From: an uncultured virus (IMG/VR IMGVR_UViG_3300021197_001546)
Taxonomy: Duplodnaviria; Heunggongvirae; Uroviricota; Caudoviricetes
Reading direction: 5' to 3' (one strand)
IMG/VR virus record: IMGVR_UViG_3300021197_001546
Length of the DNA stretch: 64,000 bases
Both the position numbers and the translations under genes were made by a program. The notes beneath the pieces are model-generated. The model was not told the DNA's origin. It did no database searches and was given only the letters and a program-made list of their open reading frames with translations. Position 1 is the stretch's first letter. Every line of letters begins with the position of its first letter. Positions 1-64,000 of this stretch are shown here, in pieces.

Positions 1-1
1 C

Positions 2-1380
2 GGTGTCAATGTTACTATCGGTATTGAGGACAGAAAAGGAACCATTCGCGGCACCTTCAAGGAAGATGTCGAACTAAAGGAATCCTTTGAGTTCCAATTC
101 GCAGACAAAGAAACCGCACAGGAGTTCATGCGAGAAATCTCACAGAAAAGATTAGGATCTTCGACTGGAACCAGTGATGGTAAGGTCAGGACAGAGGGTC
201 CAGCAGGAGCAGGTGTCGGTAGTCCAACACGGGCGCATCAGCAGATGGCAAAGATCATGAAGAAGCATGGTGGTAAACTACTACGCACAGACGAGGGCCC
301 TCGCATGAAGAGAGTCTTCAAGGAAGATGTCGAACAGGTTGATGAACTCAGTGCAAAGGCATTGAAGAAATATAGAGTCAAGTCTATGAAAGATCGTGAA
401 GATACCGTTCGTCAGGGTTATGATCCCTCGACAGGACAACTCGATCCGAAGTCAGAGAAGAGAAGAAAGAAGAGACTCGCAGGATTCTCCAAAGCGAAGA
501 AGAAGTTAGTTGCCGCAGCAGAGGATGTCGAACAGGTTGANNNNNNNNNNNNNNNNNNNNNNNNNNNNNNNNNNNNNNNNNNNNNNNNNNNNNNNNNNNN
601 NNNNNNNNNNNNNNNNNNNNNNNNNNNNNNNNNNNNNNNNAGGGTTATGATCCCTCGACAGGACAACTCGATCCGAAGTCAGAGAAGAGAAGAAAGAAGA
701 GACTCGCAGGATTCTCCAAAGCGAAGAAGAAGTTAGTTGCCGCAGCAGAGGATGTCGAACAGGTTGACGAACTCAAGAAGTCCACTCTCATGAGTTACAA
801 GGATAAGGCTAAGAAGAGTGAACGAAGCGGTAGAGACACAGGGTTCGAGGGTGAAACCTCATCCGAACGAGAAGCAGGCGTTCGACAGGTGAAGAAAAGA
901 GTAAGGGGTATTGATCGTGCAACCAAGAAACTCGTCGCTCGTCAATATGAAGATGTCGAACAGGTTGATGAAGTCTCGTCAGACACCCTTCGGTCTTATG
1001 TCCACAAGAGAAGAGGACAAGTTCAGAGTGATCTCTATACTGGCAAGCACTCCCCAAAGACTAACAAGAAAGCAAAGGGCGTATCTGCTGCACTCTCTCG
1101 TCTTGATGCCCGCAAGAACAACCTAGAGCCAAAACTCAAGAGGGAAGAAGTCGAGCAGGTTGATGAACTCAAGGTAAAAACCTTAAGATCCTACATCAGC
1201 AAGGCACAGAAGGACAACACCAAACGTGTCACCCGAATGGCAGACAAACCAGATCATATGCCTACGGACAAGGGTGAGATGGACAAGTTACGAAAGCGAC
1301 AAAAGGGTGTGGTAAAGGCGAAGACCGATATCGACATGCGTAAGATCGCTGGTAAAGACTACAGAAAGCGAATGAAATGA
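2..1380 (+). CDS. 5'-truncated modular basic protein with repeated EDVEQVDE linkers (putative internal head polyprotein); spans the assembly gap
   Basis: The frame is open from position 2 (GVNVTIGIEDRKG...). ORFs 128..736 and 790..1380 join in frame once the 100 N and the 127-bp duplicate are removed. Linkers start at 62, 323, 521/748, 949 and 1144. Confidence 0.75.
414..767. other. Scaffold gap (100 N at 541-640) flanked by an exact 127-bp duplication (414-540 = 641-767)
   Basis: Direct sequence comparison. 127 is a common maximum k-mer size, so this is most likely an assembly artefact. Confidence 0.9.
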
Positions 1381-1970
1381 GATTCCGATTCGCAATCAAT
1401 GAAGAGGGCGGTGCAGGAGAAGAAGGCACCAAGAAACTCCTCAAGCGTTATAAGAAAGACACTCCTGGCGAGAAGATGTGTGAGAAGGTCTATGCCGACT
1501 CGGGTCTTGGTAAGTGGTTTGGAGCAGGAGGAAAAGGTGGAGTCGGTAAAGGTGGATGGGATAGATATAACACTAAGGGTGAACGTCTCGGTAAGTGCGG
1601 AGACGGCAAACCAGGCGAGGGAACTCCCAAGTGTCTGTCCGCCAATAAAGCACGCCGACTGAAGGCCAAAGGTGGGAAGTCTGAAATTGCAAACGCAGTC
1701 AAGAGAAAGAAAGCAAAAGATCCAGTGAGGGATAAACCTGGCACTGGAAACAAACCAGTCAATGTCTCCAATAGATTAGACAAGAAGGAAAGCGTCATGA
1801 AATTACCCAACGGATACCTTACAGAGAAGAACAAACCAACCGATCCCAAGAAGTGGGCTGCTGCCGTATCAAAGGCAAAATCCAAGTTTGATGTCTATCC
1901 ATCTGCATACGCAAACGCATATGCATCCAAAGAATATAAGGCCGCCGGCGGGAGTTGGATAAAAGCATGA
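1377..1970 (+). CDS. Basic modular hypothetical protein, putative internal head protein
   Basis: Starts MRFRFAINE-E. Carries Lys/Gly-rich modules (LGKWF..GGW; KSKFDVYPSAYANAYASKEYKAAGGSW) typical of T4-like phage hypotheticals. ATGA overlap with the upstream gene. Confidence 0.7.
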   Translation: MRFRFAINEEGGAGEEGTKKLLKRYKKDTPGEKMCEKVYADSGLGKWFGAGGKGGVGKGGWDRYNTKGERLGKCGDGKPGEGTPKCLSANKARRLKAKGGKSEIANAVKRKKAKDPVRDKPGTGNKPVNVSNRLDKKESVMKLPNGYLTEKNKPTDPKKWAAAVSKAKSKFDVYPSAYANAYASKEYKAAGGSWIKA

Positions 1971-3052
1971 AGTTACCAAAAGGAAAACTAAACGAATGCT
2001 GGTCCACTCATGTTCAGAAAGGAACAAAGATGAAGGGCGGAAAGGTCGTCCCTAATTGCGTTCCTAAGTCATCTGTCTCTGAGGCCAAGAAAGATAAGAT
2101 CAAGATCAAACTAGATCCAGAGAAGAAGATTGGATATGAGGTAAAATCGGTTGGGCCAGGTGGTAAGACCACTGTCACCAAGCGTAGAGACATGCCAGGT
2201 AAAGAGGATGTCGGAGAGTCCCTAGAAGAGGCTAGTAAGAAGGACATCGCTGATCTTGTAAAGCAATACAATAAGATCAAAGGTAAGCAGGCGAAAGTGA
2301 GTGGTAGCATGGTGGTGGTAGATGGTAAGAAGATGAAAGCAGACGACGCTGCTGAGAAGATGGCTGCCGCAGTCATGAAGATGGAAGGTGCAGCGAAGAT
2401 AGGAACCATGGCATACTATTACGATCAAAAGAAGCGAAGCAAGACACCAGCAGACGCATACACAGCAGCAAAGTCCCAAGCAGGAAGATCAAGTTCAGAC
2501 AGTCAAAGAACGATGTCGGTGAAACAAAAAGCAAAAGATGATGAAAGAAGAAAATCCCAGGCTGCTTCTATGGAGAGAAGTCGCTATACTAAAGATAGCG
2601 TAGATCCGATGATTTCGTTCTCGAAGTACAGCAAACTGGACGAAGAATCAAAAAAAGTCGTTGCCCCTAAAGGATTTCATTGGATGAAAAAAGGAACCAA
2701 TGAGTATAAACTCATGAAGGATCCTGATGGGGGATTTAAACCACACGAGGGCGGTTCACAGGAAGCAGATTTCGAAGTCCAAACCGTCCACAAGGAAGAC
2801 TGGCAGAAGGTCAACCGCAAGGACAAGACTGATGGATTGAGTCAGAAAGCCGTCAACGCTTATCGACGCGAGAACCCAGGCTCCAAACTCAAGACTGCGG
2901 TCACAGAAAAGAAGCCATCTGGAAAAAGAGCAGCACGCAGGAAGTCATTCTGTAGTAGAATGTCGGGAATGAAGAAGCGTCTCACCAGTGCGAAGACTGC
3001 AAACGATCCAGATTCACGCATCAATAAAGCACTTCGTCGCTGGAACTGCTAG
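1967..3052 (+). CDS. Basic modular hypothetical protein, putative internal head protein
   Basis: Modules such as CWSTHVQKGTKMKGGKVVPNCVP and the C-terminal RRKSFCSRMSGMK...SRINKALRRWNC are separated by LNE/VSE/LEE/LDE junctions. Start placed at MKLPKG (ATGA overlap). Confidence 0.7.
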   Translation: MKLPKGKLNECWSTHVQKGTKMKGGKVVPNCVPKSSVSEAKKDKIKIKLDPEKKIGYEVKSVGPGGKTTVTKRRDMPGKEDVGESLEEASKKDIADLVKQYNKIKGKQAKVSGSMVVVDGKKMKADDAAEKMAAAVMKMEGAAKIGTMAYYYDQKKRSKTPADAYTAAKSQAGRSSSDSQRTMSVKQKAKDDERRKSQAASMERSRYTKDSVDPMISFSKYSKLDEESKKVVAPKGFHWMKKGTNEYKLMKDPDGGFKPHEGGSQEADFEVQTVHKEDWQKVNRKDKTDGLSQKAVNAYRRENPGSKLKTAVTEKKPSGKRAARRKSFCSRMSGMKKRLTSAKTANDPDSRINKALRRWNC

Positions 3053-3064
3053 TAAGGAGAAAAC

Positions 3065-4261
3065 ATGGGTGAAGTCCAAGACCAATTCAAACCTCAAAGA
3101 TTAAAACTTGATGGTAAGGTTATCCCTTATGAAAAGTACATAACTGAGGTAAAGAAAGCAGTAGAGGCGACTAAAATGCCATCTGGTGCAAAAACTTATT
3201 GTAAAGCATTGGTTGATCATGCCTCGGGTAAAATAAATGATAATCTAATGAAAAATGCAGGAGAGTTGTTTGCACAGTCCAAAGACTCTGATACTGAAAT
3301 AAAGAACGGGATTCAGAAATATTTCGGTGAAGTTGTCGGTCCTATCTGGGTCATTGGTAACAACGCATTCAATGATATGCCAAACAAGAGGGATGTTTCT
3401 GTATTTCACCCCTCAGCGGAAAATGAACCGCTAATGGATTATGAACTGCAAATACAAGAAAGTTCCAAGACCAAAAAAAGAGGTTCGACAACGAAAACCG
3501 CCTGTAAGAGAGTATCAACAAGTCAAAACAAGATAACCAAAATCAACACTCTACTCCGAAACAAAGTCTCAGCAAAGTCGGGTAAAACCACAAATACAGT
3601 AAAATCAAAAGATCTTCTCGATCTGATTGAAATGAGACCTGATGTCAAGAAATTTTGGACGGGTTCCATGCAGCATATTGTTCTCACCATTCTGAGAGAC
3701 AACAACACCGCACTAGGACCAATCAAAGCATTGGAATATTTGTCCAGTGTAGGGATTCTTCCCTCGACTTACTTCAAGGGACAATTTGTAACTAATGTAA
3801 TAAATGCTTTTGAATCAGCACCTTCAACGAAGGCTGCTCTCGGTCTTCCATTGGCTCGCGTATTGTCTGACGCAGACATCCAGAGACTAAAAAAACTAGT
3901 CATGGACGACAGGCAACTTACCGAAAGGTTTATTGATAAGGGAACAATTAAAACCGTCGCTAAAGACAAAGAAATATTCATCTTGGGTTATATCGCTGTT
4001 GCCGCAGAGAGAAAGTTAGAAAAAATATCAAAAGACCCCAATCTTCTTGAATTTTGGGAAATCTTTGGGGATGCTGTTGCGGGTATGGTAAACTACGTTA
4101 CTTTTGAAGTGGACTCTAAATACTTCCCAAAGTGGAAAGCGTCTGGTAGAAAGGAACTAGAGAAAGTTACTGGCTACTTCAGATCAAAAAACACGATGAA
4201 AACCCGTCTAGCGAAAAAAGGAATGGCGGATGGACTTGGGTTCCAACCAGAGTTTGGTTAA
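3065..4261 (+). CDS. Hypothetical protein, possible PD-(D/E)xK-like nuclease fold
   Basis: 398-aa ORF with an AGGAG RBS. The NEPLMDY...VSAKSG spacing resembles a restriction-endonuclease-like core, but weakly. Confidence 0.4.
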   Translation: MGEVQDQFKPQRLKLDGKVIPYEKYITEVKKAVEATKMPSGAKTYCKALVDHASGKINDNLMKNAGELFAQSKDSDTEIKNGIQKYFGEVVGPIWVIGNNAFNDMPNKRDVSVFHPSAENEPLMDYELQIQESSKTKKRGSTTKTACKRVSTSQNKITKINTLLRNKVSAKSGKTTNTVKSKDLLDLIEMRPDVKKFWTGSMQHIVLTILRDNNTALGPIKALEYLSSVGILPSTYFKGQFVTNVINAFESAPSTKAALGLPLARVLSDADIQRLKKLVMDDRQLTERFIDKGTIKTVAKDKEIFILGYIAVAAERKLEKISKDPNLLEFWEIFGDAVAGMVNYVTFEVDSKYFPKWKASGRKELEKVTGYFRSKNTMKTRLAKKGMADGLGFQPEFG

Positions 4262-4284
4262 TACATAATACAGGAGAATATACT

Positions 4285-4590
4285 ATGCCAACATATGATT
4301 ACCAATGTGAAGCCTGCAACCATCAATTCGATCGGTTTGAACTAATCGCAACACGGGACGAACCCTGCGATCGACCATGCCCCGACTGCAACGAAACCAA
4401 AGTCCGACGAGGATGGTTCAACGCGCCCGTGGGTGGTGTAGACGCTAATCTCACCCCAGACAAGGCCACAGGCGGACAGTGGTCAGAACTCATGAAACAA
4501 ATGAAAAACTCTCCCGTCCTTAATCGTGACGGTAAAGCCAACTTGGATCACGCATCAACCAAATCAGGAGTGCGGTATGGATCACAATGA
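4285..4590 (+). CDS. FmdB-family zinc-ribbon protein
   Basis: MPTYDYQCEAC...CPDC motif; AGGAG RBS. Confidence 0.8.
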   Translation: MPTYDYQCEACNHQFDRFELIATRDEPCDRPCPDCNETKVRRGWFNAPVGGVDANLTPDKATGGQWSELMKQMKNSPVLNRDGKANLDHASTKSGVRYGSQ

Positions 4591-4768
4591 GATTGATCAC
4601 AACGAGATTCCCGAAGGTCTAGGTGACAGCGTAGAAAAGTTCACCAAAGCCACTGGGATCAGGAAAGTTGTAGAGAAGATTGCAGAAAAGACAGGAAAAC
4701 CTTGTGGTTGCAACAAACGCAAGGAAAAACTAAATAAGATGTTCCCTTACGGAAAGAAAGACACATGA
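4577..4768 (+). CDS. Small hypothetical protein (GLGD...CGC..R...LN type)
   Basis: ATG at 4577 after GGAG; this motif is common in phage small proteins. Confidence 0.65.
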   Translation: MDHNEIDHNEIPEGLGDSVEKFTKATGIRKVVEKIAEKTGKPCGCNKRKEKLNKMFPYGKKDT

Positions 4769-4965
4769 AAACGTTCATCCAATTCTTAGAAGACGCACCA
4801 GCGAACAACGCCAGTAGCGGTAGTGTTGCAGGACTAGGCTCTGAGCCTCCCGTCTCCGTGAAGGGACAGAGGGCCCACCAGAAGAGAGTAGAGAAACTCT
4901 CTAAGGGAGCGACTGCTGGACGCAGAGGACTTGGACCAAAAATGGTAGGGATGGAACACTATTGA
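4765..4965 (+). CDS. Small protein with a T4 capsid-targeting-like N-terminus
   Basis: MKTFIQFLE-D compared with the T4 internal-protein targeting sequence MKTYQEFIAE. Confidence 0.7.
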   Translation: MKTFIQFLEDAPANNASSGSVAGLGSEPPVSVKGQRAHQKRVEKLSKGATAGRRGLGPKMVGMEHY

Positions 4966-5321
4966 TGGAAAGCATTCTTGAACGAGCAGTGCGACTTACG
5001 GTTGCACAAAGAAAGAAGAGAGGCTTGATCGCCAAACGCACGGCGAAGCGTCGTGCTTTTCGACGTAAGTTGAAAGCGAAGAGAATGAAGTCTCATGGCG
5101 ATCTGCTGACTAAAGCAAATAAGGCAGCCAGAAACATGTTCAAGAAGAAGTATTCAAGTGGCAGTAACTATAATGAACTATCATTCGCAGAGAAGGGCAT
5201 GATCGACAAACGTCTGGAAAGAATCCCTGCTGCCCGTCTCTCGAAGATAGCACAAAGAATGATGCCTAAATTGAAAAAGGCTGAAATGGATCGTTTAAAA
5301 CAAGCAAGGAAACAACCATGA
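4965..5321 (+). CDS. Very basic hypothetical protein conserved in T4-like phages
   Basis: Arg/Lys-rich protein of about 118 aa, starting MESILE-R. Confidence 0.65.
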   Translation: MESILERAVRLTVAQRKKRGLIAKRTAKRRAFRRKLKAKRMKSHGDLLTKANKAARNMFKKKYSSGSNYNELSFAEKGMIDKRLERIPAARLSKIAQRMMPKLKKAEMDRLKQARKQP

Positions 5322-5482
5322 AGATGAGTGATTTTTTCGGGTGGGTGCAATCGAATCAAAGAAAAGGCACCCTTGATCAGATGAATGCCGCATGGCAAAA
5401 CAGAAACCAAAGTCCAATCCCTGAACTAGAACAACCAGAGGAGAAGATAGAGGAGATTCCTGTTGACAATGAGGAAAAATGA
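5318..5482 (+). CDS. 54-aa hypothetical protein missing from the ORF track
   Basis: MKMSDFFGWVQSNQRKGTLDQMNAAWQNRNQSPIPELEQPEEKIEEIPVDNEEK*. It has an AAGGA RBS and ATGA overlaps at both ends, and fills the gap exactly. Confidence 0.7.
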   Translation: MKMSDFFGWVQSNQRKGTLDQMNAAWQNRNQSPIPELEQPEEKIEEIPVDNEEK

Positions 5483-5490
5483 TGTATACT
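5463..5490 (+). promoter_or_regulatory. sigma70-like promoter TTGACA-N16-TATACT
   Basis: TTGACA at 5463-5468 and TATACT at 5485-5490. An in-frame GTG at 5497 lies at the expected +1. Confidence 0.7.
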
Positions 5491-6150
5491 ACAGATGTGA
5501 AACACTTTACCCATGTCACTGATCTAGCACTTGAAGACCTAAAAACAGTCAACGAGAATGGCAAAAGATTCTATCAGACACCGAACGGCAACTATCCTTC
5601 GGTGACGACAGTGACTGGCTTCAAGAAGAACAAGTTCTTCGCGGAATGGCGACGTAAGAATCCCAAGGAGTCTGTGCGGGTTACCAGTCGTGGTAACAAA
5701 CTACACAGTCTCATTGAGGACTACCTGAACAACGAGTTCAACCCCGAGACAGATAAGGGCCGTGTAACTCCAGACACATTGGAGTTGTTTCTGCAACTAA
5801 AGCCTGAACTCGACAAGATCGATAACATTCACGCATTAGAAGTTGCTCTATGGTCTGATACCTTGGGCCTTGCTGGTCGTGTTGACTGCATAGCAGAGTA
5901 CAACGGCAAGTTGTCTATCATCGACTTCAAAGGTGCTACCCGCTCAAAGCGACGAGCGGATATTGGTAACTACTTTCAGCAGGCAACAGCGTATGCGATT
6001 GCATGGCACGAAAGAACTGGTATCGCAATAGACAACTTCGCTATCCTCGTTTCATGTGAGGATAGCGAAGTTCAAGTCTTTGAGGGCAATCCACTACAAT
6101 ACGTTCGAAGCCTAAAAGGCGTAATCGAAGAGTATCAGTGTAGTCTGTAG
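5479..6150 (+). CDS. PD-(D/E)xK (RecB/Cas4-like) exonuclease
   Basis: YPSVTTV, RGNKLHSLIE, AGRVDC, IIDFK and YFQQATAYA motifs. Confidence 0.85.
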   Translation: MMYTTDVKHFTHVTDLALEDLKTVNENGKRFYQTPNGNYPSVTTVTGFKKNKFFAEWRRKNPKESVRVTSRGNKLHSLIEDYLNNEFNPETDKGRVTPDTLELFLQLKPELDKIDNIHALEVALWSDTLGLAGRVDCIAEYNGKLSIIDFKGATRSKRRADIGNYFQQATAYAIAWHERTGIAIDNFAILVSCEDSEVQVFEGNPLQYVRSLKGVIEEYQCSL

Positions 6151-6407
6151 ACACTGGTTCCCGTGGTAATAGCACCAACATGGAATACGGTCACTGGAAA
6201 TACTACTCCTGCGGACGAACCTTGAATAATAATTTCTCCGCCTGATGTTCCGTGAGCCGGTTGTCCAGTTACACCTGCACTATAATCGGCCGATCGTGGG
6301 TAGAGTGCTGCGGTTCCCTGTCCTACCACTAAGACACCCTTATTGTTATAGGGTTGATCCGTATTAGCCGAAACGGGATCTGCTGCTTGATATCTATCGT
6401 ATGACAT
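6135..6407 (-). CDS. Hypothetical protein
   Basis: 90-aa ORF with an AGGAG RBS on the minus strand; a lone opposite-strand gene in the cluster. Confidence 0.6.
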   Translation of the reverse strand: MSYDRYQAADPVSANTDQPYNNKGVLVVGQGTAALYPRSADYSAGVTGQPAHGTSGGEIIIQGSSAGVVFPVTVFHVGAITTGTSVYRLH

Positions 6408-6450
6408 TTAATACTCCTCTGTATTTTCCTACATACCGTAGGAGTTATTT

Positions 6451-7653
6451 ATGCTAGGTTTCACTAACTATTTAGTAGAAAGCAAAAATCTACATCTGGA
6501 ACACCTAGAGGATTCTCTCTTCAATGAAGGATCTGCGGGGGTGGAGGATGCACTACGATTCTGCGAATCGTTGGTAGAGATGCTTTCTGGATCAAAAAAA
6601 TCCCGAACCAACGTGACGGTGAAGTGGGATGGCGCACCAGCAGTTTTTGCTGGAACTAATCCAGATAATGGTAGATTCTTCGTTGGAACCAAATCAGTTT
6701 TCAACTCGAAGACTCCCAAGATAAACTACACAGCAGCAGACATCAAAAAGAACCACCAAGGCGGACTACAGGACAAACTCCTCACCGCACTGCCTCTATT
6801 CAAGAAACTTGGAATAAAGGGTGTTCTTCAGGGAGATTTGCTCTTCACTGATGATGTAGAAGAAAAATCCATAGATGGGGAAAACTACCTAGTTTTCACC
6901 CCTAATACTATCACCTACGCGGTTTCTATCGATAGTGACATGGCAAAACAGATCAAAAAAGCAAAGGTTGGAGTTGTCTGGCATACTACATATTCAGGTA
7001 AGTCAATGCTAGAGATGAAAGCCTCGTTTGGTGCGAATGTTAGTGGCCTGAGAAAAATTAACGATGTATTTTTCACAGACGCCGACTTCAGAGACACTTC
7101 GGGTTCTGCCACATTCACGGCAACCGAAACTGAGTCCGCCTCTAATGCTATTGCCAATGTAAAGCGATCATTCATGCCAGTGCGTCGGTTCATTGATGAA
7201 TTCACAGGTAAGAAATCAATAATCGACGAACTGAAAATCTACGCCAACTCACAAGTCCGAAAAGGTAGCGTGAGGCTTTCTGCGGAGGAGTTCACAACAT
7301 TCGTGAACGACAAAATGCAGAAGGGCGTAGATTCTTTAAAGTCAGAGAGAGGTAAGACGAACAAACAAAAGAAGATGAAAGAAGTTGTTGGTTATCTCCA
7401 ACGAAATAGAGCAAGAATTCAAAAGATTTTCTCTCTGCATGAAGAACTCGTCAATCTAAAACTAAAATTTGTTCGCAAATTAGAACAAGTGAAGTCTCTC
7501 GGTATGTTTATTCGAACCAGTGATGGTTATCGTGTCACATCTCCTGAAGGATTTGTTGCCATAGATAAGTTTAAAGGTAATGCTTACAAACTCGTAGACA
7601 GGATGGAGTTCTCAAGAGCAAACTTCACTGTCGCAAAGAACTGGAGAAAGTAA
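6451..7653 (+). CDS. Conserved T4-like protein with ligase-superfamily nucleotidyltransferase motifs (DUF6267-like)
   Basis: KWDG (motif I), LQGDLLF (III), PEGFVA (IV) and YKLV (V). N-terminus MLGFTNYLVE-S. TACATA box and GGAG upstream. Confidence 0.65.
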   Translation: MLGFTNYLVESKNLHLEHLEDSLFNEGSAGVEDALRFCESLVEMLSGSKKSRTNVTVKWDGAPAVFAGTNPDNGRFFVGTKSVFNSKTPKINYTAADIKKNHQGGLQDKLLTALPLFKKLGIKGVLQGDLLFTDDVEEKSIDGENYLVFTPNTITYAVSIDSDMAKQIKKAKVGVVWHTTYSGKSMLEMKASFGANVSGLRKINDVFFTDADFRDTSGSATFTATETESASNAIANVKRSFMPVRRFIDEFTGKKSIIDELKIYANSQVRKGSVRLSAEEFTTFVNDKMQKGVDSLKSERGKTNKQKKMKEVVGYLQRNRARIQKIFSLHEELVNLKLKFVRKLEQVKSLGMFIRTSDGYRVTSPEGFVAIDKFKGNAYKLVDRMEFSRANFTVAKNWRK

Positions 7654-7898
7654 TGGGACCAAGAGAACTAGAAGCAATCGTAAACAACTCAAGAAGAATC
7701 CAAATGATGGAAGATTATATCGCCACTCACGGTGGTGAATTTGAGTGGGATAAGCATTGCGGTTGGGGATACATTCCCGAAAAAGTTGTCAGTAACAAGA
7801 TCGAAAAGTTCGAAAAGAGAGCAAAGCAAAGAAGTGAAACCCAGGCCAAAAAAAGAGGTCTGTTTAGTCGAAAGATAAAGAATGAAGAGACTGAGTGA
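7653..7898 (+). CDS. Hypothetical protein
   Basis: 81-aa ORF coupled to the upstream gene (TAATG overlap). Confidence 0.55.
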   Translation: MGPRELEAIVNNSRRIQMMEDYIATHGGEFEWDKHCGWGYIPEKVVSNKIEKFEKRAKQRSETQAKKRGLFSRKIKNEETE

Positions 7899-8469
7899 AC
7901 AAAGGAGAAGCCGAGGAATCGTCGTTACTTTCGGACGATTCCAACCTCCCACTTCTGGTCATGAATTAGTCATGAGGAAGGTGTTATCTGTAGCAAAAAA
8001 GATGGGGTTTGAACATCGAATTTATACATCCCCCTCATCGAGCAATGTCAAGAATCCGCTTCGATACAAAGAAAAGGTTCGGTTTCTACGAGCCCTGTTT
8101 CCACAAGCAAATATCTATGAAGATTCAAGAATTATCAATCCATTCTTCATGATGAAGCAACTCAGCGACCAAGGATACAAAAACGTTATCCTTATCGTTG
8201 GTTCGGATCGAGTGGTCGATATGTCATCACAGATAAAGAAGTACATCAAGCATAGAGACAAAGAAAAGAGTTTCGAATTTGATAACTTCAAGGCAGTTTC
8301 GTCTGGAGATAGAGATCCAGATGCAGAAGGTGCAGCAGGAATGTCAGGTACAAAAATGAGACAAGCGGTAGCCGATGAAGACTTTGAACTATTCATGCAA
8401 GGTCTACCAAAGAGAACCACCCCTAGGCTTGGACAATCTCTGTTCAATGCCATTCGAAAAGCGTTATAA
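7882..8469 (+). CDS. HxGH-family (cytidylyltransferase/NMNAT-like) nucleotidyltransferase
   Basis: TFGRFQPPTSGHE, KNPL, IVGSDR and MSGTKMR motifs. Confidence 0.85.
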   Translation: MKRLSEQRRSRGIVVTFGRFQPPTSGHELVMRKVLSVAKKMGFEHRIYTSPSSSNVKNPLRYKEKVRFLRALFPQANIYEDSRIINPFFMMKQLSDQGYKNVILIVGSDRVVDMSSQIKKYIKHRDKEKSFEFDNFKAVSSGDRDPDAEGAAGMSGTKMRQAVADEDFELFMQGLPKRTTPRLGQSLFNAIRKAL

Positions 8470-8478
8470 ATATAAATA
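8465..8478 (+). promoter_or_regulatory. Tandem T4 late promoter TATAAATA
   Basis: TATAAATATAAATA upstream of GAGGAGG and the ATG at 8501. Confidence 0.75.
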
Positions 8479-8500
8479 CTATTCCGAGGAGGAATCACAA

Positions 8501-8821
8501 ATGTTAAACGATCCAAAGTACAAGAACCTAGTTAACGACATCTCAGGTATCCTTAGCGAAAACATCAAGAAGCACTTCGACGGGCTTCTCCCAGAAGCAA
8601 TCGTCGATCAAATTGATCTCGCAGCATCAAAGATTGACGAAATGGACCAGTCCGCTCTGACAGCAGAGACAGTGGGCCAGATCATGAAGGATCACTTCTT
8701 TGAAGGTGTTCGTAACGCTAAAGTAAATCCCACTAACGAAATGTCTTCCGAGTTCTATCGTCGAGTAGTCGAGGCGAAGAAGAACAAGAAGAAGAACGAC
8801 AAATCTAACGGCGCATACTGA
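8501..8821 (+). CDS. Hypothetical protein
   Basis: ATG at 8501 with a strong RBS; the ORF-track start at 8375 lies inside the upstream gene. Confidence 0.7.
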   Translation: MLNDPKYKNLVNDISGILSENIKKHFDGLLPEAIVDQIDLAASKIDEMDQSALTAETVGQIMKDHFFEGVRNAKVNPTNEMSSEFYRRVVEAKKNKKKNDKSNGAY

Positions 8822-8833
8822 GGAGTACCACCG

Positions 8834-9751
8834 ATGAAGAGATTCAAAGAACTACGAGAAAACTTTATGGTAGAATCGGAGTTTAGTCCTTACGGTCTAA
8901 GCAATCGTTCTATTCATACAGACGACGGAACTCATCGTCTCGACAATACAGAGAACCTCGGACGAATCAATGCATTCATCGAGAACTTTCTCTCCAGTAA
9001 CACGCTTCATGCAAAGGCCAAACTAGAACAACTAAAGATCAGACTCAACCACATCGGGTTGGACTTTGATGTTAGAGGTGGTCTTGTTGACGAAAACGTC
9101 ACTTCGTATCCTGTCAGTTACTACGGTAAGGTGTTCGGATACAAGATGGAAAATGGTGTCTCGACTGGCGAGATTGGTGATCAAGATCTTGCTACCGAAA
9201 AGTTCGGAAAGCCTTTGGCTCTATCCGTTCGTCAGACAGGTGAAGGTGTTGTTCAACTAGAGGCTAAGATTCACTTTGTCGGTGAAGAAGAAGGACTAGG
9301 CGAAGATGCTTTAGAACTTCGTCTCCACATTGATAATGATGAAGTCATCTTCGAAAGTAAGATTCTTCCTGCTCTTGAAAATGCAGAAGATATCGACGAA
9401 GCCCTTCGTGGACTCATGTACGCAGTTCGCTCTGCTGTCAAGGGATACGAAATGGATGTCAGCGATGATGATATCCAAGCCGTAGCAGAGTCGATTCTAA
9501 TGGACACACTCGATCCCGAAGAGGACGAGGACGATGAAGATTTACTTGAAGTTGAGGTAGAACTCGACGAACTCGATAAATCAACCGTAAAAAATTATGA
9601 GCGAAAAGCGAAGATCGGTTACGATATTGCCAAGGACATGTCAAAGCATGAACCAAAGAAGGATGATCGTGACGAAATGAAAAGAGTCGCAAAAAGAAGA
9701 GCCATGGGTATGGCTAGAGCATCTGCACGAACAGAAGACGAACGAGGTTGA
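8834..9751 (+). CDS. Modular hypothetical protein, putative internal head protein
   Basis: Starts MKRFKELRE-N. Has an EVELDELDKSTVKNY module like those of the 2..1380 protein and an ELRLHIDND module shared with the gene at 62454. Confidence 0.7.
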   Translation: MKRFKELRENFMVESEFSPYGLSNRSIHTDDGTHRLDNTENLGRINAFIENFLSSNTLHAKAKLEQLKIRLNHIGLDFDVRGGLVDENVTSYPVSYYGKVFGYKMENGVSTGEIGDQDLATEKFGKPLALSVRQTGEGVVQLEAKIHFVGEEEGLGEDALELRLHIDNDEVIFESKILPALENAEDIDEALRGLMYAVRSAVKGYEMDVSDDDIQAVAESILMDTLDPEEDEDDEDLLEVEVELDELDKSTVKNYERKAKIGYDIAKDMSKHEPKKDDRDEMKRVAKRRAMGMARASARTEDERG

Positions 9752-9772
9752 TCAGGTTTCACTGTGAGTTAA

Positions 9773-9780
9773 TATAAATA
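9773..9780 (+). promoter_or_regulatory. T4 late promoter TATAAATA
   Basis: Exact match 8 nt upstream of the ATG at 9789. Confidence 0.75.
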
Positions 9781-9788
9781 TAATTGTT

Positions 9789-10166
9789 ATGAATTTTTCT
9801 TTGTTGAATGAAACCAACTTTATCATGTATGCCATGAAAAACTATGAGAACCCGACATGTACGGGAATAGATGAATTCCATGAAGATCTAAACCGTGTGA
9901 AATATGTGAAGCGTCTTTTTCGTAAATATGAGAAGAGCAAAATTCTCCGTGAAAGATTAATATTAAATCATTTGATCATTCTTGGTAATGTGTTCGGTCC
10001 TACGGTTTGCTCCAGAATTATGTTTTATAAAACCGAAGTCGAACTGCATTCATACCTTAAGACTTTTTTGATCTATCTAAATTACTTGCCAAAAGAAATA
10101 GAAGAAATAGATCTAGAATTAATACCGTTGGATAATGAAATAGTAGAAAAACTTCGGAGTCTCTAA
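9789..10166 (+). CDS. Conserved T4-like hypothetical protein
   Basis: NFIMYAMKNYENP.C...EF.EDL.R.KY.KRL...ERLILNH motif, recurrent in marine T4-like phages. Confidence 0.75.
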   Translation: MNFSLLNETNFIMYAMKNYENPTCTGIDEFHEDLNRVKYVKRLFRKYEKSKILRERLILNHLIILGNVFGPTVCSRIMFYKTEVELHSYLKTFLIYLNYLPKEIEEIDLELIPLDNEIVEKLRSL

Positions 10167-10960
10167 TGGGTGCAGTAGACGCTTTCATAGCATATAAATT
10201 CATCAAACTTCTCACGACTCCGTGGAAGGATACTGAGGCATACAAACTCGGTATCATCGACGAAAATGGCAAGGTTCTTAGGAAACGAAAAGATCTCAAA
10301 TTATCTACTGAGAAAAACTCGTACACAGTTTTTCACACTTTGTGCTGGAACATCAAGAGACTCCTAGAAAAACTCCCAGGCGGTAAAACTAAAATCGCTT
10401 CCTTTGCTGCCGCTCTGTATCTTCTCAAAGAGAATACAGATGTTGTAGACAAAACATTATTCGAGAGATCTTTAATCTGGTATCTCGAAGACAGTGGTAT
10501 AGAAGTAGAAGATCGTTTTGATCCTTATGACAGAAACACATCAGGCACAATCAACCCTGGCACATACATCATCGAAGATCAAAAGGTTCTGTTCACCCGT
10601 TCATTGGACTCGTTCACATCTTTCCTCGGAGAGAGTCTGTACAGAATTGGAACTCTTTGCCTCACGGAAAAAGAATTCGTTACTCTATCTGACTACAACC
10701 TCACTGAAGGAAGAAACAGAAGAACCAATGAAATGAAAGATTCTTTTGCTGGTATGAATGTATTCAAAGTCTCCCAAGACGAATACATCAAGTCAATAAA
10801 AGGCAGAACAAAGTTCCAACGATGGGACAAACACATGGACATGGAAAAACAAGAAAGCGGTGAAGTTAAGAAGTATGCTCACCGTAACCCAGGCAAGCCA
10901 GTTCTCATCCAGAACGATCGAACAGGAGAGATGGCTTATCTTATTCATAGGAGTGCGTGA
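10166..10960 (+). CDS. Conserved T4-like hypothetical protein
   Basis: AYKFIKLLTTPW...AYKLGIIDENGK motif, typically adjacent to the previous gene. Confidence 0.7.
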   Translation: MGAVDAFIAYKFIKLLTTPWKDTEAYKLGIIDENGKVLRKRKDLKLSTEKNSYTVFHTLCWNIKRLLEKLPGGKTKIASFAAALYLLKENTDVVDKTLFERSLIWYLEDSGIEVEDRFDPYDRNTSGTINPGTYIIEDQKVLFTRSLDSFTSFLGESLYRIGTLCLTEKEFVTLSDYNLTEGRNRRTNEMKDSFAGMNVFKVSQDEYIKSIKGRTKFQRWDKHMDMEKQESGEVKKYAHRNPGKPVLIQNDRTGEMAYLIHRSA

Positions 10961-11412
10961 TGCTCGAAGCCGTTCTCACAACCGAATTCCTCTCTATGGT
11001 AGGCGGAGCCTTAACAGGCTTCATTTTCCGATCTATGGCAGAGAAGCGTAAATCAGAACAGGAACGATTTGAGCGGACCCTTTCGCTGATCGACAAAAGA
11101 ATCGAAGCAGCGGACGCAGCGGTTCAGAGAGTCTCTGTGGACGCTGGGAAGCGTGTGAGACGCTTCATCGTCCTCTGTATACTCTTCGGTACTATCCTCG
11201 CTCCGTTCATCCTACCCTTCTTCAACATCCCCGTGGTTGTTGAAGTTGAAGAAAGCAAGCCTGCTCCTCTGGACGTATTCGGCTTGTTCGGTAACAACAC
11301 CTACATCTCTTTCCATACTGTAACTGGCTATCTGTTCACAACGGAAAACAGACAAATCCTAGTCACTATAGTTGGATTCTACTTTGGAAATGCCAGTGCT
11401 AAAAATAGGTAA
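10957..11412 (+). CDS. Membrane protein, holin-like candidate
   Basis: Two to three hydrophobic segments and a C-terminal IVGFYFG. Confidence 0.5.
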   Translation: MMLEAVLTTEFLSMVGGALTGFIFRSMAEKRKSEQERFERTLSLIDKRIEAADAAVQRVSVDAGKRVRRFIVLCILFGTILAPFILPFFNIPVVVEVEESKPAPLDVFGLFGNNTYISFHTVTGYLFTTENRQILVTIVGFYFGNASAKNR

Positions 11413-11644
11413 ACTAATCGCTCTCGTGCTAATCATGTCTGGCTGTGCCTCCGATCAAGTGATCATGGGCAAGAATATGGCAGAACCCAGTGCTGAAGTT
11501 GTTCAGCAGGCGTCAGAAATTGCTCAACAGGCGTCAGCAGTATCATCTCCGTGGAACATAGCCATAGGGATTATATACTTCGGTATGATTCTCACTGCGG
11601 CATACTATCTTCTGTCTATCAAGAAAACTCAGCCCGACAACTGA
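11390..11644 (+). CDS. Lipoprotein with a C-terminal transmembrane helix
   Basis: Signal peptide plus lipobox MSG-C; C-terminal WNIAIGIIYFGMILTAAYYLL. Confidence 0.55.
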   Translation: MPVLKIGKLIALVLIMSGCASDQVIMGKNMAEPSAEVVQQASEIAQQASAVSSPWNIAIGIIYFGMILTAAYYLLSIKKTQPDN

Positions 11645-12186
11645 GTCTGTAAAAACTTACAGATATAGTAAGCATCAACAATATCAGATAATGGGTTACC
11701 GATCTCTTCACGATCGGGCTGTATTAGTTTCGCTAGATCGACAAATGTCTCTTGTGTGAAAGAGGCATACATGTCAGTCTTAGAAGCATTACCTTTACCA
11801 GTTGCAAACTTCTTGACTTTAGTGGGTTCCACAATCTCTAAAGGCATACTGTTCTGATACATCTTGTATTTAAGAACCCCCGTGTTTTCTGCTATATGAA
11901 ACACTCGGCCCTTTGCACCGTAAGCATATCCTTCTAGAGCAACCTGATCACAACCTATGGTTTTCTGTATGGCCCACTCAGAGATACTATCATATCTCTC
12001 CAATTCTTGTGAATAGGAAGAAAATGCTTCTCCTGTGATATTCTTCCCGAAGGGTCTCTGGTTCTTTATCACATCAGAGAGGAAGAAGAACAAGCAGTTC
12101 TTGAATTCGAACTTCGTCTTACTATTTCCCATAAAGATACATATAGCAGGACTTCTTAAACTATAATCTATACCAGCAATTGACAT
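11629..12186 (-). CDS. RuvC-like Holliday junction resolvase
   Basis: IAGIDYS, EGYAY, VKKFATGKGNASK and SDIVDAY motifs. Confidence 0.75.
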   Translation of the reverse strand: MSIAGIDYSLRSPAICIFMGNSKTKFEFKNCLFFFLSDVIKNQRPFGKNITGEAFSSYSQELERYDSISEWAIQKTIGCDQVALEGYAYGAKGRVFHIAENTGVLKYKMYQNSMPLEIVEPTKVKKFATGKGNASKTDMYASFTQETFVDLAKLIQPDREEIGNPLSDIVDAYYICKFLQTQLSG

Positions 12187-12200
12187 GGAGATTCTTTCAT

Positions 12201-15200
12201 ATGGCCATTAAAAATATTACTTCTGGAACTGGATTCAGCGGCATATTTGCCGACAGAGCCGCTGAGGGAACTGGTGGTGCTACAGGCTTTAACCATAAAC
12301 CAGTAGCACGATGGACTGAAGTGCCATCAGAAATATTTAGGGAGGCCGAATTTGTAGTTGGACTCCAAGCATATCATTCCGAAGGAATCAAAGAAATCGA
12401 GTTCGTTCTGAACGGTGGGCTCACTGCCTCTGTTACAGAAGAATTCATCAATCCCCGAACAAACATCCCGGAATATTGTGTAAAAATCAACAGAAATAAT
12501 GTCATTGGTACAGTTGGTGAATCGTTGGATAATATTGAACTCAGAGCAGTAATCACTCCTAATGTTGGTCAAGTTAAGATCCTACAGCATAACAATAGCG
12601 TTACTACGGCAAAGGAAGGTAGTCAACTGGTATGTGGTTTGTATGGACTCAGTGGGGGATACGGGACAAACTTCCAAAACAAAAGACTTCACCCAGGCGA
12701 ACACTCTTGGATGTGTTCACTGTTAAAGGGTAATGATGATACCAGTGGCACTCTGCCTGACGTTGTAAAATATATGTCACCCGGAGGAAGCGATACGAAC
12801 GACGGTTCACAGACAAACCCAGTAAAAACCATGGCAAAGTGTCTCGAAAAGGTAAGAGATGCGTGTGCAACCGACACCGCAAACCTACTAACTGACGGAG
12901 GTAGCAATTATGTTGATGTCTCCAGAGGTGTCATCACACTCCTGGCTGGTAACTATGACCCAGTAAGTAATTATCTCTTTAATGAACAACTAGGTGATGG
13001 AACCGTCGATAACAGAATTCCATATTGTAAAAATTCATATCTTAGAATCACAGGCGACCCCACGAAGAGTCCCGACGAGATAGTTCTGGAAGTTCCGTCT
13101 GATCAATCCCAACCTGAAGTGGATGGAGTCGTTCAATCTCCGGAGACTGCGAACAACCCACACCTACTTCGAATCAAGAGAGTGAACAAAAGACTAGGAC
13201 TTATTGCCTTACAGAACATGAAGTTTGTGAGAAAGAACTTCGAATACGGCCACACAAACTTTGGTTTTGTTTACTCGAACACAACGCACTTCTCGGATGT
13301 CACAAAACAGCCCCTATTTGAAGGGTATCTATGGGATAACATCATAATTGATGATAAAACATTCTCTAAGGTTTACCCAGAATTTCATTCGAATTCTGCA
13401 GGCACCGCGATCCTATTCAGAAACAGTAAAATCTTTGGTGGGTCTGAACTAACGTCGATCGCGGACTGGATGAGAGGCAATACTGTCGTAAAGAATCAGG
13501 GCGATTGTATCAAGCAAATCGGATTTGCGGTGAACAACAAGTTCTCACTTGTTGACGGTATTGAACAAGTACCAAGAAAAATTTGGTTTGACCCAACTGA
13601 TCCCGAACACGGAAAGTATGCGAAGTTCAACGGCCTTTATACACCAATTCGATATAGAGATCATCTCTTAAAATCAACTGCATTTGCAACTGATACAGGG
13701 TTTACCTTTGATATCTCTAAAAACGCTCTGATTGGAACTATTTGGCAAAGACTCAAGTCAGATTCAATACTCGATTTTAAAACTGCACTCTATGAAGACA
13801 GGACTGATGAAGATAGCATTAATGAGTGGACATATAACACCCTAGGTGCCGAGGTCGGCATCCCTCCCAACGGCTGGTTTGGAGATGATAACGTTCAAGA
13901 ACTAACCAACATTCACCCAGCAAGAAAAATTCCATTTATAGCAAGAAAGCACTCGACAAACCCTCATCTAAGCCGAATGGAGTACTACGGGGACGAAGGC
14001 AACAAAACACAGTTGGTAGGGGAAAGTGTATATGATGATCACTTTACACCCCACTACATGGCTCTAGTCACCAACACAGGACCAGAAGGAGGAACCTCTG
14101 GATTCTTGCTCTTTGACTCAAGTAAGCCTCTAGTCAGAGGTTCTGACTCCGATTCGAATACACAAGAGTGGCTATGGAGATTCTCTGGATCGACTCAGGG
14201 AATCCCCAACCCCTCAACTCAGCACAACCGACAAGGCGGAACGGGAAACTTCTATCACAGAGGTGACGCTGCACAGCAATATTATTACTCATGGGCTGAA
14301 ACCGTAACCAAAGAGGCTTCCCCAAGAGACGGAAATAACCTTCCAGGCGAGAGTGATCTAGGCTCTACGAGTGACCTATATCCAGTATCATCATTTGCAA
14401 ACAGCGGAACTGATGACAGTATCCATACCGACCAATTCCAGTGGTTCATGACAAAGCAACAGGCAAAAGATTTTGACGGTATAGTCAGAATTGAAAATGT
14501 GTTAATGTCATATAACGAAATGATAGACATTGACGGTCAGACTTGGAATGTTGCTTCTAACACTGTCAGAGGGAACGGATTTGATAGTGATGAACATTGG
14601 GTAGATATAGCATTCGTAAACAACCTAATGGCTGCTAGTCCGTTCAACTACGGAAACAATAGTGCGGCTTGGAAAGCACCTGTTCGAAATATGTTGTTAT
14701 TTAATAATACCATGACTAACTGTGCTTTTAGTTTTAGGATTGGCGGACAGATCCTGGCCACTGAAGGATTTATTCATGGAACATCAGCATCTGCTGATAA
14801 TTTCGGCAGTTTCTGGTCCGATTACCTTCAGGATACTTACGGGAATGCTGGAGTCACTCTAGACTTCAGATCGGCACATATTGTGTTCCGAAATAACCAT
14901 ATTGAAAACGCAACAGGTGACATGTTCAAACATGCGTTGGGACTGACATACGATCTTTCGGATCCCGGTGGTCCCACATACAAACAGTGGATTCCTGGCG
15001 GCAGCACAGGAACCCTCATCGAACCTTGCATCTTTGAAAACAACTATTTTTGGCCATTCGGAACAGAACCAGCAGACAATTATGCAATAATGAAGGACTG
15101 GGATTATTTCCTCGACATGCCTGAACTACAAAAACCAAATTTCACCAATGCACCCCCCGAGGTTGGTGGTTCTGATTCATATGACTCGACGGTTATAGCA

Positions 15201-15983
15201 GACTACACCCCAACCTCAAACTCAGGTCTTGTTGGTGGAGCAAGTGGATCCGAAAAATATGACCTACACAAGAAGTTGAGAATCGAAAGATCAACGGCGG
15301 GATGCTTAGAGCCAATCAACCTCTCGAATGATGATTACATCCAAACCACCGTAAACACAAATGCGTCAAATCTTACTCTTGATCCTTCTGGGCTACTAGA
15401 AGGTGATATTTACGGAAAGAGGTTCAGGGTAGAGGCTAGGCTGGGTGCTGAAGATCTTCTGTCAACAAATACTATTAGGTTTGAGAACTTCTCAGAGAGT
15501 TCAACAGCCGAAGATGCCAGTTTACCAACTGTATACGAATTTAATAAAACATCTGGGCAGTATAGAAAGTCATCATATACAGTTCCAGACGCAGCGGATA
15601 TCGATGATCCAACCTCAGACTGGCTACCCCTTGATTATAACCTGAACCAAATAATAATTTATGGTCAAGGTTATGGTAGTGCGAGCGATGCTAGTCCTAC
15701 TGGTGACTCCCGCGAGAACCTTCTAAAGTTCTTCTTTGACACCGCTGAACAGCGGGCAGGCTTCACTGCCCAATACGAATCTGTTGGTATCTCTCTCGGA
15801 ATGATTTTACCCAAACCCGACGACATAAATGGAATTGCAGTTACACTAGAAAAATTCGAAACCAATGGATCAACCGACCTGCAAACACACATTATCAACA
15901 ACTCAACAGGATTGACAATGGCCATCCGTGAGTTTAACCTCCCAGACGGAGATACAATAATAATAAGACCAACTGGTCTCTAA
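12201..15983 (+). CDS. Large (about 1260 aa) putative virion or polysaccharide-binding protein with beta-helix-like regions
   Basis: GGAG RBS before the ATG at 12201. YMSPGGSDTNDGSQTNPVKTM is a typical beta-helix-entry motif, followed by repeated F.NN/F.N strands. Confidence 0.55.
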   Translation: MAIKNITSGTGFSGIFADRAAEGTGGATGFNHKPVARWTEVPSEIFREAEFVVGLQAYHSEGIKEIEFVLNGGLTASVTEEFINPRTNIPEYCVKINRNNVIGTVGESLDNIELRAVITPNVGQVKILQHNNSVTTAKEGSQLVCGLYGLSGGYGTNFQNKRLHPGEHSWMCSLLKGNDDTSGTLPDVVKYMSPGGSDTNDGSQTNPVKTMAKCLEKVRDACATDTANLLTDGGSNYVDVSRGVITLLAGNYDPVSNYLFNEQLGDGTVDNRIPYCKNSYLRITGDPTKSPDEIVLEVPSDQSQPEVDGVVQSPETANNPHLLRIKRVNKRLGLIALQNMKFVRKNFEYGHTNFGFVYSNTTHFSDVTKQPLFEGYLWDNIIIDDKTFSKVYPEFHSNSAGTAILFRNSKIFGGSELTSIADWMRGNTVVKNQGDCIKQIGFAVNNKFSLVDGIEQVPRKIWFDPTDPEHGKYAKFNGLYTPIRYRDHLLKSTAFATDTGFTFDISKNALIGTIWQRLKSDSILDFKTALYEDRTDEDSINEWTYNTLGAEVGIPPNGWFGDDNVQELTNIHPARKIPFIARKHSTNPHLSRMEYYGDEGNKTQLVGESVYDDHFTPHYMALVTNTGPEGGTSGFLLFDSSKPLVRGSDSDSNTQEWLWRFSGSTQGIPNPSTQHNRQGGTGNFYHRGDAAQQYYYSWAETVTKEASPRDGNNLPGESDLGSTSDLYPVSSFANSGTDDSIHTDQFQWFMTKQQAKDFDGIVRIENVLMSYNEMIDIDGQTWNVASNTVRGNGFDSDEHWVDIAFVNNLMAASPFNYGNNSAAWKAPVRNMLLFNNTMTNCAFSFRIGGQILATEGFIHGTSASADNFGSFWSDYLQDTYGNAGVTLDFRSAHIVFRNNHIENATGDMFKHALGLTYDLSDPGGPTYKQWIPGGSTGTLIEPCIFENNYFWPFGTEPADNYAIMKDWDYFLDMPELQKPNFTNAPPEVGGSDSYDSTVIADYTPTSNSGLVGGASGSEKYDLHKKLRIERSTAGCLEPINLSNDDYIQTTVNTNASNLTLDPSGLLEGDIYGKRFRVEARLGAEDLLSTNTIRFENFSESSTAEDASLPTVYEFNKTSGQYRKSSYTVPDAADIDDPTSDWLPLDYNLNQIIIYGQGYGSASDASPTGDSRENLLKFFFDTAEQRAGFTAQYESVGISLGMILPKPDDINGIAVTLEKFETNGSTDLQTHIINNSTGLTMAIREFNLPDGDTIIIRPTGL

Positions 15984-15986
15984 TAG

Positions 15987-16016
15987 AAAACCCCGCTCCG
16001 AAGAGCGGGGTTTTTT
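15987..16016. terminator. Bidirectional intrinsic terminator
   Basis: AAAACCCCGCTC-CGAA-GAGCGGGGTTTTTT between convergent genes; the minus-strand loop is C-UUCG-G. Confidence 0.9.
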
Positions 16017-16037
16017 AAATTGTATATTTAATTTTTA

Positions 16038-16244
16038 TCAGGAACCGACTGCGGTGGTCGCTGCGTCCCAAAGGGACTTGACCGAACTCGCAACCCATAC
16101 CACACCTGCCCACGAATAGGGAAGTAGTGCAAGGGTGATCAGCATACTTCGGCATACGCCGATCTTACCCAGGCTTCGGGTAACGATATCCTGATCGCAG
16201 GATCCAGTAACGGGACATTCCGTCATACATTTCTTATTAGTCAT
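16038..16244 (-). CDS. Small Cys-containing membrane protein
   Basis: AAGGAG RBS; CMTECP..SC followed by the hydrophobic helix MLITLALLPYSWAGVVWV. Confidence 0.7.
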   Translation of the reverse strand: MTNKKCMTECPVTGSCDQDIVTRSLGKIGVCRSMLITLALLPYSWAGVVWVASSVKSLWDAATTAVGS

Positions 16245-16268
16245 AGTATTCTCCTTCTATAATAAGAT

Positions 16269-17270
16269 TCAAAAAACAATTTGGAATTGGGCACGAACAA
16301 GATACTCACCAGAGTCGGTGGTACTCGACCAACCAGTCTGGCCAGTTTCCCATCCAGATCCAATTCCATCAAACGAGTAACCAAAGTCTGCGTTGAAACG
16401 AACGCCTGGGGTTACAAACCAATTTACACCAGCGGTAAGAATACTGAGATTCTCTTCGCCAGTAAGTTCTCCATACTGATACTCTGCATAGGGCTGGAGT
16501 TCATCAGAGAGACGATAACCAACCTGAGCAGTAGTTCCCCACTCAGTTCCTGCCTCATACTCAGCAGAAACATACGCTGCGTCAATGGTAAGATCACCGA
16601 AAACAACACCAGCATCGGCAGTCCAAGTCCAGTATCGCTCAACATCCTCGTTATGGGAAAGAGCAGCACCAACGTTCAACCAATCAGTTGCCTTCCAGTC
16701 AAGACGACCAGTGGCTGCATAAGAGTTGTCTGGACCCTTACCGTTGGCACTATAGAAACCATCACTGTAAGCAAACTTACCAGTAACGGGTCCAAAGTCA
16801 TGCGAGAACTGAACGCCCTGCGAACGACCCTGACCAAAGTTGTTCGAGATGATTGATCGCTCGATACCGAGGATATCAACTCGACTCGTAAGAACTTCCT
16901 TCATAAAAGGAGTCTTAAACTGTCCCAACTTGAAGCCTACACCCTCGAAGGTGGTAGAAGCGTAAGCATCCTTGAGATTGAAGTCTCCACCCTCACTCCA
17001 CTGTCCACTAACCTTGTAGTCCCAGTTATAGACTGAACCAGAAAGAATAATTCTGGCACGAGGAACGGTGAAACCGTAACTCTTATCCGTTCCGCCGCCG
17101 CTACTAAAAGTGTAGCGAGTCTGAACGTAACCACCAACGTCAACAGTCACTGGTGTTTGCCACTTTCGAGTGGCGGCATCAATTTGGACTCTATCAAGAG
17201 CGTCCATATCCTGTCCTACAGCAACTCCGCTGAAAACACATGATGCAATAATAGCACTGATAAATTTCAT
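16269..17270 (-). CDS. Outer-membrane porin, OprO/OprP (phosphate-selective) like
   Basis: Signal peptide; GYVQTRY, RARIILSG, LKDAY and GQFKTPF motifs; C-terminal AQFQIVF beta-signal ending in Phe. Confidence 0.8.
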   Translation of the reverse strand: MKFISAIIASCVFSGVAVGQDMDALDRVQIDAATRKWQTPVTVDVGGYVQTRYTFSSGGGTDKSYGFTVPRARIILSGSVYNWDYKVSGQWSEGGDFNLKDAYASTTFEGVGFKLGQFKTPFMKEVLTSRVDILGIERSIISNNFGQGRSQGVQFSHDFGPVTGKFAYSDGFYSANGKGPDNSYAATGRLDWKATDWLNVGAALSHNEDVERYWTWTADAGVVFGDLTIDAAYVSAEYEAGTEWGTTAQVGYRLSDELQPYAEYQYGELTGEENLSILTAGVNWFVTPGVRFNADFGYSFDGIGSGWETGQTGWSSTTDSGEYLVRAQFQIVF

Positions 17271-17292
17271 TTTTTTCTCCTTATGATTTAGA

Positions 17293-19245
17293 TCAGTTAG
17301 TTAAGTCTACGATCTCGCAAGAGTTCCCAGAACAAGCCATTGTCTGAGATCCAGAAGTATTATCTTCCTTCTCGTACTCTCCGAGACCGCTCCAGTCTAC
17401 ATCGACTGGCATTTTCTTGAGCATTTCTTCGTACTCATTCCAAGTACAATCTTGATAGGGTGCTTGACGATATGAGTGATCACTATGCGGCAAGAACGAA
17501 ATTCCAGAGATCTCGTCGAAGTGATCGTAAACCCATCCACCCACGGTAGGCCATTCTTCTTCCTTTACTGTGATCGTAACGGATGGTTTATGCTCACACC
17601 AGTGCCGTTGGTAAACTAACCACAGTTCGAGTTGTTCAATCGCTGTCATGTCATTGCGAGTGACACAACCAGCAGGTGATTGAACAGGGAAGGAGAACAC
17701 AGTGACATGATCTGGTTTCATGACATCTGCTTCATGCGGGAATCCCTTGTCCTTCATAAACGAACACAGGGGATCCTTGTTATCCGCACGCACTGTACGA
17801 ATGTACTGTGCGTTGTGACGAGCGTGAATACCAGACGCTGCGTCTGTAAGTTGAGAAACGGTTCCAGATGGTTTTACGCAGGTAATTGCGGCAGACTGAG
17901 GAATACCGAGAATATCGGCATGTTCCTTGTTTACCTTAATCGATTGACTGCGTAGTCGTTGTAGAGTTAAATCCAATCCTTCTACCTTTCTCGTTACTTC
18001 TGCGTCCATTATACCAGTAAGTGACACTCCAAGCAAGCGTTCTTCTTCACAATTCTTCTTCCACTCACCAGAGATGAATCGAAAGTTGAGAAGAGTTGAC
18101 TGCCATGTTCCGAGAATAGTGGCAAGTTTTACCTTGCGTGCCAGACTCTTGGGTGTGTCGTCTTCGCGGACAATGACTTCCGTGAGGTTACAGAACTCAC
18201 GGTCTCGTAGAATGATTTCGGAGCAAGGGTTGGTTCCAAACAACTGATTCGCATCGCGGGTTCGGTAATCTGGATCCATCTTGGTTCTGAATGCGTTTGC
18301 CTTTTCAACCTGCTTCTGTGCTGCTTCGCGGTTGAAGATTCCACGCTCACCACTCTTCGACTTGTACAGAGCGACCCATTCTTCCATGAATGTGCCTGGC
18401 TCTGGCTTTTCTTTGTAGGATACAGAGTTGTTTGCAAGGGCTCTCTGCGAATCTGCTTCCCACCATGCACCACTCTTTGCATCCCTCATTCGCTCGTCAG
18501 TGAGAGATGAGAGGGAGATAAGTGCGGATCGACGAACACCTCCGACAACAACAATCTCCGCAATTTTGCAGATGATATCGTGACATTCGATAGAAGTAAG
18601 TTTTCTACCGTTTGCTTTTCGGAAAGTATCAACGGTGAACCTGAAGAGATCTTCGAGCGGTTCTGGCCCACTGGCTCGACCTCCAAAAGTCTTAAGGCGC
18701 TCGCCGGCAGCACGAACTTTGCTCGTGTCCCATTTTGGAACTTGACCTCCAATGAGAAGGCTAAACAATTCTCGATACGCTTTGGCCCAGCCCATTTTAG
18801 AATCTTTGACAACAATTGTCGTATCACTGTCTTCAAACTCCTCTGCTATCGTCGGCAGGGTCTTGATGAGGTCGCGTTCTACGGAGAACCCGACTCCAGT
18901 TCCGCACATAAGAATGTACAGAATCTCATCAAACGACTTGACTTTGGATGCACTAACATAGGAACAGTTATACCCTGCAACATTGTCCCTCTTAAGAGCC
19001 TCGCCTGCGGTCATAAGCGCCCGCATAGACGGCATGATCTCTAGATTCGTTACGGCAGTTTCTAGTTCTTTTCTGAGTTTATCTGGTACGTCATATCCAC
19101 ACTCTTCTTTGAGATGATCTTTGAAAAAATCAAAGTACCTAGCGACGGTTTCGCTCCACGTTTCTCTTCGACCTGCATCATCAAGCCATCTAGAGTAACG
19201 GGACAAATGTATAAAAGACTGGTATAGACTAGGTAGTTCTGACAT
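17293..19245 (-). CDS. nrdJ: Class II (adenosylcobalamin-dependent) ribonucleotide reductase
   Basis: PSMRA, GGVRRSA, NPCSE, VKPSGT, EHKPS and C-terminal CSGNSC; single subunit with no nrdB nearby. Confidence 0.92.
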   Translation of the reverse strand: MSELPSLYQSFIHLSRYSRWLDDAGRRETWSETVARYFDFFKDHLKEECGYDVPDKLRKELETAVTNLEIMPSMRALMTAGEALKRDNVAGYNCSYVSASKVKSFDEILYILMCGTGVGFSVERDLIKTLPTIAEEFEDSDTTIVVKDSKMGWAKAYRELFSLLIGGQVPKWDTSKVRAAGERLKTFGGRASGPEPLEDLFRFTVDTFRKANGRKLTSIECHDIICKIAEIVVVGGVRRSALISLSSLTDERMRDAKSGAWWEADSQRALANNSVSYKEKPEPGTFMEEWVALYKSKSGERGIFNREAAQKQVEKANAFRTKMDPDYRTRDANQLFGTNPCSEIILRDREFCNLTEVIVREDDTPKSLARKVKLATILGTWQSTLLNFRFISGEWKKNCEEERLLGVSLTGIMDAEVTRKVEGLDLTLQRLRSQSIKVNKEHADILGIPQSAAITCVKPSGTVSQLTDAASGIHARHNAQYIRTVRADNKDPLCSFMKDKGFPHEADVMKPDHVTVFSFPVQSPAGCVTRNDMTAIEQLELWLVYQRHWCEHKPSVTITVKEEEWPTVGGWVYDHFDEISGISFLPHSDHSYRQAPYQDCTWNEYEEMLKKMPVDVDWSGLGEYEKEDNTSGSQTMACSGNSCEIVDLTN

Positions 19246-19290
19246 TATAAATCATCTCCTGATTTCAAAAGGTATTCGTATGTATTAGAT

Positions 19291-20481
19291 TCAGAAGGTG
19301 CCGCCGTCGATACGGGCACCAAAAATATTGTTTCCGTTCATGTCCAACAATTGGGACATTTCATTCTGTCCACTACTGGACTTCAAAAATGCGGTTGTGT
19401 CTGTACTTCCCGCACCTCCACCATTGATAGTGACAACACCATTGACACCATCAGATTCTATTGTAACGCCTGCTCCTCGAAAGTCAAGGTATCTAAGAAC
19501 ATTTCCATGTTGAATGACATTACCGTTTCGTTTGGCACCGAAAAGATCACCACCGCCACCAACAACGGCACCTCCCTGAATGATATTCCCGAGAGAGTTT
19601 ATCCATTCATCACTGACACTCAAAACCTTATCGTTTTGATCGTATCTTAGGGGTCCAGTTACCTTGACAACCCCAGATTCACCAGGCTCACCCTGTTCTC
19701 CTTGTGTTCCATCCTTACCAGCAGGACCCTGTGAACCTTCAGGACCAATTGCTCCAGGCAGACCTGGAGGGCCCTGTATGCCTGGATCTCCCTTTTCACC
19801 CTGCGAACCAACTTTACCATCTTGTCCTAGTAATCCTTGCTCACCTTTCTCGCCACGGTCGCCTGGATCACCTTTCTCTCCCTGCTCGCCCTTCTCTCCT
19901 TGAGATCCTTGCTCACCAACTTCTCCAATAGGGCCCTGTGCGCCAGGGATTCCTCGATCACCCTGTTCACCCTTGTCGCCTTGGTCACCCTTCTCGCCCT
20001 GCATACCTTGGATACCACGGGGTCCCTGCTCACCTTGTGAACCTTGGGGTCCCTCTGGGCCAGGAGCACCACCTGCTGGACCTCTCGGTCCCTCTCGACC
20101 CTCTTTACCGTCTCTGCCAGGTAAACCAGTTTCTCCTTTTTCGCCCTGCGAACCTTTTGGTCCCACAGGCCCCTGCGATCCTTCTCTACCATCATTACCA
20201 CGAACAACAACCTGTTCAATGACTACGGTTTCTGGCTCTTCATGGAATTCCTCGAAGAGACTATTGATAGTTCTAGAAGATCCACGAATAGTAATATGGT
20301 GATTATCACTCTCTAGGTTAACGGAAGATGCACCATAGCCTATCTCATAGACGGTATCTGCTACCTTATCTGTAACGCAAAATGTTTCTGAAACTTCTAT
20401 ATCCTCAAAGACATCTCCAACGTAAGAAATTTTCTTTCCTACACTAGAACGAGAAAATAGATTTAGAATTTCGTTTTTCAT
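19291..20481 (-). CDS. Collagen-like triple-helix protein
   Basis: Long Gly-X-Y run (GPxGExGD...) in the central half; own TAAATA box upstream. Confidence 0.88.
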   Translation of the reverse strand: MKNEILNLFSRSSVGKKISYVGDVFEDIEVSETFCVTDKVADTVYEIGYGASSVNLESDNHHITIRGSSRTINSLFEEFHEEPETVVIEQVVVRGNDGREGSQGPVGPKGSQGEKGETGLPGRDGKEGREGPRGPAGGAPGPEGPQGSQGEQGPRGIQGMQGEKGDQGDKGEQGDRGIPGAQGPIGEVGEQGSQGEKGEQGEKGDPGDRGEKGEQGLLGQDGKVGSQGEKGDPGIQGPPGLPGAIGPEGSQGPAGKDGTQGEQGEPGESGVVKVTGPLRYDQNDKVLSVSDEWINSLGNIIQGGAVVGGGGDLFGAKRNGNVIQHGNVLRYLDFRGAGVTIESDGVNGVVTINGGGAGSTDTTAFLKSSSGQNEMSQLLDMNGNNIFGARIDGGTF

Positions 20482-20506
20482 GTGAATTACATCCAGAGTT
20501 TATACT

Positions 20507-21235
20507 CTATTTAGCAGTCAGATACTCCCACGACACAGGGAAAAGAGGCGAGATTAGTTTACCAATTGCTTTGGCATATTCTCGCACTTCGTACTGTGCA
20601 TGGGCATCGATTCTTTGCTTATAGAATCTAGCATATGCTGCAAGAGATCCAGTCCAGTACCATTCTGTATACATTCCTTGTGGAAGCACGAACCGTGCTT
20701 GTTCGGGTGCAACATTGTTACGAAGAAGTTCATTGTATGTATGGATAGCAAGACGAATCGAATTGTCGAAGTTCCTCGTCGCTTCGGGGTGGATCCTGAT
20801 AAAATCACTGCTCCCTTGTTTTGCACCATCGGTAGGTTCACCTCTCCATGCTGGATAGTAGAACTCAGGTTCAAACGAAACATAACGGCGAGAGATTTCA
20901 TTTTCAACAAAACCTTGTTTGTGCTTGAACATCTGGGTTCGAATCGACACAGGCGCTTTGATTCGTAAGGTAATCTGAGGATGGGCAAACGGGGTCCAGT
21001 GCTGATGAGTCGCCAGATACTTCAACAACTTTCCATCACGACTGGATAACTTCCTCACATCCTCTGGGTGGTACGAGGATCCACTCTCACGCAGTCTTGC
21101 AACTGCTTCCTCGTCAATCTCCCACTCGGTGTCTTTTGAGAACGAAACCCGTGCGGCGTTACACACCGTGAGATCTGAACCCATGTGATCTACCAGATCA
21201 ACGAAACCTTTACTATCTAATACTTTTTGTTGCAT
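20507..21235 (-). CDS. thyX: Flavin-dependent thymidylate synthase
   Basis: NAARVSF, HWTPF, KHK...NEISRRY, EQARFVLP and HAQYE motifs. Confidence 0.95.
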   Translation of the reverse strand: MQQKVLDSKGFVDLVDHMGSDLTVCNAARVSFSKDTEWEIDEEAVARLRESGSSYHPEDVRKLSSRDGKLLKYLATHQHWTPFAHPQITLRIKAPVSIRTQMFKHKQGFVENEISRRYVSFEPEFYYPAWRGEPTDGAKQGSSDFIRIHPEATRNFDNSIRLAIHTYNELLRNNVAPEQARFVLPQGMYTEWYWTGSLAAYARFYKQRIDAHAQYEVREYAKAIGKLISPLFPVSWEYLTAK

Positions 21236-21238
21236 TAA

Positions 21239-22183
21239 TCAACCTTTCGCGTACTGAACAATTAACACGATACCCACAGAAGCAGCGAGTCCAACCATCA
21301 ACTTCAAGAAGTCTCGTCCCACGATCGGGAACACCTTTTTGATTCCTTCTTTCTGTCGGAAGGAGGCAATAGCGAGTTCTCTACCAGTAAGAAGTCCGAC
21401 GAACACCCAAGTCGTAGACATAGGAATGTCGTTCACTTCCTTGAAGATATACAGTATAACAAAGTAAAAGAGATCAATCAAGGTTGCAGATCGAACATAT
21501 TTCGTATTTTTCTTCTGTACTACGATCTCCTGAATCTTACCACCACGATGCTGAAGCATCCATGCAAGTCCACCAACAAAAACGGCGGAGATGATGAACA
21601 TGACTTCGACTGGAATCTGTCGTGGAAGATACACAGCAATATTTGCCATGTCGTGAGACAACCAAGTCCACCAAAGGAATCCAGTTGTCACCCATTGTCC
21701 AATGGACCACCACTTCTTATGAGAGTCCTTGATACTCTTACCCTCGTCGATCAGACGAGTCAGTACCAACCAGATGAAGTATGCGGCGACACCCGCAACG
21801 GCATACCCAAGCATCGACTTCATCAGAACTTTCTGTAGCACCAGTGTTGATGCGAATGCAGAAAGAACTAGGAATGAAGTAGAAACGGGCACACCGAAAC
21901 GAGTCAGAACGAGTAGCACTGCTGGGGCAAGTGCTTGATACCATTCTACTCCCTCGAACGGAATCTTATTGAGTCGTCCGTAAGAGATGTCACCGTCATA
22001 CGCCCACCATCCGTACCAGATGGCGATCAGAAGTACAGTGGAGGCGAACCCCCACATATACTTCCAATTCACCTTCTTGTTACTTGCAATCCAAGTTCCA
22101 AGAGTCTGGATCGAATCATTTGCAATTACACTGTATGCGGCGAGGAGAAACCCCGTCCACATCCATACTGTAATCTCAGTCAT
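21239..22183 (-). CDS. PiT-like (phosphate/anion) inner-membrane permease
   Basis: About 9-10 TM helices; duplicated signatures ANDS..T / HDMAN and PVSTS / PMSTT. Confidence 0.7.
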   Translation of the reverse strand: MTEITVWMWTGFLLAAYSVIANDSIQTLGTWIASNKKVNWKYMWGFASTVLLIAIWYGWWAYDGDISYGRLNKIPFEGVEWYQALAPAVLLVLTRFGVPVSTSFLVLSAFASTLVLQKVLMKSMLGYAVAGVAAYFIWLVLTRLIDEGKSIKDSHKKWWSIGQWVTTGFLWWTWLSHDMANIAVYLPRQIPVEVMFIISAVFVGGLAWMLQHRGGKIQEIVVQKKNTKYVRSATLIDLFYFVILYIFKEVNDIPMSTTWVFVGLLTGRELAIASFRQKEGIKKVFPIVGRDFLKLMVGLAASVGIVLIVQYAKG

Positions 22184-22991
22184 TATTCATTTCCAATGCA
22201 CGGATCATACGAGTGACACCGATTCCACCACCAACGCGAGGGAAGAAGTCATACTTCAGGAACTCTTCGAGTTCTGCTTCGACTCGATCCTTACCAAACT
22301 TCGAGTATAGAAGGTTGGCATAACCACCATCGGAAATGGTATGGAACATCTCACTCATCTCGTCTGGGTTTGCAGATCGTTCGGCAGAACCGATCGTCTC
22401 CTGACCCTCGATGATGACATCAATCTTCGCAGCGGTTCCATCACCGTTCTGCTTCATGTTCCAGAAGGGCGAAGTGTAGTTCGGGAAGTCTGTAATCATA
22501 CAGGTTCCGTGATCGTTACACATCTGCTCTTCGTGTTCGTTCTCTAGTTCTAGAACACCATACTCTGCGGCCCACTGTTCATATGCCTTTGCTTCGCACT
22601 GACCAAAACCAAGTTCAAGACAGAGTTCTCGTTCCATCACTTCAAGATCCCTTACATTGCCTGGCATCTCGAACTCAAACATTGGGAAGATGAGATCGTG
22701 CCTGCCTGGCACGGGGTTGGGTTCCTGTCGATAGGAAGTTGACACACAGAAATAACCAGTGTCAATGGGCTTGTTCAGGAGTTCATACTCCAACCACATC
22801 TGGCCGGTCTGTGGTAGAGGCCACACCTGTCCTGAGTAATCATAGGTTGAAACGGTGGTTGGATCCTCACACGCTGCAAGAATCGAAAGACGATTCTGGG
22901 TGTGAACCTCGACGAAACCCTTGTCTAAAAAGAAATTTCGCATCTTACCAACTGCGGACGTAAAACTAACGGGATCAATTAACTGAGTCAT
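22176..22991 (-). CDS. Class IIb aaRS (Asn/Asp) catalytic-domain paralogue lacking the anticodon-binding domain
   Basis: Motif 1 region FVEVHT, LPQTGQ, motif 2 YRQE...RH..F...EFE, ETIGSAER, motif 3 GGGIGVTR; only 271 aa. Confidence 0.8.
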   Translation of the reverse strand: MTQLIDPVSFTSAVGKMRNFFLDKGFVEVHTQNRLSILAACEDPTTVSTYDYSGQVWPLPQTGQMWLEYELLNKPIDTGYFCVSTSYRQEPNPVPGRHDLIFPMFEFEMPGNVRDLEVMERELCLELGFGQCEAKAYEQWAAEYGVLELENEHEEQMCNDHGTCMITDFPNYTSPFWNMKQNGDGTAAKIDVIIEGQETIGSAERSANPDEMSEMFHTISDGGYANLLYSKFGKDRVEAELEEFLKYDFFPRVGGGIGVTRMIRALEMNND

Positions 22992-23027
22992 ATCACTTCT
23001 CCATAATAAAGTAATTCTAATATGTAG

Positions 23028-24083
23028 TCAAACTTTTCGCCAACGATTTAAACGCATCGTTGCTTCCAAACCAGAAACTGCATTATCATCCATAATCTTT
23101 TTGATTTGCTTCGGAGTAAACCTATAGATCATATCATTGATATCTTTATCTTTCATACCATTAGGCCAAATACACACTGTCTTTCCCTGCTTGATCAGGT
23201 TCTGATTGAACTTCACAATCTGGGGATTGCGTGGTTCATTGTCAAGAACATAAACCATATCAGTGTTTGCAAAACGAGCAGGTTCGTTCTGCACTGATGC
23301 TGCACCCACCATCGCAACCGTGTTGTCGATGAAGAGACTGTCCAATGGACCCTCTACGACATACACACGCTTCTTTGGGTTTGCACGCCACATACCATAC
23401 CAGAGTCGTTCGATAGACTTGTCTGACTTCACTGTGATGTAGCGTAGAGTATCTCTCGCATTGAATTCGTCTTTCATTGAAAGAGATCGGCCCTGAACTG
23501 CAACTACCTGATCCTTCTTATTAAAGAAAGGAATAACTAATCTAGGTTCGGGTCGAGTTGTCAATGAAGGACTAAACTCTGGATCTACCAACTTCATATA
23601 AGCATAGAAGTTATCCGTATAATAGAGCATATCATAGAACTTCTTAGGAATCTTTCTCATGTCAACAAACTGTCGGCAGATATGATCCTCTTCGAGATTC
23701 TTAACACATAACAGAGGCTTAAGCAGATCGTCCTTTGGTTTAAACTTAGGCTTGCTAAAAATCATTTGCTCTTCCTTCGGTTTAATATAATTCGATTTAC
23801 CGTTTTCCCCGTTCTTCCATCTCTCTAAAGAATAGTCCTTCATCAAGGAAGGATTAACGGCCTCTAGAAATCGATACAGGGAATGACCGACTCCACAATT
23901 GTGACACTTGTAGAAGAAGTCATTCTTCTTGATAAAGAAGAAACCTCTTGCTTTACTTTTATTCTTTGTCGAATCCCCACAAATAGGGCAACGACAGTTA
24001 GCAAGTTTATCGCTCTTCCACTTGAACCTCTCCAGTTGCGGGGAGACTAGGTTGATAAACTTCTTATCAACAAAAGTACTCAT
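23028..24083 (-). CDS. gp61: DNA primase
   Basis: CPICGDS...CHNC zinc finger; TOPRIM VVEGPLDS and DNEPRN. Confidence 0.93.
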   Translation of the reverse strand: MSTFVDKKFINLVSPQLERFKWKSDKLANCRCPICGDSTKNKSKARGFFFIKKNDFFYKCHNCGVGHSLYRFLEAVNPSLMKDYSLERWKNGENGKSNYIKPKEEQMIFSKPKFKPKDDLLKPLLCVKNLEEDHICRQFVDMRKIPKKFYDMLYYTDNFYAYMKLVDPEFSPSLTTRPEPRLVIPFFNKKDQVVAVQGRSLSMKDEFNARDTLRYITVKSDKSIERLWYGMWRANPKKRVYVVEGPLDSLFIDNTVAMVGAASVQNEPARFANTDMVYVLDNEPRNPQIVKFNQNLIKQGKTVCIWPNGMKDKDINDMIYRFTPKQIKKIMDDNAVSGLEATMRLNRWRKV

Positions 24084-25480
24084 ATGTTCCACTCACTAAC
24101 ATCGGTTTGTTCTTTCTTACTGCCACCGAAGCCGACACCATAAACATCGTCTGGTTTATTTTGGTTAGACTCAACCAAACCCGTTTGAGCATTATCTTCG
24201 ACATCGGACAACTTCATTTTTGCACGGTTGATACCAAGAAGAAACTTTCTATTCTGGAAGGTATCATTGTATCTATTCTTCAATTGCTTGATCAAAACTT
24301 GACCCTGTGCATCAAGATCTTCTGTTGCAATCATGGCAATCATGAAGTCTGCCGTTGCAGGCAAACCAAACGATTCAGATGTATCCTCAAGACCGAAGTC
24401 ACTAGACGCGAATCCTGTTCGGTTAACTTGGGTGGCAGAGAAAATAGGAACATCATATTCTACTGCCAGTCCACGCAACTCCTCTGCAATCGCCTTAACC
24501 ATATTATAACTATTCACATTCCCGTTCTGCTTAAGTCTAGAACTTGCACAAATATTTAGATAGTCAATAAAGATAATGTCTGGATTAAACTTCTTCTTCA
24601 TTGAGAGTTCTTCCAACAAAACTCGGAAGTGATGAGAACTTGCGGTTGAAGTAGGGTACTCCTTGACAATCAATTTACCAGATTGATCACCGAGGGCTCG
24701 TTCAAGTTTAGAATCAAATATGTTCTTTGGTAGTTCTTTCACTTCATCCATCGTGATATCCATGAGGTTGGCATCGATACGTTCTGCAATCCGTTCTTCT
24801 GCCATCTCGCATGTGATATACAGAACATTTTTATTCTGGGAAAGACAAGCCGCAGCATGATGACACATGAACAGAGACTTACCAACACCAGTACCAGCCA
24901 TAACAATATTCAGAGTTTTGTTTGGTGTTCCGCCATTCGTGATCAGATTCATAAACTCAAGATCGAACGGAACTCTGCTTTCTACTTTGTGATAGAATTC
25001 AAACCGCGAGTCTGCATCCTCAATATAATCATGTCCGATGTGTGCATCGAAAGACACCGAAAGGGCATCAGAGAGAATGTGGGGTATAGCATTTTCATTT
25101 TGAGTTTTACTTTTACCATCAATGATCTGAATAGATTCCATGATAGCATTGTAAACTGCTCGCTCTTGACAAAACTTTTCTGTCGTGTCGAACAACCATT
25201 CTTGTTTGGCTTCTTCGGGCTTCTCTTTCATCTTCTGCAACATTTCACTACACCCATCAAACTCGGACTGAGAAAGATCTTTTCTTTCGCTCAGAGTAAT
25301 ATGCAGGGCCTCAGTTGCAGGCAAACTATTGTAGGTTGAAATGAAGTTGGAGATTATCTCGAAAAGCACTTTATCACAACGATCCGAGAAATACTCGGAT
25401 CGAAGGAAAGGAGTTACCTTACGGGAAAACTCCTCAGTGTGAATCAGATGTCGTAGAATCGTCTGTTCCACTGTTTGCAT
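24080..25480 (-). CDS. gp41: Replicative DNA helicase
   Basis: AGTGVGKS Walker A; IDYLNI, SATQ and SESFGLPATAD. Confidence 0.95.
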   Translation of the reverse strand: MQTVEQTILRHLIHTEEFSRKVTPFLRSEYFSDRCDKVLFEIISNFISTYNSLPATEALHITLSERKDLSQSEFDGCSEMLQKMKEKPEEAKQEWLFDTTEKFCQERAVYNAIMESIQIIDGKSKTQNENAIPHILSDALSVSFDAHIGHDYIEDADSRFEFYHKVESRVPFDLEFMNLITNGGTPNKTLNIVMAGTGVGKSLFMCHHAAACLSQNKNVLYITCEMAEERIAERIDANLMDITMDEVKELPKNIFDSKLERALGDQSGKLIVKEYPTSTASSHHFRVLLEELSMKKKFNPDIIFIDYLNICASSRLKQNGNVNSYNMVKAIAEELRGLAVEYDVPIFSATQVNRTGFASSDFGLEDTSESFGLPATADFMIAMIATEDLDAQGQVLIKQLKNRYNDTFQNRKFLLGINRAKMKLSDVEDNAQTGLVESNQNKPDDVYGVGFGGSKKEQTDVSEWNI

Positions 25481-25841
25481 TTTCTACTCTCGCTTTCGTT
25501 TGTTCAATCTTAAGAAGTTCAATATTTTCTTCAATAACCTTCGGTGCGTCACCAACCTCTTCAAGTGAGGTTTCTTGTGTTAAGGAAGGCAATTCTTTTT
25601 CGAGAATATGAACCAAAAGATCACCAGCAGCACGATGAAACTCTTCATCATCTTCGAACCCATAAGGCTTCTTGAGAATAACATAGTCAAACTTCATCTC
25701 CATTTGACCGTCGTCTTGTTCATTGAACTTGACGGTTCCATAATGAAAATGCAGACCCTTATATTTACCATCTGTAATATGAATGGCATCTGTGTCTAGT
25801 CCGTCGATCGGAATATATTCAAAGAACGCTGCTGTCGTCAT
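25434..25841 (-). CDS. Conserved protein at the gp40 position
   Basis: Lies between uvsX and gp41; I.I..GKY.G....YG.V.F motif. Confidence 0.55.
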
Positions 25842-26877
25842 CACTTGTCTCCTCTGTTGGTGTAATTGTACCATACTTAAAGTCGGAAGCAACTACCTTA
25901 TCCAACTTTTCCATGATCTCTGGTGTAAACACACGCTCAGGATCCTTATAGATTTGCTTCTCGAACATCTTACTGCCGTCTGGCAATTCAATACGAGTAG
26001 ATACCTTCTTGAAGATCTCATGCTTCAATGCAATATCTACCAGACCATAATAAGGATTAAGACCCTTCTCGTAGTCGAGCATAACATCCACCATGGCGTT
26101 CTCCTTAGTCAAGCGAGACTTGAAGTTCTTACAGTGAATGATATTACCAATGACTTCGGTTCCTTCTTTTACCTTCTTCTTCGAAAGATAAATGATAGTA
26201 GAAGCGGCATACTTGAGACCACTACCACCACCCATAGTCTTCTGGGGGAACATCTGACCAACAACATCATAAGTATGATTGGTCATGATCATCGGGATGT
26301 TTGCCTTGCCCAACTTGAGAGTCAGGACACGGAAGGTTGCCTTGATTACTTGGGCCCGCGTCATGTCGCGTGTTGTCTTTCCTTCTGCGGTATCAGTCAT
26401 CTCCTTCATCGTCGAAAGCATACCAAGCGAGTCGAGAACGATAAGCATTGGCTTCTGTTCGCTCTTCTTCAATTCGAGATAGTTGTCTACAATTGAAATG
26501 GCCTGGTGACGAAACTCTTCCACAGTTCCCACGGGAAAGATGGCTACCCTATCAGGATCAATACCACGTTCCGTCATCATCTGTGAAGTTACGGCTTGTT
26601 CGGTGTCAAAATAAAGGACCACGCCGTCAGGACGATCAACAAGAAACTTATGCACCAAACTAAGAGCAAAAAAAGTTTTACCAGTAGCGGATTCACCCGC
26701 GATAGCCGTGATCTTATTATCTGGGATACCTCCGAAGAGAGATCCAGAAACAAGTGCGTTAAAAGTATAAGAACCAGTATCCACAAAACCTCGGATGTCT
26801 GACTCAGCACCTCCGTCAGATACGATACTCGCATACTCATTATTAGAACTCTTAATTACGTTTTGCAAAAAATCCAT
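25819..26877 (-). CDS. uvsX: RecA-like recombinase
   Basis: [15 protein letters not shown] and MGGGSGLKY. Confidence 0.95.
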
Positions 26878-26888
26878 TTATACTCCAA

Positions 26889-29411
26889 TCAACCAAACAA
26901 TGATTCAAGACTTGCCGCGTGCTCATGCTTCCATCCAATTGCATCGAGGATCGTCTTGAGGGGGTCTAGAAAACTCTTTTCGAACTGTAGATCATAATTG
27001 ATATAGGTGTCCAAGTCAAACTCTTTCGGGACATTTGACGGGAAAGATATCACATGATCCCTACCACAAATACCACCAACGGGATTGGGCTTCTTGAGAT
27101 ACAAGAACTTGATTTTTTCGCCTTCCTGAATCAGCGGATATCGTTTGATCAGTCCCATCTTCTTGATGTAGTGGTTGTAGATCAAAGCACCCTTGACCGC
27201 AATCGGCGTAGCGGAAGCGTAAATACTCGCAGGATCTCTCCACTTCTTGAGATTGTTTACACTACGAGGGAATGCAATATTCTCGGGAGGCTGCTGATTG
27301 AACTCAGTCCGCACATTATCAATGAACGAGATAACTGTTTCCTCGTCTTCCTGAAGAACCATACGAATGGCTTCCTTGAGCCAAGTTCGAACAACCTGTG
27401 GCGTAGAAGATCGGGTAGTTTCAATACCCATGATCTTCAGTTTGGGTTGCTCATAGGGAACACCCTCGCTGTTATGAACATTAAGCATGTATCTTTTCTT
27501 GGCAGTCCACACACCGCTGTCTGCAATAACTTCTCGCTCCATCACCATCTTGTTTTCATACGAACTCATCATGACTGCAAGATCATCGTACTGCTTCTTG
27601 ATGAAAGGTAGAATGATCTTCTCGGATGCCTTGTCCAGATAGTCTACAATTTCTTTCGTAGATTTACCCGAACAAGTCTTGTCAACAAGATTCCCAAGGC
27701 GAAGGTATATAGAATCGGTATCAGAGGCCACCACATAGTCATAGTCATCAGTCTCCAGTGTTGTGTTCAAAAATTCATTCAGTTTATCGGCGATCCATCG
27801 AATGCTCAACTGACCAGATAGAGTAATTGCTTCCGCCATCCGCGTATCAAAATATCGAAACCACTCATTACCAATTGCACCATAAGCACTGTTCAACTGA
27901 ATCTTGCGAACCAACTGAAAGTTATTGTACTTGGCAATATCAAAGTCGAGTTCCGTGTTACTGGGATCCTTTTGCTTTTCTATCTGTGCTTGGATCATCA
28001 ACTTCTTATAGTGCTTACGTTCTTGGTACATCTTGTCCATGAGAGCGGGCAAGAAACCGCGAACGTCCTTACGATAACATGTACCATTTGCGGCAACAGC
28101 GTTACCAGACGACAACAGAGATTGCAATTTTGACTTACACTCACCAGTCAAAATCCCATCTACATTAACACCAAAACGACTAGACTCGTCCATATCAATC
28201 AATGTTTCAGGACTGATATTGTACTGCATGATCAAGTGGGGGTACAGACTGTTCAAGTCAAACGAAACAATCCAATCATGCTTACCAGCGATTGGTTCCT
28301 TAACATATGCACCAGCAAACTGAGCATCCTTCTTGACGTAGTTCTTTGAAGGAATCACAATCTTCTGCTTCTTGAGATAATGATAAATGATCTGATCCCA
28401 AGTCTTCACCTGAGAAAAGATGTCCATCAAATTCACCTTGGCAGAGTACGCAAGGGTGGTAGCCAGTTCGAGCAGTTTAAGTTTGTCTTCGAGTTTCCGA
28501 ACAAGATCAACATCACGAACATTGTATTCCATGAAACGATTGAAGTCGCCCTTGTAGAAGTCAACGATATTATCAAACTCACCGTAGTCCAGTTTACGCT
28601 CACCCAATTCAACAAAGGCGATATGATCTAGTTTGTATGATTCCTGATTGACGTAAGTAAACGTCTGATAGAGTTCATAGTAGTCAAGTGTAGCAACACC
28701 CAGAATTTCATAGACTAGATGCTCACGATTCATTCGGTGAACATACTTGTCACGGATCTCTTTCCAAGGAGAAAGTAACTTGTATTCGCCCTCAACAAAA
28801 AGTTTCTTCATTCGACTGACAAGATAAGGAATATCGAAGAATCGAATGTTCCAACCAGTAACGATGTCGGGACGTTCTTGATCCCATAGGGCAAGGAACG
28901 CAAGAAGCATCTCTCGCTCGTCGTCATACTCCCAACACTTTGCACCTTCTACACGGAAAGAACCGACCCCGAAAGAATGAACATCACCACCACCGAAGTC
29001 CACAGTGACGGCGATGATCTTCTCTTTCGGATTGTCGATCTGCGGAAACCCATCCTCAGCGGTGGTTTCAATATCAATGTTCGCCACTTTGAGAAGGTTA
29101 AAATCAAAGTCCACCTCATCGGGGAACTGGTCCCCAATGAAGTGGAAAACAGGGTCCGTCACGCCATGAATTTCAAATCCAGAAACATCACGATACTTCT
29201 CAAGAAACTTCTTGGTCTCGTAAAAGTTTCCAGCCACAAAAGGCTCGACGGGTTCTCCTGATAATGTAGTCCATTCCGAAGTTTTTTGCGTTGGCAAAAA
29301 GATTGTAGGTTTATAGGGGATCTTAATAGTTACGGGTTGTCCGTTTTCAAAGCCTCGATATAGAATCTTGGAGCCTTTTACGGCAACATTCGTATAGAAA
29401 GATCGGATCAT
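26889..29411 (-). CDS. gp43: Family B DNA polymerase
   Basis: DIET exonuclease motif, SFDLNSLYP, KIQLNSAYG and ASDTDS; uninterrupted. Confidence 0.97.
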   Translation of the reverse strand: MIRSFYTNVAVKGSKILYRGFENGQPVTIKIPYKPTIFLPTQKTSEWTTLSGEPVEPFVAGNFYETKKFLEKYRDVSGFEIHGVTDPVFHFIGDQFPDEVDFDFNLLKVANIDIETTAEDGFPQIDNPKEKIIAVTVDFGGGDVHSFGVGSFRVEGAKCWEYDDEREMLLAFLALWDQERPDIVTGWNIRFFDIPYLVSRMKKLFVEGEYKLLSPWKEIRDKYVHRMNREHLVYEILGVATLDYYELYQTFTYVNQESYKLDHIAFVELGERKLDYGEFDNIVDFYKGDFNRFMEYNVRDVDLVRKLEDKLKLLELATTLAYSAKVNLMDIFSQVKTWDQIIYHYLKKQKIVIPSKNYVKKDAQFAGAYVKEPIAGKHDWIVSFDLNSLYPHLIMQYNISPETLIDMDESSRFGVNVDGILTGECKSKLQSLLSSGNAVAANGTCYRKDVRGFLPALMDKMYQERKHYKKLMIQAQIEKQKDPSNTELDFDIAKYNNFQLVRKIQLNSAYGAIGNEWFRYFDTRMAEAITLSGQLSIRWIADKLNEFLNTTLETDDYDYVVASDTDSIYLRLGNLVDKTCSGKSTKEIVDYLDKASEKIILPFIKKQYDDLAVMMSSYENKMVMEREVIADSGVWTAKKRYMLNVHNSEGVPYEQPKLKIMGIETTRSSTPQVVRTWLKEAIRMVLQEDEETVISFIDNVRTEFNQQPPENIAFPRSVNNLKKWRDPASIYASATPIAVKGALIYNHYIKKMGLIKRYPLIQEGEKIKFLYLKKPNPVGGICGRDHVISFPSNVPKEFDLDTYINYDLQFEKSFLDPLKTILDAIGWKHEHAASLESLFG

Positions 29412-29749
29412 TCACTGTCCTTGTCGTGGATGTAAGCAGAAAGTAGAACCATGTAATTGATTACGTCCACTATTGTATCAGAAAAACTCTCGTCTTCAAC
29501 ATGCATCTTACCAGAATCTATAAAAGAAGAAAGTCGGCTCATCTTGTCGGTGATGCGGGTCATGAAGCCTTGCTCGGTGGTACAAATGCCCATGGCTTCA
29601 ACTCGCGTAAAATTGGCAAAAGGTTCTTTGCCATCTTTGCCTGCATAGTCCCGATTCTTCAGATTCATTAAGTCTCGGGCAGATTGACAAATGTCAACAT
29701 GATATTTCAATAGTTCATCGCGGTTCATACTATACTCCTGTTGATCCAA
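29408..29749 (-). CDS. All-alpha nucleotide-modification-associated (Nmad1/DUF1599-like) protein
   Basis: KNRDYA...PFANF...RITDKMSRL...DTIVDVINY; lies between dut and gp43. Confidence 0.7.
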   Translation of the reverse strand: MDQQEYSMNRDELLKYHVDICQSARDLMNLKNRDYAGKDGKEPFANFTRVEAMGICTTEQGFMTRITDKMSRLSSFIDSGKMHVEDESFSDTIVDVINYMVLLSAYIHDKDSE

Positions 29750-30299
29750 ATCCGCCTTGACGGTCTGTTTTATTTTTCTTGGGGGTTGCTTGTGTGTAAG
29801 TGATGTGACTTATTCTTCGGTATGACTGAATCATTTCAATCTGTGCAATACGATCACCATGTTCAATTTTGAACGGGATATTTGTCGTGTTGTACAGAGG
29901 AACAAATACTTCATGACAATAATCAGAATCAATCACCCCCTCTGCATTGATCAATGTGATTCCGTTCTTCCAGGCAGAACCTGATCGGGGGTGGAGTCTG
30001 GCAGAAAACTCAACGGGAAGGTCCAGAACCATACCAGTAGGAATCAATGCTCGGCATTTTGGACCGAGTTCAAAAGTGCAGTTAGGGACATCACTATCGA
30101 ACACGATATCTGGCAGAGTTTCGTGTAGTTGATTATAACAGTCAAACCACTTGACGGTTCTCACAACTGCTGGTTTATCTTCTGGTGGAACGGGGGCACG
30201 CAAGTGAGCATGAATATCGTAACATGCTGCATTGTAAGTTCCTCGCTTGAGGTCAAGCGTATTGGGGTACAACTTATAAATCTTCATAGTCTCGGACAT
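29730..30299 (-). CDS. dut: Trimeric dUTPase
   Basis: AACYD, PRSG, GVIDSDY, GDRIAQ and RQGGFGSTG. Confidence 0.93.
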   Translation of the reverse strand: MSETMKIYKLYPNTLDLKRGTYNAACYDIHAHLRAPVPPEDKPAVVRTVKWFDCYNQLHETLPDIVFDSDVPNCTFELGPKCRALIPTGMVLDLPVEFSARLHPRSGSAWKNGITLINAEGVIDSDYCHEVFVPLYNTTNIPFKIEHGDRIAQIEMIQSYRRISHITYTQATPKKNKTDRQGGFGSTGV

Positions 30300-30329
30300 A
30301 GGTATAGAATCTCCACATGGTTTGTATGA

Positions 30330-30357
30330 ATTATAGCGTACGAACTTGAATTGTCAA
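30330..30357 (-). promoter_or_regulatory. sigma70-like promoter TTGACA-N16-TATAAT driving dut-gp43-uvsX-gp41-gp61
   Basis: Perfect hexamers on the minus strand with a 16-bp spacer. Confidence 0.85.
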
Positions 30358-31581
30358 TCAGAAAGAGCGAGAAATCTCAGATGGGTTTTGAATGCGAATC
30401 ATCGAGTTTCTGGAAGAGAAATCAGATCCAGAGGCGCCGCCGACAGTCTGGAAAAATTGAGAAGCATAACCAAAAGCATTAGAATTTCTAATAGTAAAAT
30501 CTTTGTTGGCAGAATCTACAAAAGGATCTTCTGCTAAAGTTGTAATATTAGTTTCGGACGCACAATTGGTGGTACTACTTGTACAGTTATGATAAAAGTT
30601 ATCGACGAAAAATATCTCTTCTTGATGTGCGATAGTCTCAGTACCGTCTGGTGAATTAATTTTAGCCTCTACAAATATACCGTTAGTACAATTAGAAAGA
30701 ATGTTTCCTACGACAAAATATGACGCCCTATTATCAGTTCCACTTGCTTCAAAATATACACCATTCAGAGCACCGTGTATGATGTTATTCATGACATCAT
30801 TTCGGCCCTGATATGTAGAATCCGTATGGTGGATGCCATTTCCATTGCTATATCCGTTTCCATCAACATTCAGATTGACGTTAATAATGCAGTTGTCAAC
30901 ACCACTGTCAGTAGAAGATCTTTTAAACGAAATTCCGTGCTGACCATTTCTCGCCTCAATGTAACAATCTGATATTGCTCGGTTGTTACCAGCGGACATT
31001 CTAACAACACCGTTATCATCCGAAGGTGAGTTGGTAGAATAGTTTCCTATCATTTCACATCTAATAGCATGTCCGCCTGGGTTTTCCAACGCAGCACCCC
31101 ATGTACCAGTATTTGTGTGTTCGAATCTGCAATTTTCAACTCTCACACCATTACGGATTCTAACCATACCTGCGCCAGTGTATGTTCCCGTAAAACTAAA
31201 ATTTTTGATTCGAGTGAATCCTCTGTCTTCTCTGTAGGTCAAACCCGACAGGTTAAAATCCACCCTCTGGTTATCATCGACGGTATTATGATAACCTATG
31301 ATTTCTATGTAACCATTCGGAGTACCACCATTATCAAATCGAGTCGGTGTATGTGCTGAGGTATCACTCGTTACAGTGGAACCACTTATACTTACTGAAG
31401 AAGATCCTTGTTTCACATACAGAGTATCACCCGCTTGCAATGTAGCGATTACATTTTTAAAGGTACTGCTGTCACTAGAACCATCAGGTAATGTAACAGT
31501 AGTAGATCCGTCAAAAGCATTCGCTTCAGAAGAACCATCTGAATTACCCGTCGCATCGCCATGGAAGTAATATACAGCCAT
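30358..31581 (-). CDS. Right-handed beta-helix protein (tailspike/pectin-lyase-like)
   Basis: GNSDGSSEANAF, AGDTLYV, repeated xNCxI/NNII coils, and DPFVD..NKDF. Confidence 0.65.
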   Translation of the reverse strand: MAVYYFHGDATGNSDGSSEANAFDGSTTVTLPDGSSDSSTFKNVIATLQAGDTLYVKQGSSSVSISGSTVTSDTSAHTPTRFDNGGTPNGYIEIIGYHNTVDDNQRVDFNLSGLTYREDRGFTRIKNFSFTGTYTGAGMVRIRNGVRVENCRFEHTNTGTWGAALENPGGHAIRCEMIGNYSTNSPSDDNGVVRMSAGNNRAISDCYIEARNGQHGISFKRSSTDSGVDNCIINVNLNVDGNGYSNGNGIHHTDSTYQGRNDVMNNIIHGALNGVYFEASGTDNRASYFVVGNILSNCTNGIFVEAKINSPDGTETIAHQEEIFFVDNFYHNCTSSTTNCASETNITTLAEDPFVDSANKDFTIRNSNAFGYASQFFQTVGGASGSDFSSRNSMIRIQNPSEISRSF

Positions 31582-31583
31582 TA

Positions 31584-31907
31584 TTATTCCGATGAAGAAG
31601 AGTTATAAAATAACGGTCGGACACAAGGTTTTGCGATAACTGCTGTCGCTGTTGTGTCAATATCTCCAAGAAGAGCACTGAACACAGCAGCGACTGCATT
31701 GATGTCTGCACCAGTCAAACGACTAACACCCTCTGCATCTCTACCGTCTACTACGGGCGAAGTATCGTTTGGGAAATCGCTGCTTAGTTGTGCCCACTTA
31801 AGTGCAAAATCATCTCCCCGTGCTTTCATGTAGCGAATGTTTTCGCACATGGGTCTAATATATTCGTTTACGAACTTGATCGCCTCTGCGTCTGTAATGT
31901 CTGCCAT
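31584..31907 (-). CDS. Hypothetical protein (fibre-associated)
   Basis: 107-aa ORF with an AAGGA RBS between two fibre-type genes. Confidence 0.65.
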   Translation of the reverse strand: MADITDAEAIKFVNEYIRPMCENIRYMKARGDDFALKWAQLSSDFPNDTSPVVDGRDAEGVSRLTGADINAVAAVFSALLGDIDTTATAVIAKPCVRPLFYNSSSSE

Positions 31908-31920
31908 TATTGTATCCTTA

Positions 31921-33765
31921 TCATGTTGGTATTACTGTCATGAAGATCTGTAGTTTATTTATATCACCAGAGTTTCCTGTGATCACGGGATAAATCCACT
32001 CTCCCGCACCAATAGTAGAACCAGAAGTATTCGATACATTTGCCAATGTTCTGAAATTAATCCCCCCACCAATACCATCAAAGGTAAATCCCGTTTGATC
32101 AGCGGATGCAGTTGCACCTATCTCTAGGGTTGTACCAGAAACTACACTAGAAAGTGTAGATGCTTTCTTTATAGAGAATGCTATGGTTTTATCTGTTCCT
32201 GATACGCCATCCTGAATATATGCAGCAGTACTAAGAACAGAAGATCCATAAGGAACTTGCTTGAGTGCATCAAGTTTTTCTCCTGTTGTCAGTGGAGCAC
32301 CACTACCATCAAGTATAAATCCTATACTCTGTGTTATTCCTCCACCACCAGCAGAAGCGGCAGTTGACTGGAAAGTTCCATCAGGGAAGGTGATACCAGC
32401 GGCATCCATAGAAATCCCTGCCTGGGCATTAATTACGGAGTATCCACGCAATTCACCGTAAACATATAAGTCTTTCGGACTGCTATTTGAACCAATGTAA
32501 GTTCTGGTTCCATCCGCTTTGAACATCCTAGCGTTGTTCTGATATACCTCAAACTTGTTTGGACCAAAATTAACGAAGTCATCGACATCAGTTGAACTTA
32601 CGAGTCTCTCGCTAACACCACCAATATTCATACCACCCACGGTAATACCACCATCACTTGAAACACCAGCGACATGAACTATGGCGGTTGGATCAATACC
32701 TAGAGTAGATCCAGCGAGTGTCATGCCTGCGCCAGCAGTTATAGTGGATCCAGTAGGAGCAGTCGATTGGAAGGTTCCATCGGGGAAGGTAATACCACCA
32801 GCATCAAGAGAGATACCTTTTTCTGCAACCAAAACTTGAGTTGCAGTATGTTTAGTTGGAGTTACCTTAAACGCACCACTTGATGATTGCGTTCCCATGA
32901 TATGCACTTCACCATTTTTTAAGTGGACCTGTGATCCACTTGTTGACTTAACTCTTGCACTATTGGATGTTGCGATGTCACCACCAGTAGTAATACCACC
33001 ATCACTAGAGATACCAGCGACATGAACCACGGCGGTTGGATCGATACCTAGAGTAGATCCAGCGAGTGTCATACCTGCACCAGCAGTTATAGTAGATCCA
33101 CTAGCGGCACTTGATTGGAAGGTTCCATCAGGGAAGGTAATACCACCAGCATCAAGAGAGATACCAGTTCCAACATGAACATATGTTCCTGCTTCGACGA
33201 ATGTGTTTGCTTTTATCCTACCATTTTCGGCATGAATTCCATTAGAATCAATTCTTGCTCTAGGATCGTTATTTCCAGTATAAACTGAGAAGATACTGTC
33301 ATTAGTCTCAAATCCATATCTGGAGTTTACATTATCCTCAGACTGAACTACATCTGCAACGAGTCTCCCCGCTGTCTTGATGTTACCAGATGCAGTAATA
33401 CCACCATCAGCAGAAATACCAGCGACATGGATAGTTGCAGTTGGATCAATACCTATAGTGTGACCAACATCAGCGACGATTGCTGACAACGTCATACCAG
33501 AACCAGCGGCAAGGGTAGTACCACTACCGACTGGCACAGTGACTGCACCAGTTTGTCCGTTGACACTAATCACGAACTTTTCGGTTGTAGAACCAGCGAC
33601 GGTCCAAACATTTCCAGTGGTAGTTCCGCTAGTTTGCTCACGGAAAAACATTTTTCCAGAAGACGCATTGACAGCAACTTCACCGAACGACATGGCGGTA
33701 TGGCCAGGAACGGATGAAGTAGTGTCACTTCTCTTTAAGAGTATTTCGTTAGGACCCGTAGACAT
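31921..33765 (-). CDS. Tail-fibre-like Gly/Ser/Thr-rich repeat protein
   Basis: N-terminal ILLKRS...P......GEVAVN...GKMFF fibre-attachment motif, internal repeats, and an upstream TAAATA box. Confidence 0.75.
   Translation of the reverse strand: MSTGPNEILLKRSDTTSSVPGHTAMSFGEVAVNASSGKMFFREQTSGTTTGNVWTVAGSTTEKFVISVNGQTGAVTVPVGSGTTLAAGSGMTLSAIVADVGHTIGIDPTATIHVAGISADGGITASGNIKTAGRLVADVVQSEDNVNSRYGFETNDSIFSVYTGNNDPRARIDSNGIHAENGRIKANTFVEAGTYVHVGTGISLDAGGITFPDGTFQSSAASGSTITAGAGMTLAGSTLGIDPTAVVHVAGISSDGGITTGGDIATSNSARVKSTSGSQVHLKNGEVHIMGTQSSSGAFKVTPTKHTATQVLVAEKGISLDAGGITFPDGTFQSTAPTGSTITAGAGMTLAGSTLGIDPTAIVHVAGVSSDGGITVGGMNIGGVSERLVSSTDVDDFVNFGPNKFEVYQNNARMFKADGTRTYIGSNSSPKDLYVYGELRGYSVINAQAGISMDAAGITFPDGTFQSTAASAGGGGITQSIGFILDGSGAPLTTGEKLDALKQVPYGSSVLSTAAYIQDGVSGTDKTIAFSIKKASTLSSVVSGTTLEIGATASADQTGFTFDGIGGGINFRTLANVSNTSGSTIGAGEWIYPVITGNSGDINKLQIFMTVIPT
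32642..33165. repeat. 176-bp near-identical direct repeat (32642-32817 and 32990-33165) with partial copies near 32365-32418 and 33396-33455
   Basis: Encodes GISLDAGGITFPDGTFQS...TITAGAGMTLAGSTLGIDPTA.VHVAG.SSDGGIT. Confidence 0.85.
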
Positions 33766-33790
33766 AGATTCTCCTCAGTTTATACTCTAT

Positions 33791-35074
33791 TTATCGTTTC
33801 GCCTTCTGTCGTTTTTTCTTCATTTGTCTTTGCTTTTCTCGTCTCTTTTCGAGAATCTTTTTCTTCTTTTGATTATCATTCTCTACCGCAGCAGCATACT
33901 GTTGTTGTTGCTGATGAATCTGTATCATTTGGTTCTTGTACAATTCGGCATTTTGTTGAATTCGTGGCTTCTCACTATCAGGAACTTTAGGGTTCTTTAG
34001 TAGATCAACACACGCATGATATCCCCTCTCAAAATCCTGATTATAGAAAGCACACGCAGCAAATTCATCCATTGCTTGCCAAGCATAAACATCACCAGAG
34101 ATGAACAAAATATCTCCCTCTGGATACTTAATCTCTGATGCAGTTTTCGCATATAAGTATCCAATTCTGGGTTCGTTTCTTTCCTGTCGATGAATTCTTG
34201 CTAATTGCCAAAGAGGTTCTGCCCTGCTCGGACGTAGAGCATACGCTTGAAGATATAGTTGTGAAGTTTCAGACCAATCCTTCTCGCTGATCGAGGCAAC
34301 AATTGCCATACGGTACGCCGAATACCACTGCTCTTCCTCCCAACCACCCGCTAATACACGAACCTTGTATGCTTCGAACGCTTTATCCCATTGCTGGGAA
34401 TCAAAGTATGACTGAGCAAGGTAAAACATATAGCGATGATTCTCGGGTTCATCCTTGAGTGCTTCAAGTAGAATCTCTGCGTCTCTAGAATACTTCTGAA
34501 TATGATCCTGAGTCTGATTTCTTTCGTAACCCATTGTTCTGGCCACAATGAAGTAATCTCCGTCAACCTTTCGAGTATCCCTACCCTGCTCTGGAGTAAG
34601 ATCGCAGTCAGCATATTCATGAAGGACGCCTGTATATCTCCAATTGATATCAGCACCCGTCTTAAACACCTGATTGCGCCACCACACAAAGTCACCACGC
34701 TGAATACGAAGAACATAGGAGGTAGCATCCATTACCTCAGGCCAAGCGAATCCTTTTTCGCCGATCTCGATGTAGTCATCCGCGTCAATGACCCAAGCGT
34801 ACTCGGCTTTACCGTCACAGTTTCGGAGAGACTCTGTTCGTGAACCCGTCTTTCCATTATGATCACCGAAACCTTTCCAGTCAGACTGGTAGACCTCGCC
34901 AGGAATTTCCTTCTCTTCGAAGAAGTCCTTGATGATTTGCTGGGTGCCGTCAGTAGAACCAGTGTCGGTGATATCGTAGCGATCGATATGCTTATAAACA
35001 GAGTTCAGACATTCGAGAATAATGTCCTTCTCATTCTTCACGATCATACACAATGTAATTTTAGGTAATTCCAT
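33791..35074 (-). CDS. GT2 glycosyltransferase with a C-terminal TPR-like region
   Basis: LCMIVKNE, DTGSTDGT, IDADD and GVLHE; helical YLAQSYFD...AY repeats. Confidence 0.88.
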   Translation of the reverse strand: MELPKITLCMIVKNEKDIILECLNSVYKHIDRYDITDTGSTDGTQQIIKDFFEEKEIPGEVYQSDWKGFGDHNGKTGSRTESLRNCDGKAEYAWVIDADDYIEIGEKGFAWPEVMDATSYVLRIQRGDFVWWRNQVFKTGADINWRYTGVLHEYADCDLTPEQGRDTRKVDGDYFIVARTMGYERNQTQDHIQKYSRDAEILLEALKDEPENHRYMFYLAQSYFDSQQWDKAFEAYKVRVLAGGWEEEQWYSAYRMAIVASISEKDWSETSQLYLQAYALRPSRAEPLWQLARIHRQERNEPRIGYLYAKTASEIKYPEGDILFISGDVYAWQAMDEFAACAFYNQDFERGYHACVDLLKNPKVPDSEKPRIQQNAELYKNQMIQIHQQQQQYAAAVENDNQKKKKILEKRREKQRQMKKKRQKAKR

Positions 35075-35083
35075 TATAATTCC

Positions 35084-35875
35084 TTATATGACATAATCAA
35101 GGACAGACTTCATAGTGTCCATGTTTTCTTTTAGTGGACGAATCATATTACACTCAGTATAAAATCCCGAGTACAATTTATCGATATCAAATTTAAAATT
35201 GGATCTATCAATCCAATGAACTCTATTACTTAGTCCTCGCAACTCATCTCTTCTCAGGTGCTGAATAGGTCCTTTGTATTCGGACAAGAAAACTCGTAAA
35301 ACAGATTCATCGGAAAAAGCAGTAAAAGGTTGATTCATTATATCTTCCTTTTGATCATACACTTTCATACCAACAAGTTCTCTAACAAATTCACCATACG
35401 ATTTATCTTTTGTTCTATAGACGTTTTGAAAAATTTCACCTTCAGCGGTCACTGGAACTAAAGGCGTTTTTCCCTGATCAGGTGTTCCATTATAAACTTC
35501 TGATCCTATCAAACAAACATTACCCTTTTCACGAAGAGACAACAAATCAAACAGATAATTTCTCTGAAGAGGAATCGTATCCATGTCATGAAGGGAACAA
35601 ACGAAACCTCCTTGCGTACCAGCGTGATAAGCCCTTGCAATTTTTCCTTGATTGCTCTGAGGAATACCATCTACCATTTCATATAATGTCACAGAACCGT
35701 ACTCTCTCATATCAGAAATTAGCGGGTCTGACTCTTTTCTTTTAGTAACAAAAGCCAAATCTACTTCAACATCAGGGAAAAACTTATACCAAGCAGAACA
35801 TACGACAGGCCAGAAGTCCAAAAACATGGAACGGTCGTCGCAACTTAAAATCACTTTATCAAAAGGAACTATCAC
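35084..35875 (-). CDS. Putative GT-A-fold glycosyltransferase
   Basis: FLDFWP, DMD (DxD) and SDE motifs; lies in the glycan island. Confidence 0.5.
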   Translation of the reverse strand: MIVPFDKVILSCDDRSMFLDFWPVVCSAWYKFFPDVEVDLAFVTKRKESDPLISDMREYGSVTLYEMVDGIPQSNQGKIARAYHAGTQGGFVCSLHDMDTIPLQRNYLFDLLSLREKGNVCLIGSEVYNGTPDQGKTPLVPVTAEGEIFQNVYRTKDKSYGEFVRELVGMKVYDQKEDIMNQPFTAFSDESVLRVFLSEYKGPIQHLRRDELRGLSNRVHWIDRSNFKFDIDKLYSGFYTECNMIRPLKENMDTMKSVLDYVI

Positions 35876-36420
35876 GATAATACCTCCAGTATTGTTTTTT
35901 TGTTTTGTTCGCTTTGATATATCACCTCTATTGTATCACCAAACTGTTCAAGATCAAGATATTTCTTACCACTTGGGCCCGAAAGGTATTTAGTTGCCCC
36001 ATAGTGCTTGCATATGTCATACAATCTTTCTGTTCTTTTAAGATCTGTTGGGTAGTCCAAAACTATCTCTGTTTGTATTCCAAGCATGAAACATATTTTT
36101 CTTATCAAACACACGTTAGTTTCAACCAAACTATCTGAAATACAATCATCAAATTGATCCAGAACAGATGAGTATTCTTTGAGATTAACTTTGATCTTGT
36201 TCCAGTCTTTGTCTGGAGAAAGATATCTCTTATCAACTATGGGTTCCAATCCTTTATTAACACTCATGGTGTTCCACTTATTATTTAAGTTGAATCTGTT
36301 TTGAAAGTTGTTCTTTTCATACTGACAATTGCACATAATCACAAATATATCCGAGGCATCTATCTTCTGAAAGAAAGGATACCAAGGCATGAAGTTAGGT
36401 TGATGTATTGATACAATCAA
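35872..36420 (-). CDS. wbqC: WbqC-family protein
   Basis: IHQPNFMPW, QYEKNNFQNR and YLSGPSGKKYL. Confidence 0.9.
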   Translation of the reverse strand: MIVSIHQPNFMPWYPFFQKIDASDIFVIMCNCQYEKNNFQNRFNLNNKWNTMSVNKGLEPIVDKRYLSPDKDWNKIKVNLKEYSSVLDQFDDCISDSLVETNVCLIRKICFMLGIQTEIVLDYPTDLKRTERLYDICKHYGATKYLSGPSGKKYLDLEQFGDTIEVIYQSEQNKKTILEVLS

Positions 36421-36965
36421 TCAAACCATTCCTTAAATTCATCTAACGTAAACTCTCTGTGGTGTAGATACCATAGTTTTTGTTTTGGATTATAATCATT
36501 ATACTCCATACACTTCCAACCATCCTCAAACTTAACAAGTTCTATCTGGTGTTCTTTGCAAATTTCCTCGGTGTCATTATTCCATTTATTGAATGGAGGA
36601 ACGAATACTCTTGCCTTTACTAAACTACAACTGGTAAGAATACTCAACTCCTGTGCTTCCTTGGATAGAAGTCTATGATCAACGTGGATCAGTCCGTGTC
36701 CCGCTAGAGTAACGTCCTCTGTTATTTCTGGAACACCACACTTGTCTGCAAAGTAGAATACTCTGGGATCACTGTGTGCATTTAGTATCTTTGGAAAAAT
36801 TCTTTGCTTGTGCTTTCCCTCTTCGTCAGACATGTCATGTACGAGAGGAGAGACGCAAAACAAAATTCTACAGTTATCAAACCTCTCTTTTAAGAACCTA
36901 GCCATTTTATGTGTCGTCTTCATATCTGCGTTTAAACAGATGTCATCGAATCTAAAAGTTTTCAT
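36417..36965 (-). CDS. Polysaccharide deacetylase/deformylase-like (NodB fold) protein
   Basis: FRFDD, HGLIH and FVPPFN motifs. Confidence 0.6.
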   Translation of the reverse strand: MKTFRFDDICLNADMKTTHKMARFLKERFDNCRILFCVSPLVHDMSDEEGKHKQRIFPKILNAHSDPRVFYFADKCGVPEITEDVTLAGHGLIHVDHRLLSKEAQELSILTSCSLVKARVFVPPFNKWNNDTEEICKEHQIELVKFEDGWKCMEYNDYNPKQKLWYLHHREFTLDEFKEWFD

Positions 36966-36973
36966 ACAACATC

Positions 36974-38068
36974 CTATAGTTTGTATTCGTTTACTACGTT
37001 CACAATTTTTATTTTATCTTGTTCTGTTAACCACCAACCACACGGGACATTCATCATTCTAGAATCAAAAAATTCTAAACCAGACAAATCATTTTTCTTG
37101 AACTTATCAAAAACACTATATCGCAAATTACTAACATGAGCAGAGTCTGTTGCGATTCCATTGTCCAACATGTATTTTCTAAAATCTTTTTTGTCTTCTA
37201 CTAAGATACTAAACAACCAAGAAGAAGATACTCTATCCGAATAACTGTCCATAATTGTAATGTTTGGATTACTGATATTGTCTCTAAAATATCTTGCGTT
37301 TGATATGTGTTTATCTATTAACTGATCTATTGTTTCCAGTTGACGCAATCCTATGACTGCATTAATATTATTCATGTGAAACTTATACCCACACTCTGGT
37401 ATGTCCTGCTCCCACCTAGATGCACATTTGAATTGTCTGTCTAATCCAAACCATCTCAACTTTCTAATTCTAGTTGCATCTTCCTCCGACTTACATACGA
37501 TTGCACCCCCATCCACTGTGGTTAAATGTTTAACCGCTTGGAAAGAAAAGCAAATATAATCTCCGTGATTGCCAATCTTTTTACCTTTATATTCTGATCG
37601 GAGTGCGTGTGCGGCATCCTCCACAACCTTGATGTCATTTTTTTCTGCGATATCTAATATTTCTTCCATGTCACATGGCTGTCCACCCCAATGCACAACT
37701 ATGATCGCTTTTGTTTTTTCAGTAATCTTTTCTCTGATACTATCTGGACATATATTTCCTGTCTTTGGATTGATATCAGCAAAGACAAGATTCGCTCCTG
37801 TATGATAGAATGGTTCATTTGTTGCCATGCATGTCATGGCGGTAGTTATCACTTCATCCTCAGAGGAAAGATCTAGCATATGTGCCGCTAGGTGTAAAGC
37901 ACTGGTGCATGAATTCACTAGACATGTATTTGGATTACCAATATACTCTCCTAGTTTTTTCTCAAACTCATCTGAGTAATCACCCTCGGTAATAAAACCA
38001 GTATCGAATATATCCTGTAATGTTTCGCCTATGTTTTCGGGAACATATACTTTCATTAATGGTATCAT
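36974..38068 (-). CDS. DegT/DnrJ/ArnB-family sugar aminotransferase
   Basis: NSCTSALHLA, VHWGG, EDAAHA and SFQAVKHLTTVDGG (PLP lysine). Confidence 0.93.
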   Translation of the reverse strand: MIPLMKVYVPENIGETLQDIFDTGFITEGDYSDEFEKKLGEYIGNPNTCLVNSCTSALHLAAHMLDLSSEDEVITTAMTCMATNEPFYHTGANLVFADINPKTGNICPDSIREKITEKTKAIIVVHWGGQPCDMEEILDIAEKNDIKVVEDAAHALRSEYKGKKIGNHGDYICFSFQAVKHLTTVDGGAIVCKSEEDATRIRKLRWFGLDRQFKCASRWEQDIPECGYKFHMNNINAVIGLRQLETIDQLIDKHISNARYFRDNISNPNITIMDSYSDRVSSSWLFSILVEDKKDFRKYMLDNGIATDSAHVSNLRYSVFDKFKKNDLSGLEFFDSRMMNVPCGWWLTEQDKIKIVNVVNEYKL

Positions 38069-38081
38069 AATTTTAAAATCC

Positions 38082-39137
38082 TCAATCGGGGAACACCGTT
38101 CCACCATAATATAAATTATACTCGCTGTTCTTGTACTTAGTCAAGACATATTCGTAAGTATTTTTAATCCCATCCTCAAACGAGGTGGAGGGTTTGTTTC
38201 CAAACTTAGATACAATTTTTGAGATGTCTGGTTTTCTTCTGTTGGGTTCGTCCTTTGGATAAAAAGATGGGTGTTCTATGATCCTAAGATTATCCATATT
38301 GCCATCTAAAATTTCATAGGATGTTTTACATACATCATATGCAGACATTTCTATATCCTCACTACCTACATTAAACACCTCCCCATTTGAATCGGATAAA
38401 AGCACTTTAATCATAAGCAATATGGCATCAGCAACATAGCAATATGTTCTAGTTTGTTTTCCGTCCCCATAGACAGACATGATATCATTTTCTGCAAGAC
38501 TCTTGCATAGATTTGCCATCATTCTCCCATCATCCAATCTCATGTATGGTCCGTATAGGTTAAAAGGACGGATGATTTTCACGGGTAGGTTTTGTTCGTT
38601 GTAAAAAATATCGGAGAGGGTTTCTATAACAAGTTTACCAACATCATAACAACTCCTGCTACTCATGGTTGGGATTTGTCCTGTGTATGTTTCTGGTGTT
38701 GGAATATGTTCTGCGGGTGGATCCCCATAAACCTCGCTAGATGAGAACACCATAACAGACTCCGCCTCATCCATAAGAGCCTTGTTAAACACGTTAACCG
38801 TTCCCGTATAAGAAACATCTAGAGTTTTAAAGGGTTGCTTCTTGTACCATTTTGGTGAGGCTATTCCAGCACCATTGATATAAAAGTGACACTTCGGAAT
38901 AGACTCTGGAAAATTAGATTTAGTAATATCTAAACTATCGGTATCCCCATGTATAACCGTGCATGACTCCGACTTGGTGTATACATTTTCGTTTAGATAC
39001 TCAAAGAAAGAAAGAAACCAACTTCCTAAAAATCCGTTCGTCCCCGATATAAAAATGTTTTTGTTTTTAAATCTTTCTAATTCTTCGACTGACAATTTTG
39101 ATACTATATTTTTTAAATCTCTATCAATGACTTTCAT
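38082..39137 (-). CDS. NAD-dependent SDR, UDP-glucuronate decarboxylase-like
   Basis: GTNGFLG, AGIASP, SSSEVYGDP, RSCYDVGK and GDGKQTRTYCYV. Confidence 0.88.
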   Translation of the reverse strand: MKVIDRDLKNIVSKLSVEELERFKNKNIFISGTNGFLGSWFLSFFEYLNENVYTKSESCTVIHGDTDSLDITKSNFPESIPKCHFYINGAGIASPKWYKKQPFKTLDVSYTGTVNVFNKALMDEAESVMVFSSSEVYGDPPAEHIPTPETYTGQIPTMSSRSCYDVGKLVIETLSDIFYNEQNLPVKIIRPFNLYGPYMRLDDGRMMANLCKSLAENDIMSVYGDGKQTRTYCYVADAILLMIKVLLSDSNGEVFNVGSEDIEMSAYDVCKTSYEILDGNMDNLRIIEHPSFYPKDEPNRRKPDISKIVSKFGNKPSTSFEDGIKNTYEYVLTKYKNSEYNLYYGGTVFPD

Positions 39138-39702
39138 TGTGTAATTCCTTCACATCAATTGGATCTATTTTATATTTACGCTCTAGTATTCTGGGAGATT
39201 CCATAATACATTTACTTACATTCTCTACAGTCATACCACTAATTAGTTTCAAACAAGAAACCACAAAGGAAGGTGCTATCGAACACTGCTTAATATATAG
39301 ACTCGTTTCTGTATCCTCTGGTAGCACTGGGTACGTTATTTTACTAACTATAGGTCCATGATCATATTCATCTGTCATCCTATGGAACGTGAGTCCCTGT
39401 TCTCTCTTTCCCTCATTCAACGTGTGTCTAAGAATATCAAGTCCTCCAAATTCAGGCAGCAATCCCGTGTGAAGGTTGAATGTTTTTGGGTTTGATTTTA
39501 TGAGAGAATCGTATTGAATAGATATGGCTAAATCATAATCGCAATTAATAGTGGTTTTTTCCAGTGAAACATTTCCCGGAACCGTGGATCTGATAGAGTT
39601 GGGAACATATCCTATCAAGTTAAAGTTATTCGATTTCAATTCATCGACGACTAACTCGGTTAAATATGTTGATCCAAGAATTAAAATTTTATCAATGTTC
39701 AA
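39124..39702 (-). CDS. Sugar N-formyltransferase
   Basis: FNLHTGLLPEFGG, TFHRM and YDHGPI. Confidence 0.85.
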   Translation of the reverse strand: MNIDKILILGSTYLTELVVDELKSNNFNLIGYVPNSIRSTVPGNVSLEKTTINCDYDLAISIQYDSLIKSNPKTFNLHTGLLPEFGGLDILRHTLNEGKREQGLTFHRMTDEYDHGPIVSKITYPVLPEDTETSLYIKQCSIAPSFVVSCLKLISGMTVENVSKCIMESPRILERKYKIDPIDVKELHNESH

Positions 39703-40618
39703 ACCAACTCTCCCATTCAGATTCTGTGCATTCTAAAAACGCATCGACTCCCATTCCTACTATTTTAGCACCACTTATATCTTTTAATTTAGAATCCGTT
39801 TTCCATATTGAACGATCGCCCCAGTAACCTTTCTGCTCTGATGCCATTGCTCCTATTATTATATTCACACCACCAAAGTATGATGCAATTATGGCATTAC
39901 CACCGGGAGTGCTGAAGTGTATATCCGATAAAGAATGCATCATACACTGTAATTCGTTATAATTTAGATGAGGGTATTGCACAAAAAGATCGGTATCAAC
40001 TATCATTTCATGGTGGTTTTCTTTTATTAGATGCTTGTCGTTCCATTCCATAATTAGGTTGTCGTCTTGTACATATCCCTTGGTACTAGACTCTGGTCTG
40101 AAGTAAATAATGGTGTGCGTATCTTTAAACTCATTGTAAATTTTAGAGATACAATCATTGTCTATTACATTAACTGGATTAAGTCCATGCTCTTTGCTAT
40201 ATTTGTTGTTTATAACCACCAAGGGTTTATCAAACATTTCATTCATACCGCACTCTTTTGCAAGTTTCGAAAAGTGTGACTTGAAGTCGGGAAATGAAAC
40301 CCTCTGCATTTCAGTATCGTGTTTATAATAGTCATGATACCCAACACCAACGGCATTCCAATAGTTTGCCATCTGACCACTGTTGGCAGGTTCGACATAT
40401 ATCTTTTTACCGCACGGGGCTGTGTGTGCAAACTGCTCTAGTTCTAAATCGTCGTGGTGATTTTTTGACCAAAAGTAAAAACAGGATGTCTCGGGGAGAG
40501 AATGTGTATGAACATCAAGGTGTGGTAAATTTTCCACAGCATAGTTCATGTGAGGGATTCCGACATGCAAAAGAAAACTAAATTCTTGGTGCAAGAACAT
40601 ATCAAATCTGTCTGTCAT
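39692..40618 (-). CDS. Hypothetical, possible glycosyltransferase
   Basis: 308 aa with INNKY..E and GGNAIIASYFGG; inside the glycan island. Confidence 0.45.
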   Translation of the reverse strand: MTDRFDMFLHQEFSFLLHVGIPHMNYAVENLPHLDVHTHSLPETSCFYFWSKNHHDDLELEQFAHTAPCGKKIYVEPANSGQMANYWNAVGVGYHDYYKHDTEMQRVSFPDFKSHFSKLAKECGMNEMFDKPLVVINNKYSKEHGLNPVNVIDNDCISKIYNEFKDTHTIIYFRPESSTKGYVQDDNLIMEWNDKHLIKENHHEMIVDTDLFVQYPHLNYNELQCMMHSLSDIHFSTPGGNAIIASYFGGVNIIIGAMASEQKGYWGDRSIWKTDSKLKDISGAKIVGMGVDAFLECTESEWESWFEH

Positions 40619-41322
40619 ATCGCTACCCTATCCACAATCCACTTGTCCAGAACATCTCTGTCAGCCTGGGACCAAAGAGTGTCGTCGGCTTTCACTGCCT
40701 CACCGACAAAGTAAACCATAGCATCGGGATCACGTTCGACCGTAGGGAAAGGTTTATTCTCGGAATGAAAGGGATCGTGCGTAACATTATCTTCAATAGC
40801 AAGAGGCCATATCAGACCCCACAAAAATGCTTGATCGGATCCCTTTGAGTCTGCGTGATAGTTTCCATTCACGAACTGCTGGATTTTCAATCTCATATTG
40901 ATTCTAGCAGTTCTTTTCATTCCCCACATGCCGCCCATGATCGCCGTAGTGTGATAGGGATGATCTCTCATAACATGAAAGTTCTTGTCCGACTTCATCC
41001 ACTCGTCAACTGCTTCCTTCTCTCGGACGGACAAACGAGAATCTGTGTCTCTCGAAATGAAACACTCAACATCTTCATCATCACATGCAGTAAATCGCCA
41101 CATCATTGAGTTGGATGTTCCCACTTCGTCTTTAACAATGACTTCGACATTGTCATATTCCATAAGACGATCGACGACTTCGATTGGTGTGTTTTTGCCA
41201 GCAATATAAAACCGACAAATCCAGTCGGGATAAATCTCTTTGGCCAACTCTACGTTCTTGTATGCACCATCAAGATAAAAAGGATCATCCCCCCACAACG
41301 AAAAAGTAATAAGTTTTTTCAT
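40615..41322 (-). CDS. Putative GT-A-fold glycosyltransferase
   Basis: SLWG, WRF, SRDTDSR, MRDHPYH, MGGMWG and DQ.FL motifs. Confidence 0.6.
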   Translation of the reverse strand: MKKLITFSLWGDDPFYLDGAYKNVELAKEIYPDWICRFYIAGKNTPIEVVDRLMEYDNVEVIVKDEVGTSNSMMWRFTACDDEDVECFISRDTDSRLSVREKEAVDEWMKSDKNFHVMRDHPYHTTAIMGGMWGMKRTARINMRLKIQQFVNGNYHADSKGSDQAFLWGLIWPLAIEDNVTHDPFHSENKPFPTVERDPDAMVYFVGEAVKADDTLWSQADRDVLDKWIVDRVAI

Positions 41323-41945
41323 TGAGTCACCACCGATTCTGTTTCTTCTGTAGACCACTTGTAAACGTGAAGAAATTCATCAGACTTATATGATCGTAAA
41401 ACCTTGGGGTAAAGTCTAGACAACCACTGAATATCTTCACACGACTGACCTGTCTGGGAATAAGTTTCGACAAACTGTTCACTTTGAGCCAATTCAGTTT
41501 TCCAGCAACACCAATGATAAGGGGGACGAAGAGTATCTCTATACTCTCCCGTTTGATCCACAAGAACAGGATCGTGGGGGTTATACATGTCACAAAAAAT
41601 ACGGGCATGCTTACCGTCAAGATAGGCATTTTGATTAAAAGAAATCACATCCCATGAAGGATCATTCTCAATGATGTCAGTCAAACAAGAAATGTAATTA
41701 TCTTCTACATCATCGTCATCGTCAAGCCAACAAAGATGACTTCCCCGAGCAGCGTTCAATAGAACATTTCTCTTTTCGTAGATATGAAAAGACTTATTAT
41801 CAATGAAAGAAAGGACTTCTACGTCTTCTCTGTCACCAATCTGTTCGAGCAATTTATTTTGTAGGACGGTATATTTTTCGAGTCTCGAAGGAATCGAGAG
41901 TATTAGAATACTAAGTTTTATCAGCGACGGATCTTTCGGCATCAA
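41319..41945 (-). CDS. GT2-like glycosyltransferase
   Basis: LSILI, KRN.LL..ARG, LDDDD and CED. Confidence 0.8.
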   Translation of the reverse strand: MMPKDPSLIKLSILILSIPSRLEKYTVLQNKLLEQIGDREDVEVLSFIDNKSFHIYEKRNVLLNAARGSHLCWLDDDDDVEDNYISCLTDIIENDPSWDVISFNQNAYLDGKHARIFCDMYNPHDPVLVDQTGEYRDTLRPPYHWCCWKTELAQSEQFVETYSQTGQSCEDIQWLSRLYPKVLRSYKSDEFLHVYKWSTEETESVVTQ

Positions 41946-42642
41946 GACGCTCCTTCACGGAATTCATATCAAAATCATTTTTCATTCGCTCCTGATAGAT
42001 TGCTCCATCTTTCGCATACATTTCTGCGTTCTCGTTTCTTTGATGGAGAGCATCAGCATCAGGATGATCTCCTGGCACCCAAGCATGTCGAATAATACAT
42101 GTAGGAGAAACCGCCAAGATATCCATCTTAGCAAACAACGCAGTCATTTCTGTGTCGCAGTATATTGATGTATAATCGGGATGATATAGATGTCCCATTG
42201 CCTTATACAAAGGGAAACCAAGGACTGGCAACGTCATCAACAGATCTTCTGGACCACGAAGTCCATCATTGAATTTAATGGAACCGCAATAGTCGGGAAA
42301 GAGTTGATTGAAACCCTGAGCAATGATATCATCCCATCCTTCTAAACAGGGAACCATGTCATCACTGACAAGAACGAGAATGTCACCATTTTCGTCTTCA
42401 AGATCAGCATTACATGCCTCAATCTTAGTCTTAGATTGTCCATAGTTGTACTTGAGATCAATGTCCAATGAGTCCAACCACTCTTTGATCTCAGGAGTGT
42501 TCATAGAAGTATCATCTTCATCCATTGTAATAACGAAACGAAGATCGTGCTTCCCAGAAAGGAAGTCGATATACTTTTGTAGAACACTCTTGAATTTTTC
42601 TGGACGGGATCTAGTTGGAAATTTTACCACAATTTTTGACAT
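41911..42642 (-). CDS. GT2-like glycosyltransferase
   Basis: PTRSRP, VSDDM and YCD.E. Confidence 0.78.
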   Translation of the reverse strand: MSKIVVKFPTRSRPEKFKSVLQKYIDFLSGKHDLRFVITMDEDDTSMNTPEIKEWLDSLDIDLKYNYGQSKTKIEACNADLEDENGDILVLVSDDMVPCLEGWDDIIAQGFNQLFPDYCGSIKFNDGLRGPEDLLMTLPVLGFPLYKAMGHLYHPDYTSIYCDTEMTALFAKMDILAVSPTCIIRHAWVPGDHPDADALHQRNENAEMYAKDGAIYQERMKNDFDMNSVKERLDAERSVADKT

Positions 42643-42658
42643 AATGAATATTCCTTTT

Positions 42659-43066
42659 TTACTTTTTTCTACCTATATGATATTTAGGTATCAGTTCCCA
42701 TTCTCTTTTCTCATTATACGAAATAATTTTGATTTGTGCAAGAGAAACTTTAGGATCTTTTGCCTTGGTCGGATCGACGAGGCTTAATAATTCCCACTCC
42801 TCTAAAAGAGTTGCAATTGTATTCCTCCTACCGAAATCAGTTTCGCTTATATCTGTAGGCAAACCGTCTAATGCAAACAACTCTTTAAAGTGAACGATAT
42901 AATATTTACCTCTCTTGTGTAAGATGTGACAAGACTGGTAAAGTTTATTTTCCGTTCGAGAAGATACACCCATTCGTGTTAAGGTCTCTCGTACCTTAAG
43001 GAAATCGTCTTCTTCTTTCAACTGAATTTCTAATAGGTCTTCTATTGATAAATCTAAATGTTCCAT
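42659..43066 (-). CDS. regA: Translational repressor RegA
   Basis: DDFLKVRETLTRMG and LYQSCHILHKRGKYYIVHFKELF. Confidence 0.96.
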   Translation of the reverse strand: MEHLDLSIEDLLEIQLKEEDDFLKVRETLTRMGVSSRTENKLYQSCHILHKRGKYYIVHFKELFALDGLPTDISETDFGRRNTIATLLEEWELLSLVDPTKAKDPKVSLAQIKIISYNEKREWELIPKYHIGRKK

Positions 43067-43098
43067 GTAACCTCCATATTAAACACAATATGTAGGTT

Positions 43099-43485
43099 TT
43101 AACTATTTTTATCTCCGTATGTCGTACGATCCCGTATCTGAACCAACTGATCTTCGGTCATTAAAGACATATACTCTTCGGCTTTTTTGCGAGATACACC
43201 ATAATACTCCATAACCCAAGAGATTTTAGGATCCATCTCTTTCTTTTGCCACTTACTGAAACGCTTTCTCTTACGAACTGAATGCAGAAAATACTCATAA
43301 TGCATTCTCTTGTCCATATTGGGGATGGCGTTCACAGCGTTAGACAAGAAAATCGTGTCAGGGAAATACGAAAGAGACTTGTTAATGATAAAAGGAGCAT
43401 ACGATCTCTCCTCTCGATCATCCCGAGATCGGAGTATGTTCTCTTTGTTATGATTAATAGAATTTAGAATCTCACTCAGATTCAC
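43099..43485 (-). CDS. gp62: Clamp loader small subunit
   Basis: Y.PFIINKSLSYF.DT and RKRKRFSKW. Confidence 0.9.
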   Translation of the reverse strand: MNLSEILNSINHNKENILRSRDDREERSYAPFIINKSLSYFPDTIFLSNAVNAIPNMDKRMHYEYFLHSVRKRKRFSKWQKKEMDPKISWVMEYYGVSRKKAEEYMSLMTEDQLVQIRDRTTYGDKNS

Positions 43486-43759
43486 AAATCACTCCAACAA
43501 TATCATCAAAGTCCACAATATCATAGGAACTGTAACCGTTCACCTTTCGCATATCGTAAATCACATTATCTCCCACCGAGAAGTCAGCCTCATGGATACG
43601 TCCACTAGAATGCATCTTACCTTCACCTATCGCCATAACTTGACCACGGATCCAATAATCTTTTTGCTTCTCGGAGTATACAATACCATGTTCCGTAGTT
43701 TGCTCGCCCTTGTTCTCTCGGTCAAGAATAACCTTACCCCGTGTAGGAATCATAATCAT
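43472..43759 (-). CDS. groES: GroES-like co-chaperonin
   Basis: P..GKVI, TEHGIV mobile loop, V.AIGEG, VGD.V and DIVGV. Confidence 0.75.
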   Translation of the reverse strand: MIMIPTRGKVILDRENKGEQTTEHGIVYSEKQKDYWIRGQVMAIGEGKMHSSGRIHEADFSVGDNVIYDMRKVNGYSSYDIVDFDDIVGVICESE

Positions 43760-44691
43760 TTGAATTCACACCTCATCATAAGTTCTGTAAGACACGCCAC
43801 CATGTTAATCTCATGGTCGGCAACGAAAGCCGACTTGTACTGATACTCTGCGAGAATCAGAACGGCTTCAGGAATAGAATGTGGTTTGATGTGATCATAC
43901 AAACCATCATAAATTTTACGGAAGATCTGTGACTGATCGTTATCTAGATGTTCAACAACCCAACTACGAACCTTGCCGAACTCTTTTACTTTCATCGACG
44001 AGATCAACTGCTTAACACTGATATCACCCAACTCGGAAAGAATACCAACATCAATCTTACCACCGACCGAGTATCGTTGAAGTTCGTTTAGAATTCGACG
44101 AATGTCTGGGAAGTGCTTCATGATCAACTTGGCAATAACCTCGTCATCATACGGAACATTTTCGTTCTTCAGAATCGTAGAGATTCGATCGTAGATCTGA
44201 GATGCCATTTTTGGTCGTTGATCCATCGGAATCTTGAACTCAACAACGGTACATCGAGAGTGAAGTGGTTCGATGATCCTGTTCTTATAGTTGCAAGTAA
44301 GAATGAACCGACAGTTCTTAGAGAACTCTTCAATGAATCCACGAAGAGCAGGCTGAGTAGACTGGGGATTGGAGTAATCAAACTCATCGAGAATGACAAC
44401 CTTCTTTCCACCAGTCATCGATACCGTGCTTGCAAAGTTGCGAATCGTTGTTCGGAGTGTGTCGATGTTTCCATCTTCCGAACAGTTGATCATCATAAAC
44501 TCACTGTCCATTTCATGACAGAGTGCCTTTGCAACAGTCGTCTTTCCGCAACCAGGCCCACCGCAGAGAAGTAGATTCTGAGTTTCCCCAGAGTCTACCA
44601 TCTGCTTAAAGGTGGACTTGATCGAGTCAGGGAGAATGCAATCTCCGATCGTCTTCGGACGATACTTTTCTACCCAGAGAAATTCATCCAT
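43756..44691 (-). CDS. gp44: Clamp loader large subunit
   Basis: LWVEKYRP, GPGCGKTT, DEFD and SRC. Confidence 0.95.
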   Translation of the reverse strand: MDEFLWVEKYRPKTIGDCILPDSIKSTFKQMVDSGETQNLLLCGGPGCGKTTVAKALCHEMDSEFMMINCSEDGNIDTLRTTIRNFASTVSMTGGKKVVILDEFDYSNPQSTQPALRGFIEEFSKNCRFILTCNYKNRIIEPLHSRCTVVEFKIPMDQRPKMASQIYDRISTILKNENVPYDDEVIAKLIMKHFPDIRRILNELQRYSVGGKIDVGILSELGDISVKQLISSMKVKEFGKVRSWVVEHLDNDQSQIFRKIYDGLYDHIKPHSIPEAVLILAEYQYKSAFVADHEINMVACLTELMMRCEFK

Positions 44692-45385
44692 TGTACACAG
44701 AATCCGACTCAAGGGCGATCCAGTACTGGACACCAGAAGTTCGGTGGACAAAGTGACTGACAACCTGCTTGGCGATTGATACATCGTAATCACCACCGAT
44801 CATCTTAAGGTTCTCAACCTTGAAGAAGAACTTGAAGTCAGGAGCATCGGCCGATAGTTCTCCGAGATCAATCGAATACGAGTTAGAACTGTTGTTTGCC
44901 TTCTTGTCAACAGCGGTCATCATAAGAGTTTCGCCCTCAGTCTGAACGCAAAGATCAGCAAGTCCAAGAACAGCAGCAGCCTTCTGGAGTTCAACAAGAT
45001 CCCGCTGTCGAAGTTCAAATTCAACGACGGAATCTGGCATCGTGATCTTCTTACTTGGTGTAGTAATAAGATTGGGAGCGGAGTAGAAGTAACGAACGCT
45101 AGATCCATTTTTCCCCGAGATCATAACATGGTTCTCATCAAACTCGAATGTTGGATTATCGAAGAGACTGATCGTTCCAAGGAACTGATTCAGATCCCAG
45201 ATAGCGATCTCTCGGTCAAAATCCTCTTCGATCTCTGCTTCAGCCATGATGTTCTTCATGGGAGAAACAGTGGTAAGAGTATTACCAGGCTTGATTAGAA
45301 TGTTAGAGTTGATCCCAGCAAAGTTCTTTAGAATCGCCAGGGTCTTTTCCGATAGGACGGTCTTAGTTTTAGTCATCATATTCAC
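44684..45385 (-). CDS. gp45: Sliding clamp
   Basis: ILKNFAGIN, IWDLNQFL and YWIALE. Confidence 0.92.
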   Translation of the reverse strand: MNMMTKTKTVLSEKTLAILKNFAGINSNILIKPGNTLTTVSPMKNIMAEAEIEEDFDREIAIWDLNQFLGTISLFDNPTFEFDENHVMISGKNGSSVRYFYSAPNLITTPSKKITMPDSVVEFELRQRDLVELQKAAAVLGLADLCVQTEGETLMMTAVDKKANNSSNSYSIDLGELSADAPDFKFFFKVENLKMIGGDYDVSIAKQVVSHFVHRTSGVQYWIALESDSVYNG

Positions 45386-45573
45386 CAGTCTCCTTGTTCA
45401 AGGTCTTCTGCATAATCATCAAATTTATTACTATCATTCATAAGATCACGAAGCATTTTCTTGTCTTGCTTTCTCTTACCCTTACGTTGTTCACGACGAA
45501 CACCGCGAGTACCATCTTCTTCATAGTCTTCTGCCCAAGATCTTTTCTTAGGCTTTCTGTAGTCTCTAGACAT
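45382..45573 (-). CDS. Small charged hypothetical protein
   Basis: 63-aa ORF coupled to both neighbours. Confidence 0.6.
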   Translation of the reverse strand: MSRDYRKPKKRSWAEDYEEDGTRGVRREQRKGKRKQDKKMLRDLMNDSNKFDDYAEDLEQGDW

Positions 45574-46415
45574 TAAAAGTCTCCGATGCTTTCCATTAGA
45601 TTCTTCAATCCTTTTTGAATAAAGTAATCGAGAAGGCCACTCCGTGACGCAATCTCTTGTGTGTCGTAATTTTCATTGATTCTTTCAACCACATCAGACG
45701 GGATATAGTTAAAGTCAATCAACTGTCTGTTTCTATCATAGTTCCTTGAGATCGTTTCGTCAACCTCAAATCCATCAATAACTTCACGAACGCGAGTCTT
45801 CGCCTTTGCGTTCATTGGCTTCTGTCGCTTTCCTTCTACCACAAACGTATCGTCATCCGACAGAATATTTGGAACACCGTCACTCACATCACCCTTCATA
45901 ATATGATTGAAGAGAAAGGAGTCGGGACGATCACATACCAACATCTTCTTTTGAATTGGACTGTATTGATTCACGCCTGGATATACTTGCAACTGCTGGA
46001 AATCTTTGTCGCCAGAAATGATCATGATCTTTTCCTGCTGATGAAACCGAGCAGTAAGAACCGCAATAATATCATCGGCTTCACATGCATCCACAGTCAA
46101 ATTCTTATATGGTAAGTTATCGCGTACTTCGTTACGAATACTGGTCAAGGAGTCATAGATTGAACTCCAATCGACGCTAGAGTCCTTCTGCTGCTTCTTA
46201 CGAGCAGCCTTGTAGTGTTCAAAGACACCACGACGCCAAGGTCCACCTGCATCATTACAGATGATAAGTTCACCGTATTCAGGGAACTTGGAACGATACA
46301 TGCGATATGTGTTAAGGACAAGATGACGAATAAAATCATCATCGATGTTTGGGTTGTATTTGATTGACTGGAAAATACTTGCCAGAATAATCTGGCTGTT
46401 ATCGAGGAGTATCAC
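45573..46415 (-). CDS. rnh: T4-type RNase H (5'-3' exonuclease)
   Basis: WRR..F..YK, EADDII, SGDKDF and GD.SDGVPN. Confidence 0.93.
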   Translation of the reverse strand: MILLDNSQIILASIFQSIKYNPNIDDDFIRHLVLNTYRMYRSKFPEYGELIICNDAGGPWRRGVFEHYKAARKKQQKDSSVDWSSIYDSLTSIRNEVRDNLPYKNLTVDACEADDIIAVLTARFHQQEKIMIISGDKDFQQLQVYPGVNQYSPIQKKMLVCDRPDSFLFNHIMKGDVSDGVPNILSDDDTFVVEGKRQKPMNAKAKTRVREVIDGFEVDETISRNYDRNRQLIDFNYIPSDVVERINENYDTQEIASRSGLLDYFIQKGLKNLMESIGDF

Positions 46416-46425
46416 GAGGTTCCAT

Positions 46426-47115
46426 TCACTTTGAAACTTTAATTAGAACTACGTCACCGCTCACGCGACCAGTGACTTCTAGATTCTTGTTCTTCAGTTT
46501 GTCCATTTCTTGCTTTACCGATCGCACTCCAGCATTGGCAATATCTTGCAGTCTCATCTTGGAGCGACCAAAATTCTTACCGTATGACTTATCGGGATTG
46601 AAATTGTGAATCGTAGTGCCTTTCACTTCAAATCCCGTGTCGCTTTCATACCAGAACAACTTGTTCTGCTTACAATTATAGCACACAAGAATCTTAGATC
46701 CAATGATTTGTTCGGGATTGATGGACTTTACTCCATCACATTCTTCTTTGAACTTCATCTTCTTGACCTGAACAGAGGCAGACTTTGCTCGCTTACGGCG
46801 AGTAATCTTGCTGTTGGTCTCTAGGAAGTCTCTAACAAGAGTGGCAAAAGAAATCAGGTGATTCAACTTTGTCTTCGAAAGAAAGTCCCAAGCCTCTCGA
46901 AGATCTTCGTCTCCGTCGAGAGCAGATTCAATCTCGTCAACCAAAGAGGCATATTGATCAACCAATTCTTTCATGTCTCTTTTAGTTGGCTTATATGCCT
47001 TGACCAAACCTGCTACCTTGGGCTTCTGCGTAGACGTACCCTGTCTCAAATTCTCGATATACCGATCAGTCATCAGGTCGAGAACGGACGCTAAATTATC
47101 TTGACTCGTCTTCAT
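46426..47115 (-). CDS. Hypothetical protein conserved in T4-like phages
   Basis: SINP..IIG, F.VKGTT and GR.....L motifs. Confidence 0.6.
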   Translation of the reverse strand: MKTSQDNLASVLDLMTDRYIENLRQGTSTQKPKVAGLVKAYKPTKRDMKELVDQYASLVDEIESALDGDEDLREAWDFLSKTKLNHLISFATLVRDFLETNSKITRRKRAKSASVQVKKMKFKEECDGVKSINPEQIIGSKILVCYNCKQNKLFWYESDTGFEVKGTTIHNFNPDKSYGKNFGRSKMRLQDIANAGVRSVKQEMDKLKNKNLEVTGRVSGDVVLIKVSK

Positions 47116-48688
47116 TAGGCTTAAAGAATACAAATACTGGTTCGTATTTGAGATACTTTCCTTTCACTTGACAAAAGTTCTTACACTTGGGCTTACCATC
47201 TTCACCGACGCGGTTCTGACCTGGCATCCCTTCTAGGGCCATCTTCATAGTGTATCTATAAATCATTCCGTTGTCAAGTAGTATGTCCTTCGAATCCTGC
47301 TCCAGAGGTAAGTATTTTCCGCTCACCAAAATGTCGGCAATATTCCAGAGAAGATATCCGCCAGGTCGCAGCCACTCAACGGCAGTTTCGAGAGTAGGCT
47401 TCAGGAATCCGTCTCGCCACGATTCGTAGGATGAACCATACTTTTTGTAACTCTGGTTTTCATCTTCACTATAAGCCTCTCGATTAAAATAAGGAGGTGA
47501 AGTAAATACCAAGTCAATTTCGCCTCGGTGTCTTTGAAAATCTTCATTGTGTCGTATCTCCTCGGATCCTAGTTGGAAGACTTCGTGGGTGTTGGTGCTA
47601 GAGAAGAATGGATTTGATCTGTATGTCTTGGTGTTATAAAAATCCGCGACATCAGAATATCTAGAATCCATATCAGAATAAAAATTATCTGGATTGGGGT
47701 CGGTGCCGATGTAATGTACAGTACGGTCATCACGGATAGCCATAGCACCAAGTATCCTACCACCCCAACCACTGCTAGGATCGTAGATCTTGATTTGTCG
47801 GTCTTTGATATGATCGGTGAATCTTTCATAGAGATATTTCGCAGTCATTGGAGGGAAGTTTACTGCGGGTTGAATGTAACCAATGCGAAAAGATTTGAAC
47901 CCGCCAGGAAAAATCTTCTTACCTTTATCATACAAACGAATAGCATAGACATGATCATCATCCATATTTTCGATATCAAACGTCGAGTGATGACGATACT
48001 CTAGACGGTCTTGTATCGCCTCAACTTGATCCTTCGTTAGTTGAAGAATGTCTGACTGCTCCAATTGAAAGTATCCACTATTCAATCCCTCTCGGATTTT
48101 GACCTGCTCTAATAGAAAATCCTTTCCCTTGAACATGTCTGGATAATTAAAGAAAGTCCGAATCCAATCTTCGCCGTTATCCACATTGACAACAGAGTGC
48201 TTTGTGTCGTTCTTGATGGTAGAAAGGGCGTGGCTGTAGAACGAATCTCGTCGAAAGTGTCGCAATGATCCTTTGTAGACTCTCTCAAGGTAGTCAGGGT
48301 TCGCTACGAGATCATAGATCGAGTATCCGTTGTCCTTCTCGGTATAGTTGATACGAGTCTTGAACATATTATCAAAGAACTGATCGACCTCAACACCGAG
48401 TCGTGATTTATTAATGATAACTTCTTTAGGCGTATCAGACAACTCGTCATCAAACTCAAATTCATGAACAGGAAACTCAGACATACGATTGAATGCCGTA
48501 ATCATATCCTCTTCGTTCTTTCCTGTTCGTGGAGGACAGCCGTATGTGTCCCACGCGGCAGTTAACTCTGCACGAAGTTGAACCACCCAATCTTTAAATT
48601 GATCGGGTGTCATTTCTAGAAGGTCTTCAAAGTTTACATTCACATCGCTATTGATGATGTGATCATTACGCTGGTAAGGTATATTCAC
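47096..48688 (-). CDS. Amino-DNA-methyltransferase-fold protein (N4C/N6A type) with a long N-terminal extension
   Basis: YDPSSGWGGR, YIGTDPN, FTSPPYF and LRPGG. The GTG start overlaps the upstream stop (GTGA). Confidence 0.8.
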   Translation of the reverse strand: MNIPYQRNDHIINSDVNVNFEDLLEMTPDQFKDWVVQLRAELTAAWDTYGCPPRTGKNEEDMITAFNRMSEFPVHEFEFDDELSDTPKEVIINKSRLGVEVDQFFDNMFKTRINYTEKDNGYSIYDLVANPDYLERVYKGSLRHFRRDSFYSHALSTIKNDTKHSVVNVDNGEDWIRTFFNYPDMFKGKDFLLEQVKIREGLNSGYFQLEQSDILQLTKDQVEAIQDRLEYRHHSTFDIENMDDDHVYAIRLYDKGKKIFPGGFKSFRIGYIQPAVNFPPMTAKYLYERFTDHIKDRQIKIYDPSSGWGGRILGAMAIRDDRTVHYIGTDPNPDNFYSDMDSRYSDVADFYNTKTYRSNPFFSSTNTHEVFQLGSEEIRHNEDFQRHRGEIDLVFTSPPYFNREAYSEDENQSYKKYGSSYESWRDGFLKPTLETAVEWLRPGGYLLWNIADILVSGKYLPLEQDSKDILLDNGMIYRYTMKMALEGMPGQNRVGEDGKPKCKNFCQVKGKYLKYEPVFVFFKPNEDESR

Positions 48689-49458
48689 GATCCTACATTC
48701 CAAAAAAGTGCGCCAGGTGACGCATGATCTTTGATAAACTCCCACGCCTTTGCGTCGTAGGTTGGGGCTGACGGAAATGGGGGCAACACTTTGGTCGGTT
48801 TATTGAAGGCATATTCCGACTTGTAGATCCTCGCATTTCCGTACGAGCCACTATGTCCCACACGCACACAGTGAAAGGAGGATCGTGGCCACGCGAGTTG
48901 TAGTCCTCTGGTGAGTGTCCCACTTGATCCTACCGTCCAGACTTCAGAAGGTTGAACATCCATACCTCTAGCAACGCGAGCAATGGAAGCGACAACAGTA
49001 GGATGATCAAACCCAATAGGAAGTAATCTGCGGCACGTTGGATCTTCTGCAACATAGTCTCTTGCCCTTTTTTCAGTAACACTAAGCATTCCGTTTGGAA
49101 CCCAGTTCATTATAGCACCCGCTTCAATCGCTTGCAACTGATAAGGATGTCTTTTTTCGACAGCACGATCTGCCATGAACACAACTGCCTTCTTGTCATA
49201 CTTAGTACAGAGATGTGCAAGTGAAATCTGTGCGTAACCAGTGGCAGGAGAACTACCATACACCCACTCCTTGATTTCAGGTTGCGAACGAATCAGGTAG
49301 TCGGCAAATCGCATCTTAGATCCGCCACCAATGAGATCGTCACGGACGACGAGGAAGCCATCATGCTCCTCCACTACGGGGGGAGGCAGAGGATCGGCCC
49401 AATCACCAATCAGAGTTTCGTAATCTTCTGATGTCAATTCAAATAAACTAGACATCAC
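48685..49458 (-). CDS. Fold-type II PLP-dependent enzyme (ACC deaminase/D-cysteine desulfhydrase-like)
   Basis: VVRDDL..GGSKMR (PLP lysine), VGSSGT, PTYDAKAW and FWNVG. Confidence 0.78.
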   Translation of the reverse strand: MMSSLFELTSEDYETLIGDWADPLPPPVVEEHDGFLVVRDDLIGGGSKMRFADYLIRSQPEIKEWVYGSSPATGYAQISLAHLCTKYDKKAVVFMADRAVEKRHPYQLQAIEAGAIMNWVPNGMLSVTEKRARDYVAEDPTCRRLLPIGFDHPTVVASIARVARGMDVQPSEVWTVGSSGTLTRGLQLAWPRSSFHCVRVGHSGSYGNARIYKSEYAFNKPTKVLPPFPSAPTYDAKAWEFIKDHASPGALFWNVGS

Positions 49459-51170
49459 TTAATCCTGCTGAAGTTGTTTTTCTTTTCGAAGGTCATCGTT
49501 GCAGGGAACTTGTCAGTAAGTTGATCTGCCTTGTGACTGATCACGAAGATATTACATTTCTTTCCGAGAGCATGAAGCAATTTCATAAACTCTTCTGTTC
49601 CTATACCGTCAAGCGACGAGTCGAAAACTTCATCGAGAATAAGAAGATTGCAGTTAGCACTATTCTTGATGCGAGCAATCTCTCTCCATGCCAACAGAAG
49701 AGCAAGATCAATACGCAACTTCTCACCCTCACTGAAACTCATGTAGGAGAAGGCATCACGATGACGACTTTTGATCGTTTCGTTGAACTCTTCATCCAAG
49801 TGGAACCTAGCAAAGAAGTCCATAGAAGAAAGATATGCATTGATCATCTTATTCATGATGGGAAGATAGTGCTTTATGATCTTCGACTTTATCCCCGAGT
49901 CCTTGAGGAGAGTGTAAGCAATCGATTGTTGATTCTGGACATCAATGATTGTTTCTTTTTCTTTTTCTGATCTCTCACAATCAGACTTATAGGATGATAA
50001 GTTTTCGGTGGACTCGTCGAGAGAGGAAGTGTCTTGCGAAGCCGACGATCGCATTTTTTGTAAGTCGGTGATGTGTTTGTTCGAGGCCGATACTCTACCA
50101 TTGAGTTCCGTGAGCGACGATTGCTTTTCGGATACGACATCGAGAACTTCGTTGATTTCTTTATTACGCTCAAGAAGGGCCTCCATCTTTTCAGTCATTT
50201 CATTTAAACCTGTTTTTAACTTGCCGAGTTTGTCGGTAATGTCTGTCTCGCGTTCTTTGATCAGAGTCTCAGGAAGGTCCTGACCACACGAACCACACAC
50301 ACTATCATTACGAATCTTATCGAGATCACTGGTGAAGTTATTAACTTTAGTTTCAACTCTCGACACAATCTTTTCTAGAGACTGAATGTCACTTGCATTT
50401 GAATGCCGATCGGCAATCATGTTCACAGATTTTTCAATTTCGCTGGACAGAATTTCAGACTCAGATTGTAATTCAGTTAGGCTCTCAACTGCACTGTCAA
50501 TCTTCTCGTCAAAATCGGCAAGTGATCTTTCACTCTTCTGTCGAATAGAATCAATGTGAGTCTGTTGGATTTCGATCTTATCCTTAAGGGTTTCGATTGT
50601 TCTATTGACTTCCTTGATCTCTTCTTTCGCCACGGACATCTTCTCTTTCAGAAGAGTGTTCATCGTAGAGAAGACATTGATATCAAGAATATCCTCGATA
50701 ACTGACCGTCGATCTGCCGCAGACAACTGCATGAAGGGAACGAAAGAAGAACTACCAAGAATCACCACCTGAGTGAATGACTTGTAATTCATTCGGAGAA
50801 TCTGCTCTTCGAGCATCTTCTGATAGTCTTTAGATTTGGCGTGCTGATTAATCAATTCGTCGTTCTTGAAGATCTCAAACTTTTTAGGTTTGAGTCCACG
50901 AACAACTCTATAATTATCATCGTTGACAGAAAACTCTACGTCAACTAAACAATCCTTCTGGTTGATCGAGTTAACCAGTTGGGGGATATTGATCTTTCTG
51001 AATGGCTTACCAAACAAAGCAAACGTGATAGAATCCAAAAGAGCAAAAGATTTACCGTGTCCGTTGTTACCACAGACAAGAGTCATCGGTCTTTTATCGA
51101 GAAGTATCTCGGTTGGTGTATTACCAAACGATCCGAAGTTTTGGAATATTACTTTATGAAAGTTAATCAC
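49455..51170 (-). CDS. gp46: Rad50/SbcC-like recombination ATPase
   Basis: GNNGHGKS, coiled coil with CGSC hook, FSEGE and LDEVFD. Confidence 0.95.
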   Translation of the reverse strand: MINFHKVIFQNFGSFGNTPTEILLDKRPMTLVCGNNGHGKSFALLDSITFALFGKPFRKINIPQLVNSINQKDCLVDVEFSVNDDNYRVVRGLKPKKFEIFKNDELINQHAKSKDYQKMLEEQILRMNYKSFTQVVILGSSSFVPFMQLSAADRRSVIEDILDINVFSTMNTLLKEKMSVAKEEIKEVNRTIETLKDKIEIQQTHIDSIRQKSERSLADFDEKIDSAVESLTELQSESEILSSEIEKSVNMIADRHSNASDIQSLEKIVSRVETKVNNFTSDLDKIRNDSVCGSCGQDLPETLIKERETDITDKLGKLKTGLNEMTEKMEALLERNKEINEVLDVVSEKQSSLTELNGRVSASNKHITDLQKMRSSASQDTSSLDESTENLSSYKSDCERSEKEKETIIDVQNQQSIAYTLLKDSGIKSKIIKHYLPIMNKMINAYLSSMDFFARFHLDEEFNETIKSRHRDAFSYMSFSEGEKLRIDLALLLAWREIARIKNSANCNLLILDEVFDSSLDGIGTEEFMKLLHALGKKCNIFVISHKADQLTDKFPATMTFEKKNNFSRIK

Positions 51171-52222
51171 TGACTCAGGGCCTCCATATACAATTCACGA
51201 ATAAGATTCTTGACATCTGACTTATTGGTGATGTCCATACCATCAATTTCGTTATTGATAATAGTAACAGTATCTTGTGCCATGTCAAGGGCATCTTCTT
51301 CAATATCATTGGTGATTACTTCCTCAACGATAGTCACGTTCTGAATATTCTGTTCGTATAACTTATCGATAAACCGATCGAACGTATACGGACTCTTCTT
51401 ATTCAATACCAGAATCTTGATATAAGAGTTAGCATAGGAGGAAAAATCCATCGTGTCGATAATCTTTTCAATATCGGTTTCAACATCATCGTAGGAAATT
51501 TGGTGAAACATACGGCGAGGATTCTCGACATACTCCAGACTTCGAGTTTCGGTGTCTAGCACATGAAACCCCTTCTTCTCATTTAGATCATGAAAAGTTA
51601 TTTGGTATTGAGTCCCAAGATAGTGGACATTGTTTCTGCTGCTCTTATTGTGGAAGTGTCCTGACAGAACCATTTCAAATCTCTTGAGATCGCCGTCAGA
51701 CATACCACCCTCAAACTTATATCCACGCATCACTTCATAACCATCCAGTTCAAAGTGACCACAGCAGATAGGAGACTTTGTGCTAGAAAGAAACTCCATA
51801 GTCTCTTCTTTGTTTTCCTTGTTGATCCAAGGAACCATTGCAACACTCAACCCACCAAAAACCAAATCTTGTGGTGACTCAATCAGATTAAAGTTATCAT
51901 ACCGATCGGCAAACAACTCACGAAGAGAATTGAGTTCGTTAGTATTACGATAGTAAGTGTCGTGATTTCCAGGCACAATGTGCATGGTTACACCCATATC
52001 ACGAAGAGGATCCATGAAACAATTACGCACAGTTCCGAGTGTGTTGAAATTGACAAACTTGCGGCGATCCATGAGATCACCCAAGTGCAATACGTCCGTA
52101 ATATCATTTTCTTTTAAGTAAGGAAAAAATTGATCAGTAAAAAACTCTAGGAAGTAATCAAGAAATAATTGATTGTCTCCCCTTGCACCAAAATGCGAAT
52201 CATTTAGTATCGCTATCTTCAT
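51167..52222 (-). CDS. gp47: Mre11/SbcD-like nuclease
   Basis: DSHFG, LGD, GNHD and SGHFH. Confidence 0.95.
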   Translation of the reverse strand: MKIAILNDSHFGARGDNQLFLDYFLEFFTDQFFPYLKENDITDVLHLGDLMDRRKFVNFNTLGTVRNCFMDPLRDMGVTMHIVPGNHDTYYRNTNELNSLRELFADRYDNFNLIESPQDLVFGGLSVAMVPWINKENKEETMEFLSSTKSPICCGHFELDGYEVMRGYKFEGGMSDGDLKRFEMVLSGHFHNKSSRNNVHYLGTQYQITFHDLNEKKGFHVLDTETRSLEYVENPRRMFHQISYDDVETDIEKIIDTMDFSSYANSYIKILVLNKKSPYTFDRFIDKLYEQNIQNVTIVEEVITNDIEEDALDMAQDTVTIINNEIDGMDITNKSDVKNLIRELYMEALSQ

Positions 52223-52727
52223 TCACAGACCTTTTCTTTTTAGGCTCGAACTTCTGTATATCATTATCACTAACATCGAAATAATCTGCATATGCGTTCT
52301 TTGCATCTTTTTCGAAGTAGTTCTCTTTGAACCATTTCATGAAACTACCATCATCAAGTTGTTCCATCAACTTATACTTCACATAATTTTGCTTCTTCTC
52401 CTTTTCAATGCGGCGAAGGAAAGCATAGTAAATCATCTGAGTAAAATACGAGAATGGATTTTTTGATTTTTCTGGATTGAAGTTGTGAGCATACATGAGA
52501 CAGTTCTCGATGCCATCAGCAATCATCTCGTCACGGAATGGATAATTTATAAAGTTAGGCTTTCGAGATAGATGTTCTGCAATCTTCACGAAGCACTCTC
52601 CGATGTATTCGGATATTGGAGGGCGGGGCCCATCTTCTCCTTCAGCCTGAATAACCTCTTGCTTCCATTCGGTCATGGCTTTACAGAAAAGTTCATTATC
52701 AACATAGTGTTCTTTTTTCTTTGTCAT
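52200..52727 (-). CDS. gp55: Late-transcription sigma factor
   Basis: HYVDN, YIGECF.KIA, EMIADGIENC and NPFSYFTQ..YYAFLRRI. Confidence 0.95.
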   Translation of the reverse strand: MTKKKEHYVDNELFCKAMTEWKQEVIQAEGEDGPRPPISEYIGECFVKIAEHLSRKPNFINYPFRDEMIADGIENCLMYAHNFNPEKSKNPFSYFTQMIYYAFLRRIEKEKKQNYVKYKLMEQLDDGSFMKWFKENYFEKDAKNAYADYFDVSDNDIQKFEPKKKRSVNEDSDTK

Positions 52728-52734
52728 AATAAGT

Positions 52735-52762
52735 ATTATACTCACGATTCGCGGGTTGTAAA
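52735..52762 (-). promoter_or_regulatory. sigma70-like promoter TTTACA-N16-TATAAT for gp55, near-leaderless
   Basis: The -10 box lies 7 nt from the ATG at 52727, with no RBS. Confidence 0.75.
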
Positions 52763-52782
52763 GTTTTTTATAGATTTTTTGT

Positions 52783-52810
52783 TTGACACCCTTGACAAGA
52801 GTGTTACAAT
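52783..52810 (+). promoter_or_regulatory. Divergent sigma70-like promoter TTGACA-N16-TACAAT with extended TGn
   Basis: Faces antisense into the gene at 52848..53414; there is a second TTGACA at 52792. Confidence 0.6.
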
Positions 52811-52847
52811 CTCTGTGTCCCGGTTTGAACAAGATCTACTTTAACTA

Positions 52848-53414
52848 CTATAAGTAATCTCTAAGATCAGAAGACCAATCTCTCCAATGATTTCCCTGAT
52901 CGACTTCCTCACCAGAACGCGGCGGCTCTTGTATTTCCAAGTCGTCATGACTTCCATCTAGACTATCCAGTTCCATACCATCTTCCATGTCTTCTAGTAT
53001 GCCTTCTTCTACTAGTTTTTTAAACATGTCTTCGTCGATGGCAAACGACATCATGATCTGGGATAAAGCATCCTGATTGAATTTTCGAATTTCTTCTTCC
53101 TTGTCTTTAAGAAGTTGTTCGATATCCACTTCAGATTGCTTCATCTCAGTCTCATATAATTTAGAGGCTTGCTTATCGGGGTCCAAGAAAAGGGCGATCC
53201 AATCAATTGGAACTGCTACCTTGTTGGTGTCGGAATACTCTAACCAGTTCCTGAGAGTAAGAATTTCTTTTCTTAGCCCACTAAACGGATCGCTAAGAGA
53301 CGAGACGTTCATGAGCATAGGATTCTCCAACGTTAACTTACCGTCTTTCTTACCGATGATTTTTGTGATGATAGATTCGCCGCTTTTTAGTTTTAAAATT
53401 TTAAATCCGCTCAT
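52848..53414 (-). CDS. Conserved hypothetical protein between uvsW and gp55 (Sm-like N-terminus)
   Basis: KILKLKSGE.II...L.NP motif, acidic tail, and conserved position. Confidence 0.65.
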   Translation of the reverse strand: MSGFKILKLKSGESIITKIIGKKDGKLTLENPMLMNVSSLSDPFSGLRKEILTLRNWLEYSDTNKVAVPIDWIALFLDPDKQASKLYETEMKQSEVDIEQLLKDKEEEIRKFNQDALSQIMMSFAIDEDMFKKLVEEGILEDMEDGMELDSLDGSHDDLEIQEPPRSGEEVDQGNHWRDWSSDLRDYL

Positions 53415-54916
53415 ATATTCTCCAGTTTCATCCGCATTGGTTTGAAATTGAATCCCTCTGATTTATATATCTTGATTCTTTCTAAAAAATGTCTCAGTGT
53501 GTGATTCTTGTAAGATTTCCAAGACAAATCATCTCCGATATCATACAGTCTTGCTGTATCTTTGTGTTCTGATTTTCTTAACTGACGACCGATACTCTGT
53601 AAGACACGGACTCTGGACTTTGAAGGTGAAGCAAATATAATGTTGTGTAACCGTCTGATAGAAACGCCAGTCGAAAATGTTCCATAGGAGGCTATTATTA
53701 TAGCATCATTTGTGGTCTCTGCAACTTTTCTTACTTGTTCTCTGATTTCAACTTCAGTGCCACCGTAAATGAAAAATACATCTCGTTCTGGATATTCTTT
53801 TTTGATCATATCGTTTAACACCTTGCCGTGCTTCTCTACGAACTGAAAAAGAATAAGAGTATTACCTTTCAGTGTACCTGCCAGTTGTTTGATGAACCTG
53901 TTGCGTTTTTCATTTTTGACAAGCCAATCCATTTCCTCTTGATACTTTAATTTTTTTGCTTCTTTTTTTTCTTCATCTGTATATTCCAATAGTATGGAAT
54001 CAATCTTTAGTTTAGACAATAGGTCTTTGTCGATCAAGTCTTTTGTTGATGTTACATTATAGACAGATCCGAACAGACCTTCAATGACGAGTTTGTGTGT
54101 GAGTGTACCATCCAGAGTTCCCGTTGTTCCTATACGATAAGGGCAGTTCTGAAGTTTGGTCATTATGCTGGTTAATGATTTTGATTTGAACAGATGACAC
54201 TCGTCCCCGAAGACAACTCGAAAGTTTTTGAAGTAATCGGCGGGCATCTTGTATATACTCTGCCATGTAGAAATAAAGATCTTTTTATCGTCAGTTTTTG
54301 ATTTGCCCGAAAAGATCATATGACACTTACTTTCGGCATCCCAATCGGCATGTTCTGAGTAGTCTTTGAAGTCGTTGTACATCTGACTGACCAGCGATGT
54401 TGTAGGAACAATGATCAGCATTTTCTCATTCTCTTTCAACAGACTTTCGTAATACCTAACCAGGCAATATATGATAAGTGACTTTCCTGAGCCAGTAGGG
54501 GACAATAGTAAACATCTATTCTTAGAGATAGCATGTTGTATTGCATCCAGTTGGTGATCATGTACTTCGATTTTTTTGTTGTTGGCGTGTATGTTTAACT
54601 CTGTATCGATCCATTTGCGAAGGTGATCTATTGGCACAGATTTGGCATCTGATGTTAGTTCTGGTGAAACCGAAAAAGAATATTTACGATCTTCGCAAAA
54701 TTTCATAAAATATGGCATTAGTCCCGCATACAAAGTTTGTCCGTAGATGTTATACATCTTGATCGTACCATCCCATACCTTGTTGCGGTACGATGGCATG
54801 AACTTGTGTCCTGGCACTTTGAATGTGAAATAATCGGAGAGTTCTTTGGCGAGACCACGCTCGCACTCGATCCGTATATCAACGCTATTCACTTCAGTCA
54901 CATTAAAATCACTCAT
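53411..54916 (-). CDS. uvsW: SF2 DNA helicase UvsW
   Basis: SPTGSGKS, GDECH, TTGT and QSIGR.LR. Confidence 0.95.
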   Translation of the reverse strand: MSDFNVTEVNSVDIRIECERGLAKELSDYFTFKVPGHKFMPSYRNKVWDGTIKMYNIYGQTLYAGLMPYFMKFCEDRKYSFSVSPELTSDAKSVPIDHLRKWIDTELNIHANNKKIEVHDHQLDAIQHAISKNRCLLLSPTGSGKSLIIYCLVRYYESLLKENEKMLIIVPTTSLVSQMYNDFKDYSEHADWDAESKCHMIFSGKSKTDDKKIFISTWQSIYKMPADYFKNFRVVFGDECHLFKSKSLTSIMTKLQNCPYRIGTTGTLDGTLTHKLVIEGLFGSVYNVTSTKDLIDKDLLSKLKIDSILLEYTDEEKKEAKKLKYQEEMDWLVKNEKRNRFIKQLAGTLKGNTLILFQFVEKHGKVLNDMIKKEYPERDVFFIYGGTEVEIREQVRKVAETTNDAIIIASYGTFSTGVSIRRLHNIIFASPSKSRVRVLQSIGRQLRKSEHKDTARLYDIGDDLSWKSYKNHTLRHFLERIKIYKSEGFNFKPMRMKLENI

Positions 54917-54932
54917 ACACTATGTATGGTGA

Positions 54933-55397
54933 TTATGGGCAGAACGTTTTGCCGCCTTCGATTGAAATGTGTAGATCTGTTTTTGTTACCTTACCTGTGA
55001 AGCAACGAACTTCTATACCATTTTCTGGTAGAAACGTTAAACTATTGCAGGTTTTCCATTCTGGATATACCAAATCACTATATTCTTTGTGGAAGGTGAC
55101 AGAGCGAATACCCGACTCTCTGAGAAGGATACAGTCCCCCGACGACGGATACATGGGACAATATAAATCTGTTTGGAATGAAGGTATACCTCTTCTTGTG
55201 CAACGATAAATCAGATTGTGATTTGAGTTACAATAGTACCAGTCATTGGATTTGATATTTTCTGCCGCTAGAATGATACCCTTAAGTGTGTCCAAGATCA
55301 ATGATGAACATTGAGTATCACACTTAGAATGTGCCGAGGCATGAATGTAGCAATGCTTCAGGTAAGCAGCATGGAGAATGTTATCGCTATACTCCAT
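54933..55397 (-). CDS. Degenerate dCMP-deaminase-like protein
   Basis: The layout LYCP......C...L.ESGI..V.FH...L...GIEV fits the family, but the HAE and PCxxC motifs are not intact. Confidence 0.55.
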   Translation of the reverse strand: MEYSDNILHAAYLKHCYIHASAHSKCDTQCSSLILDTLKGIILAAENIKSNDWYYCNSNHNLIYRCTRRGIPSFQTDLYCPMYPSSGDCILLRESGIRSVTFHKEYSDLVYPEWKTCNSLTFLPENGIEVRCFTGKVTKTDLHISIEGGKTFCP

Positions 55398-55821
55398 TGA
55401 TAAACTTTCTCCATTCGATGGCACTTCGGATGTTCCATTGTCGATTGTTCATGATCTTGACCACCGACTCTAGGTAAGAAACTTTTTCTTTGGTGAAAGA
55501 TATTTGCATTCGGAGAACTGATAGTTCTGTATCAGAGTCAAGATATTTGTCGATATCTGCCTTCAGAATGTTCAGTTGAAATGGTTCCCACCCAAGAGAC
55601 TCTAGCGTTTCGGAGTCCATCTTGCCTGTGTAGTATTCCCACTTCTTACGAAGAAGCGACTTTAACTCCTCATCTTTTTTGGTGAGAAGAAGCCTTTCAT
55701 CGTGATACATGTTCAGATACTTGTTATGCAATTGTGGGGTGCGTAGAGACTCGATGTCGAGTTCTGTGTCGTCCATCACCATGTCTTGAGAGACCATGGC
55801 ACGCAGTTCGGTCAAGTTCAT
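55387..55821 (-). CDS. uvsY: Recombination mediator UvsY
   Basis: LD.ESL.TPQLH.KY, KWEYYTGK and IRSAIEWRKF. Confidence 0.9.
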   Translation of the reverse strand: MNLTELRAMVSQDMVMDDTELDIESLRTPQLHNKYLNMYHDERLLLTKKDEELKSLLRKKWEYYTGKMDSETLESLGWEPFQLNILKADIDKYLDSDTELSVLRMQISFTKEKVSYLESVVKIMNNRQWNIRSAIEWRKFINGV

Positions 55822-55838
55822 AATATACCTCCGTGATT

Positions 55839-55866
55839 AGTATAGCACGAAGTTTAAGGTAGTCAA
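55839..55866 (-). promoter_or_regulatory. sigma70-like promoter TTGACT-N16-TATACT for uvsY
   Basis: Followed by a GGAGG RBS and the ATG at 55821. Confidence 0.8.
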
Positions 55867-55871
55867 GGTAT

Positions 55872-58655
55872 TTATGCACTAGGAGGGAAAGAATCTGTCC
55901 AATCTTTTCCGAGTGCTTCTAATTGATTCCAAGTTGGATATGTCGAAAGTTGAATACCAAGATTGTCCGCGAATGGGGAAAGAGGCTTAATAGTTGCATT
56001 ACCCTCGTTATAATTGAATAAAACTCCATCGAGAAGTTCAGGCCAAAGATCATAAGAATATTCGCCTTGCTTCCAGTGCGACGGTTGGCTGTCTGGTATG
56101 TCTATACTTGATATCCATCCTCGGTCGGGATGCGATGACGGATATGAGTCGAATCCGTTTCTGCCGTCGTTGGTGGCCCGACCAGACATAACCACGTTGT
56201 TAGAAATCGTGGACTTACCGTTCATACGAAGAATCAAGTTTCTGGTGAGATAGCACCCGTCTTCACCTTCAGGTAATTCAACAGAGAGTGGTGGAGAGGA
56301 GAAGGGATTCCATGCACTTTTTGATTTTGCTTTTTTTGTGTGTAAAAAACCTGATCCATTCATACAAATGTTATTCTCAAAGATGATATCTCCGCCATTA
56401 GAAAACCCTCTAGATAATCTCGAACTTCCTCCATCCATCTGGACTCCTCCATGTACCAGTTCAGCGGAGAGCGTTCGGGTACCATCAGAATATATTTTAG
56501 GAGAACACTGTTCCACGAAATTTCTAGTAAAAGTTATTGTGTTGTTTCTAATAATTTGTGGTGGGAAATTCTTATGAACATATGATTGAATCACATTGAG
56601 AGTCGTCCATACTTCTTCTTGTACTGGCACACCACTCGCTGTGTGTGCTGGTGTGAATATTTCTATTACCCCGAAAAATTCATTGTCTGGTTGTCCTATG
56701 GATTGACCTCTCTGCTCAATCTCAAGTAAACAATCACCCAAACCATTCTGTGACTCAACAAAATTATACCTGTCCAATCGGAAACGTAACACATCAGACC
56801 CATCGAGATCATCTGTCTCTGGATTTTGCCATTTAAATTGGATATTAGATAAAGAATCATCTGTGAATCTGACTTGATATTTTTGTATGGTTCCGCCATC
56901 GGTGACGAGATTATCCCCCAATATTTTCTGACCTTTACTGCCATCCTTCAATGAGTTCCACCAATCATTACCACTTGAGGGATCTACTTCCATTCCGCAA
57001 GTATCAAAAGGAGCACCGTTGTATGAGACGGTTGGTTGACCTACCGGTTGCGGGGGAAGTTTAGTCATTACGACTAAATTGTTCTCAAAAACAAAGCCTG
57101 GGTAGTCCACTAAATTATTCACTCTCTTCACATCAAAGTTTCCGATCGATTGCTGAGATACGACTCGGGCAATATTCTTGAATATATTATTCTTTATCTT
57201 AGTGTTTATCCAAGATCCTGCATACGCTGATATCCCCTGACCGTGATTTGATGCAAATTCAAAGAAACAATTTGTCACTTCCAGAGGTGGAATTTTATCT
57301 CTGTTCAAACTTGATGCGTTCTGTCTACTTATGGCACTACTCTTAGAATTACCACCTACAAATTCGCAACGATTAAACTTCATTCCAATCTCGGCCGGTC
57401 CCACGATAGATCTAAGGTAAGCACCATAAAAACCACAATCTTCAGCATCGAGATCACCAACGAAGGCACTGAAGTTGACAAAACCGCCACCAAAGTAGTG
57501 TTTCGTATTACTCAGATTAATAGTGCTACCATCATTGATCGCATAGAACTGGAACGACGATCTCCCGCCAGACATTCTTCCTGAGCCTATTATACTAACA
57601 TCTTCAAATGTTAAATTGGCCCGGTTTAATTTAAAACAATGTTCAGTGGTCGAGAACGCTTTTGGTATGAAGAGTTGGCTCGGTAACGGGGCACCATCTG
57701 CTGGAGTGTATATTATATTTGTATCGTCCTTTGCGAATTTCGCAAGGGTTTGGTCTCCGTAGTTAGCGAATGTTAGTCTGCCAAAGAAATTAAATTCTTT
57801 TACATACTGTCCGGGATCGTTTGGGAGAGTTTCCGTGTCCCATAATATATCAATTGAACCGTCTGGGTGTTCGACATAACTTCCAATCGTATCTAACGAC
57901 TGCTGGTTGGGTAAACGATTGAAAACAATTCCCATACCCTGAGCGGCGGCTGTCCTGTTCGCAAACCCTTCGTTTATCACCACTTCATCAAGAATTGATT
58001 TTATGTCGCTACCGTCATATACTTTGAAACCGTGAAACCTGCTAGAGTCCGTTGGATCAATTATAAGTTCTCCTCGATCGGTGCCCTCGGGTGGACCCAT
58101 TAAGAAGAAAGAATCTTTGTCTACAAGATATGAATAAGTGTAATCATTGTATGGTGGAGGATACATAGCAAATCTTGGGTTGGGATCTAACCCCAGGCCG
58201 GCCTGTCTATTAGGATCGAATACAAATATGAAAGGTTCATTTGTATCGTTCGGCATCACCACAGAGTTTCCGTCTGGGGTCACTGAGGGTGTGACTGGTG
58301 TGTAGAACGAAATGTAACCATTCTGAAAAGTTATCTCTTTGTCCAATTGAATTCCAGACCACTCTCTAGAGCCGTCTGGTGCATAGTCGCCGGCGATTGC
58401 GTTTGGGTGTCCATCGGGTAGGAGAGCATAACATCCACCACCAAGATTGATGACACCTCCATCGGAAGTCGCGTCGATAAGATTTTTTAGATCGGTAAGA
58501 GACCCCACGATCTCTAGTTCTTGCGAACCGCTTGGAGGGGCGAATATGGTTTTCTGTATAGTATCAATAACGACTCCATCTCGTTTGAGTGTGGCCTTTA
58601 CTCTAACCGATTGCGAATCTGGATCGTATGTGAATGTGTGACTTTCTGATGGCAT
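55872..58655 (-). CDS. 927-aa putative virion protein with beta-helix-like regions
   Basis: DLKNLIDATSDGGVINLGGG.Y cap motif and F.NC/F.NN coils; coupled downstream of gp3. Confidence 0.55.
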   Translation of the reverse strand: MPSESHTFTYDPDSQSVRVKATLKRDGVVIDTIQKTIFAPPSGSQELEIVGSLTDLKNLIDATSDGGVINLGGGCYALLPDGHPNAIAGDYAPDGSREWSGIQLDKEITFQNGYISFYTPVTPSVTPDGNSVVMPNDTNEPFIFVFDPNRQAGLGLDPNPRFAMYPPPYNDYTYSYLVDKDSFFLMGPPEGTDRGELIIDPTDSSRFHGFKVYDGSDIKSILDEVVINEGFANRTAAAQGMGIVFNRLPNQQSLDTIGSYVEHPDGSIDILWDTETLPNDPGQYVKEFNFFGRLTFANYGDQTLAKFAKDDTNIIYTPADGAPLPSQLFIPKAFSTTEHCFKLNRANLTFEDVSIIGSGRMSGGRSSFQFYAINDGSTINLSNTKHYFGGGFVNFSAFVGDLDAEDCGFYGAYLRSIVGPAEIGMKFNRCEFVGGNSKSSAISRQNASSLNRDKIPPLEVTNCFFEFASNHGQGISAYAGSWINTKIKNNIFKNIARVVSQQSIGNFDVKRVNNLVDYPGFVFENNLVVMTKLPPQPVGQPTVSYNGAPFDTCGMEVDPSSGNDWWNSLKDGSKGQKILGDNLVTDGGTIQKYQVRFTDDSLSNIQFKWQNPETDDLDGSDVLRFRLDRYNFVESQNGLGDCLLEIEQRGQSIGQPDNEFFGVIEIFTPAHTASGVPVQEEVWTTLNVIQSYVHKNFPPQIIRNNTITFTRNFVEQCSPKIYSDGTRTLSAELVHGGVQMDGGSSRLSRGFSNGGDIIFENNICMNGSGFLHTKKAKSKSAWNPFSSPPLSVELPEGEDGCYLTRNLILRMNGKSTISNNVVMSGRATNDGRNGFDSYPSSHPDRGWISSIDIPDSQPSHWKQGEYSYDLWPELLDGVLFNYNEGNATIKPLSPFADNLGIQLSTYPTWNQLEALGKDWTDSFPPSA

Positions 58656-58656
58656 A

Positions 58657-59190
58657 CTATGTCAATCGTTCAATGTCATATGATGAATAGGCAAAAGTTA
58701 CGTTTGCTATGATGGGTTCAGCGTCAGTTGATGTGCTAGTAAAATCAATACTAGAAATACTCTTGGGAAAAAGTTCTTTGAAGTTTACGACCAATTTGCC
58801 TCTCATATTACTATTCGTGATCACTAGTGTTCCGTCAGAGAAGTATTGATCTGGTCCTTCAAAGTCCTTAAAGTCTTCTGCGTTTGATGTGGTTCGCATC
58901 CAATCGTAAATTTCTAGCCAGTTTTTGAGTTCTTCATCGACGACATATGAAATCGATAAGTCATCAAAGCGAAAAACTCCAGGTCGTTTGACTGGTGCAA
59001 AATAGTTTTCCTGTTGAATTTCCGAGACATTCACGCCAGGAACTATTGCAGATTGACAGAAGTAAGTCACTGTGGGAATTCTCTGCATAGTGAATCTGTA
59101 GTCAGTAACCACCAAAGGATTGGTGTTACTTGGCTGTCTGTTTAGAATATTGTCTTTGAGTTGCGATGTACCGCTAATGTAATCAGGCAT
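58657..59190 (-). CDS. gp3: Tail completion / tube terminator protein
   Basis: N.L....F...R.P...YFCQ...PG and VDE.L.NW.EI.DW; follows gp23. Confidence 0.8.
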   Translation of the reverse strand: MPDYISGTSQLKDNILNRQPSNTNPLVVTDYRFTMQRIPTVTYFCQSAIVPGVNVSEIQQENYFAPVKRPGVFRFDDLSISYVVDEELKNWLEIYDWMRTTSNAEDFKDFEGPDQYFSDGTLVITNSNMRGKLVVNFKELFPKSISSIDFTSTSTDAEPIIANVTFAYSSYDIERLT

Positions 59191-59211
59191 AACTCCTCCA
59201 TACTGTATGTA

Positions 59212-59246
59212 TAAAAGAAAGCGGGGGATCTTTCGATCCCCCGCTC
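59212..59246 (-). terminator. Intrinsic terminator after gp23
   Basis: AGCGGGGGATC-GAAA-GATCCCCCGCT followed by TTCTTTT on the minus strand. Confidence 0.9.
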
Positions 59247-59272
59247 TACCGTTGACTTGATTCTAATTAGAA

Positions 59273-60781
59273 TCAGATGTTGTTCTGAAGACCAGATCCG
59301 ATACCGTGTAGGTTGTCTACGCGGAAGATGCGGTAATACTGGTTCTTGCGGAACGACTGGGCTGCGGTGGGATCGGAGGTACTCGCAGTGTTGATACTAA
59401 CGAATGGGTTGTTAACAAGACCGTAACGGGTCTTGAATCCGATCTTGGGCTGGAAAGTATCCTCACCAACAGCACGAACCATCTGGAGTGGAACGTATGG
59501 GCAGTAGAAGAGTCCAGCATCATATGGGCTGGTTCCCTTATATCCGACACATACGAAGTCACGTCCAGCATCCGCAGCAGCGGTGTGGGCTACACCAGGT
59601 CCAGCGTAAGGATCAATGTAAACCTTGATCTTACCGTTGAGTGTACCAGCAAAGGTGTTGCCAGTGTCGTCAACGTTCAGGCTGGTTGCGAGAGCAGGAC
59701 TGATGTTAAGGAATCCACTCATAGCGAGGGCGGAAGCAACATCTGACGAGCAGATGATGAAGTTGCCCTTACCACGACGGGTATCCTTAGCGATACGGTT
59801 GCACTCACGTTCGATCTGGAACATGAGTCCTCTGTATCGCTCTGCACTCCATCGACCGTCCGAGTCACGGGCGAGGTCGTAGACACCACCAACACCTCGA
59901 CCGAACGATCCACCGAGAGCATCAGCAACGGTAACACCAGTGCTAACACCAGTTCCTTCGGTGTATGACTGTGAGGTAGTTCCTGCTGCTCGTCCAAAGA
60001 GGTCGAGTTGCTGGGCACCAAGTTTAGCACCACGGTAGATCGTACGCATTACTTCGCGGTTGATCTCAGCGAGAATTTCGCTGGACATGATGTTAGCGAG
60101 TTCACTCTCAGCATCAAGTCCGTGAACGGCCTTGAGGTCTTGAGCGAGTTCGGTGCTGTACTCAGCCTTGAGGGCACGACTCTTCGCTTCGACAGCGGTT
60201 CTCTCGATTGAGAATGCCATCTCGGGGAAGGCGTTACCCGCGGCGTCACCAAGAGTTTCAGCGTCCGAGCGGGTGAAGGGATCGAGACCTTCGATTGGAT
60301 CGGCGGTGAATCCTTCGTAGTTACCCTGAACAACATCACCCGCGGCAGTGTAGGTGGGAAGAGTTCCAGTAACACCAGCACGGTTCTGAGCCTCGTTGAA
60401 GAGAGCCTCGTTGGCCGAGTTCGCTGCGTCGTACTTAGCACGCATGGCGAAGATAAGTCCAGTGGGACCAGTCATGGGCTGGACACCACATACATCGTAA
60501 GCCATGAGGTTGGGCATGGCACGACGAACGAGCGAGATAAGGATGGGATCAAATCCCTTGATGTTTCCCTCACCACCGATGACTGGTGACATACCGCCAC
60601 CTGCGGCGTTGGTTGGTGCTGCTTCTGCGAGATACTGTTCACGAACAGCCTTCTCTTGGTTTTCGAGAACGACAGCAGTGACGTTCTTCTTATAGGGGTC
60701 TTCGATTGAAGGTAGGTCAGCGTGGTTAAGCACGGGAGCCCACTTCTCTTGTAACATTTCGGTTGAACCTAAGTTGTCCAT
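59273..60781 (-). CDS. gp23: Major capsid protein
   Basis: LLENQ-type VLENQE, GVQPMTGPTGLIFAMR, KSRALKAEY and FQPKIGFKTRYG. Confidence 0.98.
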   Translation of the reverse strand: MDNLGSTEMLQEKWAPVLNHADLPSIEDPYKKNVTAVVLENQEKAVREQYLAEAAPTNAAGGGMSPVIGGEGNIKGFDPILISLVRRAMPNLMAYDVCGVQPMTGPTGLIFAMRAKYDAANSANEALFNEAQNRAGVTGTLPTYTAAGDVVQGNYEGFTADPIEGLDPFTRSDAETLGDAAGNAFPEMAFSIERTAVEAKSRALKAEYSTELAQDLKAVHGLDAESELANIMSSEILAEINREVMRTIYRGAKLGAQQLDLFGRAAGTTSQSYTEGTGVSTGVTVADALGGSFGRGVGGVYDLARDSDGRWSAERYRGLMFQIERECNRIAKDTRRGKGNFIICSSDVASALAMSGFLNISPALATSLNVDDTGNTFAGTLNGKIKVYIDPYAGPGVAHTAAADAGRDFVCVGYKGTSPYDAGLFYCPYVPLQMVRAVGEDTFQPKIGFKTRYGLVNNPFVSINTASTSDPTAAQSFRKNQYYRIFRVDNLHGIGSGLQNNI

Positions 60782-60830
60782 TTTTATTTCTCCTAGTTAG
60801 AAATCTTCTTTATTTATGAAATCTAAAATT

Positions 60831-61769
60831 TCACTTGTTTGGGTTACGGAGGGCGCGTGAATACGCCTCCATGAGTGGGGTCCCAGCGGAAGGCTGAACA
60901 CCTTCTTCGGGGGTAGTGACATCAGTTTCTTCGGTGATTGGTGAGTTCTCGGTGTACGACTCAATGAGAGTGTCGAGTTTCTCGGTGAATTGATCAACAC
61001 CGTCAAACTCAATACCTTCGGCGAGAGTACGAAGACGATCGACTTCAGTCTCCAAGAGACCTTCGGTCTTCTCTTCGAATACGAGAGCACAATCAGCGAA
61101 AGTCTTGTCCTTGCTGAGTTCGATGTTATTATTGACGGCTTCATCGAGACGGGAACGAAGTTCCTCTACCTCGGTAGCGAGTCCGTCAACAAGATCATAC
61201 TTCTCTTCGGGGACATCGATGAAGGAAGACTCGAAGAGATCTCGGAGTCCACCAATGAAGTTCTCTGCGACTTCGGTACGAATACCACTTTCGACAGCGA
61301 TTTCATTTTCCTTCATCCAGTTCTCGACGACATATCCAAGATAGTCATCAAGACGCTCGGTGATTTCGTGCTGAAGTTTCTCAACGGCTTCAGTGAGGGC
61401 AACTTCGTATGCTTCGTAGAGTTCACCTTCAACGGCGCTAGTACGCTCATTGATGGCAGTCTCGAAGATAGTGGCTGCTTTACTTCTGAAATCCTCTGAG
61501 AGATCTTCGCCGTTGAAAAGAGCATCAAGATGCTCCTTAGTCATGGAAGGCTTTTCGACCTTGGCGTTTGCGGCGGATGACTTCATCTTTACGCTAGCCT
61601 GGTTTTTCGAAGCCTTACCTTCGGTTCCCTTATCGGTATCAATCTTAGGCTTTTTGCCTTGGGTGTCCTGTTCATCATCGAGGTCAAGAATTGTTTCAGC
61701 CTCGTTGACAACTACTTGCTCTTCTGCGAGTAGTTGTTTTGCTACTTCGACTGGATCGGTATAGTCCAT
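60831..61769 (-). CDS. gp22: Prohead scaffolding core protein
   Basis: LSEDF..KA.TIFE.A and YL.YVVE.W..EN..A; synteny. TATAAATA at 61802-61809 (-). Confidence 0.92.
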   Translation of the reverse strand: MDYTDPVEVAKQLLAEEQVVVNEAETILDLDDEQDTQGKKPKIDTDKGTEGKASKNQASVKMKSSAANAKVEKPSMTKEHLDALFNGEDLSEDFRSKAATIFETAINERTSAVEGELYEAYEVALTEAVEKLQHEITERLDDYLGYVVENWMKENEIAVESGIRTEVAENFIGGLRDLFESSFIDVPEEKYDLVDGLATEVEELRSRLDEAVNNNIELSKDKTFADCALVFEEKTEGLLETEVDRLRTLAEGIEFDGVDQFTEKLDTLIESYTENSPITEETDVTTPEEGVQPSAGTPLMEAYSRALRNPNK

Positions 61770-61812
61770 TTATAGACTCCTTTGCTCTGAAAGTTTCAAT
61801 TTATTTATATGA

Positions 61813-62454
61813 TCAAAGATTTTGGATGAAGTTTTTGAAGACCTCAAGTTTTTCTTCTTCTAGTTCTTTTCGTGTTGCTTCCTGAATACGTCTTCGGTAG
61901 TTTTCAATTTGTCTTTCTTTGAAAATACCATCATCATAAATCCATTCTTTTCCTTCCATGATACCATCAACAAAGGCATCAGGAGCAGAAGGATCTGCAA
62001 CGATATCAACTGCGGATAGCATGAAGTCTTCTTGAACTTCGTTTACACCACCCACATTTTTGATTGAACCCATTCCACGGGAAGAAACGCCTAGTTTTGC
62101 TCCGCCATCGATAAGATTTTGTACAATCTTTCCGTATGGTGTGTCTAGGATTTTGGCCTCACCGTATACATCATTACCTTCGTAACGAAGATCGTTGATT
62201 AAGTGCGATACTCTTTCGAGGTTTACAGTTGGACCGTCTGGATGACCCAGTTCGCCTAGTGCTCTGCTTCCCTTGACATACTTATCAATGTAGCGATTGG
62301 TTTCACCGAAAAGGGTATCTCTTCCATATCTTCTACCATTACGGTTTACTTTTTCTGCTTGCATGAAGATACCTTTGATGGAATAGTTTTTCTTTCCATC
62401 TGTTTCCTCGCAAACAAGTTGGACATCTTCGTTGACTTCAGTGATTAGTAACAT
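61813..62454 (-). CDS. gp21: Prohead protease
   Basis: NRNGR.Y, LGELGHP, GVSSRGMGS and DIVADPSAPDA. Confidence 0.96.
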   Translation of the reverse strand: MLLITEVNEDVQLVCEETDGKKNYSIKGIFMQAEKVNRNGRRYGRDTLFGETNRYIDKYVKGSRALGELGHPDGPTVNLERVSHLINDLRYEGNDVYGEAKILDTPYGKIVQNLIDGGAKLGVSSRGMGSIKNVGGVNEVQEDFMLSAVDIVADPSAPDAFVDGIMEGKEWIYDDGIFKERQIENYRRRIQEATRKELEEEKLEVFKNFIQNL

Positions 62455-63380
62455 CAGTTGCCTTTCCTTGCAGCAATCGCTGCTTTGATTGCTTTGTCTC
62501 TTGAACCCATGAATTCCTGAGAACCAGTTTCAATCTTTCCGTCACCATCGTGATCTTTCTTAGCCTTTTTACTTCTCTTCTTTTGATTCTTCATCGCTTG
62601 CTTGCGGACATCTTTCAGACTTCCGCCCATGGCTTCGTCTATTTCAACTTCTTCTTTCTTAGTTTCGGAACTCTTCTTTGCGTCTTCTCGACCCTTTTTA
62701 ACCTTGGCTTTCATGCCAGATCTAGTAGTTCCTATTTTAGCAAGCATTGCTTTATATTCATCGCGGCTAATGCTACGAGTTCCGACTAAAGGCATTTCAC
62801 TCATGTCCTCCACGGACTCTCCTACCTTATGACCCTTGTGCTTCTTGTGAAGAAGGTGATCGTGTTCACCGTCCTTTGAATCGGACTCAAACTCGTCTCT
62901 CATCTTGGAAGCAACAGCCTTTCGGGTTGCGACCGAGAAGCGATGACCATGATCCTTGTGGTAGCGATCAGCGGCATCTTTTGCAGCGTGACCGAAGGCT
63001 TTATGTGCCTTATCACTATCATAGGTTCCAGAGGCTTGCTTGTTGCGAAGGTTCTTATGAATAGGAGTCATACGCTGACGGTGAAGATCGGCATGATTGG
63101 AAGCATAGAGGTGAAGTTCACGGGTATCGTGATCATCACCTTCGCCAATATTCATTCCTTCGAGATCTTCTTCGTATTGGTCATTGTACATCTCTTCGAT
63201 GTCATCATCATCCCATACATCATCTTCGCAGGATTCGCAAACATTCCATGTCTCGTCGGTAACGTCCTGAATACGAGACTCGATGAGTTCGTGGACTCTT
63301 CGGTTGAGTTCTTCTTTGAGCATATCGGAAAACTCGGTGAAGTTTCCGTCGATCGCTGCTTCAGTCATCTTCTCGTTCAT
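62454..63380 (-). CDS. Prohead core-region modular protein (gp68 position)
   Basis: Acidic N-terminus, His-rich ELHLYASN module, EEVEIDE linker and DHDGDGKIE motif. Confidence 0.65.
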   Translation of the reverse strand: MNEKMTEAAIDGNFTEFSDMLKEELNRRVHELIESRIQDVTDETWNVCESCEDDVWDDDDIEEMYNDQYEEDLEGMNIGEGDDHDTRELHLYASNHADLHRQRMTPIHKNLRNKQASGTYDSDKAHKAFGHAAKDAADRYHKDHGHRFSVATRKAVASKMRDEFESDSKDGEHDHLLHKKHKGHKVGESVEDMSEMPLVGTRSISRDEYKAMLAKIGTTRSGMKAKVKKGREDAKKSSETKKEEVEIDEAMGGSLKDVRKQAMKNQKKRSKKAKKDHDGDGKIETGSQEFMGSRDKAIKAAIAARKGN

Positions 63381-63564
63381 CTTCGTTATCTCCTTCTTCG
63401 GAATCTGTTTGGTTTTGCATGAGAGATGAAGACATAGAAATTTCTGCATCTCTAAGTCTTTCGGAAACTTTAGTGGAGATCGCTCTCTTAAACGAATCTT
63501 CAAAGTCTACAACGTTGCTGTCTACAACAGCCTTGAACATGTCACTGTATTCATTTTCTGGCAT
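63361..63564 (-). CDS. Small prohead core protein (gp67-like)
   Basis: Small acidic helical protein immediately after the portal gene. Confidence 0.6.
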   Translation of the reverse strand: MPENEYSDMFKAVVDSNVVDFEDSFKRAISTKVSERLRDAEISMSSSLMQNQTDSEEGDNEDEREDD

Positions 63565-64000
63565 TAGGATCTCCAAATTCATCATCTACGGGAGGATCTT
63601 CCTCCCTTTCTTTATCTATCTGTTTCTTCATTTCGTCAGCCTCTTCTTCCGTCAAACGAAGGATTTTCTTGTACACATATTCCTTCGAGAAGTATTGACC
63701 GATGAATTCACCCACATCTCGCATCATTTCGATACGCTCTTTCATAATTTCTGTTTCTTTGAGTTCACTGAAGTAATTATCACGGTTATAGTCGAAGAGT
63801 ATATCCTGAGTGATATCTTCAAACTCTTCTTTGCTCATGACACCTTTGATTACAAGTTGTGTTCTCAAAAGATTAATAAACAGTTCATTGAACTTGGTTC
63901 GAAGTCGTTCTACAAACTTGTAAAACTTCACTTCGTCTCTAGAGATCTCGGCAGATCTACCCATGTTGAAGCCATTATCTGCTTCCATACGGGAGGTGGG
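63551..64000 (-). CDS. gp20: Portal vertex protein, C-terminal part (runs off the window)
   Basis: GRSAEISRDEVKF.KFV.RLR.KF and DNYFSELKE. Confidence 0.93.
   Translation of the reverse strand, partial: PTSRMEADNGFNMGRSAEISRDEVKFYKFVERLRTKFNELFINLLRTQLVIKGVMSKEEFEDITQDILFDYNRDNYFSELKETEIMKERIEMMRDVGEFIGQYFSKEYVYKKILRLTEEEADEMKKQIDKEREEDPPVDDEFGDPNARK

Follow-up and report, generated by a model that had tools for sequence, protein, structure and literature searches.

Genome fragment and gene content

The window analysed is a 64,000-nt stretch of DNA that is part of the genome of an uncultured marine T4-like myovirus. The T4-likeness proposed in the initial annotation was borne out by a gp21-type protease, by a scaffold of the gp22 type and by the late sigma factor gp55, and the head and late genes matched in the window were gp20, gp21 protease, gp22, gp23 and gp55. 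The annotation had also picked out seven N-termini resembling the T4 capsid-targeting sequence, all of which were present, at or adjoining the positions it gave. The features are as follows, with a slash placed after the Glu where the next residue is given.

2..1380, + strand: K/E-rich repeat protein, open at the 5' end of the window, with a 100-N run at 541-640
1377..1970, + strand: K-rich modular protein (197 aa), T4-GC119 homologue (phrog_12753/3477/727); listed N-terminus MRFRFAINE (1377-1403)
1967..3052, + strand: K-rich modular protein (361 aa), T4-GC119 homologue with a C-terminal DUF6321 (PF19846, E 5e-16); listed N-terminus MKLPKGKLNE (1967-1996)
3065..4261, + strand: 398-aa protein with a core-like YEKYITE at residues 22-28 (3128-3148)
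4765..4965, + strand: 66-aa protein, leader MKTFIQFLE/D (listed, 4765-4791), passing the specific rule given below
4965..5321, + strand: 118-aa basic protein, shortened leader MESILE/R (listed, 4965-4982), homologues in 28 loci
5479..6150, + strand: PD-(D/E)XK / Cas4-like exonuclease (PF12705; phrog_298, E 3e-63), without leader
6451..7653, + strand: DUF6267 protein (400 aa; PF19782, E 2e-118), canonical leader MLGFTNYLVE/S (listed, 6451-6480)
7882..8469, + strand: cytidylyltransferase-like (HxGH) nucleotidyltransferase (195 aa; PF01467; phrog_3041, E 1e-49); listed N-terminus MKRLSE (7882-7899)
8834..9751, + strand: 305-aa protein with an acidic C-terminus, leader MKRFKELRE/N (listed, 8834-8860), passing the specific rule
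59273..60781, - strand: gp23 major capsid protein, in which the T4 maturation cut FLTE/A aligns with YLAE/A
60831..61769, - strand: gp22-type scaffold protein, with a TATAAATA box upstream at 61802-61809
61813..62454, - strand: gp21-type prohead protease (phrog_207, E 4e-77)

The prohead protease shares 44% identity with T4 gp21 across 147 residues and is the predicted leader-cutting enzyme. The gp22-type scaffold showed the strongest [LI]-x-E excess among window proteins (14 occurrences against 6.6 expected from shuffled sequences; z 3.8), and the gp23 maturation site is conserved, the cut falling after residue 53 by alignment to T4. The N-terminus of the protease itself reads MLLITE, and the exonuclease at 5479..6150 also matches TIGR00372, below cut-off.

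ORFs 2-540 and 643-1380 probably belong to a single gene, the 100-N gap falling inside the tandem repeat of the K/E-rich protein. Complete 'EQVDE' repeats number at least four (nt 332, 757, 958 and 1153) and the gap truncates a further one; a leader-like stretch (e.g. ..TLRSYISKA) comes after every copy. An N-terminal leader was not visible in this protein, and it matched no Pfam or PHROG family. Both K-rich modular proteins align by tblastn with P-SSM4 PSSM4_160, 1377..1970 with residues 34-162 (E 9e-12) and 1967..3052 with residues 53-385 (E 8e-27). MRFRFAINE, proposed as a leader, does contain I-N-E and otherwise departs from the conserved leader pattern; MKLPKGKLNE directly precedes a 'CW..KG..VPNC' module. 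Two proposed internal copies were confirmed: MKLPNGYLTE at 1797-1826, directly upstream of a 'YPSAYAN' module, and MISFSKYSKLDE at 2609-2644, ahead of the DUF6321-containing part. The proteins of 1377-3052 carry leader-like linkers at their module borders and may be cleaved into small basic pieces. For 3065..4261, neither an N-terminal leader, a known family (Pfam, PHROG) nor a homologue among 81 related loci was found.

Leader motif and statistics

Marine leaders are 9-13 residues long and conform to the consensus M-K-(S/T)-F-K-x-(F/Y)-(L/I/F)-x-E, with A, D, G or E as the next residue. Three window genes (4765, 6451 and 8834) fit the pattern M-x-x-F-x-x-hydrophobic-(L/I/F)-x-E; of these, 6451 alone reaches the complete 10-residue length, and 4765 and 8834 are each one residue short. 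According to PMC9026906, residues 4 and 7 of the T4 targeting sequence matter for targeting, and residues 8 and 10 for processing. The proposed resemblance to T4 MKTYQEFIAE held, in that the window leaders agree at these key residues and recur on many unrelated families. MESILE (4965) and MKRLSE (7882) keep L-x-E and lack the targeting-relevant aromatic residue.

Two search rules were applied, a loose rule (any [LI]-x-E within the first 20 residues) and a specific rule (Met, an aromatic residue within 6, then x-x-hydrophobic-(hydrophobic)-x-E). The loose rule did not discriminate, marking 7 of the 21 genes called in 1-11.6 kb compared with 11 of the 54 in the rest of the window. The specific rule gave 17 matches over the six frames of the window and, at accepted gene starts, matched only cluster members (4765, 6451, 8834 and 9789) and none outside the cluster; the match at 9789 is probably just the start of a DUF7207 domain.

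Across the 81 related loci, first Mets of + strand ORFs (≥80 aa) satisfied the specific rule in 189 of 1032 cases, internal Mets in 96 of 6479 and first Mets of the opposite strand in 3 of 212, the rate at first Mets being about 12 times the internal one (odds ratio about 15); because these statistics count related sequences, P values overstate independence. At the first Met it was found in 216 of 2311 ORFs (207 on the + strand, 9 on the - strand). A strict 10-residue rule gave 53 distinct matches among 522,245 six-frame residues, every one on the coding strand, 50 of them within 30 codons of an upstream stop and 46 at the first Met. With leaders removed, the 207 + strand leader proteins found by the specific rule fell into 26 clusters, about 20 of which were judged to be real unrelated families. 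Residues at positions left free by the rule were also non-random: of 130 leaders, 94 had A, D, G or E at P1'.

That a few N-termini resemble the T4 sequence by chance would fit the loose rule, which is common everywhere, and is scarcely credible given the enrichment at first Mets, strand specificity, family spread and conservation over 81 loci under the specific rule; the strict- and specific-rule counts over related loci refute it. A constraint acting on the nucleotides around the start of translation (A/U-rich initial codons, or a site for a RegA-type repressor), with no signal in the protein, is disfavoured as very improbable. The leader codons (K, F, I, Y, E) are A/T-rich and the phage encodes a RegA homologue, but synonymous codon proportions are about equal in leaders and gene bodies (F TTT 73% vs 78%; E GAA 83% vs 77%), which places selection at the protein level; substitutions are conservative for the protein (F/Y, L/I/V/F), and the element also lies within fusion proteins, distant from start codons.

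Leaders among homologues

The leader of the DUF6267 protein directly adjoins a conserved block, KN.HLEHLED. Among 80 DUF6267 homologues, 41 have an N-terminal leader, and 7 more probably reach one via other start codons; in 11 the leader is internal, preceded by a fused domain 113 residues or more in length, and 7 are leaderless, with their first residue at the conserved block, the predicted cut point. Cyanophage versions likewise open with MSKNTHLEHLED or MAKNTHLEHLED. Residues 1-17 of the window protein have AlphaFold2 pLDDT below 50, which is weak evidence since termini are often poorly predicted.

The other leader-bearing genes varied similarly. The counterpart of the 4765 protein in a close relative (L002) opens with MKRFKQFLE/D. 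Many homologues of 4965..5321 carry full leaders (MITFKQFITE/KPLTPSQR, MLSFRQFLTE/K), and some are fused onto the ends of larger enzymes. The nucleotidyltransferase 7882..8469 has the shortened leader MKRLSE/Q, with full leaders in most of the homologues shown from 60 loci. The 8834..9751 protein matched no known family (Pfam, PHROG); its distant relatives open with MKSFKKYIAE/A and MKNFTTFVKE/N.

Virion proteomics of cyanophages

In purified S-SM1 virions, T4-GC190 was detected with 25 peptide counts and T4-GC119 with 13 (Sullivan et al. 2010, PMC3037559, main text and Table S8). The window 7882-8469 protein matches the P-SSM4 GC190 member at E 4e-38. The S-SM1 T4-GC190 protein, SSM1_190, opens with MKKFSAFLNE/A, and a leader stands at the start of GC190 in S-SM1 and most of 16 cyanophages. 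The proposal that the cluster proteins are head cargo is thus supported in part, through virion homologues of two window families (GC190 and GC119). In the available portion of PMC3037559, the leaderless cyanophage DUF6267 (T4-GC71) is absent from the same virion list.

A partial reading, rather improbable, is that the cytidylyltransferase and the GC119-like proteins do belong to the virion while their leader is a propeptide that serves processing or folding and does not target them. Consistent with this, S-SM1 GC119 is in virions despite a non-canonical start (MPLVNQEAE), window genes 7882 and 4965 retain only L-x-E, and Syn9 GC190, which bears the leader MKKFSAFLSE, was not detected in Syn9 virions as Table S8 reads (PMC3037559). 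The Syn9 miss is weak evidence, however, because its list in Table S8 is shorter than that of S-SM1; and the T4 ten-residue sequence alone suffices to target foreign proteins according to PMC9026906, the key positions being retained in the marine consensus.

Promoter boxes, gene order and timing

The following boxes were located in the cluster region.

8465..8478, + strand: two overlapping TATAAATA boxes, within the short gap ahead of gene 8501-8821, with 8834 also downstream
9773..9780, + strand: TATAAATA box, 8 nt upstream of the DUF7207 gene 9789-10166

The listed genes had been described as lying behind TATAAATA/TACATA boxes, which was mostly not confirmed: the + strand boxes instead precede 8501 and 9789, and in five of the seven listed cases the gene begins before the stop codon of its predecessor has ended, with no intergenic space. 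There are 5 exact TATAAATA matches in the 64 kb, three of them on the + strand (8465, 8471 and 9773), and 6 of 100 shuffles reach 5. The box was no commoner within 80 nt upstream of leader ORFs (22 of 190) than of other ORFs (73 of 845).

The + strand block at 1-11 kb represents, in this phage, a cluster that follows gp43, uvsX and gp41 on the same strand in 50 of 80 relatives, and likewise in Melnitz, HTVC008M and P-HM2; in Melnitz, HTVC008M and P-SSM4, where both flanks were seen, the cluster is bordered by gp41 (helicase) on one side and gp61 (primase) on the other. The gp43/uvsX/gp41 region is early or middle in T4, so this position argues against purely late synthesis. With boxes absent for most genes, the description of the cluster as late-made was not supported, and neither was its extent of about 10 kb of cargo, as only about 8 of about 20 genes carry a leader or leader-like element.

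The same gene order, together with the lack of a late-promoter excess, would suit a leader that is a shared intracellular N-terminal tag, unrelated to the capsid, for docking onto a common hub (a replication, nucleotide-metabolism or repair complex, for example) or for timed degradation. Many tagged proteins resemble nucleic-acid or nucleotide enzymes (cytidylyltransferase-like, P-loop, DUF6267, the Melnitz C5-methyltransferase), and T4 61.1 has the same type of leader without a head-protein annotation. We regard such a tag as unlikely: it leaves unexplained the constant hydrophobic-x-E end with its small or acidic residue, a gp21-family cleavage signature, the start of leaderless homologues just past the Glu, and the leader-bearing GC190 enzyme in purified virions (PMC3037559).

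Interpretation

The reading we favour, with moderate confidence, is that the leaders are T4-type targeting and cleavage propeptides. The leader would bind the prohead scaffolding core, the leader-bearing protein would be incorporated into the head, and the gp21-type protease would then cut after the Glu, leaving the mature protein free inside the capsid. The motif, its N-terminal position, its spread over families and its presence or absence among homologues were observed directly; targeting, cleavage and delivery into the cell we infer. The injection and counter-defence roles raised for the cluster proteins in the initial annotation are putative. A description of such leaders in marine T4-like phages was not found in the literature. 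These results suggest that the proteins packed, and perhaps injected, by T4-like phages of the ocean may be many more than recognised and may include enzymes.

Comparison with known systems

In phiKZ, 201phi2-1 and SPN3US, a protease related to gp21 cleaves many proteins of the head interior behind the Glu of a short motif, S/A-x-E in the case of phiKZ, and the propeptides are thought to direct incorporation (PMC9026906); these giant phages differ from the window phage in lineage, motif and propeptide lengths. S-SM1 GC190 (annotated 'cytitidyltransferase') and GC119, homologous to window 7882-8469 and 1377-3052, are called structural in PMC3037559, the available text of which mentions no leader, propeptide or internal location. 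Compared with cyanophage GC190, the window homologue is a short form (195 aa) with only MKRLSE.

Unlike the T4 internal proteins, the putative marine cargo belongs to other families and takes in enzymes and multi-module K-rich proteins, and no window protein matched an 'internal virion protein' PHROG (E up to 0.001). The marine genes lie in the gp41-gp61 region, unlike the T-even internal protein locus, P3 is often F or Y as against L/I-x-E in the T4 motif, and the marine element also occurs as an internal linker. The product of T4 gene 61.1 (54 aa, hypothetical) starts with the marine-type leader MKTFKEFIKE/D, and its gene, flanked by 41 and 61, shares this neighbourhood with the marine cluster. 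It is small and has a Gly/Ser/Ala-rich stretch past the Glu, like the window 66-aa protein (4765-4965), with which BLASTP gave no alignment; literature on its function or location was not found.

In T4, IPII and IPIII carry the leader MKTYQEFIAE, found twice in the T4 record, and IPI a related propeptide; like the marine leaders, the targeting sequence is an N-terminal element of about 10 residues. Common to both are Met, a basic residue, an aromatic at 4, hydrophobic residues at 7 and 8, and Glu at about 10, then a small residue. As in the T4 internal protein system, the tagged mature proteins are mutually unrelated, and gp21-type protease and gp22-type scaffold homologues are encoded. Some marine leaders are near-identical to that of T4, namely MKTYKSFIE, MKTYKTFLE and, in P-SSM7, MKTYSQFIE.

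Head genes and protease of the window phage

PHROG scans of the long ORFs identified the window as a T4-like myovirus, in which a tail tube, gp55 late sigma factor, RegA, gp44/62/45, gp46/47, gp43, UvsX/Y/W, gp41, gp61 and ribonucleotide reductase were found together with the following head genes.

63551-63988, - strand, portal (PHROG scan)
61813-62454, gp21-type prohead protease (phrog_207, E 4e-77; 44% identity to T4 gp21)
60831-61769, - strand, gp22-type scaffold (phrog_237, E 3e-69)
59273-60781, gp23 capsid protein (PHROG scan)

The capsid protein was at most 56% identical to that of any cultured phage, with best matches in pelagimyophage HTVC008M, methylophage Melnitz and cyanomyoviruses, and no near-identical DNA was found for the window among cultured phages. 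A gp21-family protease and a gp22-type scaffolding core, both expected of a phage with capsid-targeting sequence (CTS) cargo, are encoded in the same phage, and the gp23 maturation site is conserved (window YLAE/A aligned to T4 FLTE/A; here and below, a slash marks the predicted cut after Glu). Among window proteins, the excess of [LI]-x-E was strongest in the gp22 homologue (14 observed, 6.6 expected, z 3.8), which agrees with a scaffold degraded at such sites. The N-terminus of the prohead protease itself is MLLITE, and that of its HTVC008M counterpart MKLITE.

Leader-like N-termini in the window

T4 gp21 cleaves after L/I-x-E, and T4 internal-protein propeptides are N-terminal, 10-19 residues long and serve targeting to the core; in IPIII, the N-terminal ten residues are sufficient for targeting, with residues 4 and 7 assigned to targeting and 8 and 10 to processing (PMC9026906). 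Every N-terminus quoted as T4-like by the initial annotation, belonging to genes starting at 1377, 1967, 4765, 4965, 6451, 7882 and 8834, is present in the sequence. These genes belong to a block that spans 1-11.6 kb on the + strand and runs in the direction opposite to the replication and head genes. The leaders end in the gp21 motif at 6451 (LVE), 8834 (LRE), 4965 (ILE), 7882 (LSE), 1967 (LNE) and 1377 (INE), and that of 4765 ends in FLE, with F at P3. Scored as CTS cargo (propeptide of about 10-19 residues, aromatic near position 4, hydrophobic near position 7), the genes at 4765 (F4, F7), 6451 (F4, Y7) and 8834 (F4, L7) carry both residues; window genes 4965, 7882, 1377 and 1967 do not, and homologues of 4965 and 7882 do. 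The short form MESILE (4965) has homologues in 28 loci, with full leaders among them (for example, MITFKQFITE/KPLTPSQR), as does MKRLSE (7882), with homologues in 60 loci (for example, MKSFEEYLVE/ESKEVVFTFGRFNPPT). Among the cytidylyltransferase homologues, a few have no leader, and their N-terminus coincides with the fold's first strand. The listed N-termini are best explained by a T4-type propeptide, serving targeting and cleavage, that part of the cluster has in common, and we consider this reasonably probable.

Leaders were compared with early genes over the 64 kb window and the related loci, and their enrichment in the block held under a specific rule and failed under a loose one. The loose rule (an L/I-x-E anywhere within the N-terminal 20 residues) matched 7 of 21 genes inside the block and 11 of 54 outside; since it did not discriminate, it was replaced by the specific rule (Met, aromatic within six, then x-x-hydrophobic-(hydrophobic)-x-Glu). 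Of the accepted gene starts in the 64-kb window, this rule matched four, at 4765, 6451, 8834 and 9789, all of them inside the block. The match at 9789 aligns with the DUF7207 domain start in homologues and was not counted as a leader.

Homology of the 66-aa leader protein (4765-4965) to T4 gp61.1 was not supported (no BLASTP alignment, no PHROG in common), nor is it claimed for T4-GC426, a cyanophage virion protein (PMC3037559) with a similar-looking N-terminal region; a tblastn search of the window with the P-SSM4 member gave no match. Complex prediction of the same protein with the gp22 homologue scored 0.00 in two runs without controls and speaks neither for nor against binding. No homology was found between 10166-10960 and T4 gp61.2 (AdfA). 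For 8834-9751 and 3065-4261, Pfam, PHROGs and NCBIfam gave no match at the chosen E limits, with chance-level rows above them, and 8834-9751 stayed below 0.9 in the protein atlas. The cluster's only long gap (6151-6450) holds a 90-aa ORF (6135-6407, - strand) with a good ribosome-binding site and no family match.

Leader statistics across related loci

Relatives were collected by searching IMG/VR with the DUF6267 protein (6451-7653), giving 80 loci. A strict rule, the ten-residue form, was run over the window and loci (522,245 six-frame residues) and gave 53 distinct matches, all on the coding strand, 50 of them within 30 codons of an upstream stop and 46 at the first Met. The looser, specific rule given above was matched in the 81 loci by 189 of 1032 first Mets as against 96 of 6479 internal Mets, and on the opposite strand by 3 first Mets of 212; these statistics count related sequences, so that the P value overstates independence, and the spread over families is independent of it. 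This looser rule matched the first Met of 216 ORFs out of 2311, with 207 matches on the + strand and 9 on the - strand; the + strand matches, stripped of the leader, fell into 26 clusters. About 20 of these were judged real; the N-termini of DNA polymerase and DUF7207, like a few singletons, seem to be chance matches. The biggest cluster has 96 members, in which fusion proteins join cytidylyltransferase, P-loop and small basic proteins.

Near-T4 forms such as MKTYKSFIE/G and MKTYKTFLE/D were seen among the leaders. Over 130 distinct leaders, P3 was L in 42, I in 34, F in 30 and V in 11, and P1', which the rule does not fix, was A, D, G or E in 94. Codon use in the leaders is similar to that in the gene bodies, which indicates that the constraint acts on the protein.

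Cluster genes have been fused and split repeatedly among relatives, often at leader positions. Homologues of 4965-5321 are fused C-terminally to cytidylyltransferase or P-loop proteins in L012 (10562, 957-aa ORF) and L073-L075 (488-594-aa ORFs), four of the related loci.

The DUF6267 protein

The protein at 6451-7653 matches PF19782 over its full length (E 2e-118; residues 13-396 cover all 376 model positions), the model beginning after the leader. In most homologues the leader stands directly before the conserved block KN.HLEHLED (for example, MLSFAQLLNE/D, MNNFGQFLTE/D, MIKFGTYLIE/D, MKSFRRLLNE/D, MISFNKFVTE/E). By automatic classification, 41 of the 80 homologues have an N-terminal leader and 18 have extra in-frame sequence before the leader core, which in 11 is a fused upstream domain of at least 113 residues and in 7 (24-31 extra residues) probably reflects alternative start codons. 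A longer variant, MISFKKHTEQLSE, occurs in 6 homologues; 7 (L069-L075) lack the leader and start at the conserved block, 4 are fused without a leader, and the other 4 are degenerate, truncated or unreadable. Cyanophage proteins likewise start at the block (P-HM2, MSKNTHLEHLED; S-PRM1, MAKNTHLEHLED; P-SSM4, MPNKHLEHPED). These leaderless forms mark the leader as a separable module whose end coincides with the predicted cut.

DUF6267 is nearly confined to T4-like marine phages, with matches in 466 phage records (Synechococcus 366, Cyanophage 61, Prochlorococcus 24, Methylophilales 4, Pelagibacter 2, among others). In an AlphaFold2 model (30-sequence alignment, mean pLDDT 72), residues 1-17 were below 50, which agrees weakly with a free N-terminal extension. 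A K-W-D-G motif suggested a ligase-like fold. Foldseek returned nothing at E ≤0.001, with a tRNA ligase domain and T4 Rnl1 at E 0.2-0.4 only; the VIA-align (wide) list held mostly helical bundles, and hhalign against T4 RnlB gave a probability of 0.05%. Searches of PDB profiles, NCBIfam and the protein atlas for a function gave nothing significant.

Two window gene families with homologues among virion proteins

Purified S-SM1 virions were analysed by Sullivan et al. 2010 (PMC3037559), who detected a "putative citidylyltransferase (T4-GC190)". As the columns of their Table S8 read, 25 peptide counts in S-SM1 belong to GC190, which is undetected in S-PM2 and Syn9; in S-SM1, T4-GC119 has 13 counts and T4-GC425 (S-layer domain) and T4-GC426 have 17 each (PMC3037559). 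The genes of the latter two belong to P-SSM4's gp41-gp61 cluster. DUF6267 (T4-GC71) is absent from the Table S8 list (PMC3037559), and the cyanophage members inspected (P-HM2, S-PRM1, S-RIM32, P-SSM4 and those among the printed supplement entries) are leaderless.

The window gene at 7882-8469 belongs to the GC190 family (tblastn with P-SSM4 PSSM4_155, E 4e-38) and is cytidylyltransferase-like (PF01467 E 1e-5, above the cut-off; phrog_3041 E 1e-49), its G-R-F-x-P-P-T-x-G-H nucleotidyltransferase motif reading TFGRFQPPTSGH. The N-terminus of the S-SM1 protein, SSM1_190, is MKKFSAFLNE/A, and a full leader is present in 12 of the 17 GC190 entries printed in the supplement; four lack it (short forms of P-HM1, P-HM2 and Syn1, and an S-PM2 fusion), and one more is a stray small protein (PMC3037559).

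GC119 proteins are strings of small basic modules. With P-SSM4 PSSM4_160 as query, tblastn matched 1967-3052 (E 8e-27) and 1377-1970 (E 9e-12), and the former has a C-terminal DUF6321 (PF19846, E 5e-16). In several cyanophages, leader-like linkers precede the modules (..ISFSQFNE/K.., ..DDFEFVNE/G..), and elsewhere single modules stand behind an N-terminal leader (P-SSM7, MKTYSQFIE/E; Syn1, MKSFKQLRIDINE/S). The window copies MKLPKGKLNE, MKLPNGYLTE and MISFSKYSKLDE lie at GC119-type module borders, so that both internal leader copies proposed by the initial annotation are present and are real features.

Beside the detection of GC190 in S-SM1 virions, two observations count against the propeptide reading: Syn9 GC190 bears a leader yet is undetected in Syn9 virions, and the S-SM1 GC119 protein begins MPLVNQEAE, which is non-canonical (PMC3037559). 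The main alternative, in which the leader serves as a common tag for some role inside the cell, is judged unlikely, and the T4-type propeptide is preferred. Particle location and N-terminal processing of GC190 and GC119 are unmentioned in the parts of PMC3037559 covered.

Genomic setting and expression timing

In 50 of the 80 loci, the cluster is downstream of gp43, uvsX or gp41 and co-directional with them; gp41 and gp61 flank it in Melnitz, HTVC008M and P-SSM4. Late synthesis from promoter boxes upstream of the leader genes had been proposed and was not supported. The box TATAAATA occurs just five times in the window, preceding genes 8501 and 9789 on the + strand, and five of the seven listed genes start overlapping the stop codon of the preceding gene, which counts against promoter boxes. 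Across loci, TATAAATA preceded 22 of 190 leader ORFs and 73 of 845 other ORFs, showing no enrichment; together with the cluster position in relatives, this argues against late synthesis. The parts of a pelagiphage transcriptome paper (PMC12753301) covered do not include HTVC008M.

Other features of the window and relatives

A run of 100 N (541-640) falls within a tandem repeat, and the protein sequence before the gap, ..GYDPSTGQLDPKSEKRRKKRLAGFSKAKKKLVAAAEDVEQV, recurs after it in another frame, from 643. Given repeat sequence on both sides, ORFs 2-540 and 643-1380 probably form a single long repeat protein rich in K and E, whose translation probably does not begin at the ATG at 790. In this protein the repeats contain EQVDE followed by a leader-like ..TLRSYISKA, which was sought in the related loci and seen in the window only. 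Aeromonas-phage gp61.1 homologues have ..QVDE/D at the place corresponding to the leader cut (PMC3037559 supplement), and V-D-E might therefore be a protease site in the window repeats.

In Melnitz-3, a C5 DNA methyltransferase, annotated as HhaI-type (L082 2730-3947 = MZ577098 4010-5227), has the N-terminus MKYFRYTLDE, with its FxGxG motif about 18 residues further on; the N-terminus may be a leader attached to a DNA-modifying enzyme. In the window, 33791-42642 (- strand) is an island of lower G+C (0.36-0.41) holding glycosyltransferases, an aminotransferase, a nucleotide-sugar epimerase and a formyltransferase-like gene, and may serve sugar modification of DNA or a surface structure. The 1267-aa protein at 12180-15983 (+ strand) has no match in Pfam, PHROG or NCBIfam, and is 25% identical to its counterpart in the close relative L002, against 80-96% for neighbouring genes; it is large and evolves fast, and may be a fibre or serve host recognition.

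Interpretation and comparison with T4

We infer that leader-marked proteins may be injected and act in counter-defence. More tentatively, the leader could mark a large, unrecognised set of head-packed proteins that are co-delivered with the DNA in marine T4-like phages and act early, for example against defences, a reading we hold to be possible and lean against. Such a set would extend over pelagimyophages, methylophages, cyanomyoviruses and uncultured relatives, and would comprise about 20 families, including the cytidylyltransferase-like enzyme, DUF6267, P-loop proteins and the Melnitz C5 DNA methyltransferase. Internal leader-like linkers would be the points at which K-rich polyproteins are cleaved to release small DNA-binding fragments, the cargo would be active in the first seconds of infection, ahead of any phage gene expression, and it could be read from genome sequence via the leader.

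T4-like myoviruses are among the commonest marine viruses, with hosts including SAR11, Prochlorococcus and Synechococcus. If the ten-residue leader is reliable, packaged and possibly injected proteins of thousands of uncultured phages become predictable from sequence, a prediction that is both broad and directly testable. If the reading is true, the function of the conserved, unexplained gp41-gp61 gene cluster becomes testable, and the T4 targeting system would be ancient in the T4 superfamily, with cargo extending beyond small basic proteins to enzymes. There is also reason to look again at T4 gene 61.1 and at existing cyanophage virion mass-spectrometry data. In the literature searched, which under-represents subscription journals, no description was found of leaders like the targeting sequence in marine T4-like phages, and nothing relevant on HTVC008M virion proteomics.

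T-even internal proteins are diverse defence proteins with only the targeting sequence in common (PMC3012670). In the T4 record, MKTYQEFIAE occurs exactly twice, in genes labelled IpII and IpIII in the PMC3037559 supplement, and a degenerate DNA leader pattern found, besides ipII and ipIII, a third gene.

NC_000866 18966-19130, - strand, T4 gene 61.1, 54-aa hypothetical protein, starts MKTFKEFIKE/D

Gene 61.1 lies between T4 genes 41 and 61, beside 61.2 (Pfam AdfA, anti-DarT factor), sp and dmd; nothing on its function or location was found in the literature searched. An RB43 P-loop protein starts MKSFKDFVSLDE/A (PMC3037559 supplement). The N-terminus of T4 gene 61.1 differs little from the targeting sequence of IPII and IPIII.

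Follow-up and report, generated by a model that had tools for sequence, protein, structure and literature searches.

In the 64,000-nucleotide stretch of DNA from an uncultured virus, a marine T4-like phage, analysed here (IMGVR_UViG_3300021197_001546; hereafter the window), a gene for a PLP-type enzyme is directly followed by a gene for a SAM-dependent amino-methyltransferase-type protein. The two form a real conserved functional unit, because in their relatives they are adjacent, fused in two architectures, or joined by insertion of one domain into the other. As the PLP-type protein is a homologue of the gp52 type and is welded to the methyltransferase in other proteins, the pair probably puts a group larger than methyl, and one not described so far, on DNA bases. 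We tentatively propose, as a plausible reading, that it modifies the bases of the phage's own DNA in two steps: an acp group would be transferred from SAM to a base amine and then decarboxylated by the PLP enzyme to aminopropyl.

Gene arrangement and predicted proteins

The genes lie on the minus strand in the order gp46, PLP-type gene and methyltransferase-type gene (Table 1). A sequence-only reading had placed them in a replication operon and had noted GTGA overlaps between them; the pair indeed sits in a replication and recombination operon, and direct reading of the sequence bore out the overlap at both junctions. The TGA of gp46 (49457-49455) shares bases with the GTG of the PLP gene (49458-49456), just after which an in-frame ATG is found (49455-49453). 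Similarly, the TGA of the PLP gene (48687-48685) shares bases with the GTG of the methyltransferase gene (48688-48686). The start of the latter was set at 48688 and not at the longest-ORF position 48745, as the homologues begin at MNIPYQRN.

Table 1. Coordinates of the gene pair, its junctions and its motifs in the window
Feature	Position	Strand	Basis
gp46, SbcC/Rad50-like recombination nuclease subunit	49455..51170	-	Pfam SMC_N 1.7e-16, PHROG 77 (SbcC-like) 2e-163
GTGA, gp46 stop / PLP gene start	49455..49458	-	direct sequence reading
PLP-type protein, 257 aa, predicted fold-type-II, ACC-deaminase-like, M6 gp52 homologue	48685..49458	-	PHROG 7093, family HMM, tblastn, AF2, Foldseek, PDB profile
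Lys48 codon, predicted Schiff-base lysine within VVRDDLIGGGSKMRF	49315..49317	-	invariant in 94 sequences; aligned to the M6 gp52 SKIRG lysine
GTGA, PLP gene stop / methyltransferase start	48685..48688	-	direct reading; homologues share the MNIPYQRN start
SAM-dependent amino-methyltransferase-type protein, 530 aa, proposed 'writer'	47096..48688	-	Pfam N6_N4_Mtase, AF2, VIA, P0124 alignment
Methyltransferase N-terminal ~275 aa, possibly target recognition	47864..48688	-	no Pfam match at E<=1; outside Foldseek/VIA matches
Motif I, DPSSGWGGR, SAM-binding loop	47756..47782	-	invariant residues in 37 sequences
Motif IV, TSPPY, catalytic amino-group-binding motif	47489..47503	-	invariant residues in 37 sequences

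Judged from its sequence, the PLP-type protein looks like an active fold-type-II PLP-type enzyme. As a single sequence it gave no Pfam match at E<=0.01 and reached no Pfam PALP score, and single-sequence PDB searches with it or with the methyltransferase returned chance-level matches only. It matches PHROG 7093 at 6.6e-34, and its relatives in two viral loci pass the PALP (PF00291) cut-off of 35 (41.1 bits in L032 and 38.8 bits in L033). A profile built from 94 sequences of the family retrieved fold-type-II enzymes from the PDB (best 4.5e-7), namely cysteine synthase, TrpB, serine dehydratase and an ACC deaminase homologue at 4.5e-7 to 1e-3. The AF2 model (pLDDT 95.7) shows the two-domain alpha/beta fold of fold-type-II PLP enzymes, to which all of its top Foldseek matches belong. 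The best of them are an ACC deaminase homologue (1j0a, TMq 0.79) and D-cysteine desulfhydrase (4d92, TMq 0.76), whose RDDL...GG-x-K signature is present in the window protein, whereas the window protein is ~70 residues shorter, is 13-14% identical, and has a genetic context that points to nucleic acid and not to small-molecule metabolism. K48, G46 and G180, the last of these in the SSGT loop, are invariant in the 94 sequences, and R39, D40 and D41 are nearly so. From the signatures of the family and from the alignment to M6 gp52, we take K48 and the SSGT loop to be the cofactor sites.

By sequence comparison the PLP-type protein is a true homologue of M6 gp52, in agreement with the kinship to phage PLP decarboxylases of amino-acid-modified thymidine that had been suggested for it. 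The family HMM matches gp52 at 7.4e-16 over profile positions 47-251, in an alignment that takes in the lysine as well as two C-terminal motifs, PFPxxxYDxKAW and FWN; pairwise tblastn gave 4.6e-6 with only 23% identity over 260 aa. The genes next to the gp52 ORF (ADDT, radical SAM and HMUDK) back its identity. According to Lee et al. (NAR 2022, PMC8989533), gp52 of Pseudomonas phage M6 and gp226 of Salmonella phage ViI depend on PLP to decarboxylate amino acids carried by thymidine in DNA. They take part at a late stage of a pathway of several enzymes, and bind PLP as shown by absorbance at 410-425 nm. They share the ACC-deaminase-like fold with the window protein, and 1j0a, the best match of our model, served as modelling template for gp226 (PMC8989533).

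In its AF2 model (pLDDT 87.7), the methyltransferase-type protein has a class I methyltransferase fold, and the Foldseek matches of the model are SAM methyltransferases throughout. Among solved structures, the protein comes closest to the tRNA m2G methyltransferases Trm11, TrmN and Trm14 (Z 15-16 in VIA; Z 15.9, rmsd 2.7 and 179 aligned residues for Trm11), and METTL5 and PrmC are also listed. The protein had been described as an SPPY-type methyltransferase with an N-terminal region of no assignable function, and both points stand. It scores 29.3 bits with Pfam N6_N4_Mtase (PF01555), above the cut-off of 26.7, the match covering only the motif IV half (aa 391-492), and T396-S397-P398-P399-Y400 is invariant in 37 methyltransferase sequences, as are D303, P304, G307, G309, G310 and R311 of motif I, which precedes motif IV. 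Ordinary amino-methyltransferases have the same motifs, and no sequence feature separating acp from methyl transfer was found. The N-terminal ~275 aa gave no Pfam match at E<=1 and Atlas scores of at most 0.83; they were searched structurally as part of the full-length model, whose Foldseek and VIA matches cover the methyltransferase core only. This region is nevertheless conserved in two of the longer relatives described below (P0124 and P0122). A complex prediction for the two proteins with SAM and PLP scored 0.00, which says nothing either way.

Linkage and fusion of the two genes

The coupling of the two genes, and the check by co-occurrence in other genomes that had been put forward for it, were borne out by their adjacency, by two fusion architectures and by domain insertion. 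Searches seeded with the PLP protein gave 31 viral loci, 24 of them informative, and 20 of these have the two genes side by side. The methyltransferase gene directly follows the PLP gene in 18 loci, and the order is reversed in the other two, which have a different phage context. In L020, L027, L028 and L030 a PLP gene is present but the methyltransferase gene is not; in L028 a GT1-like gene follows the PLP gene instead. An MTA/SAH nucleosidase gene lies nearby in L032. Among 29 longer relatives, 27 are methyltransferase/PLP fusions. Eleven of the 29 are arranged as methyltransferase-[Asp/Asn-hydroxylase]-PLP and one as PLP-methyltransferase, while in 14, as well as in gene 7 of Erythrobacter phage ZS04, a methyltransferase is interrupted by the PLP domain between its motifs I (DPFAGGS) and IV (CPPY). 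In one further longer relative (P0134), motif IV is found after the PLP domain. A ParB-type N-terminal motif is present in nine of the 14 insertion-type fusions (Pfam ParB_N 0.0011 on P0142); ParB domains bind DNA and are typical of DNA methylases of phages.

The fused form is carried by three cultured phages (Erythrobacter phages vB_EliS-R6L and ZS04 and Microcystis phage Mae-JY30), and fused polypeptides with or without the hydroxylase are also present in bacteria. In P0124, a fused protein of Nitrosomonas, the N-terminal part aligns with residues 26-523 of the window methyltransferase (30% identity, 4e-61), and the C-terminal part is 53% identical to the window PLP protein. A search of genome contigs seeded with P0124 found no relative. 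Neither the Asp/Asn-hydroxylase domain (tblastn with P0124 and P0122) nor a YunG-like domain (HMM built from nine fused relatives) was found in the window. The pair is far better conserved among relatives than its flanks: between locus L004 and the window, identity reaches 87% for the PLP protein and 84% for the methyltransferase, compared to 53% for gp46 and 37% for the downstream gene.

A different partner was found in six loci seeded with gp46, in which a methyltransferase 65-72% identical to that of the window is followed by a glutamine-synthetase-like (GS-like) ligase, without a PLP gene. In one locus (L047), the methyltransferase has neither a PLP nor a GS-like partner within 5 kb. Neither partner type can work without a carboxylate or an amine, and both act on amino-acid-type groups, which are absent from a methyl mark, and this supports transfer of a group larger than methyl. 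The window protein shares the class I SAM fold, motif I and (S/C)PPY with the orphan and ParB-fused phage N6-adenine/N4-cytosine methyltransferases (PF01555), but differs from these by its 275-aa N-terminal region and by the constant linkage or fusion to amino-acid-processing enzymes (PLP, GS-like or Asp/Asn-hydroxylase-like).

A possible two-step route and its alternatives

The M6 system has a 5-hmdU kinase, an amino-acid:DNA transferase and a radical-SAM isomerase, whereas the PLP protein of the window is found without these and is partnered by an amino-methyltransferase-type enzyme. When the M6 hypermodification cluster was compared to the window by tblastn, gp52 alone found a match, consistent with the earlier remark that hmdU pathway genes are absent from the window, itself part of a genome. 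Genes matching PF18724 (amino-acid:DNA transferase) or PF18748 (5-hmdU DNA kinase) were found neither in the three complete cultured-phage genomes that carry the PLP family nor in four partial relatives; M6, used as positive control, was recovered by both searches. The three complete genomes therefore indicate that the unit does not belong to the thymidine pathway.

In the route that we propose, the 530-aa enzyme would bind SAM through its intact motifs I to III, hold the amine of a flipped-out base at TSPPY, and transfer the acp (3-amino-3-carboxypropyl) group of SAM, instead of or besides methyl, with release of methylthioadenosine. The product would be an N-(3-amino-3-carboxypropyl) base. 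By homology, the PLP enzyme would then bind this side chain's free alpha-amine as a Schiff base and remove CO2, leaving a positively charged N-(3-aminopropyl) base that may hinder host nucleases. We infer what is transferred and to which base (N6-A, N4-C or N2-G), and likewise the order of the steps, the biological role and the choice of DNA over RNA. No paper on DNA modification by a methyltransferase together with a PLP enzyme was found in the literature searched. Microcin C offers a parallel: MccD, of methyltransferase fold, transfers acp from SAM and the N-terminal PLP decarboxylase of MccE converts it to aminopropyl (PMC10491745, section 2.1.1). The likeness to the window pair, a methyltransferase-fold SAM enzyme coupled to a PLP enzyme, is one of logic only, as the substrate of MccD and MccE is a peptidyl-nucleotide phosphoramidate and the proposed substrate of the window pair a nucleic-acid base. 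The PLP fold of the MccE decarboxylase domain is also different. The MccD structure (PDB 5FCD) is absent among the listed Foldseek and VIA matches of the methyltransferase, which excludes nothing.

The pair could also be explained by an ordinary orphan DNA amino-methyltransferase (m6A, m4C or m2G) that protects the phage DNA, the PLP-type protein being an accessory subunit or having an unrelated or non-catalytic role. The N6_N4_Mtase score above cut-off, the intact methyltransferase motifs and the partnerless copy in L047 are in its favour, as is the annotation of the fused proteins of cultured phages as DNA methylases; in the part of the Erythrobacter phage R6L paper available to us, gene 1 is treated as a CcrM-like methylase and no chemical analysis of R6L DNA was found. 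We nevertheless consider this explanation unlikely, since a methyl mark offers no substrate to a PLP enzyme or a GS-like ligase, the 94 sequences show no change in the PLP lysine or the phosphate loop, the PLP domain lies inside the methyltransferase in 14 of the 29 longer relatives, and the nearest characterised PLP relative acts on DNA-bound amino acids. A somewhat less probable alternative is that the PLP enzyme decarboxylates an amino-acid adduct put on DNA by some other enzyme, and that the methyltransferase then N-methylates the side-chain amine or the base. The late action of gp52 and gp226 in their pathway (PMC8989533), the partial genome in the window and the GT1-like gene of L028 would agree with it, whereas the three complete cultured-phage genomes contain neither the amino-acid:DNA transferase nor the 5-hmdU kinase, and the single bacterial polypeptides that combine methyltransferase and PLP domains suggest a self-sufficient unit.

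The same product might be reached in reverse order, with the PLP enzyme decarboxylating SAM and the methyltransferase-fold enzyme transferring aminopropyl in the manner of spermidine synthase. The microcin C review leaves this order as a possibility for MccD and MccE (PMC10491745), and an altered donor had also been among the options of the sequence-only reading. It seems improbable here, as the characterised PLP homologues use DNA-bound substrates and not SAM in what is described of them (PMC8989533), and the GS-like partner fits a side chain that has retained its carboxylate. Finally, the nearest structures being tRNA m2G methyltransferases, there is room for guanine N2 as target base or for an RNA target (tRNA, rRNA or cap), and METTL5, an rRNA m6A enzyme, is among the best structural neighbours together with Trm11, TrmN and Trm14. 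Many methyltransferases lie at Z 13-16, however, so that this ranking is not discriminating, and the ParB-type motif of nine of the 14 insertion fusions, the DNA substrates described for the PLP homologues (PMC8989533) and the location of the genes within a replication and recombination operon all make an RNA target very improbable.

Spread of the family and other genes of the window

The proposed acp transfer and decarboxylation may be one case of a more general scheme. We regard it as possible, with some doubt, that a methyltransferase-fold 'writer' puts acp on exocyclic amines of DNA in T4-like ocean phages, other phages and some bacteria, and is served by interchangeable tailoring enzymes, namely the PLP decarboxylase, the GS-like ligase, the Asp/Asn-hydroxylase-like oxygenase and a glycosyltransferase. 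To our knowledge, every phage DNA hypermodification route starts from a C5-altered pyrimidine, 7-deazaguanine or a replacement base. If true, the present one would take SAM and the amine of an ordinary base as its starting point, and acp or aminopropyl derived from SAM would for the first time be a mark on DNA. This would be new DNA chemistry, and the methyltransferase fold would have a new use on nucleic acids. The route would also imply combinatorial N-alkylamine hypermodifications, running in parallel with the systems based on 5-hmdU and 5-hmC but not dependent on them, and enzymes able to place amine handles on DNA at defined sites.

With clustering at 50% identity, 1184 representatives match the PLP protein, and at the 90% level each of the two proteins is matched by ~2100-2350 clusters. 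Marine metagenomes from no fewer than 10 studies contain the phage itself. With a family of this size and this distribution, the mark could be common in ocean viral DNA, where it could affect restriction, sequencing and host defence. A few exact 151-nucleotide pieces were also found in two metatranscriptome libraries, inside the methyltransferase gene, gp46 and rnh and at the gp46/PLP junction; as DNA carry-over is possible, they were not counted as expression.

Elsewhere in the window, a gene beside gp43 had been called Nmad1-like. The ORF is there (29408-29749), but its match to PF07659 ('Nucleotide modification associated domain 1') is sub-threshold, with an E-value of 7.7e-4 and 20.2 bits against a cut-off of 25. 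The 'Nmad' names probably go back to Iyer et al. 2013, a work that may bear on the methyltransferase/PLP module. The ThyX and dUTPase genes attributed to the window were both located, at 20507-21235 and 29730-30299, respectively.

Gene order around the pair

The window derives from a marine T4-like myovirus and is partial. At least 10 studies have marine or seawater metagenome runs that contain the stretch, and RNA libraries contain only a few short exact pieces of it. Its minus-strand replication and recombination module runs from a gp55-like sigma factor through gp47, gp46, the genes for a PLP-type and a methyltransferase-type protein (the pair), a conserved unknown gene, RNase H, gp45, gp44, gp62 and RegA to a sugar-nucleotide and glycosyltransferase cluster, followed by dUTPase, gp43, UvsX, gp41 and gp61, with ThyX beyond. 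The sequence-only reading had described gp46 and the pair as overlapping genes, which is correct: GTGA was read directly at the gp46/PLP and PLP/methyltransferase junctions alike. The methyltransferase start at 48688 matches the N-termini of the homologues, whereas the longer ORF start at 48745 does not. An 'Nmad1-like' gene had also been placed beside gp43; an ORF does adjoin gp43 there, with only a sub-threshold match to PF07659.

Features of the window discussed in the text
Feature	Coordinates	Strand	Remarks
PLP-type ORF, 257 aa	48685-49458	-	GTG start overlapped by the gp46 stop
Methyltransferase-type ORF, 530 aa	47096-48688	-	GTG start overlapped by the PLP-gene stop
Sugar cluster, ~10 genes	33791-42642	-	From RegA to unknown genes adjoining dUTPase
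ORF, 113 aa	29408-29749	-	Between dUTPase and gp43; sub-threshold PF07659, 'Nucleotide modification associated domain 1' (E 7.7e-4); PHROG 1485
Class II aminoacyl-tRNA-synthetase catalytic core only, 271 aa	22176-22991	-	PF00152 1.2e-15; PHROG 29758 4e-121 (function-unknown PHROG)
Phosphate-selective porin O/P match, 333 aa	16269-17270	-	PF07396 2.8e-9; adjoins ribonucleotide reductase

The sugar cluster encodes GT2 and other glycosyltransferases, a WbqC-like protein, a DegT-type aminotransferase, an NAD epimerase/dehydratase and a formyltransferase, and looks like one for formamido- or amino-deoxy-sugar synthesis. The synthetase-core gene is located between primase and ThyX, and the porin-like ORF may be an auxiliary phosphate-uptake gene.

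Kinship of the PLP protein to a phage decarboxylase

Searched alone, the 257-aa protein matched no Pfam family at E<=0.01 and no PDB sequence; its PHROG hit (6.6e-34) is to family 7093, which bears the label 'threonine dehydratase', and two relatives from other phages passed the Pfam PALP cut-off. Among 1.84 billion representatives, 1184 relatives were found at E<=0.001, 756 at E<=1e-10 and 144 at E<=1e-30. Aligning 94 stand-alone members shows no variation at G46, K48 or G180 and almost none at R39, D40, D41, P226, P227, D235, K237, W239, W253 and N254. The profile of these members matched fold-type-II enzymes in the PDB (cysteine synthase, 4.5e-7; the ACC deaminase homologue 1j0a, 1.9e-5), and with the AlphaFold2 model (pLDDT 95.7, pTM 0.92) Foldseek ranked 1j0a first (TMq 0.79), then D-cysteine desulfhydrase and threonine deaminases. 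Because profile, invariant residues, model and structural matches agree, the protein is predicted to be an ACC-deaminase-like PLP enzyme of reduced length that retains the cofactor lysine.

According to Lee et al. (PMC8989533), gp52 of phage M6 and gp226 of phage ViI are yellow PLP-type proteins that decarboxylate C-alpha-glycinyl-thymidine and O-seryl-thymidine within DNA, and gp226 was modelled on 1j0a, the best Foldseek match of the window protein. An HMM from 46 family members, searched against the six-frame ORFs of M6, matched one ORF (7.4e-16, profile positions 47-251), and the alignment covers the lysine, within SKIRG, as well as two C-terminal motifs, PFPxxPxYDxKAW and FWNIG. This ORF is taken to be gp52 because genes for an amino-acid:DNA transferase (PF18724), a radical-SAM protein and a 5-hmdU kinase (PF18748) flank it; pairwise tblastn against the window gave 4.6e-6 at 23% identity. 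The kinship to phage PLP enzymes suggested earlier is thus borne out for gp52.

Among the proteins of the M6 cluster, gp52 alone finds a match in the window, in line with the earlier statement that hydroxymethyl-dU pathway genes are missing from it; ThyX and dUTPase, named at the same time, were both found. Three phages with complete genomes (Microcystis phage Mae-JY30 and the Erythrobacter phages R6L and ZS04) and four partial T4-like relatives (31-54% complete) showed neither PF18724 nor PF18748, and both searches recovered the M6 genome as positive control. Single-protein searches likewise found nothing. By these sequence comparisons, the pair does not belong to the thymidine pathway.

Linkage and fusion of the two activities

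The 530-aa protein passes the Pfam N6_N4_Mtase cut-off (29.3 against 26.7 bits) with a match confined to the surroundings of motif IV, which follows motif I. Across 37 sequences D303, P304, G307, G309, G310 and R311 of motif I are invariant, as are D330, E376, D392, T396-S397-P398-P399-Y400 and N449. The model (pLDDT 87.7) has a class I methyltransferase core, to which the nearest solved structures are the amino-group methyltransferases Trm11 (Z 15.9, rmsd 2.7, 179 aligned), TrmN, Trm14, METTL5 and PrmC; M.BseCI is also among the Foldseek matches. No Pfam match at E<=1 was obtained for the first ~275 residues, which lie outside the structural matches of the full-length model and have Atlas scores <0.9.

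The genes proved to be linked in other genomes. Among 31 viral loci with the PLP protein, the methyltransferase gene directly follows in 18, seven stop within or at the PLP gene, and two (L032 and L033, a different phage type with PhoH) have the methyltransferase first, overlapping the PLP gene. The remaining four (L020, L027, L028 and L030) carry no such methyltransferase. In L020 (6767 onward) its place is taken by a very long cysteine-rich ORF that extends beyond the locus. In the T4-like L028 (5087-8144) the PLP gene, 54% identical, is preceded by a uracil-DNA glycosylase gene and followed by an overlapping one for a 456-aa GT1-like glycosyltransferase.

The pair is far better conserved than its flanks between relatives, identities in locus L004 being 87% (PLP) and 84% (methyltransferase), against 61% for gp47, 53% for gp46 and 37% for the downstream gene. 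Over 47316-47996 and 48678-49131, where the methyltransferase and PLP genes are conserved, summed contig depth in a seawater DNA run reaches 2-3x the value for the flanks; these segments appear to be common, at >=90% nucleotide identity, to several phages that occur together.

The positions of motifs were determined for each of 29 longer PLP relatives, and 15 of these were also scanned with Pfam. Eleven have a methyltransferase of the window type (DPxxGxG ... TSPPY) N-terminal to the PLP domain, several of those scanned with an Asp/Asn beta-hydroxylase-type domain in between, and one has the reverse order. In 14, the PLP domain is inserted into a second kind of methyltransferase, mostly with a ParB-type N-terminal motif, between motif I (DPFAGGS), which lies ~50 residues upstream, and motif IV (D-x-x-F-S/T-CPPY), which lies ~35 residues downstream; ZS04, a cultured Erythrobacter phage, has a protein of this inserted kind in its gene 7. 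One (P0134) resembles a truncated copy of this kind, and motif mapping found no methyltransferase motifs in two. The 1148-aa protein P0124 of Nitrosomonas nitrosa matches window methyltransferase residues 26-523 (30% identity, 4e-61); it has a hydroxylase domain mid-protein, and its PLP domain shares 53% identity with that of the window. Since members of one PLP family are joined to two unrelated methyltransferase lineages, in three different arrangements, these sequences are strong evidence that both activities work on one substrate.

Among the best 150 PLP-family representatives, 34 have at least 340 aa; N6_N4_Mtase was found in 14, a YunG-type domain in 9, a hydroxylase in 2, DUF3102 in 1 and nothing beyond PALP in 10. 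The YunG-type (PF24585) fusions (P0271, P0276, P0279, P0284, P0290, P0292, P0295, P0330 and P0355) share conserved NPTxNYCY, H and DLTxxQF positions, a pattern that looks like a Cys-His-Asp hydrolase triad; the window contains no such domain.

An alternative partner and the possible chemistry

Seeding with gp46 gave 17 loci. Three close relatives (L038-L040) end after gp46 and the PLP gene, four stop in or right after gp46, and L051 passes straight from gp46 to gp45 and gp44, without the cassette. In the other nine, gp46 is followed by a 65-72% identical methyltransferase, and an HMM search of these loci (filters off, E<=0.01) found no PLP family member. Six of them (L042, L043, L046, L048, L049 and L054) next encode a glutamine-synthetase-like (GS-like) ligase (PF00120, 1e-15 to 1e-21, plus a beta-grasp domain), two end inside the methyltransferase, and L047 has neither partner. 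As GS-like genes are absent from the window and the PLP-bearing loci, the methyltransferase is the constant element, with PLP and GS-like proteins as alternatives. Some GS-like copies have a thioredoxin-like N-terminus (an example of a GS-like locus is L046:8251-9747), and in L042 and L054 a small SNase-like ORF separates gp46 from the methyltransferase.

No description of a methyltransferase plus PLP modification system was found in the literature searched. A PLP decarboxylase requires a primary amine beside a carboxylate and a GS-type ligase a carboxylate or an amine, handles that a methylated base offers to neither. Besides methyl, the 3-amino-3-carboxypropyl (acp) group is the only part of SAM that both carries an amine and a carboxylate and is known to be transferred by methyltransferase-fold enzymes. 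A published precedent is microcin C, to which the methyltransferase-type MccD transfers acp; decarboxylation by the MccE PLP domain then yields aminopropyl, although the steps might also run the other way, through decarboxy-SAM (PMC10491745, section 2.1.1). MccD/MccE and the window pair both combine a methyltransferase-type protein with a PLP domain. On this basis the methyltransferase-type enzyme would move acp onto the amine of a base, base and nucleic acid both being putative, and the PLP enzyme would decarboxylate the adduct, leaving an N-aminopropyl base. Relatives might tailor the side chain differently, for example by amidation or glutamylation where the partner is GS-like and by hydroxylation where it is Asp/Asn-hydroxylase-like.

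We consider it probable that the pair makes a joint modification larger than methyl; the specific aminopropyl route, by analogy, is put forward tentatively. No motif separating acp from methyl transfer was found in the methyltransferase-type protein. Against the proposal are L047, where the methyltransferase occurs by itself, L028, where the PLP gene is accompanied by a glycosyltransferase gene, and the fact that the solved structures nearest to the modelled methyltransferase are RNA enzymes.

Just upstream of the methyltransferase-PLP pair of L032 lies a gene of the PNP_UDP_1 phosphorylase superfamily (3370-4074), which includes MTA/SAH nucleosidases; this gene would fit a role in clearing an inhibitory SAM by-product.
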